Shown here one piece after another: positions 1-64,000 of a DNA stretch of 64,000 nt (position 1 is its first letter; each line of letters starts with the position of its first letter). Both the position numbers and the translations under genes were made by a program. This DNA is from Macrostomum lignano (taxonomy: Eukaryota). The stretch lies in contig NIVC01000093.1 in NCBI GenBank assembly GCA_002269645.1, positions 558,001-622,000 on the forward strand, written 5' to 3'. The notes below the pieces were generated by a model. The model was not told the DNA's origin. It made no database searches and saw only the letters and a list, made by a program, of their open reading frames with translations.

Positions 1-964
1 GTACGCCTCATGTATGTGTGATTTGAATATTAACCGTATTAGATACTATTTTTAAATAAATTTTCTACTTACGTTAAACAAAGTTTATATAAAAAAAGGA
101 AATTCGCTACAAAGAACATAGTGAGTATCAAAAACTTTTTCTTCAAATTTCAAGAAACAAATAAACTAAAAGTCTACAAGAGTCACAAAATAAGAGCATT
201 TAAAAGTTATTGGATATTTTAATTTTAATGTAGGCTGTAGAGTGTGCCTGGCTGTAGGCTAGGCTGTAGCCTCAACTAGTTGGTTTAATCAATATTCAAA
301 TTCAATTGTTCACGCTCAACTTTATATATTGTATATATACAGTGTATACATCTATATCTGACTTGTTGATATACTGTCAGTTTGTAATTGCACGCCAAGG
401 TTACACGCCAAGTAAAAAACTTGTACGCTGAAAATTTAGGCGTGGCTTGAGACCCCTATTTGCATGCCAACTTTGCATGCCTAAATTTTAGCGTGGCTTG
501 TGCACGCGGGAAAATTCCCACGTGCAGGCCACCTTCCTGAGTATGGATGCTAGGCATAATCCAAAAGCCAAAAGGTATTGCTAATATTATGCTATCACTG
601 TATACTATTAAATACTATTAAATTTTTTTAAATGCAAACAAACAAAACTTCTTGAAAAGTATATAAGGTGGCTTTGGCCCTATTTAGGATTTTTTATAGA
701 AAGTAATGATAAATGAGTATGGGCAATGGATAAATAATTAGCAGTCCGGCAGTCCCAGTGTGTGACAATGATTGTCTGGCAAGCCCCAAGAGCCAGTAAC
801 TTTTTTTGGTCAATAAAGGTTAAACAAGTAATTATATCAACTTAGGTCAAAAAATATTTTCTTTCTTAAAGTAAGTTTTTAGAATCTTTTAAACATAGCC
901 TAGTTAGTAGTCTGCACAGTATACTTTATAATATAATTAGTCCAAAATTATTAATTATTATCAC

Positions 965-1719
965 ACAAGCTGTTGAAACCCGCGGATTTTGAACCCGGGG
1001 AATTCCAATACCCGGAACTACTTTTACACGTATTCTGAAATCTAAGGCCATACACAAACAAAAACTTGTTAATAGTTAGTAGGATAGAGGTAGACATAAA
1101 ATGGAGCACATTCGTGTAAAATTAAGGTTTGAGGCAAACGTTGATATTGTTGGCTGGGGTACTGCGCAGAATGTCAGGCAATGTCTATCTGACTCTAAAA
1201 CATGTATTGGCAAACTCTGGCCAATGTGTACTCTCCCTATGTCCCTTGGATCCTTTAAAATTTCTATCGTCTCTTCTGTTTCCTTTCTTCTCTCTTGTCC
1301 CTCGTCTCTCCTCTCTCTTCTCTCCTCTCTTCTCTCATATCTTCCCTCATCTCTTCCCTATTCTTTTCTCTCTCCTCTCCTCTCTCCTTTCTACTTTTTG
1401 TTTTCTCTCTGCTCTCCTCTCTCCTCTCTCCCATCTTCTTTCGTATCCTCCCTCATCTTTCTTCTCTTTCATATCTCTTATCTCATCTCAATTCCCTCTT
1501 CTTTTCTCTCTCCTCTCCTCCCTCCTCTCTACTTTTTCGTTTTCGTTTCTCGTTGACCCTCCTCTCCTCTCTCCTCTCTCCCCCTCTTCTCTCTTGTCTC
1601 TTCCTTCTCCTCTCTATTCTTTTCTCTCATCTCTTAACTCTCTCCTCTACTCTCTCATCTCTCCTTTCTATTCTTTTATCTTTTCTCTCTTATCTCTTCT
1701 CGTTTCTCTCTGCTCTGCG

Positions 1720-1750
<31 letters not shown>

Positions 1751-3822
1751 CCTCTCTCTCTCTCTGATCTCTCCTCTCCCATCTCTCTTCTCCTCTCTAC
1801 TCTCTCCCCTCTTCATTCTCCTATTTCCTCTTCTCTCTCCCTGTCTCTCCTCTCTCCTCTAGTCTCTGTAATCTCTTCTCTCTTCTCTCTCCTCTGTTCT
1901 CTCTACTCTCCCATCTCTCGTCTGTTCACCCTCATCTCTGCTCTCTCATCTGTCATCTTTACTCTCTTATACGTTCTCTCACTTATCTCCTCTGTACTCC
2001 TCTCTTTCATCTCTTCTGACTCCTCTCTTTCCTTTCTCATTTCTCCTCTCCTCTTCTCTTCTCTTCCCTCTTCTATACTGTCTCCCTCTCTTGTCTTCTC
2101 TCGTCTCTCTGCACTCTCCTCTCACCTTTTTCATCTCTCATCTTTACTCTCTCATCTCTCCTTTAATCTGTCTCATCTCTACAATCTCATCTCTCCTTTC
2201 TCCCCTCTTCTTACACCCCTCTCTTATCTCTATCTCTTCTCTTCTCACTCCTCTCTCCCCCTCTTATCTCCTCTCTTCTCTATCCTTTCTACTCTTTCCT
2301 CTCCTCTCCTCCTCTTGACCCTCTGTCATCTTCTTTCTGCTCTCTCATCTCTACTCTCTTCTCACTCTTCTCTACTTTCCTCTCATCGATCCTCTGTCTC
2401 ATCTCTCCCCTCTTCTCACCTTTACTCTTTCCTCTCCCTCCTTTCTCCCCTCCTCTCGCTTCTTCCTCCCTTCTTCTCTGCTCTCTCCTCACCACTTGTC
2501 TCTCCTCTTATCTTCCATGTTTTCTCTTATCCCCCTCTCGCCTCTCCTCTCTTCTAATACTAATTAGTCTATTCCTTCTCCTTTCCACTCTCATCTGGCC
2601 CGCACATAAGCTGGATTCTTTATCTGGCTTTTGAAGTAAAAGTCTGCCGATCCCTGCTTCGAAAGCCAGTTTGTGGGACATACTACTCTCATGGTTGTTC
2701 TCATGCTTTGATCACGTCATCTTTCTTGCCAATTTGCAGCCCTGAAAGGAATTTGTGTATCTTCAGCTCCACTGCAGTCTGCATCAGTCTAACAACCAAG
2801 GAAATACGCATTTCTTAGGAGGCCATTTAAATTTTAGAGTACTTTTAAGAGAAACTAAAAATTTCCATGGTGTGCGGTGTGCCTAATTTAGTAGGGTTGT
2901 ATTTCATTGCATCGCATCGCCTTTTCATAAATCTTTCGCTTTTACAAACCATGCTGGATTTTTTTTGATTTGCCAATTGCCATCCACTGTTAAACTGCTG
3001 CAGAGTTTGCCAATACAGAGGGGAGGGCAGTGGTTAGAATTTCTCACTAAACTGTTATGGCTAAACGTAGCCTCTCCACTCTCGGGGTGCAGAGAAGGCT
3101 ATAAATAAAGTTATTCCAAAACACTGTACATTTGCTATGTACATTCAGTCCTATCGCCTGACCCTTCGTCTGGCTCTGGGGGAATGAGTGAGTGAGTGGC
3201 ACAAACAACAGAAAAAGCAGACAAACTTTACATGCTTACAGTTTCTTTTTCGGTTGAGTTACAGAGTTGAAACTTTACATTTAGACAGAGAATGGGTCAA
3301 TGAAGAATTGTGTCAAGTTTAAAGTCAATCGCTTTACGTGAAGCAAACTTATGGCAGCTGAAAGTTAGTCAATTTTGAAACCCTTTTACACATCTGGGCC
3401 CAGATCGGGTAAGAGAGGCAGGCGGGCGGAGGTTGGGGTGGTTGCCTTGCTGAAAAAAACAGCCTAACTTTAAAAGTGCACAGCACTGCTCAGGATTAAC
3501 TTTGATACTCGAAATTTTACATGATTGTGCCAAAATAGTTAAAGATTATCTGTGTCAAATTTGAAGAGAATCGGTAGAAGTGGAGTGGCGCTATGGAGGA
3601 TTTAGTGAAAAAATCGTGCATTTTGAGCAGTTTTTTGTACTTTTAGGTAGGAAGACTTGAGTCTAGGAAATTAAAAGGTAGCCTAAGACATTCTCCATAG
3701 TAAGTTTAGGCCTAGGGTGGGTGTAAAGTTTGGTGTAATTTGGTTGAGCGGTTTGGGAGTCCATAGCGAAGTAATTTGTCCACAGACAGACAGACAGAGT
3801 TTTGATTTTTATAGGTAGAGAT
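965..3822 (+). mobile_element. Non-autonomous Helentron/HINE (Lep1-like Helitron) element, copy 1
   Basis: Starts ACAAGCTGTTGAAACCCGCGG and ends (ACAG)n-AGTTTTGATTTTTATAGGTAGAGAT. The same start and end recur at 7210-10970 with different flanks. The subterminal microsatellite and end motif resemble Lep1/DINE-type elements; the classification is inferred. Confidence 0.55.
1201..2656. mobile_element. hAT (Charlie-like) non-autonomous element with CT-rich interior, nested in the Helentron-like unit
   Basis: Degenerate TIRs CATGTATTGGCAAACT / AGTCTGCCGATCCCTG. Degenerate 8-bp flanks ctctaaaa / cttcgaaa. The interior is polypyrimidine and includes (CT)n near 1720-1765. Confidence 0.5.
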
Positions 3823-4791
3823 TATTATTAGGTCTAACTTAGCCTTAACTAGGCCTAATATTATTATTATTATTTATAAATTGTAATGTAATGATAGGCC
3901 TATTATTCATGTAAAATTGTCAACCACTATTAAGCACAAGCAGACAAAAATTGCTCAGAAGGGATGCAAAGGAAAACTAATATTGCACTAGGCCTATGCA
4001 ATCTGCTTTGCATAATTATGGTCCCTTTAGGTAGGCTTAGCTTGTTAGCTTAGCAGCTAGGCCCTAGCACAAATTCTAACAAACCTGCTGGAAAAGGGCC
4101 TTTTATTAACTGCTCTATTCAAAATTCTTAGCGGGATCCACTAATGGCTGGACGAAATGCCCACTGGCAAGGAGCCTAGCTCAAGATTCACTCAGCGCTC
4201 GGCCACGTTAGTTAGGTAGGAGTGCATGGGCCACGCACATGGGGGTAAAAACCGTTTAATTTTATTTCTAAGAAAGCCCCCAAAAAACAATATACAAACT
4301 TAGTATTTTTGCCGTTATTTTATTGTGATTAAGTTATCCTAATTTAAACAGTATTTTTTTGGCTTTTAAGTGTTAATAAACCGAAAAAACTAAGAACAAT
4401 ATTTGTTTAAACTTACAAAAAAGTCTTATTAACCTTTAGTTAGCTTTACAATAAATGCAAAACTAAATTTTTTTTTATTTACTTAAAAGCCATAAACGCA
4501 ACTAATATGCTGAGCACACAAAAAAGCTTTGTTTTACTTGATGTACAAAATTGTTTTAAAATTGTGCTTTTGTGTAGATTTTTTGCAATAAGCCCTATTA
4601 TTTTTATAATTCGCCGTCTTCTGAGCTCCGGTTCCAGCTCCAGTCCCAGTCGCCGCGTCAGTCGTTTATTTCGGTACGATGATCAGGCTTATTATCTTAG
4701 ACTAGACTTAATGGAGATCTTTTGTATTTCGATACTTTGTCTTTAAATATCCTTTGAAAAATAAAGTACGCAGGTGTGTGTGTTCCATAAG

Positions 4792-5086
4792 GGCAATGGC
4801 TAGAGTTCCGGCACCGGAACCCATTTTCTAATGGCTATGGATCCGGCAGTGCCATTATAATATAGATGGAACATTAGATTTTTCTTTCTACATGGGGCTG
4901 ATATTGAGATTTTGTTCTAGATTAAAATTTAAGACAATATGATAAGATTCGGTAAGAGATGCTTCTAATAGGCCTATCCAGACTTCTTAGATATGTTCTT
5001 AGCAGTCTTTATATGCTTCTATACAGCATTGCCGGATCCCTAGCTGTTAGAAAACGGGTTCCAGTTCTGGAACTCTAGCCATTACC
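4792..5086. mobile_element. MULE-like MITE (~295 bp)
   Basis: ~60-bp imperfect TIRs (GGCAATGGCTAGAGTTCC... / ...GGAACTCTAGCCATTACC). 9-bp flanks ttccataag / tttcataag match at 8 of 9. Confidence 0.65.
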
Positions 5087-6217
5087 TTTCATAAGATTAA
5101 TAAGCCAAAAATTTTCCACTGTCATATATGCTGGGATGTAGGCCTATACTAATATACGCTAAAAAATGACAAGTTCCGTTATTTTATGTTGGGAAATCCC
5201 TGCATACATGTCGCCTTCCAAACTATGTATGACCTAATAGTCAATGCTAGGTTTTTTGTGTATAAAGTATGTATGCATCTTGAAATTTAAAAAATTGGTA
5301 AACCAATTGAATTGGTAAAAAAAATGGTAATTGGTAAACCATTTTGGTAAACCAATTATCAATTAAAAAATTGATAAACAATTTAGATGCAGTCTTACAA
5401 TCTACTGTCCTTTTAAACCTCATTTGAACTGCCTTAAATAAGAACTAGGGCCTAGAAAATGAGACCATTTTAGACAAAAGAAATTTAAAGCTTTCTAGGT
5501 TTTTTAAAGCTCATAATAAAGCATTGAAACCAGTCTATGCATGCATCAATTTTCCACTATAAATTGGCCTAGTATTGCCAAAAATTCAGAAAAATAAACT
5601 AAATTATTTTCCAAAAGGGTCTATTACCCAATTAAAAAGAGGTCATTTATTGTTACAATATAAAAAGGTCATTCATTGTCACAACACCAGCATAGCTTTG
5701 AGAATAGGCATGCACTCAATTTTTTAGCATGCTTTTGAAATTAGGATATTCAATTTTTTTTAGCATGCACCCAGCATAATCTGGACTATGGCCTAGGCCT
5801 AGTTCTAAATGCTATGCCATACTCTAGATCATATAATATATGCCTAAAAATTTAGATATATGTACATTGGCCATATATGCCAAAAGTAGGCATGCACAGT
5901 TGGCATGCATCACTCTGAAAAAAATTGTGCATGCACACCTGGCATGCACTTTATAGAATCATATAAAAGTTATTATGAAGTAGAAAAAAGATGAAAAAAA
6001 ATCATTTCTAAGCATAATTGCATACATTTTTAAACTTTCTGGGTTTTTTAAGCTCGTAACAAAGCATTTAAACAAATATTTGCATGCATCTATTTTCTTT
6101 TTTGGTGTGCATTTGTAATTATTTAATTTTTGTTTGAGTGTGCACCAATCATAATCTAGACTATATAGGCCTATGCTATGGAATATTGATGCCCTATAAA
6201 TACTAGACCACTAGCTA

Positions 6218-6515
6218 CATACATGCGCAACCTCCAAAATTTGGTTGGCCATGCAACTTAGTTTTAATGAAAATGTGATATAGTTTTAGGCCAAAAATGC
6301 AACTTACATGTGAATAAAACCCTATAACAAAATTAACACAACTTTGGGTAGACTGCAGGACTAATTATGACTGTCTTATAAGGGCTAAATGCCTTGTCAT
6401 ATAATTAGTACTATATTTGTGTTTTTTTGGGCTAGGCATTTTTGCAACTTGCCTTGGTTAGCTGCCAAATCGGTCAGCCAGATTGGCCGACTCAGCCAAC
6501 TATTGTGCATGTATG
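6218..6515. mobile_element. 298-bp hAT-type MITE, copy A
   Basis: TIR CATACATGCGCAA / TTGTGCATGTATG. 8-bp TSD actagcta / accagcta. A second copy lies at 7762-8059. Confidence 0.8.
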
Positions 6516-7761
6516 ACCAGCTAACAGTAGACTAATTAGATAATGAGTTGTTTGTTACATTTTTATATCTTTCAATAGAACTTTTGAAATGTATAAAAAT
6601 TAAATATTAACAAAATGACTACTAAGACCAAATTATAGTTAGTATATATATATTGTCATATATGCCAAAAATTCCAATGTATAAAAGGATCTTGTGTACA
6701 TCATTAGTATACAAGAGGGCTTGTTGTATCCCTTGGTATACAAGCTCAGTATATAAAAATCACCAAGATAGTAGGTAAGACCAATTGTCTTAAGTCTCAA
6801 CCACTATATATACAATAAACTTAGTGTATAAAAAATGACTAGGTCTAAGTTCAAATAATCAAGTTTGGTATACATAGTCTCCATGCGCATAGATGGAATA
6901 GCTAAATTTTGATTAAAAAGTTTCAAAAAATTTATTGAAAACTAAATTAAAAATTTAGTCTAAATTAAAATTAAGTAAGTCCAACTTACTTATAAATTAA
7001 ATCTTGATGCTGGTACTAAGACCTAGGTGATATCATAAATATTCTCTTAATACTGAATTAAGCACTTGCTGACTTTTAATTTTTACCACAAAAGCAAAGT
7101 GGGTATCAAAAAAGCAACTTAGTGTTTTTTACTCTTAGTAACATAAGATTAGATACTCAAGACTGCAATTTTGAATATACAATATTAGATATTTGCAATA
7201 TATATTGGTACAAGCTGTTGAAACCCATGAATTTTTTAACTCGGGAATTCTAATTCTTGGAAATATTTGTGCATTTGCTTTGAAATCTGAGGCCATACTC
7301 AAACAAAAACTTGTTAATAGTTAGTAGGATAGAGTAAATATAAAATGGAGTACATTTGTATAAAATTAGGATTTGAGGCAAACATTTATTGGCTTGGGTG
7401 CTGCGCAGAATGTTGGGCAACATCTGTCTGACTCTAAAACATGTATTGGCAAACTCTGGCCTCTGCCTTTGACTTTCCCTATGTACATTAGATCCATTGC
7501 AACTTGTATCTTCTCTTCTGTTTCCTCTCTTTTCTTTCGTCCCTTGTCTCTCCTTTTTTCTCTTTCTCTTCTCATCTCTTCTCTCTTTTCCTCTCTCCTC
7601 TCTCCCCTCTTTTCTCACATCTTCCCTCATCTCTTATCTTTCTTATCTTATCTCATATCTCTCTTCTTTTCTCTCCTCTCTTCTCCCCCTTTTCTCTCTC
7701 GTTCTTTCTTTCTCTCTACTCTTTCCTCTCATCTCTTTTCTTATTTTATCTCTCCTCTCTC

Positions 7762-8059
7762 CATACATGCGCAACCTCCAAAATTCATTTGGTCCTGCAA
7801 CTTAGTTTCAACAAAAATGTGACATAGTTTTTGGTAAAAAATGCGACTTACATGTAAAAAAACCCAAAAGCAAAGTTAATGCAACTTTAGGTAAACGGCA
7901 GGAGTATTTATGACTGTCTTATTAAGCCAAAATGCCTCATCAGCTACTTAGTTTTACTACTTGGATGTTTTTTTGGGTGGGCATTTTTGCAACTTCCTTG
8001 GTTGGCTGCCAAATCAGTCAGCCAGATCGGCCAACTGGGCCAACTATTGCGCATGTATG
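7762..8059. mobile_element. 298-bp hAT-type MITE, copy B
   Basis: Perfect 13-bp TIR CATACATGCGCAA / TTGCGCATGTATG and perfect 8-bp TSD CCTCTCTC. Absent from the paralogous unit at 965-3822. Confidence 0.85.
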
Positions 8060-8172
8060 CCTCTCTCCCCTTATCTCTCGTCTCTTCCCTCACCTCTCTT
8101 CTCTCTTGTCTGCTTTCTCATCTCTCCTTTCTCTTCTTTTATCTTTTCTCTCTTCTCGTTTCTCTCTGCTCT

Positions 8173-8232
<60 letters not shown>

Positions 8233-8888
8233 CTCTCCTCTCCCATCACTCTTCTCCTCTCTACTGACTTCTCTCTCCCTGTCTCTCTTTCCTCTAGTCT
8301 CTGTAATCTCTTCTCTCTACTCTCCCATCTCTCGTCTGTTCACCCTCATCTCTGCTCTCTCATCTGTCATCTTTACTCTCCTCTTTCCTGTGTACTCTTC
8401 TGTTTCCCCTTTTCTGACTCCTCTCTTTCCTTACTCCTCTCTTCTTTTCTCTTCCCTCTTCTATACTCTTTCTCCTCTATTATCTTCTCTCATTTCTCTG
8501 CACTCTCCTCTCACCTTTTTAATTTCTCATCTTTGCTTTCTCATCTCTCCTTTAATCTGTCTCATCTCTACAATCTCATCTCTTTCTTCTCTTCTCCTCT
8601 TCCCTTTACTCTCTCATTTCTCCTTTCTCCCCTCTTCTTTCACCACTACCTTATCTCTATCTCTTCTCTTCTCACTCCTCTCTCCCCCTCTTATCTCCTC
8701 CCTTCTCTATCCTTTCTACTCTCTCCTCTCTTCTTGACCCTCTGTCATATTCTTTCTGCTCTCTCATCTCTACTGTCTTCTCACCCTTCTCTACTCTCCT
8801 CTCTCATCAATCCTTTGTCTCACCTCTCCCCTCTTCTCACTCTTTCCTTTCCCTCCTTTCTCCCTTTCTCTTGCTTCTTCCTTCTTCT

Positions 8889-9674
8889 GGCTCATTCCAT
8901 ATAAGCATGGTCGTAACATGACAGGTTATTTTTACTTATAAAATGAAATCTAATAATAGAATATACTAAACCAATATTTTAAATGAAAGATTATTTTGTC
9001 TAGAATATATTTATAGAGTTTCATATAGATATCATCATTAGTATAGATGCTATTAAACCTTAAATGACACTTATGGTTGTAACGACAGGATTTTTGACAT
9101 ATAGAAACTAAAAGGTAAAAGTCTTATAACATTTTTCATTTTTGATATTTTGCAATACATTTTTAAAATTTGACTAAGAACATCTTTAGAAATCATACTC
9201 TTTTATTAGAATATATAAACTCAAAAGGCAACAAAGATACAAAAGAAAAGGCAGCCTTATGGTCGTAACATTATGGTCGTAACATATTTTTTTCTGTCAA
9301 TTCAGTAACTTTGAGGTACTAATACATTAAAAATATAATAGATTATTTGGTCACCAATGCTTTTATCTGATGATGCAAGTACTATACTTTTATCTATAGT
9401 TTGTTTCAACCTTCAAAAGCTTTCTATTTGTTTTTAAAAGGTACAAAATCTTAATGATGTCTTTTGCTTCGAAAAATGTCCAAATTTTTACAAAAATGAC
9501 TTTTTGCCAATTGATAACATACTATTCCAACATTTTACCATTCCTTTATTCTTAGATTGTATATATTGCACAATATAAACATTTGGTAAAAAAATAGGCT
9601 AATTAGGCAATGGCAAGCAAAAATATTGACTTTTTTCTATTTTCCAAATATGTCCATCTTATATGGAATGAGCC
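8889..9674. mobile_element. 786-bp non-autonomous TIR element with 4-bp TSD (superfamily unassigned)
   Basis: Perfect 17-bp TIR GGCTCATTCCATATAAG / CTTATATGGAATGAGCC. The TTCT duplication is supported by the empty site near 2470 in copy 1. Internal TGGTCGTAACA motifs are repeated. Confidence 0.8.
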
Positions 9675-12600
9675 TTCTCTGCTCTTTCTTTACCACTTGT
9701 CTATCCTCTTATCTTCCATGTTTTCTCTTATCCCCCTTTCACCTCTCCTCTCTTCTAATAGTCTATTCCTTCTCCTTTCCACTCTCATCTGGCCTACAGC
9801 CATGAGCTAGATTCTTTATCTGGCCTTTGAAGTAAAAATCTGCCATTCCCTGCTTCAAAAGCCTGTTTTTGAGACGTAGCTGTTATCATTTCTCATGCTT
9901 TAATCACGTCATCTTTCTGGCCAATTAGTAGCCCTGAGAGAAATCTCCAGCTCCACAAACACCATCACAGTCTGCAGCAGTCTAACAACCAAGGACATAT
10001 GCATGTCTTAGGAGCCATTTAAATTTTAAAGTACCTTATGCAAAACTTAATGTTAAAAGTTTCATGGTGTAACTAATTTAGTAGGATTGCATCATAATCA
10101 GTTATTTATTAATTTATTGCTATTTTTACAATATCAAAATGCAACATGAAATGCATCGCCTTGGTTTTCCATCTACTGTTAAACTGCTGCAGACTTGTCC
10201 ATAACAGAGGACAGTGGTTTGAATCTCTCACTAAACTGTCATGGCTAAACGTAGCCTCTCCACGCACAGAGGTACAGAGAAGGCTATTAAAAGTTATTCC
10301 AAAACACTGTATATTTGCTATGTACATTCAGCCCTATCGCCTGACCCTTCGTCTAGGCTGGGGGAATGAGTGAGTGAGTGGCACAAACAGTTCAGAAAAA
10401 GCAGACAAACTTCACATGCTTACAGTTTCTGTTCTGATTGAGATACAGAGTTGAGACTTTAAATTTAGACAGAGAAAAATAAATCAACAAATTGTCAAAT
10501 TTGAAGTCAATTGCTTCACATGAAGCAAACTTATGGCAGCCCAAAGTTAGTCATTTTAAAACCTTTAAGAGGCAGGTAGGCGGAGGTTGGGGTGGCTGCT
10601 ATGCTGAAAAAAGCCTAACTTTAAAAGTGCACAGCGCCATTCAAGATTAACTTTGAGACTCGAAATTTTACACAATTGTGTCAAAATAGTTGAGGATTGA
10701 TTGTGTCAAATTTGAAGATGATTGATAAAAGTGGAGCAGCACTATGGAGCATTTAGTGAAAAAATCGCGCATTTTGAGCAGTTTTTTGCACTTTTAGGTA
10801 GGAAAACTCAAATTTAAGAAATTTTAAGGTAGCCTATGACACTTTCTATAGTGAATTTAGGGTGGGTGCAAAATTTGGTATGAATTGGTTGAGTAGTTTG
10901 GGAGTCCATAGCAAGTAATTTGTCTACAGACAGACAGACAGACAGAGTTTTGATTTTTATAGGTAGAGATTGTATGAAATTATCAGGGTATATGAAATAT
11001 AGAGCATTTTAATTGTCTTATTATTATTAAATATATCTAAACATTGTCCTATAAAAAACTAGTTTCGAAACTCTGAATATATTTTTCATTTTCATTATAT
11101 AGTATGCCACAAGAATAATATCAACTTAGTTACTTGGTTTTGACTTTTTGTCCAATTGACTTATCTAAAGCAAAGCCTTTGGCAAAATGATATATTTTAG
11201 ACCTATGTACTTTAATCAAGAATTTAGATACAAAGGTTAACATATATTTTCATGCATTTAGGCATTATATGACAAATGAAATATTGTATGATCAAATAAT
11301 ATGGTAATGACATTAATTATAGTATTGAAGTGTCTGTGCTTCTTAGATTATTGAATGGGCTGTCTTTGGCTTTAGTCTTTACCATCAATATAGGCTTCTT
11401 GCTCAAATTCTCTGGCACCTACCAGGGAAGTACAGTTGGCTCTCACAGGGTGCCTCAGTAGATCTGCTTAGCTCTTGGTAAGATGAGAAAGACTTAAGCA
11501 CTCTATATAGGCTTGGCAGTTCTTGATCGCAAGTGTCCATAGTCAGCAGTTCCTATTGGGCTTAATGCAGGGACAAATAGTGCTAAGCTTTGGGTGGGCT
11601 TAGCAATAGCAATTGAGCAATAGTCACAGTCAGATTTAGTCACACTTAGACTTGGAGCAAGTTAGAGCCTGGGTCTATCAAAGGAAAGATAGCTCAGAAA
11701 CTTAGAGACAGACAAGCCAAGAAAAGTTGCAACTAAGAAACCTAAACAAATCCTTGACTGAACCAAGGCATGAGGGGGCTCAAATATAGGAAAGAGATAT
11801 TGCTCTATAAGGTATAAGACTCCCAATTTGTTAGATTTCATGACATTTGTCAGAGGCTTGGTTTGTCTTCAGAGGAAACAATGGTTCCTAGGTATGCAAT
11901 CTCCCCCCTATTAAACAATAGCCAAGCATATAGCCATAGCCAACCAAAGGGCTTGTCACATGACTGGCTCATATAACAAGGGAAAAGGCCCATTAGGGAA
12001 GCCACTAGTGACCCTGGGACTATAAACAGAGGCTCTATAATTGGAAAATTAGAAAAAATTGCCAAATTTTGCCAAAATTGCAAAATGCCAAACAGAGAAC
12101 AAAACAGAGGTAGGCCAGACCAGGCAGTCTAGACACTGCAAAATAAAAGTGTGAGAGACAAAGGCAAACAGGATAGAAAGACGGCACATGAGAACAGAAA
12201 GGCAGCAAACGAGGACAGGGAAAGTTAGTCATAGCAATTTGTTTAGTTAGCAATTTATATGACTTGCAATGATTTATTAGGCCTATAAAGATATCCATGC
12301 CTAGACACAAGCACTGGAATAGCTACATAGCTATATATTAAATATAATAAAATGGCAAACATATAGGATTCATACCCTCAAATACCTTTGATAATTATTC
12401 AATAGCTATAATCTGTTTGAATAATGACTGTTATAATGATTATAGTTTTCTAGTATCCATAATTGGTATTTTCTCTAGGACTATGATGAGCTAACTTATG
12501 GTTCTATTATATATATTAATTTAAGTAGAAAGCTATACATACTGGTAGGTTATGTTAATCAAATCAGTGCATAAAATGATATTGAAGTAAGTATCTAGTC

Positions 12601-12925
12601 TATGATTGTTGTAAGAATTTGTATAATTTAAAAAACCATTTCACTAAAAAAGTTTTAAAAAAAGATTTCTCCTTTTTAAACCATTTTAAATACATTTTCC
12701 AAAGGCCAATTCTATATAGCAAATCTTAATTTCTTTCTAGACTAAATATTTGCATGATTAAACTACTATTTAATAGGATATATATATATTTAAACTGATT
12801 TCTACTTTCTACCAATTTTAATCGGCCCTATTTTTTAGAATACCTAGTATACTTTAGTACACTATTGAAAATTCTAATGTCCCCTATTTAAAAAATTTAC
12901 AGATCACTAAAGCTGATCATCAATC

Positions 12926-13051
12926 ATGTTCTCTGGTCAGAGATTTTACATACAACAAGCTGGCAGTGTATCCAAACAACAGATTCGCCTATTGTCTGCT
13001 GCCCTTAGTAAAGCCGGCGCTATTGTTATTGATAAGATTGTTAATGATCAG
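12926..13051 (+). CDS. POLL: DNA polymerase lambda, exon 1 (start of BRCT domain)
   Basis: MFSGQRFYIQQAGSVSKQQIRLLSAALSKAGAIVIDKIVNDQ, then a GT donor at 13052; phase 0 joins exon 2. Confidence 0.7.
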
Positions 13052-13083
13052 GTTAGTTAAACTGTCCTATTTGTATCTTATCA

Positions 13084-13300
13084 TGAGCCTTGTGGTCAGA
13101 GTGTCAGACTGAAAGGTCGGGAGTTCGATTCTTGACCCTCTCGGAACAATTGTTTTCATTGGGCAAGACACTTAACTCTCTGCATTGCTTCAGTTCACCC
13201 AGCTGTAGAATGGGTGCCAGCATTAGCTGGGGGTAATTGAGGATGTGGATGGCGACCCCCAGTCCTTGGATTGAACAGCCTTACGCAGCTGAGCTGTCGG
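13084..13300 (+). mobile_element. tRNA-derived SINE with CORE-like central domain, in POLL intron 1
   Basis: A-box TGGTCAGAGTG and B-box GGAGTTCGATTC, followed by TTGGGCAAGACACTTAACTCTC...CAGCTGTAGAATGGG, which resembles the CORE-SINE domain. Confidence 0.7.
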
Positions 13301-13388
13301 TTGCACACCTGCCCATTAGTGTACAGTATTTTGTAATTCTTTAATTTTCATTTACATCATAAGTGCTTTTTTCAATTCATTGGAACAG

Positions 13389-13945
13389 ACGCCAATCGAC
13401 TATTTTATTGCCGACTCCAAGTTCAGCCAGTTTGATTGTTTGAAATTCTCCAGCAGCAACAATTTAACTGCCGACTCGCCAGTGCTGGCTGGCTGCCAGT
13501 TTATCTCAGTCGATTGGCCTGTTGCTTGTTTGAAAGCCCATCAAGTTTTGCCGTTCAACGAGTTCAAGCTGCGCTCTTTGGAGTCCGTTTCGGAGTCGAA
13601 GTCAGCTGAGCCAGATGAGCCGACTAGTAAGCGACGTCGCTCTGCTGCTGTTGTTGTTGAAGAAGCCGACGTTGATTCTTCAGCGACGGCCAGTACTTCG
13701 TTGGCGTCGGAATCAGCGTCGCAGTCGTTGCGACTTCCACCTCGCGTCGGCGCCTGGATCTGCGCCCAATCGTCGCTATCAACGCCAGCCGTCTCCGAAG
13801 TTGCCTGTCCGGCTAATGCTGATATTGTCCGAATATTGGGCCAAATGGCCGACACCTACGGATCGACTAACGATAAATGGCGGGTTTACAGTTATAAGAA
13901 AGCTGCCCAGGCTGTTAAACGGTGTTCTAAGCCGATTGATTCTAG
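13389..13945 (+). CDS. POLL: DNA polymerase lambda, exon 2 (BRCT, linker, start of 8-kDa lyase domain)
   Basis: FISVDWPVACLK (BRCT) and DKWRVYSYKKAAQAVK (lyase). AG and GT boundaries are phase-consistent. Confidence 0.88.
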
Positions 13946-14359
13946 GTGTGTTGAGGGCTGGATATTTTCGAGGATTTAATTAGATTGCAGACTACAGAAC
14001 TTATAATTGTTTAGAAACTAAAATGTGAGTCATTGAGGCGATTTATAGCTCATTAGTGGCTCATAGAAAGTAAAATGTGAATCATCGAGGCAATTTATCG
14101 CTCATTGGTGCGCCATAGAAAATAATATGAGTCATTCAGGCGCTTTATAGCTCATTGATGAGTCAGAAAATAATATAAGTCATTCAGGCGCTTTATAGCT
14201 CAGTGATGAGTCATAGAAGAAGAAATAATTCATATAATCAAACTTGGCTTTTTTGTTAGTTATAAGTCATGGAAGGCTAGTTGGTATTTACGCAACAAAA
14301 TTGTTATTAATTACAATAATAAGACTCACCGCTATCGCCACTATCCCCCCCACTCTTAG

Positions 14360-14737
14360 AGCCAGTGCCCAGTCGCTGCCAGGCGTTGGCAGCCGATTAG
14401 CTGATAAGATCTGGGAGATAGCCCAGAGCGGCCGCTTAGCCAAGCTAGATTGCCTGTCATCGGACGAGACTGTCGCGGCTTTGAAACTTTTTACTAGCCT
14501 GTGGGGCGCCGGTCCGGTGACTGCTCAAGCTTGGGTTGCTCAGGGCCTTCGCAGCTTGGATGACCTTGCCAGCAGGCCTGACCTGCTTAATAGGCAACAG
14601 AAAATTGGTTTAAAACACTACGACGATTTTCTTAATCGAATGCCGCGTTCGGAGGCTGGCGAAATTGAATCAGTGGTTGCTGAGGCTGTACATCAGCTTG
14701 GCAACGGTTTTATAGTGCAGGCCTGCGGTTCCTATAG
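14360..14737 (+). CDS. POLL: DNA polymerase lambda, exon 3
   Basis: SLPGVGSRLADKI, LFTSLWGAGPVTAQAW, QKIGLKHYDDF and ACGSYR are Pol X fingers/palm motifs. Confidence 0.92.
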
Positions 14738-14811
14738 GTAGGTGTCTTTGATTCTAATTACTCGTGATATTACTTCCATTTAGTTTGAAGTTTAAATTTA
14801 ACCTTGATAAG

Positions 14812-15235
14812 AATCGCCCTTGCATCGCCATTGAAGAATCGCCCTTGCATCGCTATTAAAAATCGCACTTGCATCGCCATTCGAGAATCGCCCTTAAACC
14901 GCCATTAAAAAATCGCCCTTGCATCGCCATTAAAGAATCGCCCTTGCATCGCTATTAAGAATCGCCCTTGCATCGCTATTAAGAATCGCCCTTGCACCGC
15001 CATTAAAAATCGCACTTGCATCGCCATTCGAGAATCGCCCTTAAACCGCCATTAAAGAATCGCCCTTGCATCGCCGTTAAAGAATAGCTCTTGCATCGCT
15101 ATCAAGAATCGCCCTTACATCGCTATCAAGAATCGTCCTTGCATCGCCGTTAGAGAATCGCCCTGGCTTCGCTATTAAGAATCGCCCTTGCATCGCCGTT
15201 AGAGAATCGCCCTGGCTTCGCCATTGAGAATCCTC
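14812..15235. repeat. ~24-bp minisatellite (AAGAATCGCCCTTGCATCGCYRTT) in POLL intron 3
   Basis: Tandem units visible directly. Confidence 0.9.
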
Positions 15236-15337
15236 TCGGCTTCGTTATGATCCTCAGGCAGTTTCAATAGGCGGCAAAGAAACGAAAAGATGAATCCTTT
15301 CTCTCCCTACCCCTTCCTCGCCTTGAAATATTCGCAG

Positions 15338-15827
15338 GCGCGGCCGACCAGACTGCGGCGACGTGGACGTACTGGTAACGCATCCAGACGGCCGTTCGCA
15401 CGCCGGCCTTCTGACTCGCCTAGTGACCCACCTGGAGCGCACCGGCTTCCTCACTGATCATTTAGTATCCTGCGAAGAGAATGGCGATCACAAGAAATAC
15501 CTTGGCGTTTGTCGCCTGCCATTGTCGACAAACAATTCTGGCCAATCAGAGCGCCGGGCCCGCCGATTAGACATAATCGTGGTGCCGTATAACGAGTACG
15601 CCTGCTCGTTGGTGTACTTTACTGGCTCAGAGCATTTCTGCCGCAGTCTGCGCCATTTAGCTAAACGATTAGGCATGTCGCTGAACGAGCACGCACTGTA
15701 TGAAGGTGTCATTAGGCGCGGCGCCGTTAAGGTTAATCCTGGCCGACCGGTGAATACGCCAGATGAAGCTAGCGTGTTTCAACATCTAGGCGTGCCATAT
15801 AGGCCGCCGAATGAAAGGGATCATTAG
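15338..15827 (+). CDS. POLL: DNA polymerase lambda, exon 4 (catalytic palm and thumb)
   Basis: [24 protein letters not shown] and SLNEHAL motifs. The spliced total is about 516 aa. Confidence 0.95.
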
Positions 15828-15932
15828 AATCTTAATTCTGTATTTTTTCACCATAGTCTTTTATTGCTTTTTACATTTCTCTTTTCCTTAATTATTTCGA
15901 CCTGTATGTCTACTCCTTTTTGTGTTTTAAGT

Positions 15933-16880
15933 CCGTCTTGCAAATCCGCTCCTTGTCTTGCAAATCCGCTCCTTTGTCTTGCAAATCCGCTCCTTTGTCT
16001 TGCAAATCCGCTCCTTTGTCTTGCTAATCCGCTACTTTGTCTTGCTAATCCGCTACTTTGTCTTGCAAATCCGCTCCTTTATCCTACAAATCCGCCCATT
16101 CGTCTTGTAAATCCGCTCCTGTCTTGCAAATCCGCTCCTTTATCCTACAAATCCGCTCCTTTGTCTTGCAAATCCGCTACTTTGTCTTGCTAATCCGCTC
16201 CTTTGTCTTGCTAATCCGCTCCTTTGTCTTGCAAATCCGCTCCTTTGTCTTGCTAATCCGCTCCTTTGTCTTGCTAATCCGCTCCTTTGTCTTGCAAATC
16301 CGCTCCTTTGTCTTGCAAATCCGCTCCTTTGTCTTGCAAATCCGCTCCTTTGTCTTGCAAATCCGCCCCTTTGTCTTGCAAATCCGCTCCTTTATCCTAC
16401 AAATCCGCCCATTCGTCTTGTAAATCCGCTCCTTTGTCTTGCAAATCCGCTCCTTTATCCTACAAATCCGCTCCTTTGTCTTGCAAATCCGCTACTTTGT
16501 CTTGCAAATCCGCTCCTTTGTCTTGTAAATCCGCTCCTTTGTCTTGCAAATCCGCTCCTTTATCCTACAAATCCGCTCCTTTGTCTTGCAAATCCGCTCC
16601 TTTGTCTTGCAAATCGCTCCTTTATCCTACAAATCCGCTCCTTTGTCTTGCAAATCCGCTCCTTTATCCTACAAATCCGCTCCTTTGTCTTGTAAATCCG
16701 CTCCTGTCTTGCAAATCCGCTCTTTGTCTTGCAAATCCGCCCCTTCGTCTGGTAAATCCGCCCCTTCGTCTTTCAAATCCGCCCCATTCGTCTGGCAAAT
16801 CCGCCCCTTCGTCTGGCAAATCCGCCCCTTCGTCTTACAAATCCGCCCCTTCGTCTTACAAATCCGCACCTTCGTCTTAA
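15933..16880. repeat. 21-bp minisatellite (GCAAATCCGCTCCTTTGTCTT)
   Basis: Tandem array; source of the spurious SCKSAPL ORFs. Confidence 0.95.
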
Positions 16881-17404
16881 AAATCCGCCTCAAATCTATC
16901 ATTGTAGAGTATGCATAAAAATTAAATTATGTATTCGCTGCATGCCAAATATTTATATCTAATGGCTTTTTTTATAAACTTTAGCGTTTTAAATATCGAG
17001 TTTATCTGTGCTTAAATATTTGTAAACATGATACTTTGCCTGTACACCTTCCTGTTTTTCTTACTAACTGTATTAGGTCTTTTTTTGCACTGCATGATCT
17101 TACTGTTTACAAATATCGTGTTATATGCGGAGATTTTAATTAACTAGTTTTATTTATTCAGATCAAAATATATCGAATCATTTTTATAGAGGTATCTTTT
17201 TTTAAATTAATTATTTAAACTTTAGGTTTTAATCTTTAGGGCGTCAGCTTCTTAGTTAAAAATGATGCATTATAGATGATAAAAAACAAACTAGAATAGA
17301 TGAAGATCATTTTAAAATTTGTTTTAACACCAGAAATTATTATTTAGCAACCCTAACACATGATGGACACTCGTACTATCATACTGCTCAGAAGGATCTA
17401 TTTC

Positions 17405-18095
17405 TCAAATGCATCTATCTACTTCTCATATATTTATCTACTTCTCATACGAATCTATCTAACTTCTCATTTGCATTTATCCACTTCTCATGAGCATCTA
17501 TCTACTCATACGAATCTATCTACTTCTCATACGAATCTATCTACTTCTCATACGAATCTATCTACTTCTCATACGAATCTATCTACTCATACGAATCTAT
17601 CTACTTCTCATACGAATCTATCTACTCATACGAATCTATCTACTTCTCATACGAATCTATCTACTTCTCATACGAATCTATCTACTTCTCATACGAATCT
17701 ATCTACTCATACGAATCTATCTACTCATACGAATCTATCTACTCATACGAATCTATCTACTTCTCATACGAATCTATCTACTTCTCATACGAATCTATCT
17801 ACTCATACGAATCTATCTACTCATACGAATCTATCTACTTCTCATACGAATCTATCTACTTCTCATACGAATCTATCTACTTCTCATACGAATCTATCTA
17901 CTCATACGAATCTATCTACTCATACGAATCTATCTACTCATACGAATCTATCTACTCATACGAATCTATCTACTCATACGAATCTATCTACTTCTCATTT
18001 GCATTTATCCACTTCTCATGAGCATCTATCTACTTCTCTCATGCATCTATCTACTAATTCACATCTATCTACTTCTCTCAGCATCTGTCTACTTT
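17405..18095. repeat. 16/19-bp minisatellite (ATCTATCTACT[TCT]CATACGA)
   Basis: Two interspersed unit lengths. Confidence 0.95.
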
Positions 18096-18181
18096 CCACA
18101 TCTGGTTAGAAAGTCAGCGGCATAAAAATGAAAAGAATGGGCCCATTGTAATCCAACTGCCATAAAAAAATTACATTCCAG

Positions 18182-19141
18182 GGCCGACTCCGATTGCGTC
18201 AACGAGCTGGGGCCGCTTTGGCCGCCGCTCGAGCCTCTGAAGACACTGACAGAGCTGCTGGTGCTGCTCCTCAGGCACCGTTGAAGATCGTCTGCTCCAC
18301 CGCTGCCTCCGGCGCTGGCGGCATCGTCAAGCGCAAGCAGCTGGCTTCAAAATGTTCAGCTTTGCTAAAACCAAAGAAGCTGACTGGTAGCGCCAGACGG
18401 GCGGTGAAGCGGCAGGCTGTCGATATACTTCAGCGACGTCGAGCAACTCAGGCTGGCAAACAGCCGCTGATCGAATCCGACGCCGAAGACGACAATGACA
18501 ATGAAGACAACAATCTGGACGCGAAGCCCAGCATCGGCGACACTGGCGGAGTTGAGCGCGCGCTCAGCGTCGTGGCGCCGTCCTCCGGCCGCGCGCTCCG
18601 GACCGATCTGACCGCCGAAGCGCTTCAATCGGCGATGGCGGCCGTCGATTCGCAGTCGGTGATCAGCGGCAAGACGGTGAAAGCGCTGGGTCTGCGGCTG
18701 AACAAGCAGCAGCGCAGGCGGCTGAAGTCGCAGCTGCTCCGGCAGCGGGTTGAGGCTCAGCAGCTGCAGCAGAAGGAGGCAAAGAGCGGCAGCAAGGCGG
18801 ATGACGCCAAGAACCTGCTGCCCCAGATGGACATCCTGGATAGGCTGGCCAGTCCGTCTGACGAGGCGGCCGCTCGTCGTCGGCTGTTGAAGTTGAAAAA
18901 GAAGAAATCAAAGAAATTATCGGCTGCCTCAACAGGCGGCCAGCTGCGGCAGAAGCAACGGAAGCGACTTGAAGCTGCGACAGCAGATGCTCAACGATTG
19001 GCTGGCATGCGGGCGGGAGCTCAGGGCCTGCTGTTTGCTGCTAGCGGTTGCTATAGTAACCCTGAGATGACAAAATTGCCAACTGAAGTTAGTGGCGCTG
19101 AGACTGCCGAACAGCTTAATAGGATTGCTGGCTTGCTGTAG
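18182..19141 (+). CDS. Basic K/R-rich protein, possibly SLX9/FAM207A-like ribosome biogenesis factor (start codon not located)
   Basis: Non-repetitive open frame after the acceptor TTCCAG (18181). GRLRLRQR N-terminus, NKQQRRRLKSQLLRQRVEAQQL and RQKQRKRLE segments resemble the FAM207A/SLX9 pattern from memory; no search was run. Confidence 0.6.
   Translation, partial: GRLRLRQRAGAALAAARASEDTDRAAGAAPQAPLKIVCSTAASGAGGIVKRKQLASKCSALLKPKKLTGSARRAVKRQAVDILQRRRATQAGKQPLIESDAEDDNDNEDNNLDAKPSIGDTGGVERALSVVAPSSGRALRTDLTAEALQSAMAAVDSQSVISGKTVKALGLRLNKQQRRRLKSQLLRQRVEAQQLQQKEAKSGSKADDAKNLLPQMDILDRLASPSDEAAARRRLLKLKKKKSKKLSAASTGGQLRQKQRKRLEAATADAQRLAGMRAGAQGLLFAASGCYSNPEMTKLPTEVSGAETAEQLNRIAGLL
19047..19060. 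promoter_or_regulatory. RFX X-box-like motif GTTGCTATAGTAAC
   Basis: Matches GTNRCC/Y-N2-RGYAAC. It lies inside an ORF, so function is uncertain. Confidence 0.25.
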
Positions 19142-19299
19142 CTGTGCTGACTAAGCTATAATTGTTATTATTAGCATTTTAATCTGGAGTAAAGTTTTGC
19201 ATATTTGCATTGTAACAATTATAATGATTGATTCGCTTAATCTGCGGAGCTTTTGGAGTTTTCCTTTATTGTCTATTTTTTCTCATTTTAATATCCCCG

Positions 19300-22165
19300 A
19301 AGCATTGCCTTTTGATATCCCATAGCCACTCTGATATCCCATAGCCACTCTGATATCCCATAGCCTCTCTGATATCCCATAGCCACTCTGATATCCCATA
19401 GCCACTCTGATATCCCCATAGCCACTCTGATATCACCATAGCCACTCTGATATCCCATAGCCACTCTGATATCCCATAGCCACTCTGATATCACCATAGC
19501 CACTCTGATATCACCATAGCCACTCTGATATCACCATAGCCACTCTGATATCACCATAGCCACTCTGATATCCCCATAGCCACTCTGATATCCCATAGCC
19601 ACTCTGATATCCCATAGCCACTCTGATATCCCATAGCCACTCTGATATCACCATAGCCACTCTGATATCACCATAGCCACTCTGATATCACCATAGCCAC
19701 TCTGATATCCCCATAGCCACTCTGATATCCCATAGCCACTCTGATATCCCATAGCCACTCTGATATCACCATAGCCACTCTGATATCCCCATAGCCACTC
19801 TGATATCCCATAGCCTCTCTGATATCCCATAGCCACTCTGATATCCCATAGCCTCTCTGATATCCCATAGCCACTCTGATATCACCATAGCCACTCTGAT
19901 ATCCCCATAGCCACTCTGATATCCCATAGCCTCTCTGATATCCCATAGCCACTCTGATATCCCATCGCCTCTCTGATATCCCATAGCCACTCTGATATCA
20001 CCATAGCCACTCTGATATCCCCATAGCCACTCTGATATCCCATAGCCTCTCTGATATCCCATAGCCACTCTGATATCCCATAGCCTCTCTGATATCCCAT
20101 AGCCACTCTGATATCACCATAGCCACTCTGATATCCCCATAGCCACTCTGATATCCCATAGCCTCTCTGATATCCCATAGCCACTCTGATATCCCCATAG
20201 CCACTCTGATATCCCATAGCCACTCTGATATCACCATAGCCACTCTGATATCACCATAGCCACTCTGATATCCCCATAGCCACTCTGATATCCCATAGCC
20301 ACTCTGATATCACCATAGCCACTCTGATATCCCATAGCCACTCTGATATCTTCGTAGCCGCTCTGATATCCCAAAGCTACTGTGATATCCCCATAGCCAC
20401 TCTGATATCACCATAGCCACTCTGATATCACCATAGCCACTCTGATATCACCATAGCCACTCTGATATCACCATAGCCACTCTGATATCCCATAGCCACT
20501 CTGATATCACCATAGCCACTCTGATATCCCATAGCCACTCTGATATCTTCGTAGCCGCTCTGATATCCCAAAGCTACTGTGATATCCCCATAGCTTCTGA
20601 AATCCCTGATATCGCCATAACTACTCTGATATCCCATAGCCTCTCTGATATGCCCATAGCCTCTCTGATATCCCCATAGCCTCTCTGATATCCCATAGCC
20701 TCTCTGATATCCCATAGCCTCTCTGATATGCCCATAGCCTCTCTGATATGCCCATAGCCTCTCTGATATCCCCATAGCCTCTCTGATATGCCCATAGCCT
20801 CTCTGATATGCCCATAGCCTCTCTGATATGCCCATAGCCTCTCTGATATGCCCATAGCCTCTCTGATATGCCCATAGCCACTCTGATATGCCCATAGCCA
20901 CTCTGATATGCCCATAGCCTCTCTGATATGCCCATAGCCACTCTGATATGCCCATAGCCTCTCTGATATGCCCATAGCCACTCTGATATGCCCATAGCCT
21001 CTCTGATATCCCCACAGCCTCTCTGATATCCCCATAGCCACTCTGATATCCCCATAGCCTCTCTGATATCCCCATAGCCTCTCTGATATCCCATAGCCTC
21101 TCTGATATGCCCATAGCCTCTCTGATATGCCCATAGCCTCTCTGATAGCCCATAGCCACTCTGATATCCATAGCTTCTGGCACCCTGATATCGCCATAGC
21201 CACTCTGATATCCCCACAGCCTCTCTGATATCCCATAGCCACTCTGATATCCCATAGCCTCTCTGATATCCCATAGCCACTCTGATATCCCCATAGCCAC
21301 TCTGATATCCCATAGCCACTCTGATATCACCATAGCCACTCTGATATCACCATAGCCACTCTGATATCACCATAGCCACTCTGATATCACCATAGCCACT
21401 CTGATATCACCATAGCCACTCTGATATCCCATAGCCACTCTGATATCACCATAGCCACTCTGATATCCCATAGCCACTCTGATATCTTCGTAGCCGCTCT
21501 GATATCCCAAAGCTACTGTGATATCCCCATAGCTTCTGAAATCCCTGATATCGCCATAACTACTCTGATATCCCATAGCCTCTCTGATATGCCCATAGCC
21601 TCTCTGATATCCCCATAGCCTCTCTGATATCCCATAGCCTCTCTGATATCCCATAGCCTCTCTGATATGCCCATAGCCTCTCTGATATGCCCATAGCCTC
21701 TCTGATATCCCCATAGCCTCTCTGATATGCCCATAGCCTCTCTGATATGCCCATAGCCTCTCTGATATGCCCATAGCCACTCTGATATGCCCATAGCCAC
21801 TCTGATATGCCCATAGCCTCTCTGATATGCCCATAGCCACTCTGATATGCCCATAGCCTCTCTGATATGCCCATAGCCACTCTGATATGCCCATAGCCTC
21901 TCTGATATCCCCACAGCCTCTCTGATATCCCCATAGCCACTCTGATATCCCCATAGCCTCTCTGATATCCCCATAGCCTCTCTGATATCCCATAGCCTCT
22001 CTGATATGCCCATAGCCTCTCTGATATGCCCATAGCCTCTCTGATAGCCCATAGCCACTCTGATATCCATAGCTTCTGGCACCCTGATATCGCCATAGCC
22101 ACTCTGATATCCCCACAGCCTCTCTGCTATCACTGATATCCCCATAGCTTCTGACATCCCTGATA
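19300..22165. repeat. 19-20-bp minisatellite (CTCTGATATCC[C]CATAGCCA/T) with ~0.9-kb higher-order duplication
   Basis: Tandem array; diagnostic variant blocks are repeated at ~20545/21485 and ~21165/22065. Confidence 0.95.
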
Positions 22166-22259
22166 GCCACCGTGACATCGCTAGGTGCCTACGACCTGGT
22201 GTCCACCTATCACTTCTCTCTTTACTATTATGCATGAAACTCCTGCACTCGCTCAAACC

Positions 22260-23417
22260 ATGGTGGTATTCACCTGCGAAGCCTGTAACGAATCGTTAAA
22301 AAAGAACAAAGTCGAACAGCACCTATATCGATGCCGACGAGCCCGTCACGTGACCTGCATCGACTGTCAAGTGGATTTCGATCGGGAATCGTTTAAATCG
22401 CACACTTCTTGCATCTCGGAGATGGAGAAATACTCCGGGCCTGGCTACGTTGCTAAGCCCTCGGCTAATAAAGGTGCCAAAAAGCAGGACGACTGGTTCC
22501 AACGGGTGCAGTCAGCGATTGACAGCTGCCACCAGCATCCCAATAGTCCTCTATCCCGCGTACTGTACAAAGTACGCGAATCGTCCAACGTGCCTAGAAA
22601 GCAGGCTAAATTTATTAATTTCTGCCGCAACAGCCTGCCCTGGGTTAATCAGGCTGTTATTCAGCAGGCCTGGGATTTGCTAACTGAAACTGCAGCTGCG
22701 TCTGCTCCAACGCAGAACTCCAACGAGGCTGATTCTAAGAAACGGTCAGCGGATGCTGAAGCCGCTGCAGATGACGAAGAGAAACCCGCTGTCAAGAAGG
22801 CAAAGAAGAGCGAAGAGTCGAGCTTAGTAAAGGCTGACGATGAAGAAGCGGAAGAACAGGCGCAATTGTCAAGCAAAAAGAATAAGAAAAAGAAAAAGAA
22901 AGATAGAGAGATTAAAGAAGAATCCAGCCAGTTCGAAGCCATTGAAGCTGATGTAGCTTTGCCGGAAGCAGAAGTGGAAGAGAATCCCGAGAAAAAGCAG
23001 AAGAAAAAGAAGAAGAAAAGCAAGTTGGCGGATCCCGATCAGGAGGAGCTGTGCGCTGAGAATGGCGAATTGCTCAACATCGACGAAACTCCGACAAAGA
23101 AAAAGAAGAAGTCAATGGAACAGACTGAGTCCAAAGATGCCGAACCGGCAGCAGCTGCTGCAGCCGCTGACGAAACTGCGGATTGCTTTGAAGCCAATGG
23201 CGATTCAACTGTAGAGAGGAAGAAAAGTAAAAAGAAAAAGAGAAAGTCCAGCCAGAATGGTATTGACAGACCAACAGCTGAGCAGCCAGATGAGCCTGTT
23301 GCTGCTGCTGCTGCGGAGCTATCAGAGAAAAAGAAGAAGAAAAAGAAAAAGAGAAAGCAGAAAGAGGCTGAGGCTGAGGCTTCGATGATGACGGCTTGTA
23401 GTGTCATCTCAGTTTAA
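22260..23417 (+). CDS. LYAR: Cell growth-regulating nucleolar protein LYAR (C2HC zinc fingers, Lys-rich tail)
   Basis: MVVFTCEACNESLKKNKVEQH...CIDCQVDF...HTSCISEMEKY and NVPRKQAKFINF motifs; AATAAA overlaps the stop; intronless. Confidence 0.93.
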   Translation: MVVFTCEACNESLKKNKVEQHLYRCRRARHVTCIDCQVDFDRESFKSHTSCISEMEKYSGPGYVAKPSANKGAKKQDDWFQRVQSAIDSCHQHPNSPLSRVLYKVRESSNVPRKQAKFINFCRNSLPWVNQAVIQQAWDLLTETAAASAPTQNSNEADSKKRSADAEAAADDEEKPAVKKAKKSEESSLVKADDEEAEEQAQLSSKKNKKKKKKDREIKEESSQFEAIEADVALPEAEVEENPEKKQKKKKKKSKLADPDQEELCAENGELLNIDETPTKKKKKSMEQTESKDAEPAAAAAAADETADCFEANGDSTVERKKSKKKKRKSSQNGIDRPTAEQPDEPVAAAAAELSEKKKKKKKKRKQKEAEAEASMMTACSVISV

Positions 23418-23682
23418 TAAACGTTTTGGGTTAGGAACTCCTTTCTATCTTTCGCGTCTGTCTTGAAGCATCCTGATAAAAATGCATCCGTAAAATTCTA
23501 ATTATAAAATAAATATATTTGACAACAGCATTCTGCCGCAGCATTTACACTTTAATTGTTATGTTGATGCTTGGAGGAAAACTGTCACTGAATTGAATTA
23601 TAATTATTTGCTTGATTGTAATCCAAAGGGAAATAGGAAAATTTGATTATGAGTTAATAAGCAGATCCTATTATCAAGTATT

Positions 23683-24228
23683 GAGATCCCATTTTCAATT
23701 TCTAATGAGATCCCATTTTTAACAACTAATGAGATCCCATTTTCAGCTCTTAACCAGATCCCATTTTTAATCCCCCGAATGAGATCCCATTTTTCAACTC
23801 CCAAAGAGATCCCATTTCCAACTCTCCATGAGATCCCATTTTCAACTCCTAATGAGATACCATTTTTAACTCCCAATGAGGTCCCGTTTTTTAGCTCCTA
23901 ATGAGATCCCACTCTTAGCTCCTAATGAGATCCCATTTTTTAGCTCCCAATGAGATCCCACTCTTAGCTCCTAATGAGATCCCATTTTTTAGCTCCCAAT
24001 GAGATCCCATTTTTAACTCCCAATGAGATCCCATTTTTTAGCTCCCAATGAGATCCTATTTTCAAATCCCAATGAGATCCCATTTTCAACCCCCAATGAG
24101 ATCCCATTTCCAACTCTTAATGAGATCCCACTTTCAATTCCTAATGAGATCCCATATTCAACTCCAAATGAGATCCCATTTCCAACTCCAAATGAGATAC
24201 AATTTTCAACCTCTAATCAGATCCCATT
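23683..24228. repeat. ~21-22-bp minisatellite (AATGAGATCCCATTTTYAACTCC)
   Basis: Tandem array. Confidence 0.9.
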
Positions 24229-24259
24229 GTAAGTCCTTCAACGCCTTCTGACTGCTTGC

Positions 24260-24871
24260 ATGCAACAGCAGGAGGACTCAAAGCAGCTGGTGCCGCAGCT
24301 GCGAGCTCGAATCGCTGCCCTCGAGTCGGAGCTGAAATCAGCCAAGCAAAAGTTAGAGGAACTGCGTCGCGCTAAATCTACAGTGTTGGTCAAACGAGAA
24401 CGCGAAGTACTGCAGGTTGGCTTGCCGTTTTCTGGTGGCGGCGGCGGCGCCTCGACTTCCTCAACAACTACAGTTGCCAAGGCGACGCCGAAATCCATAA
24501 CAGCTGCTCCGACGGTAGTTAATCCGACAGGTAGCGGCAGCGAAGACAATGCTAACACCGACGATATTATAGCCGCTCTGAAAGCTCGAATATATCAACT
24601 TGAAGACGACAATACTGCTCTGCTTAGCAATCAAACCTACTTAGAGACGCTACACAATGAACTATTAACTCAGTTGTCGGTTAAAGAGGCTCAATTAGTT
24701 GAAGCTCAGGAGCATTTCCAGCGTAAAGCTGAGGAAACATTCAGCGAGAAATATGCACAGTGGATGCAGGGAGTTGAGGCTAAACTGGCTGAGCTGAGCC
24801 ACGACAATGCAGTGCTGCGAGCTCGGCTGGCTTCCGAAGGATCGGCGCCTGATGGAGCTTCGACAAGTTAA
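24260..24871 (+). CDS. Coiled-coil protein of unknown function (203 aa)
   Basis: Non-repetitive ORF with two heptad-rich segments separated by a G/S/T linker; codon style resembles the neighbouring genes. Confidence 0.72.
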   Translation: MQQQEDSKQLVPQLRARIAALESELKSAKQKLEELRRAKSTVLVKREREVLQVGLPFSGGGGGASTSSTTTVAKATPKSITAAPTVVNPTGSGSEDNANTDDIIAALKARIYQLEDDNTALLSNQTYLETLHNELLTQLSVKEAQLVEAQEHFQRKAEETFSEKYAQWMQGVEAKLAELSHDNAVLRARLASEGSAPDGASTS

Positions 24872-24949
24872 GACGAGTTTTGCGCCCACTTGTTTCTCCT
24901 GTCGAAATTCTCTAATCGCCTCGTCAATCATAATAATCGTTTAAAGAAA

Positions 24950-25612
24950 TTTGAGAATCGCCAAAAGAATCATAAAAATCGTCCTATTGGATCGCCTCTT
25001 AAAAATGTCAAAAAAATCTTGAGATAGATGGAAATCGCCTCATTAATATCTTTGAAATCGCCAAAAGAATCTTGAGGTGATTAAGAATCGCCCTGATGAA
25101 TCTTGAAATAATTGAGAATAGCCCTGATGAATCTTGAGATGATTGAGAATAGCCCTGATGAATCTTGAGATGATTGAGAATCGCACTGATGAATCTTGAG
25201 ATGATTGAGAATCGCCCTGATAAATCTTGAGATGATTGGGAATCGCATCATGAGTTGTGAAATGATTGAGAATCGCCATGATGAATCTTAAGATGATTGA
25301 GAATCGCCCTGATGAATCTTGAGATGATTAAGAATCGCCCTGATGAATCTTGAAATGATTGAAAATCGCCCTGATGAACCTTGAGATTATTGAGAATCGC
25401 CCTGATAAATCTTGAGATTATTGAGAACCGCACTGATGAACCTTGAGATTATTGAGAATCGCCCTGATGAATCTTGAAATGATTGAGAATCGCCCTGATG
25501 AATCTTGAGATGATTGAGAATCGCCTTGATGAATCTGGAAATTATTAAGAATCGCCATGATGAATCTTGAGATGATTGAGAATCGCCCTGATGAATCTTG
25601 AGATGATTTAGA
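24950..25612. repeat. ~31-bp minisatellite (GAGAATCGCCCTGATGAATCTTGAGATGATT)
   Basis: Tandem array; shares GAATCGCCC with the POLL intron 3 array. Confidence 0.9.
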
Positions 25613-26653
25613 TCTAAATGTAAATCTCTCATGTAAATCTCTCTGTTCCGGCTTGAGATCTTTTTCTATGAAATCAATTTCTTGTGTTTTTTAACTTTTT
25701 TTTGCTCGAATTATTTTACAATAGCTTTGTCGTTATTTTTATCCTGTTTTGAACAGTTTCCGTTTTTTTAGCCAATGCATCGCTGTGATAATCGTATTTT
25801 TACGAGCGTAGTTTTAATTAGAGTCCATTTTTATCTTGCAGAGGACTAAAGGCCGAAATTGGCAATTTGTGTGTACTTTTTATAGATCGAAAGCGTTTTG
25901 CTGAAACTTTCTTGTAGTAATTCTCTTCTGTGTCCTATTTTGCCAAACCTTGTTCTCCGGAGTTGTGTGTGTGTTAAATTGACCCGAGGGCCAACCCCCA
26001 GGGCACATAATGTGTACATGCCTGACGATTAAACAGTTGTACACCCTGTGTGAGCGTGTGTATGAGTTCGTGTCTGTGTACAGTATTGTATGTGCTCAGC
26101 TGAGTCAGCGGAATGGGCAGGCTTCACATTCCAGGTGCTTAGTTCCAGATCTCCTTGGCTAATGGGAGGCGCAGATGGCTTCTCATCGGTCGGGCTGGGA
26201 CGGGTCCACAGGAGACGGGAGAGCCTTTTAATTAAGCTTCGTTAGGATAAGGAAAAGGAAGATAGCTGTCTGTATTTATTTCTGCTACTAAGGGAGAAAA
26301 AAGCGAGTTACCGGGCAATCTTACTTAGTAATTACTTAAAAGAATCTGTGCCTGATCTTTTGTAGAGAGAGGCACGCAGAGAGGACGCTACAGCTGGTTT
26401 AATGTACTCGGAGTTGGTCAGACAGGCATAGGATAGCTGTCTAGAGGAAGTCATCTCATGTCAGTTTGTAAGTGCACTAGCGTGCCCATGATTACTCTTA
26501 TTCCTCTTGATACTTAGGCTTGTTCTGTTATGCTATTAATTACTCGTAAATTTTGAGCTCAAATTTTTAGACTTGGAATTAATGTTTGTTTATTTCTCAT
26601 TTCAGCGAGTTAGCATCTGCTGTACAAATAAACTTAGCTGCCTAGATTTAATC

Positions 26654-27710
26654 TAGCACCTGACAAGCCACTTTAGCAACTGACAAGCCACTTTAGCACC
26701 TGACAAGCCACTTTAGCACCTGACAAGCAACTTTAGCACCTGACAAGCCACTTTAGCACCTGACAAGCAACTTTAGCACCTGACAAGCAACTTTAGCACC
26801 TGACAAGCTACTATAGAACCTGACAAGCAACTTTAGCACCTGACAAGCAACTTTAGCACCTGACAAGCCACTTTAGCACCTGACAAGCAACTTTAGCACC
26901 TGACAAGCTACTATAGAACCTGACAAGCAACTTTAGCACCTGACAAGCAACTTTAGCACCTGACAAGCCACTTTAGCGCCTGACAAGCCACTTTAGCGCC
27001 TGACAAGCCATTTTAGCGCCTGACAAGCAACTTTAGCGCCTGACAAGCCACTTTAGCAACTGACAAGCCACTTTAGCACCTGACAAGCAACTTTAGCACC
27101 TGACAAGCTACTATAGAACCTGACAAGCAACTTTAGCACCTGACAAGCAACTTTAGCACCTGACAAGCTACTATAGAACCTGACAAGCAACTTTAGCACC
27201 TGACAAGCAACTTTAGCACCTGACAAGCTACTATAGAACCTGACAAGCAACTTTAGCACCTGACAAGCAACTTTAGCACCTGACAAGCTACTATAGAACC
27301 TGACAAGCAACTTTAGCACCTGATAAGCAACTTTAGCACCTGACAAGCTACTATTGAACCTGACAAGCAACTTTAGCACCTGACAAGCAACTTTAGCACC
27401 TGACAAGCTACTATAGAACCTGACAAGCAACTTTAGCACCTGACAAGCAACTTTAGCACCTGACAAGCTACTATAGAACCTGACAAGCAACTTTAGCACC
27501 TGACAAGCCACTATAGAACCTGACAAGCAACTTTAGCACCTGACAAGCTACTATAGAACCTGACAAGCAACTTTAGCACCTGACAAGCAACTTTAGCACC
27601 TGACAAGCCACTATAGAACCTGACAAGCAACTTTAGCACCTGTCAAGCACATTAGCACCTGACAAGCCACTATAGAACCTGACAAGCAACTTTAGCACCT
27701 GACAAGCCAC
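26654..27710. repeat. 20-bp minisatellite (CACCTGACAAGCAACTTTAG)
   Basis: Three units per 60-nt line, with a periodic CTATAGAAC variant. Confidence 0.95.
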
Positions 27711-27864
27711 TCCAAAACATCAAAAGCCATTTTAGCACCTAAAAGACAACTTAGTGTTATTTTACGAGCTCAGTCGTTTAAAGCAGCTAGACTTTTTGAG
27801 CAACGAAAATATTTCTAGTAAATTTATCATCAAATTTCAGCCACCAAATTCACTGGCACTACAA

Positions 27865-28226
27865 ATGGTATTAGCGGTGCTTATTCACTACAGCCGCGCC
27901 GGCAAAGTGGTGCCCCTATATTGGCAAATCTTTATCGACTTAGGCGAGAGTGTCGGGCCCGCCCATTCAAGCGCTGCGGCCTCGACTGTTGTAGCCGCCG
28001 GTGAAGTCGAAGTCGATGATGACGAATCGCGACACCAAGCCAACGACGATTCAGCGTCCAGCGCCACCGCCGCCGCCGGAGCCGATTCCGACAATTTCGG
28101 TGGCGGCGCTGGTAACGACGCAGCTAGTCGAATCGACACTGGTTCGGTTGTGTCGTTTGGCTCTCAGTCAACTGCCCTGAGCGCCGCAACCACCGGAGCT
28201 AGCACTGCCGCTGGACATATCGGCAG
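27865..28226 (+). CDS. AP5S1: AP-5 complex subunit sigma-1, exon 1
   Basis: MVLAVLIHYSRAG...PLYWQIF resembles the AP5S1 N-terminus MVHAFLIH...VLYSCVF. Donor AG|GTGAGA at 28227. Confidence 0.68.
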
Positions 28227-28289
28227 GTGAGAAGCGGTGTTGCTTGCGGTTTTAGGATAGAACTAGCGATCTTAAAGCGCCATGGCTCA

Positions 28290-28570
28290 CAGGGGGAGAT
28301 GGCGTTAATGGCGGAGTTGCTGAGATGCCATGGCTTAAGGGGGGGTTGCTGAGATGCCATGGCTTAATGGGGGGGGGTTGCTGAGTTGCCATGGCTTAAT
28401 GGGGGGGTTGCTGAAATGCCATCGCTTAATGGGGGTTGCTGAGATGCCATGGCTTAATGGGGGAGTTGCTGAGATGCCATGGCTTAATGGGGGAGTTGCT
28501 GAGATGCCATGGCTTAAGGGGGGTTGCTGAGTGCAATTGGCTTAATGGGGGAGTTGCTGAGATGCCATAG
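28290..28570. repeat. ~29-bp intronic minisatellite (GTTGCTGAGATGCCATGGCTTAATGGGGG)
   Basis: Tandem array in the AP5S1 intron. Confidence 0.85.
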
Positions 28571-28674
28571 CTAGATTTAGACTGACAAATACACTACTAA
28601 CTAGCAATAGACAGTTAGAAAGTACAGTCGCTCTAATTCCATAATCCCCTGCTTCCCCTCTCATATCCCTCCAG

Positions 28675-29212
28675 ATCCTCAGCCAGTCGAATTCCTCGCC
28701 GCTGCCCGTTGCTGTCTCTGGCCAAACGTGTGGACGCCGAGTGGCAATTGGTTCGGGCTAGCCAAGCCTTGGCATCGGCCTCTGCCAATAATCAGGGTGC
28801 TCAACACGCCGAAGCAGAAGATCTTCGCCGGCTAGCAGCAGATTCAATGCCAGATTTTTGTCGCGGTGTCTGCCCGGCAGTTGCCGGGATGAATAGGCGG
28901 CTTCCTACAGAGTTGGAGACTGGCAATGCTGTATGGTTGGCTGCAGCCAGTCTGTGCCTGACTCTGGTCTGCTCTCCGGAAGAGAATGTCTCCCTAGCTG
29001 GTCACTGTCTGCTTTCTCTAGCCAAGCGTCTGCACTCGCTAACTAGATTTCTGTTGCAGCCAATGCAGCTCATCTATAGGGCTGAGACAGTCCGTCTGAC
29101 TGTTAATGGCGCCCTGACTGCTAACGGTGTTGCTCTGCCGTATTGTACATCGCGAGCTAATAAGGCTCGCGATCGATTGGCCGAAATTGGAGCTAAATCG
29201 TGCAAATTCTGA
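28675..29212 (+). CDS. AP5S1: AP-5 complex subunit sigma-1, exon 2
   Basis: LLSLAKRV, AVWLAAASLCLTLVCSPEENVSLAGHCL and LIYRAETV align by eye to AP5S1 ILAVARQV, VVWLGVLSLGFALVLDAHENLLLAEGTL and LLLRADRI. The phase-2 splice is consistent. Confidence 0.75.
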
Positions 29213-29271
29213 TGCTTTGTTTTTTTATCTGATAGATGTTATATGTTTGGCTGGCGTTTCAGAAGTTCGGA

Positions 29272-29545
29272 AGTTTATAAGCTCGAAACTTCATAAGCTC
29301 GAAACTTCATAAGCTCGAACTTTTTAAGCTCGAACTTTATAATCTCGAATCTTCATAAGCTCGAACTTTTTAAGCTCGAAACTTCATAAACTCGAACTTT
29401 TTAAGCTCGAAACTTCATTAGCTCGAAACTTCATAAGCTCAAAACTTCATAAGCTCGAACTTTTTAATCTCGAATCTTCATAAGCTCGAAGTTTATAAGC
29501 TCGAAACTTCATAAGCTCGAAGTTTATATGCTCGAAACTTTATTA
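29272..29545. repeat. 16-17-bp repeat (AAGCTCGAAACTTCAT) with an inverted copy near 29600
   Basis: Tandem units plus ATGAAGTTTCGAGCTT. Confidence 0.75.
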
Positions 29546-29964
29546 GCTTAGCTCAGTAATTCATAGGGCGGAAATTTCATGTCGTAATGAATTTTACGAT
29601 ATGAAGTTTCGAGCTTCTGAAGTTGACGTTGTCTACAAGTATATTCGATGATTTAATCTCGATCTCCGAGCTCCGTAATTGTATTATGCATCGGCGAGGT
29701 TGCTACGCTCGTACATCGCTTCTTTCAATACAATTTATTGTATATATTAATTTTAGTTTAATACGATTGTGATCTTAAAACAATTAAATTCTTGTCTTTT
29801 TGTTTTTTCAGGCGATTATGATTATTTTTATTTTTAGTTATTAAGTTTGTCTCTCAACTGTCTTATATTCTTTTTAGCTGTCTTTTTGTGATTGTTTGCA
29901 CCAGCGACTGTAGGCCAAGCTAAATGACACTGACACATCATCAACTGACTCACTGATTCAGCAC

Positions 29965-30995
29965 TGTCTGACACATCTTATCCTACTGACGCATCTTATC
30001 CTACTGACACATCTTTTCCTACTGACACATCTTATCCTACTGACACATCTTATCCTACTGACGCATCTTATCCTACTGACGCATCTTATCCTACTGACAC
30101 ATCTTTTCCTACTGACACATCTTATCCTACTGACACATCTTATCCTACTGACACATCTTATCCTACTGACACATCTTTTCCTACTGACACATCTTATCCT
30201 ACTGACACATCTTATCCTACTGACGCATCTTATCCTACTGACGCATCTTTTCCTACTGACACATCTTATCCTACTGACGCATCTTATCCTACTGACACAT
30301 CTTTTCCTACTGACACATCTTATCCTACTGACACATCTTATCCTACTGACACATCTTATCCTACTGACACATCTTTTCCTACTGACACATCTTATCCTAC
30401 TGACACATCTTATCCTACTGACGCATCTTATCCTACTGACGCATCTTATCCTACTGACACATCTTTTCCTACTGACACATCTTATCCTACTGACACATCT
30501 TATCCTACTGACGCATCTTATCCTACTGACGCATCTTTTCCTACTGACACATCTTATCCTACTGACACATCTTATCCTACTGACGCATCTTATCCTACTG
30601 ACGCATCTTATCCTACTGACGCATCACTGTCTGACACATCTTATCCTACTGACACATCTTATCCTACTGACACACCTTATCCTACTGACACATCTTTTCC
30701 TACTGACACATCTTTTCCTACTGACACATCTTATCCTACTGACGCATCACTGTCTGACACATCTTATCCTACTGACACATCTTATCCTACTGACACATCT
30801 TATCCTACTGACACATCTTATCCTACTGACGCATCACTGTCTGACACATCTTATCCTACTGACACATCTTATCCTACTGACACATCTTATCCTACTGACA
30901 CATCTTATCCTACTGACGCATCACTGTCTGACACATCTTATCCTACTGACACATCTTATCCTACTGACGCATCACTGTCTGACACATCCTGCTGA
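29965..30995. repeat. 18-bp minisatellite (ACTGACACATCTTATCCT)
   Basis: Tandem array ending ~45 bp before the PP2A-A ATG. Confidence 0.95.
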
Positions 30996-31039
30996 CATCA
31001 TCATTCATGACCCCGTAGTCAGCCCAGCCAAGCAGAAAA

Positions 31040-31624
31040 ATGACAGCAACTGACAGCGCCAACGAAGCTCTCTACCCCATCGCTGTGCTCATCGATGAGT
31101 TACGCAACGAGGATGTTCAACTCCGTCTGAACAGCGTCAAGAAGCTGTCAACAATCGCCCTGGCGCTAGGAGTTGAGCGCACCAGAACGGAGCTAATCCC
31201 ATTCCTGACTGACACAATCTACGACGAGGACGAGGTGCTGCTCACCCTAGCCGAGCAGCTGGGCACCTTCATCGCGCTAGTCGGTGGCGACCAGTTCGCC
31301 CACGTGCTCCTGCCGCCACTGGAGAGCTTGGCCACTGTCGAGGAGACGGTCGTACGCGACAAAGCTGTCGAGTCGCTTCGCAAGCTGGCTCCGTCCCATA
31401 GTCCGGCAGATCTGGAAGCGCATTTTGTGCCGCTAGTTCGTCGGCTAGCCAATGGCGATTGGTTCACCTCGAGGACGTCCGCCTGCGGTTTGTTCTCGGT
31501 GTGCTACGACCGTGTCGGTGCGGCCGTGAAACAGCAGCTGCGCCAGCACTTCAGCAATCTGTGCACCGACGATACGCCTATGGTTAGGCGTGCCGCCGCT
31601 GGCAAGATCGGCGAGCTGGCTCAG
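31040..31624 (+). CDS. PPP2R1A: PP2A 65-kDa scaffold subunit A, exon 1
   Basis: [22 protein letters not shown]...[14 protein letters not shown]...[11 protein letters not shown]; donor CAG|GT at 31625. Confidence 0.97.
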
Positions 31625-31659
31625 GTTGGGGCTGTTATGAATTAATAAGTTGACACTAT

Positions 31660-32295
31660 CTTAAATATCAGTTCACACAATCCTATAATAGGTTCACACA
31701 GTCATTCAATATGATTCAGATAATGCTTCAAGTCAACTCACAGAGTAATAAAAATCGGTTCACACAATCCTAAAAATCGATTCACATTCCTAAAAGTCGG
31801 TTCACACATTCCAAAAAGTTGTTTCACACAATCCCATAAACGGTTCACACAATCCTACAAATCGGTTCACACAATCCTACAAATCGGTTCACACAATCCT
31901 ACAAATCGGTTCACACAATCCTACAAATCGGTTCACACAATCCTACAAATCGGTTCACACAATCCTACAAATCAGTTCACACAATCCTACAAATCGGTTC
32001 ACACAATCCTACTAATCGGTTCACACAATCCTACTAATCGGTTCACACAATCCTACAATTTGGTTCACACAATCCTACTAATCGGTTCACACAATCCTAC
32101 TAATCGGTTCACACAATCCTACAATTTGGTTCACACAATCCTACTAATCGGTTCACACAATCCTACTAATCGGTTCACACAATCCTACAATTTGGTTCAC
32201 ACAATCCTACTAATCGGTTCACACAATCCTACAAGTTGATTTACACAATCCTACTAATCTATTCACACAATCCCACAAATAAGTTCACACAACTC
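31660..32295. repeat. 22-bp intronic minisatellite (AAATCGGTTCACACAATCCTAC)
   Basis: Fills PP2A-A intron 1. Confidence 0.95.
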
Positions 32296-32307
32296 CTCGC
32301 CGCGCAG

Positions 32308-32868
32308 GTTGTCGAACCGGAGTTTGTCCGCTCCGAGCTGCTGCCAATGTTCAAGCAGCTGATGGCGGACGAGCAGGACTCAGTGCGCCTCCTGGCTGTG
32401 GAGAGCGCCGTGATCCTGGCCCGCCTGCTGGGCCCTGAGGACACGGACAAGCTGATGATGAAATCGCTTCGTTCGGCTGTAGACGACAAGTCCTGGCGAG
32501 TCCGCTACATGGTGGCTGACAAGCTGACCGAACTGCAGTCGGCTCTGGGCGCGGAGCTGACTCAGCGCTACCTGGTCGAAGCGTTCCAAGCCCTACTGAA
32601 AGATCCCGAGGCCGAGGTTCGCGCCGTGTCGGCCAGTAAAGTGCGCGACTTCTGCGTCAACTTGGAGGCTAGCGAAGCCGAGCGGACCAATATCGCATTG
32701 AACAGCATCCTGCCGGCTGTCAAGGACCTCGCCGGCGATGCCAATCAGCACGTAAAATCCGCTCTGGCCTCCGTTGTCATGGGACTGTCTCCGTTGCTAG
32801 GGAAGGAGCACACTGTTGAACAGCTGCTGCCGCTGTTTCTTACTCAGCTTAAAGACGAATGCCCGGAG
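32308..32868 (+). CDS. PPP2R1A: PP2A scaffold subunit A, exon 2
   Basis: [34 protein letters not shown] and LKDECPE HEAT repeats. Confidence 0.97.
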
Positions 32869-32884
32869 GTGAGGTCTCGAACAA

Positions 32885-33945
32885 TCCTGAGAAATTCTTG
32901 AAATCCCAACTCCGATTCCTAAAATCCCAAATCTGATTCTCGTAATCCCAACTCTGATTCTTGAAATCCCAACTCTGATTCTTGAAATCCCAACTCTGAT
33001 TCTTGAGATCCCAACTCTGATTCTTGAGATCCCGACTCTGATTCTTGAGATCCCAAATCTGATTCTTGAAATCCCAAATCTTATTCTCGTAATCCCATCT
33101 CTGATTCTTGAGATCCCAACTCTGATTCTTGAAATCCCAACTCCGATTCCTAAAATCCCAAATCTGATTCTCGTAATCCCAACTCTGATTCTTAAAATCC
33201 CAACTCTGATTCTTGAAATCCCAACTCTGATTCTTAAAATCCCAACTCTGATTCTTGAAATACCAAATCTGATTCTTGAAATACCAAATCTGATTCTTAA
33301 AATACCAAGTCTGATTCTTAAAATACCAAATCTGATTCTTAAAATACCAAATCTGATTCTTGAAATACCAACTCTGATTCTTGAGATCCCAAATCTGATT
33401 CTTAAAATACCAAATCTGATTCTTAAAATACCAAGTCTGATTCTTAAAATACCAAATCTGATTCTTGAAATCTCAAATCTGATTCTTGAAATCCCAAATC
33501 TGATTCTTAAAATCCCAACTCTGATTCTTGAGATCCCAAATCTGATTCTTAAAATACCAAGTCTGATTCTTAAAATACCAAATCTGATTCTTGAAATACC
33601 AACTCTGATTCTTGAGATCCCAAATCTGATTCTTAAAATACCAAGTCTGATTCTTAAAATACCAAGTCTGATTCTTAAAATACCAAATCTGATTCTTGAA
33701 ATCTCAAATCTGATTCTTAAAATACCAAGTCTGATTCTTAAAATACCAAATCTGATTCTTGAAATCATTAAAATTCCATCATCAATCCTTGAAAGCCCAT
33801 CATGAATTGTTGAAATCCCATCATCAGTCCTTACAATCCCATCATCAGTCCTTACAATGCCATCATCAGTCCTTACAATCCCATCATCAGTCCTGACAAT
33901 CCCATCATCAGTCCTTACAATCCCATCATCAGTCCTGACAATCCC
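32885..33945. repeat. Two adjacent 21-bp intronic minisatellites (AAATCCCAACTCTGATTCTTG; CCCATCATCAGTCCTTACAAT)
   Basis: Fill PP2A-A intron 2. Confidence 0.93.
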
Positions 33946-33965
33946 ATTGACATTCCTGGCCGCAG

Positions 33966-34601
33966 GTGCGCTTGAACATAATCTCCAATCTGGAGGCGGT
34001 GAACAGTGTCATCGGCATCAAGCAGCTGTCAATGTCGCTCCTGCCAGCCATAGTAGAACTGGCTGAAGACTCGAAATGGCGGGTCCGCCTGGCCATCATC
34101 CAGTACATGCCCCTGCTAGCCAGTCAGCTTGGCTCGCAGTTCTTCGACGAGAAGCTGAACCAGCTGTGCATGGGCTGGCTGGTTGATCACGTGTTCGCCA
34201 TACGCGAGGCTGCTGTGCTCAACCTGCGCAAACTAGTGGAAGCATTCGGCTCTGATTGGGCTCTGAGCACTGTTATACCCAAGGTGGCCGAGCTAGCCGT
34301 GGATACCAACTACCTGCACAGGATGGTCTGCCTGTTCTGCGTCACCGAGCTGAACTCGGCTTGTCCGCCTGACATGGTTCGGGCTCATCTGCTGCCAATT
34401 GTGCTGAAAATGGCCTCAGACACTGTGCCCAATGTCCGGTTCAAGGTGGCCCAGACTTTGCAACAACTGGCTGCCAGCTTTGATGCCGAAGTATTCGAAC
34501 AGCAGGTGAAACCCTGTCTGGATTCCTTAGCCGGTGATGCCGACATTGATGTGCAGTTCTTTGCCTGCGAAGCTCTGGAAGCTATCAGGGAGAAGTTCTG
34601 A
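33966..34601 (+). CDS. PPP2R1A: PP2A scaffold subunit A, exon 3
   Basis: VRLNIISNL...[13 protein letters not shown]...VPNVRFKVA. The spliced total is 593 aa. Confidence 0.97.
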
Positions 34602-35679
34602 TTGGAACTAATTTAAATTGACTCGAATTCGGCTGCAAACTGAATGGGGGACTTGCCTGACTTCTCAGTCTCTCTTCTCTGTTCTAATTAGGTTTCTTTT
34701 TGATTGCTTGCTTAATTAGTTAGCTGAGGTTAACTTGTCGGGGCTCAAATGAAGGTCATAGACCCAATTTAATGTAGGCTTAACATTCAGATAAATTTCT
34801 ATACGCGTGTTTTTTTCTGTCACTGTCTGAAACTATATTACTATCAGTAGCTTATGAATTAGTGTGTAATTAAATTCCTGACATTATTTGTAATTTATCT
34901 CGGTTTTTCTAGTAACTCAAATTTGTCAACTCCGTTAAAGTGCAAGAAATCTAGTTTGTTGTTTATCAATGATTAAAATAAGTCCTATATATGCATACAT
35001 ATATGTGTCTACTAGAAGTAGTATGCGTTCTATTCACTCATTTTGTGATTATTTTTTGTAACTGCAAAGTTCTGTGTGCATGATGTTATCGTAACTTTTT
35101 TTCTCGTAATAAATTCTCCTTTATTTGAAATATTCCCAGTCTGCACAGGGAGATCCGCCCGCGTTTTTAGTGTTCACCCTGCTATTCACTCTTCTTAGTC
35201 CTGTGTAGTTTTTAGTTTAGTACTTTAGCTGGTAATCCCAAATCCCACCGGGTCTGCTCTCCTCTGTCCATATTATTTATTACTAATGTTTTAATTAATT
35301 AATAAATGTCTGAGATCTGGGCAATCAATATATTTATGAATGATAATAATACAAGAGGACAAATAATTAATAAATCTATATTATTCTGTTCGTTATGAAT
35401 TGAAAGCAATTTCACTTATAATAATAATTTTTATTATTATTTGCACTTTGCAAAATATTTCTTAGCTTTACAAGCTATTTGTTGTCCGTTGTGTTTTTTA
35501 TTTGACCATTTAATAAACATGGCGGAACTAATTCATTTTTATCACGTAACTAGCCAGTGTCAGCTGCTGCATTTCAACATTGCTAACAGCTTAGGAGACC
35601 GGGAATGAGATGATCTGGGAGATCAGGGAGATTTGGAGATGGGGATAATGGGTGAGAGTCCTGGAGACGGGGAGGCGTG

Positions 35680-38600
35680 AGAGTCCAGAAGACAGAAGAT
35701 TGAGAGTCCAGGAAACAGAAGATTGAGAGTCCAGGCAGGAGACAAGATTGAGAGTCCAGGAAACAGAAGATTGAGAGTCCAGGAGACAGAAGATTGAGAG
35801 TCCAGGAGACAGAAGATTGAGAGTCCAGGAAACAGAAGATTGAGAGTTCAGGCAGGAGACAAGATTGAGAGTCCAGGAGACAGAAGATTGAGAGTCCAGG
35901 AAACAGAAGATTGAGAGTCCAGGAGACAGAAGATTGAGAGTCCAGGAAACAGAAGATTGAGAGTCCAGGAGACAGAAGATTGAGAGTCCAGGAAACAGAA
36001 GATTGAGAGTCTAGGGAGACAAGATTGAGAGTCCAGGAAACAGAAGATTGAGAGTCCAGGAAACAGATGACTGAGAGTCCAGGCAGGAGACAAGATTGAG
36101 AGTCCAGGAGACAGAAGATTGAGAGTCCAGGAAACAGAAGATTGAGAGTCCAGGAGACAGAAGATTGAGAGTCCAGGAAACAGAAGATTGAGAGTCCAGG
36201 AGACAGAAGATTGAGAGTCCAGGAAACAGAAGATTGAGAGTCCAGGAGACAGAAGATTGAGAGTCCAGGAAACAGAAGATTGAGAGTCTAGGGAGACAAG
36301 ATTGAGAGTCCAGGAAACAGAAGATTGAGAGTCCAGGAAACAGATGACTGAGAGTCCAGGCAGGAGACAGAAGATTGAGAGTCCAGGGAGACAAGATTAA
36401 GAGTCCAGGAAACAGAAGATTGAGAGTCCAGGAAACAGAAGACTGAGAGTCCAGGCAGGAGACAGAAGATTGAGAGTCCAGGAGACAGAAGATTGAGAGT
36501 CCAGGAAACAGAAGATTGAGAGTCCAGGAGACAGAAGATTAAGAGTCCAGGAAACAGAAGATTGAGAGTCCAGGAAACAGAAGATTGAGAGTCCAGGAGA
36601 CAGAAGATTGAGAGTCCAGGCAGGAGACAAGATTGAGAGTCCAGGAAACAGAAGATTGAGAGTCCAGGAGACAGAAGATTGAGAGTCCAGGAGACAGAAG
36701 ATTGAGAGTCCAGGAAACAGAAGATTGAGAGTCCAGGAAACAGAAGATTGAGAGTCTAGGGAGACAAGATTGAGAGTCCAGGAGACAGAAGATTGAGAGT
36801 CCAGGAGACAGAAGATTGAGAGTCCAGGAGACAGAAGATTGAGAGTCCAGGAAACAGAAGATTGAGAGTCTAGGGAGACAAGATTGAGAGTCCAGGAAAC
36901 AGAAGATTGAGAGTCCAGGAAACAGATGACTGAGAGTCCAGGCAGGAGACAAGATTGAGAGTCCAGGAGACAGAAGATTGAGAGTCCAGGAAACAGAAGA
37001 TTGAGAGTCCAGGAGACAGAAGATTGAGAGTCCAGGAAACAGAAGATTGATTGTCCAGGAGACAGAAGATTGAGAGTCCAGGAAACAGAAGATTGAGAGT
37101 CTAGGGAGACAAGATTGAGAGTCCAGGAAACAGAAGATTGAGAGTCCAGGAAACAGATGACTGAGAGTCCAGGCAGGAGACAGAAGATTGAGAGTCCAGG
37201 GAGACAAGATTGAGAGTCCAGGAAACAGAAGACTGAGAGTCCAGGCAGGAGACAGAAGATTGAGAGTCCAGGAGACAGAAGATTGAGAGTCCAGGAAACA
37301 GAAGATTGAGAGTCCAGGAAACAGAAGATTGAGAGTCCAGGAGACAGAAGATTGAGAGTCCAGGAAACAGAAGATTGAGAGTCCAGGCAGGAGACAGAAA
37401 ATTGAGAGTCCAGGGAGACAAGATTGAGAGTCCAGAAAACAGAAGATTGAGAGTCCAGGAAACAGAAGGAATTGAGAGTCCAGAAAACAGAAGATTGAGA
37501 GTCCAGGAAACAGAAGGTTGAGAGTCCAGGAAACAGAAGATTGAGAGTCCAGGAAACAGAAAATTGAGAGTCCAGGGAGACAATATTGAGAGTCCAGGAA
37601 ACAGAAGATTGAGAGTCCAGGAAACAGAAGATTGAGAGTCCAGGCAGGAGACAGAAAATTGAGAGTCCAGGGAGACAAGATTGAGAGTCCAGGAAACAGA
37701 AGATTGAGAGTCCAGGAAACAGAAGATTGAGAGTCCAGGAAACAGAAGATTGAGAGTCCAGGAAACAGAAGATTGAGAGTCCAGGAAACAGAAGATTGAG
37801 AGTCCAGGAAACAGAAGATTGAGAGTCCAGGAAACAGAAGATTGAGAGTCCAGGAAACAGATGACTGAGAGTCCAGGCAGGAGACAAGATTGAGAGTCCA
37901 GGAAACAGAAGATTGAGAGTCCAGGAAACAGATGACTGAGAGTCCAGGCAGGAGACAAGATTGAGAGTCCAGGAAACAGAAGATTGAGAGTCCAGGAGAC
38001 AGAAGATTGAGAGTCCAGGAAACAGAAGATTGAGAGTCTAGGGAGACAAGATTGAGAGTCCAGGAAACAGAAGATTGAGAGTCCAGGAAACAGATGACTG
38101 AGAGTCCAGGCAGGAGACAGAAGATTGAGAGTCCAGGAGACAGAAGATTGAGAGTCCAGGAGACAGAAGATTGAGAGTCCAGGAAACAGAAGATTGAGAG
38201 TCTAGGGAGACAAGATTGAGAGTCCAGGAAACAGAAGATTGAGAGTCCAGGAAACAGATGACTGAGAGTCCAGGCAGGAGACAAGATTGAGAGTCCAGGA
38301 GACAGAAGATTGAGAGTCCAGGAAACAGAAGATTGAGAGTCCAGGAGACAGAAGATTGAGAGTCCAGGAAACAGAAGATTGAGAGTCCAGGAGACAGAAG
38401 ATTGAGAGTCCAGGAAACAGAAGATTGAGAGTCTAGGGAGACAAGATTGAGAGTCCAGGAAACAGAAGATTGAGAGTCCAGGAAACAGATGACTGAGAGT
38501 CCAGGCAGGAGACAGAAGATTGAGAGTCCAGGGAGACAAGATTGAGAGTCCAGGAAACAGAAGACTGAGAGTCCAGGCAGGAGACAGAAGATTGAGAGTC

Positions 38601-38950
38601 CAGGAGACAGAAGATTGAGAGTCCAGGAGACAGAAGATTGAGAGTCCAGGAAACAGAAGATTGAGAGTCCAGGAAACAGAAGATTGAGAGTCCAGGAAAC
38701 AGAAGATTGAGAGTCCAGGAAACAGAAGATTGAGAGTCCAGGAAACAGAAGATTGAGAGTCCAGGAAACAGAAGATTGAGAGTCCAGGAAACAGAAGATT
38801 GAGAGTCCAGGAAACAGAAGATTGAGAGTCCAGAAAACAGAAGATTGAGAGTCCAGGAAACAGAAGGTTGGGAGTCCAGAGATGAGGGGTGAGAGTAAAT
38901 GCAGGAGACAGAAGATTGGGAGTCCAGGAAACAGAAGATTGAGAGTCTAC
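35680..38950. repeat. ~23-bp minisatellite (GAGAGTCCAGGAAACAGAAGATT), 3.3 kb
   Basis: Tandem array between the converging PP2A-A and GNPTAB 3' ends. Confidence 0.97.
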
Positions 38951-39356
38951 GAGACAGGATGAGAATCCAATAAACAAACGTAAGAGTCTGGGGAGTTTGA
39001 AGTAAAAGTTCGGAAGAAAGACAGTCAAGAGTTTTGGAGTGCTGTCAAAAAATTTCAGAGTCAAAAGAGACACTCAATACACTAGTTTTACAAATACTTC
39101 ACCGGCAGTAGTAAGTACTGCTTATAACTAAGCTCGCATGTATAGCATGATATATTATTGTTAGTTTTTTCTGTCCGTAACTAATGAGATGAGACTTTAA
39201 TGAGAAAATGCAAATGCAAAACAATTAATTGGATAGCATCAAGTTTCAGTAATTAAAGTAGTGCACCTGGTAATTAGTAGTATCTAATGCTTCAAGCAAG
39301 CATATAAAATCAAAGCGAAATTTGAGCACATGTACTGTCGTATCACGCATTCCGTA

Positions 39357-39554
39357 TCAGTTTTCTACTAGGCCTCGAAAATTTCTGGCAACCGCAATCG
39401 GCCTCTGCGACCAAGCATTTGTTGCCATGCAGCAGCGGGTGCTGCTGAAATCCGGAGCAGGATGGCTCTGATGGCCCGTGAGCTGCACCGCGTGACCTGC
39501 ATGTACGGCCGGAGGGTCATGTGGTTTGATGCGTGATCCCGAGTATCCAAATCC
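39357..39554 (-). CDS. GNPTAB: Probable terminal exon of GNPTAB (cytosolic tail) or 3' UTR exon
   Basis: Acceptor GTCTCAG| at 39556-39555 is in phase 0 with the donor TTC|GTGAGC at 53816. The region is a GC-rich unique island at the array edge. Confidence 0.4.
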   Translation of the reverse strand, partial: GFGYSGSRIKPHDPPAVHAGHAVQLTGHQSHPAPDFSSTRCCMATNAWSQRPIAVARNFRGLVEN

Positions 39555-39574
39555 CTGAGACCAATGGCTAATAT

Positions 39575-40331
39575 CCCAAATCCCCGATATCCCAATTCCT
39601 AACATCCCACCAATCTCGATCCTATATACAAATCCCCAATATTCCAATCTCTGATAGTGATAAATGTATTATGTATCCCAATCTCTAATATCCCTATCTC
39701 TAACATCCTAATCTCTGATATTTTAATCTCAGATATCCCAATCTCTGATATCCTAATCTCTGATATTTTAATCTCAGATATCCCAATCTCTGATATCTCT
39801 ATCTCTAACATCCTTATATCTCTGATATCCTAATCTCTGCGATATCCTAATCTTTGATATCCCAATCTCTGATATCCCAATATTTGATATCCCAATCTCT
39901 GATATCCTAATCTCTGATATCCTAATCTCTGATATCCTTATCTCTGATATCCCAATCTCTGATATCCTAATCTCTGATATCCCAATCTCTGATATCCCAA
40001 TCTCTGATATCCCAATCTCTGATATCCTAATCTCTGATATCCCAATCTCTAATATCCTAATCTCTGATATCCTAATCTCTGATATCCTTATCTCTGATAT
40101 CCCAATCTCCGATATCCCAATCTCTGATATCCCAATCTCTGATATCCCAATCTCTGATATCCCATCTCTGATATCCTAATCTCTGATATCCCAATCTCTG
40201 ATATCCCAATCTCTGATTTCCCTATCTCTAACATCCTTATCTCTGATATCCTAATCTCTGCGATATCCTAATCTTTGATATCTTAATCTCTGATATCCCA
40301 ATATTTGATATCCCAATCTCTGATATCCTAA
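39575..40331. repeat. 15-bp minisatellite (CTCTGATATCCCAAT), left segment
   Basis: The same array continues at 44349-44813 and, as a variant, at 53470-53650. Confidence 0.93.
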
Positions 40332-43300
40332 TGTAGTAGGGCATTATTTTTAGGAACGGGAATTAATGCAGGTTTAAATATGCTTTTACCCTACTAGCAG
40401 TAGTTTCAACCCGGGAAAATAACTAGAGCAGGGGTAAGTGGATAAAATCGGGGTTCCTTTAAAAATACAGAGCAGTTGGGCTCTTGGGAAAGAAAGCCTT
40501 TCGTTGGAGTGTCTTCTCCTGTTTAACTTAGAGAGTTCACGAAGAAGTGGTTGTTGTTAAAACGAGGTGCCGTCGAAACCGGCGCGGGTCAGTTCCGAAG
40601 AACTCTGCCGCAGTTATATTTTGTATTTGATCGAAAGAATTAAAAATATTTACAAGATTTCGATTTGAATATTTAATACGAATATTGAAATTAAAAATAT
40701 ACATATATAAAACTATTTTTCAATATTTTGCAGTATTTTGCACGCATTTGGGGATAAAAAAGAGGGGAGGGAAATCCCGCACAAAGAAGGGATCTAATAA
40801 AAACAGGACATCTAAAAAATACATGCTAGGTATTTGAAGGCTTATTGAGAATAAAAGCAAAACATTTAAGTAAAAAATAGAGATTAAAAATGCAATAGCG
40901 CATGTTTGAATTTAGTTGTAAAAATAGAATGAATATAGTAAAGGTGTAAAAAAGCAATTAGTGATATTTGTAGAGCAGTTGGGTAAAAAACACAGTTGGG
41001 AAAATTGTAAAAAGAAACGCGAGGAGACTAGAGATTGCCTAATCAGTCCTAATGACTGATCAGCCGATCTCCGTCTCAGGCAGCAAGTTTAGTTTTATTA
41101 GTTGCGTTTCAGAGCGTGGTCACTTCCGGTTTGGAAGGCTGGTAGCCAGCCTAACCCTGGGGTGGGATTCCCCTGTTTCTTTCCCGACGCCTCATGGCAT
41201 CCCAGAGGACATTGAGGACGGGGGTTCGGCCCGGAGCCCGAGGGGCTTCCGGCTCAATGTGGAAGCTGTGGAGCTTGGCTGCCCTCATCTTGAGCAGCCA
41301 AGCCACCCCAGCTGCTTGACCCTGTCTGCGAGCATCGGCATACCTGCCAGCTTGTGCAGGTATTCGATGCTGATGTAGGATGGCACACCATAGCAGATAC
41401 GGAGAGCCAGGTTTTGAATTTTTTGCAATTTGATTTGGTTAGTCGCACAAATTTGGCTCAGGATTGGCGCTCCGTAGGTGAGAGCGCTTTCTCCGTATGC
41501 CCTGTACAGCATTCTGAGGGTGGTGCTACTCAGCTTAGTCATTTTTGCAATTCTGCACAGTGACATTACAATGGCTCTGCTGGTATCTGCCATGTTGTCC
41601 ACATGTTTGTTCAGGCAGAGGCTCTGGTCAAGGAGGACACCCAGGAATTTCACCTCCTGACAGTACGGAACCTCAGTGTCCCCCAGATACAGTTTGGGTC
41701 GCAAGTCCATGCGCCTAGTGGGTTTGTAGTTGAAAGCGATTGCTTTGCTTTTCCCGGCATTCAGTCTAATGCCCTGTTTACCGCACCAGTCAAAGACTCG
41801 TCTGAGGTAGCTTTGAAGGGATGTTCGGAGCCCCGCAAAGGTGTCTGCTGAGGCCCAGACGGCCATGTCGTCTGCGAATTGACTGCGTTTGACGCTTGAG
41901 ATGGTGGGAGTCGGCATTGAGCTGACGAAGAGGAGGTACAGGAGAGGACTCAGAATGCCTCCCTGAGGGACGCCAGCCTGGATGGTGTGGGGATCGCTTA
42001 GGGCCCCCTCGATTCGAACCTGGATCTGTCTGTCTCGCAGGTAGTCAGACAGGATTCGCATGAGCATAGGTGGAAAACCATCGGTGAGCATGCTATGCCT
42101 GATCTTGTCGTGCCAGGTGGAGTCAAAAGCTGCCTCTGCATCCAGGAAGACTGCAGCGGACTTTTTAGCTTTGCACTTTGCTACCATGACATCTTGTGCC
42201 AGACGGCACAGGTTGTCATACGTGGAGTGAATTTTGCGGTAGGCGCATTGGTCATCTCCTAGGGTCTTATTATCCTCAAGGTGCTTGGTGAGTCTTTTTG
42301 CTATAAGCTTCTCAAACACTTTGCCCAGACATGAGGTCAGGCTGATTGGTCTGTAGGAGTTGGGGTGTTCGGGCGGTTTGTCCGGCTTGGGGATCATTGT
42401 CACCACAGCTTTCTTCCAGGCGCTGGGGAAAATCCCTCGACCGTAGCAGGCGTTGAAGAGGTTAGTGAGTCTCGTGATTGCCACCCCCTCTAAGCCCAGC
42501 TTGAGGACGCAGTTGGGAATCTTGTCCAGCCCGGGTGCTCCATCAGGCCTGAGGTGCTCCAGTTCCCACACTGTGTCTGCCACAGAGAATGCAGCATCAA
42601 GTGGGTGGGTCTCGATGGGTTCGATTCCCTCAGGAACGGGGTAGAATGAGGTGAGCTGTGCCACCTCGGCCACCTCACGTTTGAGCTGTTCGCATGTGGA
42701 AGGGACTGGGCGCATCTTTGAGTCCAGAGTTTCGGCTAGAAGGTTAGCCTTCTCCAGATCTGTGTGCGCAGTTGTTTGACCCAGGGTGAGGCTGGGGATG
42801 GAGGTTGGCTTAAATTTGCCCATCAGCTTTTTAGTGTCGTGCCAGAAATTCTTCACTTTCTTGTTCTTGCTATTTTCAACAATGCTCTCACAGACTTTGG
42901 TGAGCTTTCCATTCTGGAAGGCGCTAATTTCTCTTTTTATGCGATTTGCGAGCTGGTTTGCTTGGGTTTTGAAATTTTGATCCCGTGTGCTGAAGAAGAG
43001 GCGTCTGAGTCGTCTGCGCTCTTTGATCAGGTCGAGGATGTACTTGGGTAGGGCGTTTTTGGCACCACAGTCTGGTACTGTGGAGTCAATCACGGTGTGA
43101 ATGGCCTTTGTGATGTGATCCACTTCGGCATTGATTTGGTCAGCATTTGATAATTTAATATTCTGATCTGAGCTCAAAGCTTCACTGATTTTGAGTCTGA
43201 ACTCGTCCCAGTTTGTTTTTGAGAAGTTTTTGGGTCTGGGGGGACCAGCCCATTTCTTCGACTGAATATTGAGCGTGAGGATTATAGGTAAGTGGTCACT

Positions 43301-44348
43301 GCCCAGGTCAGGACCCACCTCAAAGTCCTGCACAAATGGGAGAAAGTCCTCAGTGGCCAGGGCGAGGTCCAAGACATTCCTAGAAATCAGCCCGTTTTTG
43401 GTGGCCAGTCTGGTGAACTGACCGGCCTGATTGAGTATGGTGGGCGAAGTGGGACCCTCAGACAGCCAGTCGTGCAGCTGGTAGCCAGCCATGTTGTTGC
43501 TGCTGTCACCCCCGAGGAAGCGGTGTCTAGCATTGAGGTCACCCATGAGCACACTGCGCCTACGGGAGAGAAGATTTTTGAGTAGGTTCAGGTTCAGGTG
43601 GTACGGTGCTGGAGACCTGTACACCAGAGCGAGATTGAAGTCAGGACCAGAGTTGTCAGACAAGCTCACGGTGCAGGAGATGGCTTCATGGTTGACATTG
43701 TCATACTGCAAGCGCACATTTGTGAGTTTGACGCGAGGAGAGTGAGCAAGGAGCAGCCCGCGTTTTACATGCGGGGTATCATACCGGATGATGGAGTACC
43801 CGGGAATCTGGACAGTGTGACAACTTTTGAGAATGGTCTCAGAGAAGAGGGCAATGTCTAGCTCCTGACTGACGACCCACTGTGTCAGCTCTCTGATTTT
43901 CGGGTTGAATCCTCTGCAGTTTAAATGCATAATCTTCAGGGCTGTGGTTTGATTGTTTGAGTCTACAGTTAACGCACTGAAGTTTCAATTCAAGTCTTGA
44001 GTTTAGCTGCCTGAGACTAGGGTTAGGCTTGCACAGAGGAGTCTTGCCTCTAAATATTGGGAGTCTTGCCCAACGCACAACGGGAATAAAACTAGGGAAT
44101 TAATGTAAAACAAATAACCTTTTGTACGCATTCTCTTTATTATTAAATATTTCCAACTGTTAACTATAATCTTTGGTGTCCTGACTCACTTCTTAATCTA
44201 AAGTACTGGAATTAGGGAAAGCAGGAAACCTGGTGGCAGCGAAACTACCAAATCTCAAATCAGTGCAGCAGACAATAATCCACTAGTAAAATCCTTAGCA
44301 GCAAATAGAAAACCAGTAGCCTAAACCGCAGGTACCACGACTTGTCCA
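40332..44348 (-). mobile_element. 4.0-kb single-ORF non-LTR-type retroelement inserted in the minisatellite
   Basis: Flanked by CTAA(T) duplication that restores the array unit GATATCCTAATCTCTG; termini read TGTAG...GTCCA. Confidence 0.8.
41285..43930 (-). CDS. APE endonuclease + reverse transcriptase (I/Jockey-group LINE ORF2-like), 881 aa
   Basis: EN motifs HLNCRG, SET, GDLNARH, LDLAL and SDHLPI. RT motifs PGLDKI, YRPISLTS, GVPQGGILSP, FADD and FLGV. A probable 1-nt frameshift near 41306 would extend the C-terminus to ~41150. Confidence 0.95.
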   Translation of the reverse strand: MHLNCRGFNPKIRELTQWVVSQELDIALFSETILKSCHTVQIPGYSIIRYDTPHVKRGLLLAHSPRVKLTNVRLQYDNVNHEAISCTVSLSDNSGPDFNLALVYRSPAPYHLNLNLLKNLLSRRRSVLMGDLNARHRFLGGDSSNNMAGYQLHDWLSEGPTSPTILNQAGQFTRLATKNGLISRNVLDLALATEDFLPFVQDFEVGPDLGSDHLPIILTLNIQSKKWAGPPRPKNFSKTNWDEFRLKISEALSSDQNIKLSNADQINAEVDHITKAIHTVIDSTVPDCGAKNALPKYILDLIKERRRLRRLFFSTRDQNFKTQANQLANRIKREISAFQNGKLTKVCESIVENSKNKKVKNFWHDTKKLMGKFKPTSIPSLTLGQTTAHTDLEKANLLAETLDSKMRPVPSTCEQLKREVAEVAQLTSFYPVPEGIEPIETHPLDAAFSVADTVWELEHLRPDGAPGLDKIPNCVLKLGLEGVAITRLTNLFNACYGRGIFPSAWKKAVVTMIPKPDKPPEHPNSYRPISLTSCLGKVFEKLIAKRLTKHLEDNKTLGDDQCAYRKIHSTYDNLCRLAQDVMVAKCKAKKSAAVFLDAEAAFDSTWHDKIRHSMLTDGFPPMLMRILSDYLRDRQIQVRIEGALSDPHTIQAGVPQGGILSPLLYLLFVSSMPTPTISSVKRSQFADDMAVWASADTFAGLRTSLQSYLRRVFDWCGKQGIRLNAGKSKAIAFNYKPTRRMDLRPKLYLGDTEVPYCQEVKFLGVLLDQSLCLNKHVDNMADTSRAIVMSLCRIAKMTKLSSTTLRMLYRAYGESALTYGAPILSQICATNQIKLQKIQNLALRICYGVPSYISIEYLHKLAGMPMLADRVKQLGWLGCSR

Positions 44349-44813
44349 CTAATCTCTGATATCCTAATCTCTGATATCCCAATCTCTGATATCCTTATCT
44401 CTGATATCCCAATCTCTGATATCCCAATCTCTGATATCCCAATCTTTGATATCCTTAATTCTATTATCCCAATCTCTGATAACCTAATCTCTGATATCCT
44501 TATCTCTATCATCCCATCTCTGATATCCCACTCCCTGATATCCTAATATCTGATATCCTAATCTCTGATATCCCAATCTCTGATATCCCAATCTTTGATA
44601 TCCCAATCTCTGATATCCCAATCTCTGATATCCCAATCTCTGATATCCCAATCTCTGATATCCCAATCTCTGATATCCTTATCTCTATTATCCCATCTCT
44701 GATATCCTAATCTCTGATATCCCAATCAACTGATATCCCAATCTCTGATATCCCAATCTCTGATATCCCAATCTCTGATTTCCTTATCTCTGATATCCCA
44801 ATCAACTGATATA
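44349..44813. repeat. 15-bp minisatellite, middle segment
   Basis: CTCTGATATCCCAAT units lying between the two insertions. Confidence 0.93.
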
Positions 44814-47800
44814 ACTACTAAGGGATTCCGTAAGTGTTGATTTTGGAGGTGGGGTGGGTGTCAACCCTCCTCGCCTCTCATTGGCTGGCGCCCCGATCAC
44901 TAGGTGATCGATACCCGTATCGATATCGGCGCTCGGCGCGCGCGCGCCGCAGGCGCGTGGCGCCAAGCGCCGTCCAGCCGCAGGCGACCCTCCCGAGCCA
45001 CCGGCGACCCTCCCCAGCCGCAGGCGCACCTACCGATATGTATGCTCACCCTACCGACATGTACCCCGATATGTACACCCTCCCGAGCCGCAGGCGCACC
45101 CTCCCGAGCCGTAGGCGCCCATGCCGCAGACGCCCATGCCGCAGACGCCCATGCCGCAGACGCCCATGCCGCAGGCACCCCGAGTGTACACTCTACCGAG
45201 CCGCAGGCACCCCGAGTGTACACTCTACCGAGCCGCAGGCACCCCGAGTGTACACTCTCCCGATATGTACACTCTACCACTCTCCCGATATGTAGTCAAC
45301 GATACGTACCCCGCAGGCACCCTATACCTCACGCCCTGCCCCCACCTAGCCTCTTCCCCTCTCTCACCCACATCTCAACTAGCGAAATCGAACCCAGGTC
45401 GCGCCCATACTAGGCCACTACACGGTTTGGGGGTATAGGGAGCGAGAAGTTTTAACCCCGATGCTGACGCAGCCCTGTACACTGAGCAACCAACCCCCCA
45501 TGCGGGGGACAGAGAGCAGCCCTGTAGCTGGGGACAGAGAGCAGCCCCTGTAGCAGGAGGGGTAGTGCGTGGAGAGCCGCCATCCCCCTGTAGCAGGGGA
45601 CAGATAACAGGCGGCCCCCTGTAGCAGTATGAGGCGGGGTACAGAGAGACACGGGGTGCTGGGACAGAGAGTGCGTGGAGGCACCCTGCGCAGCCCCGGC
45701 ATGTCGCAGCACGCGGCGTGGACAGAGAGGCGCATGCTAGGACAGAGAGGCAGTGTGAGTCACACACACCCCACAGAGAAAGCCATACAGAGGATAGAGA
45801 GCTCCCTCCCCAGTTGCAGGGGACAGAGAGGCAGGCAGGGTATGCAGGGGCATGCGAACCGTCAAGGGGCCACGCGAGGATAGAGTGGAGGAGCAGAGAT
45901 GTGTATGGACAGAGAGCCAGCCACGCGTGCGTAGTGTGAGGGAACAGAAACATATGGAGCAGGAGGGAGATAGGAAGCAAACGCGCTGGGTAAGGGAGCC
46001 ACACAGGGCGGTACAGTGAGACACGGGCAGGGGTGGAGCCGTGCGTGGACAGAGCTGAACGGCACGGTCAGCTGCAGGAATAGGATGATAGAGAGGCGCG
46101 GAGGGGGACAGAGAGCAGTGTGCAGGGGTAGGCAGCCACGCAGGCTGGGGAACAGAGAGGCGCGTGTCAGGCAGTTGCAGCCCGGGACAGAGAAGTATGA
46201 AGGGGGGGCCTGGGACAGAGTTGCGAGCAAGGCACAGAGAGAGGTAGGGTCCGGTAGCTATGTATAGGCAGGGACCCACGCGAGGGCAGGACAGGGCACG
46301 CAAGGCATGCAAGTTACATGCAAGGGCAGTGAGGTGTGCGCGGAGGGAGACAGAGAGCAGTGTGTAGGGGTAGGTAACAGCAAACTTTAGTAGAGGCGCG
46401 TGCGGGGACGGAGAAACCAGTCTGAGCGTACAGAGACGTTACAGAGAGGTACACAAACAGAGACCAAAGCGGGCAGAGCACGTGTAGGGACAGAGACGTG
46501 AGGGAGAATCGACCAAAACACGCTATGTATTTTCAAAAGTTGGTTTTAGTGCAGCATATTTAATAACGGGTAGTATAATAGTATGTACATAGTAGGTATA
46601 ATGGTAGTAATAATAGTAAGTATATTAGCCCAAAAGGTAGGCTAAAACAGGCTAAACTGTGTGTACGCATCCTCATCACCCCACAAGCCCCCTCTCCCGC
46701 CAGACTCACTCTCCCAAACCCTCCTGTATTGCTGTATGAAGGAAAATATAGTGTAAAAATACAGATCTTAACCGTCAGACCGCTGAAATCAGGGCACACT
46801 AGAGGGGGTTTCGGGGTCTGCATGCTCTATGTAAGCTGCTTGAGGAGGTTCCAAGGGCGTTGTGAGGGTTTCCATTATGTTTTGAAAAAACTAGGGGCTT
46901 AAATACAACGTTTTATTCAAAAAGTAGGTTATTTTAATGAAATAGCTGACACAATCATTGTCGAGAGTAGAAATTTTTATAAGAAACCAGGCATTTTAGC
47001 AAAAATAAACCTTCAAACCACATAAAATTGAATAAAAAGCAGACATTTTCAATTATAAACCGCAAGTATTTTAATAGAAAAGTAAGCAAACAAGGCACAA
47101 AACCAGCAAATTTTACCTTTCTATTTTAATGTTACTGATAAGGTAGAGAGTAGAAACTTGTGAGCTGTACGGAGTTAGAAAGTATTAACCATTATGTATC
47201 GTATGAATTATTAGTTCAGTACCAGCCATTGGTCAAGCGAGCATTTATGAAGTTATTACGAGTGATGAAGGGATAGAGAGCTATATACAGGAAGACAGTA
47301 TCCTTCTAAACCACCACGAACAGATTGCTAATAGAGATAAGCTTTGTCTGTGTGCAGTATGAGTAAGCGAGGGCGGGGCAAATACTTTTCCACATGCCGG
47401 ACAGAACAGTATTGTGCTAGGATTTCTCTCGAAATCACGGTACGTTACTAGTTTTTATCACACCATCCAGATGCGTCAACTAGTCAGCAGTAGTCATTTA
47501 TATGTTATTAGAACTTGCAAACCCAGGTCAGGTAAATATTACAAAGAGTATATTACGTACACACGCCAACTCCGAATACCAAGCCATACTAGTCTACTTG
47601 CAGTGCTCCTGGAGGGAAGGGACGGTCAAGAGTTACACAACAAGAATACATTCACACAAAGAGTACACCACTCGAGCCCCGTCCATGCGCCCCGATATGT
47701 ATGATGCAGGCAACCCTCCGATATGTATGCCCTCCCGAGCCGCAGGCGCCCATGCAGCAGACGCCCATGCCGCAGGCACCCCGAGTGTACACTCTACCGA

Positions 47801-50800
47801 GCCGCAGGCGCCCGAGTGTACACTCTACCGATATGTACACTCTACCACTCTCCCGATATGTGTGTACATCGATTTGTAGTCAACAATACCTATTAACACA
47901 AAATTAGGCTAGTGAAAACTACTTATAGTAGGTGAAATTGCGTATATTTACATAAAAAGTAAGCAAAACACATATTAATCACATCAGTAGGTGTAAATAT
48001 CGGTGCATAATACATATTACGAAACATATAGGTGTACGGACATATAGAATTAAGCATATGGGCAGCAAAAAACACACAATGTAGGTGCATTTTATCGATA
48101 TTTTGGCAGAAAAGTAGGTGAAATAGACAAAATAGTAGGTATAATACACAGAACCTACTCATTAGTGTAGTAGGCGCTTGTAGATGCTAGTATATTGTAA
48201 AACATAGGTTGAAATACACATACGCACAGTAGATACAAGTATAATGCAGGTGCATATGCACACACTATAGATTCGAATTATGTAGATGCATAGGCTAAAA
48301 TACACACACCGTAGAGGTAGAAGCAGGCATAATGCAGGAAAATTATGATACATATTAGTGCGTAAAGTATCATATTATGACACGCTGTAGCACATATTGA
48401 CATAATGCAGGGGAAAATATTGACAGAAATAGTGCACAATTGTAGAGGTAACAACCCGCCAACTAGTAAGGGCATCCAGCACTTGTTCGGGTTATTATTA
48501 TTTCGAGACGAGTGTCATGCCCCCGCAAGAGATCTTATCAGAAATTTGTTGAACTCCACTGCAACTCTCCCAGAGCCTCCAAATGTGAGTTTTTAACCCA
48601 GGGTCGAGTACAAAGGACCCGCCCACTCTTAACCCCAAGGGGTGATCGTAGCGGAGACCAAGTACAGTGCGGACGGAGAGGGGTAACAGAAAGCGCTGCA
48701 TCAGACCGCAGGGCTGCATTCCTCCCCCGAGGTAGGCGCGTCAGCTCCCACTCCTCATTTAACCATCAAGTAAACTAAAGAAGTCAAGCAGAAAGCCTTA
48801 CAATCACCCGCAACCAGCACAAGTAAGAGTACTTTCCACTAGAGAGCCATAGTGCAAGATTCGCGAGCCAAGTTGAAGAAGCACACCAAATTACACTAAA
48901 GACATATGTATTAAAAAGCATACCGGCACCTCTACAAAAACACAGTATGTACCGATTAAAGTTGCTTTTGGTGCAGTGTATTTAATAAAAAGCTGGTACA
49001 AACACACACACACACACACACACTCAGGCGCATCCTGCAGCGCATCCTGCAGCACCGATCGCCGCAGGCGATGGCGCCATCGGCAGGAAGCTCTTGCTGT
49101 GAATACACCTGAGTGTGTGTGTGTGTGTGTGTGTTTGTGTACATTGTGTACATTGTGTACATTTGGTCCTATATACCGGAAATTGCGTACATTTATGCGT
49201 ACAATTATGTCTATGCGCTACATTGTGTGTAGTTCGTTGCCCTGCGTTTGTAAATACAGTTTAGCCCGTGCACTGCATTGATGCCTACTTTTGTGTTAGG
49301 TACCAGCTTTTTATTAAATACACTGCACCAAAAGCAACTTTAATCGGTACATACTGTGTTTTTGTAGAGGTGCCGGTATGCTTTTTAATACATATGTCTT
49401 TAGTGTAATTTGGTGTGCTTCTTCAACTTGGCTCGCGAATCTTGCACTATGGCTCTCTAGTGGAAAGTACTCTTACTTGTGCTGGTTGCGGGTGATTGTA
49501 AGGCTTTCTGCTTGACTTCTTTAGTTTACTTGATGGTTAAATGAGGAGTGGGAGCTGACGCGCCTACCTCGGGGGAGGAATGCAGCCCTGCGGTCTGATG
49601 CAGCGCTTTCTGTTACCCCTCTCCGTCCGCACTGTACTTGGTCTCCGCTACGATCACCCCTTGGGGTTAAGAGTGGGCGGGTCCTTTGTACTCGACCCTG
49701 GGTTAAAAACTCACATTTGGAGGCTCTGGGGAGAGTTGCAGTGGAGTTCAACAAATTTCTGATAAGATCTCTTGCGGGGCATGACACTCGTCTCGAAATA
49801 ATAATAACCCGAACAAGTGCTGGATGCCCTTACTAGTTGGCGGGTTGTTACCTCTACAATTGTGCACTATTTCTGTCAATATTTTCCCCTGCATTATGTC
49901 AATATGTGCTACAGCGTGTCATAATATGATACTTTACGCACTAATATGTATCATAATTTTCCTGCATTATGCCTGCTTCTACCTCTACGGTGTGTGTATT
50001 TTAGCCTATGCATCTACATAATTCGAATCTATAGTGTGTGCATATGCACCTGCATTATACTTGTATCTACTGTGCGTATGTGTATTTCAACCTATGTTTT
50101 ACAATATACTAGCATCTACAAGCGCCTACTACACTAATGAGTAGGTTCTGTGTATTATACCTACTATTTTGTCTATTTCACCTACTTTTCTGCCAAAATA
50201 TCGATAAAATGCACCTACATTGTGTGTTTTTTGCTGCCCATATGCTTAATTCTATATGTCCGTACACCTATATGTTTCGTAATATGTATTATGCACCGAT
50301 ATTTACACCTACTGATGTGATTAATATGTGTTTTGCTTACTTTTTATGTAAATATACGCAATTTCACCTACTATAAGTAGTTTTCACTAGCCTAATTTTG
50401 TGTTAATAGGTATTGTTGACTACAAATCGATGTACACACATATCGGGAGAGTGGTAGAGTGTACATATCGGTAGAGTGTACACTCGGGGCGCCTGCGGCT
50501 CGGTAGAGTGTACACTCGGGGTGCCTGCGGCATGGGCGTCTGCTGCATGGGCGCCTGCGGCTCGGGAGGGCATACATATCGGGAGGGTTGCCTGCATCAT
50601 ACATATCGGGGCGCATGGACGGGGCTCGAGTGGTGTACTCTTTGTGTGAATGTATTCTTGTTGTGTAACTCTTGACCGTCCCTTCCCTCCAGGAGCACTG
50701 CAAGTAGACTAGTATGGCTTGGTATTCGGAGTTGGCGTGTGTACGTAATATACTCTTTGTAATATTTACCTGACCTGGGTTTGCAAGTTCTAATAACATA

Positions 50801-53469
50801 TAAATGACTACTGCTGACTAGTTGACGCATCTGGATGGTGTGATAAAAACTAGTAACGTACCGTGATTTCGAGAGAAATCCTAGCACAATACTGTTCTGT
50901 CCGGCATGTGGAAAAGTATTTGCCCCGCCTTCGCTTACTCATACTGCACACAGACAAAGCTTATCTCTATTAGCAATCTGTTCGTGGTGGTTTAGAAGGA
51001 TACTGTCTTCCTGTATATAGCTCTCTATCCCTTCATCACTCGTAATAACTTCATAAATGCTCGCTTGACCAATGGCTGGTACTGAACTAATAATTCATAC
51101 GATACATAATGGTTAATACTTTCTAACTCCGTACAGCTCACAAGTTTCTACTCTCTACCTTATCAGTAACATTAAAATAGAAAGGTAAAATTTGCTGGTT
51201 TTGTGCCTTGTTTGCTTACTTTTCTATTAAAATACTTGCGGTTTATAATTGAAAATGTCTGCTTTTTATTCAATTTTATGTGGTTTGAAGGTTTATTTTT
51301 GCTAAAATGCCTGGTTTCTTATAAAAATTTCTACTCTCGACAATGATTGTGTCAGCTATTTCATTAAAATAACCTACTTTTTGAATAAAACGTTGTATTT
51401 AAGCCCCTAGTTTTTTCAAAACATAATGGAAACCCTCACAACGCCCTTGGAACCTCCTCAAGCAGCTTACATAGAGCATGCAGACCCCGAAACCCCCTCT
51501 AGTGTGCCCTGATTTCAGCGGTCTGACGGTTAAGATCTGTATTTTTACACTATATTTTCCTTCATACAGCAATACAGGAGGGTTTGGGAGAGTGAGTCTG
51601 GCGGGAGAGGGGCTTGTGGGGTGATGAGGATGCGTACACACAGTTTAGCCTGTTTTAGCCTACCTTTTGGGCTAATATACTTACTATTATTACTACCATT
51701 ATACCTACTATGTACATACTATTATACTACCCGTTATTAAATATGCTGCACTAAAACCAACTTTTGAAAATACATAGCGTGTTTTGGTCGATTCTCCCTC
51801 ACGTCTCTGTCCCTACACGTGCTCTGCCCGCTTTGGTCTCTGTTTGTGTACCTCTCTGTAACGTCTCTGTACGCTCAGACTGGTTTCTCCGTCCCCGCAC
51901 GCGCCTCTACTAAAGTTTGCTGTTACCTACCCCTACACACTGCTCTCTGTCTCCCTCCGCGCACACCTCACTGCCCTTGCATGTAACTTGCATGCCTTGC
52001 GTGCCCTGTCCTGCCCTCGCGTGGGTCCCTGCCTATACATAGCTACCGGACCCTACCTCTCTCTGTGCCTTGCTCGCAACTCTGTCCCAGGCCCCCCTTC
52101 ATACTTCTCTGTCCCGGGCTGCAACTGCCTGACACGCGCCTCTCTGTTCCCCAGCCTGCGTGGCTGCCTACCCCTGCACACTGCTCTCTGTCCCCCTCCG
52201 CGCCTCTCTATCATCCTATTCCTGCAGCTGACCGTGCCGTTCAGCTCTGTCCACGCACGGCTCCACCCCTGCCCGTGTCTCACTGTACCGCCCTGTGTGG
52301 CTCCCTTACCCAGCGCGTTTGCTTCCTATCTCCCTCCTGCTCCATATGTTTCTGTTCCCTCACACTACGCACGCGTGGCTGGCTCTCTGTCCATACACAT
52401 CTCTGCTCCTCCACTCTATCCTCGCGTGGCCCCTTGACGGTTCGCATGCCCCTGCATACCCTGCCTGCCTCTCTGTCCCCTGCAACTGGGGAGGGAGCTC
52501 TCTATCCTCTGTATGGCTTTCTCTGTGGGGTGTGTGTGACTCACACTGCCTCTCTGTCCTAGCATGCGCCTCTCTGTCCACGCCGCGTGCTGCGACATGC
52601 CGGGGCTGCGCAGGGTGCCTCCACGCACTCTCTGTCCCAGCACCCCGTGTCTCTCTGTACCCCGCCTCATACTGCTACAGGGGGCCGCCTGTTATCTGTC
52701 CCCTGCTACAGGGGGATGGCGGCTCTCCACGCACTACCCCTCCTGCTACAGGGGCTGCTCTCTGTCCCCAGCTACAGGGCTGCTCTCTGTCCCCCGCATG
52801 GGGGGTTGGTTGCTCAGTGTACAGGGCTGCGTCAGCATCGGGGTTAAAACTTCTCGCTCCCTATACCCCCAAACCGTGTAGTGGCCTAGTATGGGCGCGA
52901 CCTGGGTTCGATTTCGCTAGTTGAGATGTGGGTGAGAGAGGGGAAGAGGCTAGGTGGGGGCAGGGCGTGAGGTATAGGGTGCCTGCGGGGTACGTATCGT
53001 TGACTACATATCGGGAGAGTGGTAGAGTGTACATATCGGGAGAGTGTACACTCGGGGTGCCTGCGGCTCGGTAGAGTGTACACTCGGGGTGCCTGCGGCT
53101 CGGTAGAGTGTACACTCGGGGTGCCTGCGGCATGGGCGTCTGCGGCATGGGCGTCTGCGGCATGGGCGCCTACGGCTCGGGAGGGTGCGCCTGCGGCTCG
53201 GAGGGTGTACATATCGGGGTACATGTCGGTAGGGTGAGCATACATATCGGTAGGTGCGCCTGCGGCTGGGGAGGGTCGCCGGTGGCTCGGGAGGGTCGCC
53301 TGCGGCTGGACGGCGCTTGGCGCCACGCGCCTGCGGCGCGCGCGCGCCGAGCGCCGATATCGATACGGGTATCGATCACCTAGTGATCGGGGCGCCAGCC
53401 AATGAGAGGCGAGGAGGGTTGACACCCACCCCACCTCCAAAATCAACACTTACGGAATCCCTTAGTAGT
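44814..53469. mobile_element. 8,656-bp foldback element: 4.2-kb inverted arms, 300-bp spacer, 6-bp TSD, no recognisable ORF
   Basis: Arms 44814-48999 and 49300-53469 are reverse complements. Termini are ACTACTAAGGGATTCCG / CGGAATCCCTTAGTAGT. GATATA lies directly on both sides (44808-44813, 53470-53475). Confidence 0.9.
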
Positions 53470-53650
53470 GATATACCAATCCCAAATATCCCAATCCCAA
53501 ATATCCCAATCCCAAATATCCCAATCCCAAATATCCCAATCCCAAATATCCCAATCCCAAATATCCCAATCCCAAATATCCCAATCCCAAATATCCCAAT
53601 CCCAAATATCCCAATCCCAAATATCCCAATCCCAAATATCCCAATCTCAA
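53470..53650. repeat. 15-bp minisatellite variant (CCCAAATATCCCAAT), right segment
   Basis: Homogeneous variant of the host array. Confidence 0.9.
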
Positions 53651-53747
53651 TTATTCCAATCGCAAAAACCAAATCAACTGACATCGAATCGCCGAACTTT
53701 TTTAACAGCCCAATTCTAACCTGGAATTCTTACCTAGAATCCCAATT

Positions 53748-53973
53748 TCAAACACCCCTTATCCAACTATCAGAAATATCCTCATTTCGAATAGCTAAAG
53801 TACTGAAGAAGCTCACGAATCGAAGCCGGTTTTTGCAGGCCCAATACAGCAGCAGCAGCAGCAACGCAGCCAGCAAAGAGATCCCCAATGTAGCGATTGC
53901 GTTAATTGCAACTGAGGGAATTTCAGCGAGTAGCTTCTCCAACTGCCTTTGTGTTAAAAATTTGGTCCGTTGT
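53748..53973 (-). CDS. GNPTAB: GNPTAB exon with C-terminal transmembrane helix (may end at 53817 if spliced)
   Basis: QRTKFLTQRQLEKLLAEIPSVAINAIATLGISLLAALLLLLLYWACKNRLRF; acceptor TTTGCAG is in phase. Confidence 0.75.
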
Positions 53974-54059
53974 CTGCAAAATTATGGGAGTAACGAACGA
54001 TTTATGACTAATTAAATCTTAAAATGAACTATCGAAAAAATGTATTGTCATTTTCTCAC

Positions 54060-54221
54060 TGGTGCACAGCTGGTTCTATCGAAGTTGCCTCGTAGTTGCT
54101 AAGCAGCTCGAATTCGCTCGGCACCGGAAAGTACGAAGACAAAAACTTGTGAAGCAGCCGCTGCACTGAAGCTGAGCCCGGGTCCGAGTAGTTCATGTCG
54201 TCATTGAGGCAGAGGAATTTT
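54060..54221 (-). CDS. GNPTAB: GNPTAB exon, Stealth CR4
   Basis: (R)KFLCLNDDMNYSDPG...SYFPVPSEFEL, compared with human RKFVCLNDN...FPIPSQFEL. Confidence 0.9.
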
Positions 54222-54274
54222 CTGGGAGGGGATTGTTCGGTGACTGCGGCTGCTCAGGGATAGGAAAAGTGCGG

Positions 54275-55050
<776 letters not shown>

Positions 55051-55068
55051 ACAATTATCCAAGCAAAC

Positions 55069-55268
55069 CTTGGGCTGTGAATCACTTCCTGCAAGTGGCT
55101 ATTCGTAGACTCGAAGCTGGCTGTGAGCATCTTGAACCAAACCGAGCTGTCGTCCTCCAGTTGATAGCTGAAAATTGGCTGCTTTTTTGTGGCATTTTCG
55201 GCCACTTGCTGAAGCCACGGACAGCTCGAGAGCTTGTTGAGCGGTTTGGACTTCCACTGGAGCGGCTC
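55069..55268 (-). CDS. GNPTAB: GNPTAB exon
   Basis: EPLQWKSKP...SSVWFKMLTASFESTNSHLQEVIHSP(R); phases fit both neighbours. Confidence 0.82.
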
Positions 55269-55309
55269 CTGAGTTTAGAGTGAATAGGAGAGTGAGTAAT
55301 TTAATAAGT

Positions 55310-55818
55310 AAATGAGTGAGTCAGTGAGTGAGTGAGTGAGTGAGTGAGTGAGTGAGTCAGTGAGTGAGTGAGTGAGTGTGTGAGTGAGTGAGTGAGTGAG
55401 TGAGTAACTGAGTGAGTGAGTGAGTGAGTGAGTGAGTGAGTGAGTGAGTGAGTGACTGAGTGACTGAGGGGGTGAGTGAGTGAGTGAGTGACTGAGTGAC
55501 TGAGTGACTGAGGGGGTGAGTGAGTGAGTGAGTGACTGAGTGACTGAGTGACTGAGTGAGTGACTGACTGACTGAGTGACTGAGTGAGTGACTGACTGAC
55601 TGACTGACTGACTGACTGAGTGACTGAGTGACTGAGTGACTGAGTGACTGACTGACTGAGTGACTGAGTGACTGAGTGAGTGACTGACTGACTGACTGAG
55701 TGACTGAGTGACTGAGTGACTGAGTGACTGAGTGACTGACTGACTGAGTGACTGAGTGACTGAGTGACTGACTGACTGAGTGACTGAGTGACTGAGTGAC
55801 TGAGTGACTGAGTGACTC
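55310..55818. repeat. (GTGA)n/(GACT)n compound microsatellite intron
   Basis: Direct observation. Confidence 0.95.
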
Positions 55819-55834
55819 AGCAAAATCACCGCAC

Positions 55835-55918
55835 CGTATCGTTAACAGCGTCACTCGAGTTGGTGCTGATGTTGTACACGCACAGTGACAGGTACCGTTG
55901 TACGGAAGCATTCATGGA
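55835..55918 (-). CDS. GNPTAB: GNPTAB exon (84 nt)
   Basis: SMNASVQRYLSLCVYNISTNSSDAVNDT; AG/GT boundaries, phase 0-0. Confidence 0.65.
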
Positions 55919-56005
55919 CTAAAATGCAACGCATTTTCAAGTACAAAATAATTAAGGATTCAAATTACATGTACACAGTCTAATAATTCACTAGCATCAA
56001 CTCAC

Positions 56006-56075
56006 ATCCTCAGGCACTGGAGTCTGCTTGGCAACTTTAACCATAGCGAAACGGTACTCAAATTCATCGAGCAGA
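56006..56075 (-). CDS. GNPTAB: GNPTAB exon (EF-hand, second half)
   Basis: (G)LLDEFEYRFAMVKVAKQTPVPED; donor GTGAGT. Confidence 0.75.
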
Positions 56076-56166
56076 CTAAAATATGTTGATGAAGTGCATC
56101 ATGAACTGAATACAATCAACTTATGAAGTTTGAAAAATAAAATTTATGAGACTTCAAATTAGTCAC

Positions 56167-56319
56167 CCGTTTCCATTGCGATCCAGTTCACGCAGAGCAT
56201 AACTGAGGCTTCTGTTTTTCAGCTGGTGCAGCAAAAATGAATAGTAAGCAAACGAGTATTGCATATCGTCTTTGGAGCGGAACCTGTGACCGCTAGTGGC
56301 TGAGTACTGGCTTGCAAAT
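56167..56319 (-). CDS. GNPTAB: GNPTAB exon (end of CR3, start of EF-hand)
   Basis: FASQYSATSGHRFRSKDDMQYSFAYYSFL...ELDRNGNG, compared with human [22 protein letters not shown]...EVDTDQSG. Confidence 0.88.
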
Positions 56320-56402
56320 CTGATGAGGTGGCGCAGATGTAAGCTGTCTTTAACCTAGTGTCGATTTGAAGACCAATTCACTGCTCTCCTCTTCGCCCTT
56401 TC

Positions 56403-56578
56403 TCCACACCTCTTCCCCACACCTCTTCCCCACACCTCTTCCCCACACCTCTTCCCCACACCTCTTCCCCACACCTCTTCTCCACACCTCTACCCCACAC
56501 CTCTACCCCACACCTCTACCCCACACCTCTACCCCACACCTCTACCCCACACCTCTACCCCACACCTCTACCCCACAC
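56403..56578. repeat. 13-bp intronic minisatellite (CCCCACACCTCTW)
   Basis: Direct observation. Confidence 0.9.
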
Positions 56579-56596
56579 AATCTTCAAGCGCCCCAC

Positions 56597-56951
56597 CTGT
56601 CCTGCAGCTGTTGCATGGCCTCACTGTTAATGAAGTGCGGCATGTGCGGCGGCACCTTCCTGACTGAATAGCCAAAGACTCCGCTTAAGACCTTATTGGT
56701 GAACTTCAACGACTTATCGAACATGTTAATTTCGCCGGAGCTGGCATCCGCCGACTGCGACAGCTGCAACGGCGGCTGCGGCTGCGTGGGATGGTCAGCC
56801 AATGATGTAGGAGGCTGAGTAGTGGTTTGAAACCAACCGGATGCTGCTGACGAACTTTGAAATGAGGGCAGAACTGCAACCAGCTGATTGAGTCGGCCCA
56901 GGTGTTCGGCTGTCTGGTTGTCTGTGCTGCTGATTGGCTGGCTTGCGTTCA
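56597..56951 (-). CDS. GNPTAB: GNPTAB exon, Stealth CR3
   Basis: FDKSLKFTNKVLSGVFGYSVRKVPPHMPHFINSEAMQQLQD. Confidence 0.9.
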
Positions 56952-57021
56952 CTGCAGTTAAGGGAGAGCGCACTGTGTTTTTGGAGCAATTGACTCTCGC
57001 GTTGTATCAGGATAGTCAACA

Positions 57022-57822
57022 TTGGGTGTCAGGTAGGTTCAGATTGGGTGTCAGGTAGGTTCAGATTGGGTGTCAGGTAGGTTTAGATTGGGTGTCAGGT
57101 AGGTTCAGATTGGGTGTCAGGTAGGTTCAGATTGGGTGTCAAGGAGGTCTAGATTGAGTGTCATGTAGGTTCATATTGGGTGTCATGGAGGTCTAGATTG
57201 AGTGTCAGGTAGGTTAAGATTGAGTGTCAAGGAGGTCTAGATTGAGTGTCATGTAGGCTTAGATTGGGTGTCAGGTAGGTTCAGATTGGGTGTCAGGTAG
57301 GTTCAGATTGGGTGTCAGGTAGGTTTAGATTGGGTGTCAGGTAGGTTCAGATTGGGTGTCAGGTAGGTTCAGATTGGGTGTCAGGGAGGTCTAGATTGAG
57401 TGTCATGTAGGTTCATATTGGGTGTCATGGAGGTCTAGATTGAGTGTCAGGTAGGTTAAGATTGAGTGTCAAGGAGGTCTAGATTGAGTGTCATGTAGGC
57501 TTAGATTGGGTGTCAGGTAGGTTCAGATTGGGTGTCAGGGAGGTCTAGATTGAGTGTCAGGTAGGTTCAGATTGGGTGTCAAGGAGGTCTAGATTGAGTG
57601 TCAGTAGGTTTAGATTGGATGTCAGGGAGGTCTAGATTGGGTGTCAAGGAGGTCTAGATTAGGTGTCAGGGAGGTCTAGATTGTGTGTCAGGGAGGTCTA
57701 GATTGGGTATAAGGTAGGTTTAGATTGGGTGTCAGGGAGGTCTAGATTGGGTGTCAGGTAGGTCTAGATTGGGTGTCAGGTAGGTTCAGATTGGGTGTCA
57801 GGTAGGTTCAGATTGGGTGTCA
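57022..57822. repeat. 22-bp intronic minisatellite (GATTGGGTGTCAGGTAGGTTCA)
   Basis: Tandem array with a duplicated ~260-bp block. Confidence 0.93.
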
Positions 57823-57847
57823 GGGATATTAAGTGAATGCAGCGCAC

Positions 57848-58294
57848 ACTCCGTGAAGACTTCGGCCAGCAGCTCCATCAAGTTGCTGATTTCAGCTTCC
57901 GGCATCAGCTTCGGGAACGCAGCGGAGGCCTCGTCGCTGTCACTGTCGGTGACATTGTTCGCTGAAGAGTCGTCCTTAACCTGCAGCGGTTGCGTAATCA
58001 AACCGCTAAAGTGCACCTGCACCGAACAGGCCTGACGGCCGGTCGGCCGCAGCTGAAGCCGCGCCATTTTAGCGCCGGCACCAACAACCGCAGCCAGGTG
58101 AAGAGTGCGCCAACGGTAATAGAAATTTGCCGACCGAATAGTTGCCGAGGAACCGGAGGCGCCGGCGGAGGCTGAAGCCACTTCGTAGCTGCCAGACATT
58201 TGATTGATGGAGCCCGGCCACAGGCTGCTGAGGTTGAGCGCCAGGTAACTCTGACCGGCTGGTACCGTCAGGTTGGCTGAGCCTGACTGACACC
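57848..58294 (-). CDS. GNPTAB: GNPTAB exon, post-LNR spacer (acceptor may be 58282 or nearby)
   Basis: LTVPAGQSYLAL...TIRSANFYYRWRTLHL, compared with human YIIPKGECLPYF...IIRHASIANKWKTIHL. Confidence 0.75.
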
Positions 58295-58338
58295 CTGACA
58301 GGGTTTGGGTGGCTTTTTGATTAGCTTTGATCAGGAGA

Positions 58339-58700
58339 CAGGGGTCGGCAAACTCCGGGCCGCGGGCCTCATGCGGCCCGTAAAGCCTTTCTGTCCGGCC
58401 CTGGAGCCTTTGAAACTGCACAATCTCTTCTCTTCTCTTCTCCTCTCCTCTCCTCTCCTCTCCTCTCCTCTCCTCTCCTTTCGTCTCTTCTCCTTTCCTC
58501 TTCTCTCTCTTCTCTTTTCCCTGCACTCTTCTTCTTTAATCACTCCTCTTCTCCTGTCTCCTTTCTTCTCCTTTATTCCCTCGTCTCTCCGTTCTCCTAT
58601 CTCCCTTCTCTCTATCATATTCTCTTCTCCGGCCCGCAGTCATGCTCCAGCTTCTCTTTCACAGAGAATGTTACAGATAATAGCGGATGAAGCTGGCAAA
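58339..58700 (+). mobile_element. Truncated hAT/Charlie-like MITE with CT-rich interior
   Basis: CAGGGGTCGGCAAACTCCGGGCCGCGGGCC end followed by a polypyrimidine tract; no clear second TIR. Confidence 0.55.
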
Positions 58701-58959
58701 AAAAGAAACTATGGCAGGAACTCTATCAAAATACTCAATAATATTCAATCAATCAATCAATCATTAATGAGTAGATAATGCTCAACTAAATTGAGCTTTG
58801 GTAAACTAAATTAAATTTAAATTTTCGCCAAAAATAACACTGTTAAACGATCGTTTAGCACTTTATAAACTCTAACTTTAAATACCCCAAAGTCATTGTT
58901 AAGTTTAAAACTGTTTAATAATTGAGGTAAGGTAGCACGCTTTAGCAGGCTAAAGGCTA

Positions 58960-59252
58960 AAGCGTTCTCTTGTTCTGTTGACCAGAACATTACCTATATA
59001 GGTAAAACTAAAAAGCACCTGTACACCAGAGTCAGAGAGCATTGGTTGAAAAGGTCGGCTATCCAAGACCACCTGCTTTGTTGCAACAGTTGTTGCGAAA
59101 TTGAGCAAACTCAGCAGTTTAAAATTATTGATCGGTGTAGAACTGATTTTAGGCTCAACATACTTGAATCCATGTACATTAAAGACCAAAAACCTAATCT
59201 GAATATTCAGCTCTCCCATAGTGGTGCGGGCCATTTGCTCAAGGTATTCTAA
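58960..59252 (+). pseudogene. Penelope-like element fragment: GIY-YIG endonuclease C-terminus
   Basis: FSCSVDQNITYIGKTKKHLYTRVREH...SAIQDHL...LNILESMYIKDQKPNLN; the RT is absent (5'-truncated). Confidence 0.85.
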
Positions 59253-59391
59253 GTAAAGGCACAAGTCTGAACAATGTACTTGCAATCTATGCTTAACATT
59301 TTTTGGAAAATTCTGCCCATGACATGCCCTTTGGACTGTACAGTTAACATTTGTTCACTTATAAAGTTGTTGTGTGAGTTAAAAATACACC

Positions 59392-59434
59392 AGACCCTGA
59401 AGATGGCCATTGTTGGTCCGAAACACGTCGGTAG
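59392..59434 (+). ncRNA. Minimal type I hammerhead ribozyme of the Penelope-like element
   Basis: ACC-CTGAAGA-T-GGCC(attgtt)GGTC-C-GAAAC-AC-GTC-GGT: core boxes CUGANGA and GAAA, stem II, GUC cleavage triplet and a short stem I. Confidence 0.75.
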
Positions 59435-59565
59435 AAAGAATTAATTATAATCTATGTTGATTTTAACTTTTGTGTTTAGTAATTGTTCAACACCGTGTCA
59501 TTTTTGGCGCGAATTTGAAATGAATTTTGTTTAACCAACTCTTGAACTGTGGCGGCGGGCCTCAC

Positions 59566-59876
59566 ACATAGTGTCATTATCTCCGCTATGAGCAGCAGGC
59601 GTGAGCACAGTCAGCTGCTCAATGCCGCAGTCGCCAGAGTCGTGTCCGCACTCCGGCCTGTCGCAGACTCGGTCGCAGAATCCGTCAGCCAGCCAGCCAT
59701 TCAGGCAGCCGGGCGCGCACAGATCGGCGCTGCCGGCGCCTGCAAGTCGGAGCTGACCGGCCGCGGCGAGGTTGGCGAGGTTCGGCATCAGCCAGCGGCC
59801 GACGGGAAGCTGGGCGTTCAAGCAGTCTCCGCCGTCGAAGTCGCAATGGCTGTTGTTGCAGGGCAGATCGCAGGAG
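59566..59876 (-). CDS. GNPTAB: GNPTAB exon, LNR (Notch) repeats 1-2
   Basis: CDLPCNNSHCDFDGGDC and CAPGCLNGWLADGFCDRVCDRPECGHDSGDC. Confidence 0.9.
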
Positions 59877-59959
59877 CTGGAGTTTGCGGCAAAATGGGAA
59901 AGAATAGGATAGAACAAATGATAAGCAGACAAGTGAAAAAAGATATAGAGATAGATATA

Positions 59960-61620
59960 AAGCTGGATAAAAAGAAGATAAGTAGAAGATTAGTAGATAG
60001 AAGAGTAGACAGATGAGTTGGTAGAATAGTAGACAGATAAGTAGATAGATGAGTAGATGGATGAGTAGATAGATGAGTAGATAGATGGGTAGAGAGATAA
60101 GTAGATAGTTGAATAGATAGATGAGTAGATAGATGAGTAGACAGATGACTAAATATTTAAGTAGCTAGATTAGTAGACAGATGAGTAGATAGATGAGTAG
60201 ACAGGTGAGTAGACAGATGAGTAGACAGATTAGTAGATAGATGAGTAGACAGATGAGTAGATAGATGAGTAGATAGATGAGTAGACAGATAAGTAGACAG
60301 ATGAGTAGATATTTGAGTAGCTAGATTAGTAGACGATGAGTAGACAGATAAGTAGGCACAAGATGTGTAGACAGATAAGTAGAGAGTTAAGTAGACAGAT
60401 GGGTAGATAGATGAGTAGATAGACGAGTAGATAGATGAGTAGATGGATAAGTAGATAGATGAGTAGATAAATGAGTAGACAGATGAATAGACAGATGAGT
60501 AGATAGATGACTAGATATTTGAGTAGCTAGATTCGTAGACAGATGAGTAGACAGATAAGTAGATAGATGAGTAGATAGATGAGTAGATAGATGAGTAGAT
60601 AGATGAGTAGATAGATGAGTAGATAGATGGGTAGACAGATAAGTAGAAAGTTGAATAGATAGATGAGTAGATAGATGGGTAGACAGATAAGTAAATATTT
60701 GAGTAACTAGATTAGTAGACGATGAGTAGACAGATAAGTAGGCACAAGATGTGTAGACAGATAAGTAGATAGTTAAGTAGACAGATGAGTAGATAGATGA
60801 GTAGACAGATGAGTAGATAGATGAGTAGATAGATGAGTAGATAGATGAGTAAACAGATGAGTAGATAGATGAGTAGACAGATGAGTAGACAGATAAGTAG
60901 ACAGATGTGTAGACAGATAAGTAGATAGTTAAGTAGACAGATGGGTAGATAGATGAGTAGACAGATGAGTAGATAGATGAGTAGACAGATGAGTAGATAG
61001 ATGAGTAAACAGATGAGTAGATAGATGAGTAGACAGATGAGTAGATAGATGAGTAAATATTTGAGTAGCTAGATTAGTAGACAGATGAGTAGACAGATAA
61101 GTAGACAGTTGTGTAGACAGATAAGTAGATAGTTAAGAAGACAGATGGGTAGATAGATTAGTAGACAGATGAGTAGGTAGATGAGTAGATAGATGAGTAG
61201 CAGATGAGTAGATAGATGAGTAGATAGATGAGTAGACAGATGAGTAGATAGATTAGTAGACAGATAAGTAGACAGATGAGTAGATAGTTGAGTAGATAGA
61301 TGAGTAGATAGATGAGTAGATAGATGAGTAGATATTTGAGTAGCTAGATTAGTAGACAGATGAGTAGACAGATAAGTAGACAGTTGTGTAGACAGATAAG
61401 TAGATAGTTAAGTAGACAGATGGGTAGATAGATTAGTAGACAGATGAGTAGGTAGATGAGTAGATAGATGAGTAGCAGATGAGTAGATAGATGAGTAGAT
61501 AGATGAGTAGACAGATGAGTAGATAGATGAGTAGACAGATAAGTAGACAGATGAGTAGAAAGATAAGTAGATGAGAAGACAGGTGAGTAGACAGGTGAGT
61601 AGACAGGTAAGTAGACAGAA
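59960..61620. repeat. 12-bp intronic minisatellite (GATGAGTAGAYA)
   Basis: Tandem array with duplicated marker blocks. Confidence 0.95.
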
Positions 61621-61659
61621 GTAAACCAGATTAAACACACAAACAAAGCCAGCAGCTAC

Positions 61660-61895
61660 CTGTCGGCCACCCAGGCGTGCGGGCAGCCGGCCGCACAGTT
61701 GGGGACCTCCCAGCTCTGGTAGATCCGGTAGCCGCTAGCCGGGCAATAAAAGTCGTGCGGATGCACTGGCTTGGTCAAAAAGACGTCGTCGTTAAAATAC
61801 AGAAAATGATCTGACAGACCCGGAATCCGGTGCAGGTGGGTCTCAATGGCTGGCGCGTTGAAGGTCGGCAGATGCGACTTGTTTGGAAAGATTTC
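61660..61895 (-). CDS. GNPTAB: GNPTAB exon, end of Stealth CR2
   Basis: [40 protein letters not shown]...[11 protein letters not shown]. Confidence 0.95.
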
Positions 61896-62009
61896 CTTAA
61901 CAGAATTTTATAGACGGTTTAATAAATTCTTAATATTTCTACTCACAAGTAGTGCGATGCGAACTATACTGTATGCAACAAGAATAGAAAAAAAACGATT
62001 TTAAATTAC

Positions 62010-62141
62010 CTCGTGAGTAATCAGAGTGAGCCGTGGATTAGTCAGATTAAGCCAGTTTGGCACCTGGCCATTAGTAACCAGGTAAACTTTTCGTATCCAG
62101 GGAGCGAATTTTGTCAGCGATCGAAGCGAATACTTCAACTC
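62010..62141 (-). CDS. GNPTAB: GNPTAB exon, Stealth CR2
   Basis: [44 protein letters not shown]. Confidence 0.95.
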
Positions 62142-62189
62142 CTGTTGAACAGATGCATTGATTAACATCTTTTATGGACCATTTGTAAA

Positions 62190-63050
62190 TAGAGGTGGGA
62201 GGAGGAGAGGAGAGATGGGAGGGCGAGAGGAGAGATGGGAGGAGGAGAGGAGAGATGGGAGGAGGAGAGGAGAGATGGGAGGAGGAGAGGAGAGATGGGA
62301 GGAGGAGAGGAGAGATGGGAGGAGGAGAGGAGAGATGGGAGGAGGAGAGGAGAGATGGGAGGAGGAGAGGAGAGATGGGAGGAGGAGAGGAGAGATGGAA
62401 GGAGGAGAGGAGAGATGGGAGGAGGAGAGGAGAGATGGGAGGAGGAGAGGAGAGATGGAAGGAAGAGAGGAGAGATGGGAGGAGGAGAGGAGAGGTGGGA
62501 GAAGGAGAGAAAAGATGGGAGGGCGAGAGGAGAGATGGGAGGAGGAGAGGAGAGATGGGAGGAGGAGAGGAGAGATGGGAGGAGGAGAGGAGAGGTGGGA
62601 GAAGGAGAGAAAAGATGGGAGGGCGAGAGGAGAGATGGGAGGAAGAGAGGAGAGATGGAAGGAGGAGAGGATAGATGGGAGGAGGAGAGGAGAGATGGGA
62701 GGAGGAGAGGAGAGATGGGAGGAGGAGAGGAGAGATGGGAGGAGGAGAGGAGAGATGGGAGGAGGAGAGGAGAGATGGAAGGAAGAGAGGAGAGATGGGA
62801 GGAAGAGAGGAGAGATGGGAGGAAGAGAGGAGAGATGGGAGGAGGAGAGGAGAGATGGGAGGAGGAGAGGAGAGATGGAAGGAAGAGAGGAGAGATGGGA
62901 GGAAGAGAGGAGAGATGGGAGGAGGAGAGGAGAGATGGGAGGAGGAGAGGAGAGATGGGAGGGGATGGGAGGGGGAGATAGAAGGGGAGAAGAGAGTTAG
63001 GAGGGGGAGATAGAAGGGGAGAAGAGAGTTAGGAGGGAGATAGGAAGAAG
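62190..63050. repeat. 20-bp purine minisatellite (GGAGGAGGAGAGGAGAGATG)
   Basis: Intronic tandem array. Confidence 0.95.
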
Positions 63051-63176
63051 ATATAAGATAGCAGTGTTGTTCAGCTTAGGAACACTGTCGCTTTACGTAG
63101 GTGAGGTGAGATGAGAAGAAAAAGGGAGACGAATGAGATATGATGAGACATAAATGTAATGAGACGAGAGACTCAC

Positions 63177-63293
63177 ATTGTTGTCCTCAAAACGACTTCT
63201 CTCTTGGCCAGAATTAGACTTTGCTTGGTAACCGAAGGACAGATAGACAGTCGGATGAACCGCTAACAGCTCGCGGCTTCGCGCCAGTTCAGG
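63177..63293 (-). CDS. GNPTAB: GNPTAB exon linking CR1 to CR2 (upstream exons lie outside the window)
   Basis: PELARSRELLA...SGQERSRFEDNN; AG acceptor and GTGAGT donor, phase 0. Confidence 0.85.
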
Positions 63294-63364
63294 CTGGAAT
63301 CAAATCAATGATGAATATGATGAATTATTCCTAATCCGAACCCCTGAATGCTGACTGCTAACCC

Positions 63365-64000
63365 CTCTAAATTCTATCCTACCCCTCCCGATTCTATCCT
63401 ACCATTTTCGATTCTATTCTATACCCCTCCGGATTCTATCCTACCCCTCCAGATACTATCCTACCCTTCCCGATTCTATCCTACCCCTTCTGATACTATC
63501 CTACCCTTCCCGATTCTATTCTTCTCCTCCAGATACTATCCTACCCTTCCCGATTCTATTCTTCTCCTCCAGATACTATCCTACCCTTCCCGATTCTATT
63601 CTTCTCCTCCAGATACCATCCTACCCTTCCCGATTCTATTCTTCTCCTCCAGATACTATCCTACCCTTCCCGATTCTATTCTTCTCCTCCAGATACTATC
63701 CTACCCTTCCCGATTCTATTCTTCTCCTCCAGATACTATCCTACCCTTCCCGATTCTATCCTACCCCTCCAGATACTATCCTACCCTTCCCGATTCTATC
63801 CTACCCCTCCAGATACTATCCTACCCTTCCCGATTCTATTCTTCTCCTCCAGATACTATCCTACCCTTCCCGATTCTATCCTACCCCTCCCGATTCTATC
63901 CTACCCTTCCCGATTCTATCCTACCCCTCCCAATTCTATCCTACCCCTTTCGATTCTATTATATACCCCTCTGGATTCTATCCTACCCCTTCAGATACTA
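63365..64000. repeat. 21-bp (42-bp dimeric) intronic minisatellite (CTATCCTACCCTTCCCGATTC)
   Basis: Direct observation. Confidence 0.92.

What the first reader, a model, noticed from the sequence alone, without database searches (positions are those of the whole stretch)
44808..53475. Giant 8.7-kb non-coding foldback element with ACTACT termini and a 6-bp TSD
Seen: the arms are 4,186 and 4,170 bp. I found only five differences between them (one 15-bp unit, three 1-nt indels, one substitution), which exactly explains the 16-bp length gap. They enclose a 300-bp spacer. GATATA is duplicated in direct orientation, and it is a non-consensus variant of the array's GATATC, which supports a true integration. 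No transposase, integrase or polymerase motif is visible. Known: 6-bp TSDs and short tandem-repeat termini typify Polinton/Maverick elements (protein-primed replication), but their ends are usually AG...CT and their TIRs far shorter. Classic foldback elements (FB, Galileo) have 7-9-bp TSDs. Inference: a non-autonomous copy-back/snap-back derivative of an unrecognised Polinton-like or novel linear replicon, mobilised in trans.
Basis: partly seen in the sequence, partly recalled or inferred. Interest (0 to 1): 0.88.

Follow-up and report, generated by a model that had tools for sequence, protein, structure and literature searches.

The report
Giant non-coding foldback mobile element
An 8.7-kb stretch made of two almost identical 4.2-kb mirror-image arms is a real gene-less mobile element inserted into a satellite repeat; its ends look like those of virus-like Maverick/Polinton elements, but this single copy cannot prove that link.

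Summary
The element spans 44814-53469 (8,656 bp): arms of 4,186 and 4,170 bp around a 300-bp spacer, flanked by GATATA on both sides. GATATA occurs nowhere else in about 70 units of the surrounding GATATC/AATATC satellite, so the 6-bp target-site duplication is real.

One correction: the arms differ by nine events, not five. These are one 15-bp unit, seven 1-nt C/G-run length differences and one substitution. The net difference is still 16 bp.

Six-frame Pfam, Rfam and tRNA searches find nothing in the arms. No relative turned up in any viral, metagenome, phage, plasmid or protein collection; the host, an unidentified animal-like eukaryote, is not in those collections.

- **For a Maverick link:** perfect inverted ends, a trinucleotide doubled at each 5' end ((ACT)2) and a 6-bp duplication match the published Maverick format.
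- **Against it:** the letters differ from the published motifs, no Maverick gene remnant is present, and arms this long are unreported for Mavericks.
- **Precedent for the architecture:** a 9-kb Drosophila Galileo copy has 4.2- and 4.7-kb inverted repeats and no transposase.

Best reading (about 0.4): a non-autonomous foldback carried by Maverick-type machinery. Main rival (about 0.3): a foldback of an unrecognised cut-and-paste family. Interest is moderate.

The parts
44351..44807 (.). Left flank: 15-bp satellite (unit AATCTCTGATATCCC), the target array. The same array continues at 39674-40332 on the other side of a LINE insertion.
   Evidence: TRF; sequence; unit listing
44808..44813 (.). 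Left copy of the 6-bp target-site duplication, GATATA
   Evidence: GATATA occurs only here and at 53470 within the arrays
44814..44819 (+). Left end motif, (ACT)2; its mirror (AGT)2 is at 53464-53469
44814..48999 (+). Left arm, 4,186 bp, non-coding
44814..44973 (+). Unique GC-rich terminal region with short local hairpins. CpG is not depleted in the terminal 500 bp (observed/expected about 1.1, against about 0.58 in the host).
44974..45308 (+). Subterminal block R of tandem sub-repeats (20-, 21-, 15- and 32-bp units). It holds the only unit-number difference between the arms.
   Evidence: TRF
45311..46500 (+). GC-rich (61%) region of degenerate GGACAGAGAG-type repeats; long but spurious reading frames
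   Evidence: no homologue for the 230-aa frame
46509..46566 (+). Island M, conserved (76%) with M' at 48931-48988
47684..47892 (+). Block R', a second, direct copy of block R (94-98% over the shared units), about 2.6 kb further in
48931..48988 (+). Island M', ending 11 bp before the inner end of the arm
49000..49299 (.). Asymmetric 300-bp spacer
48998..49138 (.). Imperfect 141-nt hairpin, (AC)n ... (GT)n, abutting the left arm (-55.8 kcal/mol, z = -9.6). The rest of the spacer (49139-49299) is unique and unstructured.
   Evidence: the weak Rfam miRNA hits there are below threshold
49300..53469 (-). Right arm, 4,170 bp, mirror image of the left arm
53470..53475 (.). Right copy of the 6-bp target-site duplication, GATATA
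53476..53666 (.). Right flank: variant 15-bp satellite (AATATCCCAATCCCA), 11 identical units

Best explanation
It is an integrated, gene-less mobile DNA with a foldback shape. What is shown: it entered a GATATC-type satellite as one unit, through cuts staggered by 6 bp, and both ends carry the same sequence, beginning with a doubled trinucleotide. What is inferred: (1) The helper enzyme is an integrase of the Maverick/Polinton type supplied in trans by an autonomous element elsewhere in the genome. The three end features that a non-coding copy can show (perfect inverted ends, a short unit reiterated at each 5' end, a 6-bp duplication) are the combination published for Mavericks. The reiterated ends would also suit protein-primed copying with 'jumping back'. 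(2) The two arms arose in a single strand-switch (copy-back) event: DNA synthesis ran through one half plus the 300-bp centre, then switched to the complementary strand and copied the same half back. A switch inside a strongly hairpin-forming (AC)n/(GT)n stretch, with AACACA/TGTGTT complementarity just inside both arm/spacer junctions, fits this. (3) The arms are still almost identical either because the event is recent or because the arms correct each other by gene conversion.
For: The structure and duplication are real. The flanks on the two sides are different sequences, so the palindrome has defined ends. The ends are 5'-(ACT)2 on both strands. Published Mavericks carry perfect 6-bp duplications, inverted ends and a reiterated 6-7-bp end motif, interpreted there as allowing jumping-back in protein-primed replication (PMC8097293). 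A doubled trinucleotide at an arbitrary end is expected by chance about 1 time in 64. Other families that make 6-bp duplications fail on the ends: IS3EU/GingerRoot have TA..TA termini (PMC10045372), and Dada has no inverted ends and targets small-RNA genes (PMC3706591). Polintons can have inverted repeats of about 2 kb that include genes, so inward growth of the ends occurs in this group. The centre has a -55.8 kcal/mol hairpin next to the arm boundary. The arms differ by one substitution and one repeat unit, plus homopolymer-length differences.
Against: The end letters, (ACT)2//(AGT)2, are not among the reported Maverick motifs, which are (AGT)2//(ACT)2, (AG)3//(CT)3 and (AC)3A//T(GT)3. The arms hold no remnant of any Maverick gene at E<=1. 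A copy-back of the first 4.5 kb of a typical gene-dense Maverick should contain some, so the parent would itself have had to be non-coding. Arms of 4.2 kb are 2-3 times the longest inverted repeats reported for the group (1,447 bp; about 2 kb). Non-coding, non-autonomous Maverick derivatives are barely documented. Only one copy is available, and no relative or helper was found. The end-motif match was noticed after the fact.
Confidence: 0.4

Rival explanations
1. It is a foldback derivative of an ordinary cut-and-paste DDE transposon from an unrecognised or atypical superfamily that makes 6-bp duplications. The arms grew by recruitment of internal sequence and tandem repeats into the inverted ends during gap repair, as described for Galileo.
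For: Nearly the same architecture is documented: Galileo copy 112 of D. willistoni is 9,021 bp, with inverted repeats of 4,246 and 4,680 bp containing tandem repeats, and no transposase (PMC4168063). The arms here have a unique tip followed by blocks of 15-32-bp sub-repeats, the classic foldback layout. The target GATATC is a palindrome, as is usual for DDE enzymes.
Against: Of the cut-and-paste superfamilies checked in the literature here, only IS3EU/GingerRoot and Dada make 6-bp duplications, and both fail on the ends. Galileo makes 7-8 bp and FB makes 9 bp (my own knowledge). This reading leaves the doubled trinucleotide at the ends as a coincidence (about 1 in 64).
Confidence: 0.3
2. A conventional element with short inverted ends inserted here, making the 6-bp duplication. 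The giant palindrome formed later at this locus, when repair or gene conversion starting in one end copied that half over the other. The palindrome itself has therefore never moved.
For: This explains the duplication, the defined ends and the near-identity of the arms equally well. The hairpin-prone centre would favour template switching during chromosomal replication too.
Against: Nothing distinguishes it from formation before integration when only one copy is available. It does not say which enzyme made the insertion, so it modifies the two readings above rather than replacing them.
Confidence: 0.15
3. It is an inverted dimer of a roughly 4.5-kb non-coding retroposed RNA, made by target-primed reverse transcription from both nicked target strands (a twin-priming-like event). 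One copy is 300 nt shorter at its 5' end. On this reading the outer ends are RNA 3' ends and the centre is where the two cDNAs were joined.
For: The geometry fits: a single duplication around two inverted copies, with one copy 300 nt longer at the inner end. A LINE with an intact endonuclease-reverse transcriptase frame sits 460 bp away in the same satellite, with a short 4-5-bp flanking duplication.
Against: Classical twin priming inverts different parts of one RNA; it does not duplicate the same part (my own knowledge). The arm ends are no more similar to the 3' end of the neighbouring LINE than shuffled sequence is. There is no poly(A) or long microsatellite tail. The unique tip plus sub-repeat layout is that of DNA transposons.
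Confidence: 0.07
4. It is an assembly artefact, for example a foldback chimeric long read or an inverted duplication created by the assembler.
For: All seven 1-nt differences between the arms are homopolymer-length differences. This shows the assembly comes from error-prone long reads, which can produce palindromic chimeras.
Against: A chimeric read would give mirror-image flanks. Here the flanks are different sequences: the left satellite plus LINE, versus the variant satellite plus an (AGAC)n array. Both junctions show the same terminus next to a duplicated non-consensus hexamer. The centre is an asymmetric 300-bp spacer rather than a bare turn.
Confidence: 0.04

Closest known systems
Maverick/Polinton virus-like elements (as characterised in vertebrates, PMC8097293)
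   Same: Perfect 6-bp target-site duplication. Terminal inverted repeats. A short unit reiterated at each 5' end (there (AGT)2, (AG)3 or (AC)3A; here (ACT)2).
   Different: No genes at all, versus 7-8 or more conserved core genes. 8.7 kb, versus 12.7-24.6 kb. Arms of 4.2 kb, versus inverted repeats of 46-1,447 bp (about 2 kb in some butterfly polintons). The end letters are not among the reported motifs.
Galileo (P superfamily) two-TIR copies, especially copy 112 of Drosophila willistoni (PMC4168063)
   Same: About 9 kb, made almost entirely of two inverted repeats of more than 4 kb that contain tandem repeats. No transposase.
   Different: Galileo makes 7-8-bp duplications with the consensus GTATTAC/GTANTAC, and its arms are unequal and decayed. 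Here the duplication is 6 bp (GATATA) and the arms are nearly identical. No sequence similarity was tested, because no Galileo sequence is available in these tools.
Classic foldback elements (Drosophila FB and others)
   Same: Long inverted arms, with a unique tip followed by arrays of short sub-repeats, a small or absent centre, and mostly non-coding copies.
   Different: FB makes 9-bp duplications (my own knowledge, not tested here). FB arms are built almost wholly of sub-repeats, whereas about 90% of each arm here is not tandemly repeated.
IS3EU/GingerRoot DNA transposons (PMC10045372)
   Same: 6-bp target-site duplications and inverted ends.
   Different: Their complete families always end TA..TA (occasionally TG..CA). 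This element ends AC..GT, and no shift of the boundaries gives TA..TA with a matching duplication.
Snap-back defective genomes of viruses and linear replicons
   Same: One half of a genome copied back on itself, giving a highly symmetric palindrome without coding capacity and with two identical replication ends (general description in PMC13506859).
   Different: Those are free replicating molecules, described mostly for RNA viruses. Adenovirus examples rest on my own knowledge. This is a chromosomally integrated DNA copy, and its replication as a free molecule is not shown.

Membership tests
Maverick/Polinton | Perfect 6-bp target-site duplication | tested here: met
   GATATA at 44808-44813 and 53470-53475, unique within the satellite. 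Criterion.
Maverick/Polinton | Terminal inverted repeats | tested here: met
   The ends are perfectly complementary. However, the arms are 4.2 kb, against a published range of 46-1,447 bp or about 2 kb.
Maverick/Polinton | Conserved end motif: a 2-3-nt unit reiterated at each 5' end ((AGT)2, (AG)3, (AC)3A) | tested here: inconclusive
   The format is met (a trinucleotide repeated twice), but the letters are (ACT)2, not a reported motif.
Maverick/Polinton | Encodes a protein-primed family B polymerase and a retroviral-type integrase (plus capsid, ATPase and protease genes) | tested here: not met
   No Pfam family at E<=1 in six frames of arm plus spacer. No homologue of the longest arm frame. 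This is expected for a non-autonomous derivative, but it means membership cannot be shown from this copy.
Maverick/Polinton | An autonomous relative with the same ends in the same genome | not testable with these tools
   The host genome is absent from every collection searched.
Galileo / P superfamily foldbacks | 7-8-bp duplication with the GTANTAC-type consensus | tested here: not met
   6-bp GATATA. A 7-bp reading (TGATATA) requires ends offset by one base and does not fit the consensus.
Galileo / P superfamily foldbacks | Long inverted repeats with internal tandem repeats; two-TIR copies without transposase | tested here: met
   comparator
Drosophila FB-type foldback | 9-bp duplication (my own knowledge) | tested here: not met
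   6 bp
IS3EU/GingerRoot | 6-bp duplication | tested here: met
IS3EU/GingerRoot | TA..TA (occasionally TG..CA) termini | tested here: not met
   The termini are AC..GT. Shifting the boundaries to TA destroys the flanking duplication (sequence; criterion).
Dada | No terminal inverted repeats; insertion into tRNA or snRNA genes | tested here: not met
   Perfect inverted ends. The target is a 15-bp satellite, with no tRNA or Rfam hit at the site.
LINE twin-priming product | The 3' end is shared with, or recognisable by, a partner LINE, and the two segments are different parts of one RNA | tested here: not met
   No similarity above shuffled controls to the neighbouring LINE's 3' end. The two arms are the same sequence.

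The most novel reading that the evidence does not exclude
The element is a germline-integrated 'snap-back' mini-replicon of a Maverick/Polinton-like virus-like element. On this reading it is a gene-less palindrome that keeps only two identical replication and integration ends, is copied by the helper's protein-primed polymerase and is inserted by its integrase. It would be the DNA-transposon counterpart of a defective interfering genome.
Probability: 0.2. Interest if true: 0.7.

Novelty: new member of a known kind. Interest (0 to 1): 0.45.

Why it matters
Near-perfect palindromes of more than 4 kb per arm are rare in assembled genomes. They are unstable, were long unclonable, and are seen only with long reads. 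This one is a clean example: sharp ends, a verifiable target duplication and almost no arm divergence, which implies recent activity or arm-to-arm correction.

If the Maverick-type reading holds, Maverick machinery would be shown to carry gene-less passengers, a class hardly documented. It would also give indirect evidence that the machinery has recently been active in this host.

Whatever the enzyme, such a structure is a likely fragile site. If transcribed, it would also be a source of long hairpin RNA. Both consequences can be examined descriptively.

Tried and rejected
- **Coding content.** The arms have no Pfam match in six frames at E<=1. There is no tRNA and no Rfam family at gathering score. 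The only low-score Rfam hits are (AC)n/(GT)n hairpin look-alikes of miRNA families. A tRNA-like GGTTCGA motif at about 45375-45440 does not fold as a tRNA and was dropped.
- **Other copies in the window.** There are none: the arm against the rest of the window gives no blastn hit, and the terminal 26-mer occurs only at the two ends.
- **Other copies elsewhere.**
  - Exact-match scans found nothing for the terminal 21-mer, a subterminal repeat or an inner unique 22-mer in viral contigs. The terminal 21-mer and the inner 22-mer were also absent from metagenome contigs.
  - blastn of arm plus spacer found nothing in phages or plasmids.
  - A protein search with the 230-aa arm frame found nothing.
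  - Exact look-ups of a 209-aa arm frame and of the LINE protein found nothing.
  - The bacterial/archaeal genome collection was not scanned, because it is irrelevant to a eukaryotic host.
- **Host identity.** It is unresolved. A PP2A-A exon is 62-65% identical to shark, bryozoan, rotifer and insect sequences, 47-56% identical to fungal ones, and 69% identical to its best hit, a metagenome protein. The host is therefore probably an animal or a close relative. The nearest LINE relatives are only 57-60% identical, and two fetched contigs did not help.
- **LINE partnership.** The neighbouring LINE's 3' end shows no similarity to the arm ends beyond shuffled controls.
- **Alternative boundaries.** Placing the ends so as to obtain TA..TA termini, or 2-, 3-, 4- or 8-bp duplications, leaves no matching flanks.
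- **Literature not available.** Kapitonov & Jurka 2006, Krupovic & Koonin 2015 and Daniell & Mullenbach 1978 are not in the paper library.
Full report
**1. Observation**

An inverted-repeat search of 43000-55500 returns a chain of collinear blocks, 99-100% complementary, that together make one large palindrome. A global alignment of the left half with the reverse complement of the right half fixes the anatomy:
- element 44814-53469 (8,656 bp);
- left arm 44814-48999 (4,186 bp);
- spacer 49000-49299 (300 bp);
- right arm 49300-53469 (4,170 bp).

The terminal 26-mer occurs exactly twice in the window, once on each strand at the two ends, against 0 expected.

The arms differ by nine events:
- one extra 15-bp unit of a sub-repeat in the left arm;
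- one substitution;
- seven single-base differences, not the three reported.

All seven single-base differences are length differences in C or G runs. That pattern is typical of long-read homopolymer error, so the true arms may differ by only two events in 4.17 kb.

**2. The duplication is real**

The element sits in a 15-bp satellite. The left array has units GATATCCCAATCTCT. The right array has 11 identical units AATATCCCAATCCCA. Across the three blocks of this satellite there are 60 GATATC and 14 AATATC. GATATA occurs only twice, at the two junctions.

The right-hand copy departs from its own array's consensus at two positions, and both departures match the left-hand copy. It also resets the repeat phase by exactly six bases. 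This is what a 6-bp target-site duplication predicts and array periodicity does not.

A 7-bp reading (TGATATA) is possible only if the ends are offset by one base, so I keep 6 bp. The target, a one-base variant of the palindrome GATATC, is the kind of site DDE enzymes prefer.

**3. Not an artefact**

A foldback chimeric read would give mirror-image flanks. Here the left flank is satellite plus a LINE, and the right flank is a variant satellite followed by an (AGAC)n array. Both junctions carry the same terminus next to the duplicated hexamer, and the centre is an asymmetric 300-bp spacer.

**4. Content**

Each frame of arm plus spacer has 49-78 stops in about 1,495 codons. No Pfam family reaches E<=1 in any of the six frames. 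There is no tRNA and no Rfam family at gathering score. The only sub-threshold hits are miRNA look-alikes of an (AC)n/(GT)n hairpin. The longest arm frame, 230 aa in a 61% GC stretch, has no homologue among 5.8 billion protein clusters.

From the outside in, each arm has:
- a unique GC-rich tip of about 160 bp;
- a 330-bp block R of tandem 15-32-bp sub-repeats;
- 1.2 kb of degenerate GGACAGAGAG-type repeats;
- an AT-rich 1.2 kb;
- a second, direct copy of R (R');
- another AT-rich kilobase.

Two short islands recur at a spacing of about 2.4-2.6 kb, while the sequence between them is unrelated. They are R/R' and a 58-bp motif M/M'. Each arm therefore holds an old internal direct duplication in which only these islands were kept. 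I cannot explain this.

In the terminal 500 bp CpG is not depleted (observed/expected 1.1). The host average is 0.58.

**5. Centre**

The first 141 nt of the spacer fold into a strong imperfect hairpin (-55.8 kcal/mol, z = -9.6). The remaining 161 nt are unique and unstructured. Just inside the spacer at both junctions lie complementary AACACA/TGTGTT stretches. This fits a single template switch at a hairpin-prone site, but it does not prove one.

**6. Setting**

The window is nuclear DNA of a eukaryote. It holds exons of a family X DNA polymerase, a LYAR-type zinc-finger protein, AP-5 sigma and the PP2A scaffold subunit. Different minisatellites fill the introns and spacers.

The PP2A exon is 62-65% identical to vertebrate, bryozoan, rotifer and insect proteins, and 47-56% identical to fungal ones. 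No hit exceeds 69% over its full length. The host is probably an animal or a close relative, and it is not represented in the collections.

A LINE with an uninterrupted 881-codon endonuclease-reverse transcriptase frame splits the same satellite 460 bp to the left.

**7. Search for relatives**

Nothing was found in any of these:
- the rest of the window;
- viral contigs;
- metagenome contigs;
- phage and plasmid records;
- exact protein look-ups.

Every conclusion about family therefore rests on one copy.

**8. Comparison with known kinds**

Vertebrate Mavericks have perfect 6-bp duplications and inverted repeats of 46-1,447 bp. They also have a conserved end motif made of a reiterated short unit, (AGT)2//(ACT)2, (AG)3//(CT)3 or (AC)3A//T(GT)3. 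That motif is interpreted as serving the jumping-back step of protein-primed replication (PMC8097293). A table of characteristic duplication lengths gives 6 bp for Polinton, 4 bp for Ginger1, 4-5 bp for Ginger2 and 3-6 bp for LTR elements (PMC10045372).

This element has the same format: inverted ends, a doubled trinucleotide and 6 bp. Its letters, (ACT)2//(AGT)2, are not among those reported. It has none of the genes, and its arms are two to three times the longest repeats reported for the group. Some butterfly polintons do have repeats of about 2 kb that contain genes.

Other families that make 6-bp duplications fail on the ends:
- IS3EU/GingerRoot always end TA..TA.
- Dada has no inverted ends and inserts into small-RNA genes.

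Foldback families fail on the duplication. Galileo makes 7-8 bp, and FB makes 9 bp by my own knowledge. The architecture itself, however, has a precedent. Galileo copy 112 of D. willistoni is 9,021 bp, with inverted repeats of 4,246 and 4,680 bp that contain tandem repeats, and it has no transposase. Giant arms therefore do not by themselves call for a linear replicon.

**9. Mechanism**

Shown:
- integration as a unit through 6-bp staggered cuts;
- two identical ends;
- no genes, hence dependence on functions supplied in trans.

Inferred, about 0.4: the helper is a Maverick-type integrase, possibly with its polymerase, and the arms arose by one copy-back event at the hairpin-prone centre. The main objection is that 4.5 kb copied from the end of a gene-dense Maverick should contain gene remnants, and none is present. 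The parent would then have been non-coding already.

Rivals:
- A cut-and-paste foldback of an unrecognised superfamily (about 0.3).
- Formation of the palindrome at this locus after insertion of a conventional element (about 0.15). This reading is compatible with either enzyme.
- An inverted dimer made by reverse transcription from both target strands (about 0.07). It is weakened by the lack of any similarity to the neighbouring LINE's 3' end and by the transposon-like sub-repeat layout.
- An assembly artefact (about 0.04).

**10. Verdict**

It remains circumstantial, and the 'unprecedented' size of the arms is not unprecedented among foldbacks.

I file it as a new member of a known kind: a non-autonomous foldback-type mobile element of unassigned superfamily. 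Interest is moderate. All proposed follow-up is descriptive, and the functional test of mobility is left out.

Noticed in passing
window 40333-44350 (ORF 41285-43930, minus strand): A LINE is inserted in the same 15-bp satellite, splitting it into 39674-40332 and 44351-44812. It has one uninterrupted 881-codon frame with endonuclease and reverse-transcriptase domains. There is no room for a first ORF in the 420 bp upstream, whereas a 57%-identical relative (L001) has a 684-aa upstream gene. It is flanked by TAAT/CTAAT, and its sense strand ends ...CCCTACTAC. The nearest relatives are only 57-60% identical.
   Followed up: partly
window 13320-35000: A compact cluster of host genes (family X DNA polymerase, LYAR zinc finger, AP-5 sigma, PP2A scaffold subunit). 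Each intron and spacer is filled by a different 15-31-bp minisatellite. TRF reports 49 rows for the window.
   Followed up: partly
window 965-3823 vs 7210-10971: An old segmental duplication: 965-1517 matches 7210-7759 (76%), 2473-3823 matches 9674-10971 (80%), and 6215-6515 matches 7759-8059 (83%). Each copy is followed by TC-rich low-complexity arrays.
   Followed up: no
window 4789-5089: A MITE-like unit of about 300 bp with 64-nt inverted ends (84% complementary). It is flanked by CATAAG on both sides if the right end carries three extra T, or by CAT if the ends are extended. The duplication length is therefore ambiguous (3 or 6 bp).
   Followed up: partly
window 45058-45308 / 47684-47892 and 46509-46566 / 48931-48988: Within each arm, two short islands (sub-repeat block R and a 58-bp motif M) recur in direct orientation about 2.4-2.6 kb apart. 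The sequence between them is unrelated (GC-rich in one unit, AT-rich in the other). This selective conservation suggests the islands matter, but it is unexplained.
   Followed up: partly
window 53476-53666 vs 44351-44807: The satellite differs on the two sides of the element: 11 identical AATATCCCAATCCCA units on the right, and heterogeneous GATATCCCAATCTCT units on the left. The switch of variant coincides with the insertion site, as if the element blocks homogenisation between the two halves.
   Followed up: no
window 19313-22131: A 2.8-kb array of a 20-bp unit (TGATATCCCCATAGCCACTC) is about 66% similar to the 15-bp GATATCCC satellite that hosts both insertions. It appears to be a related satellite family.
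   Followed up: no
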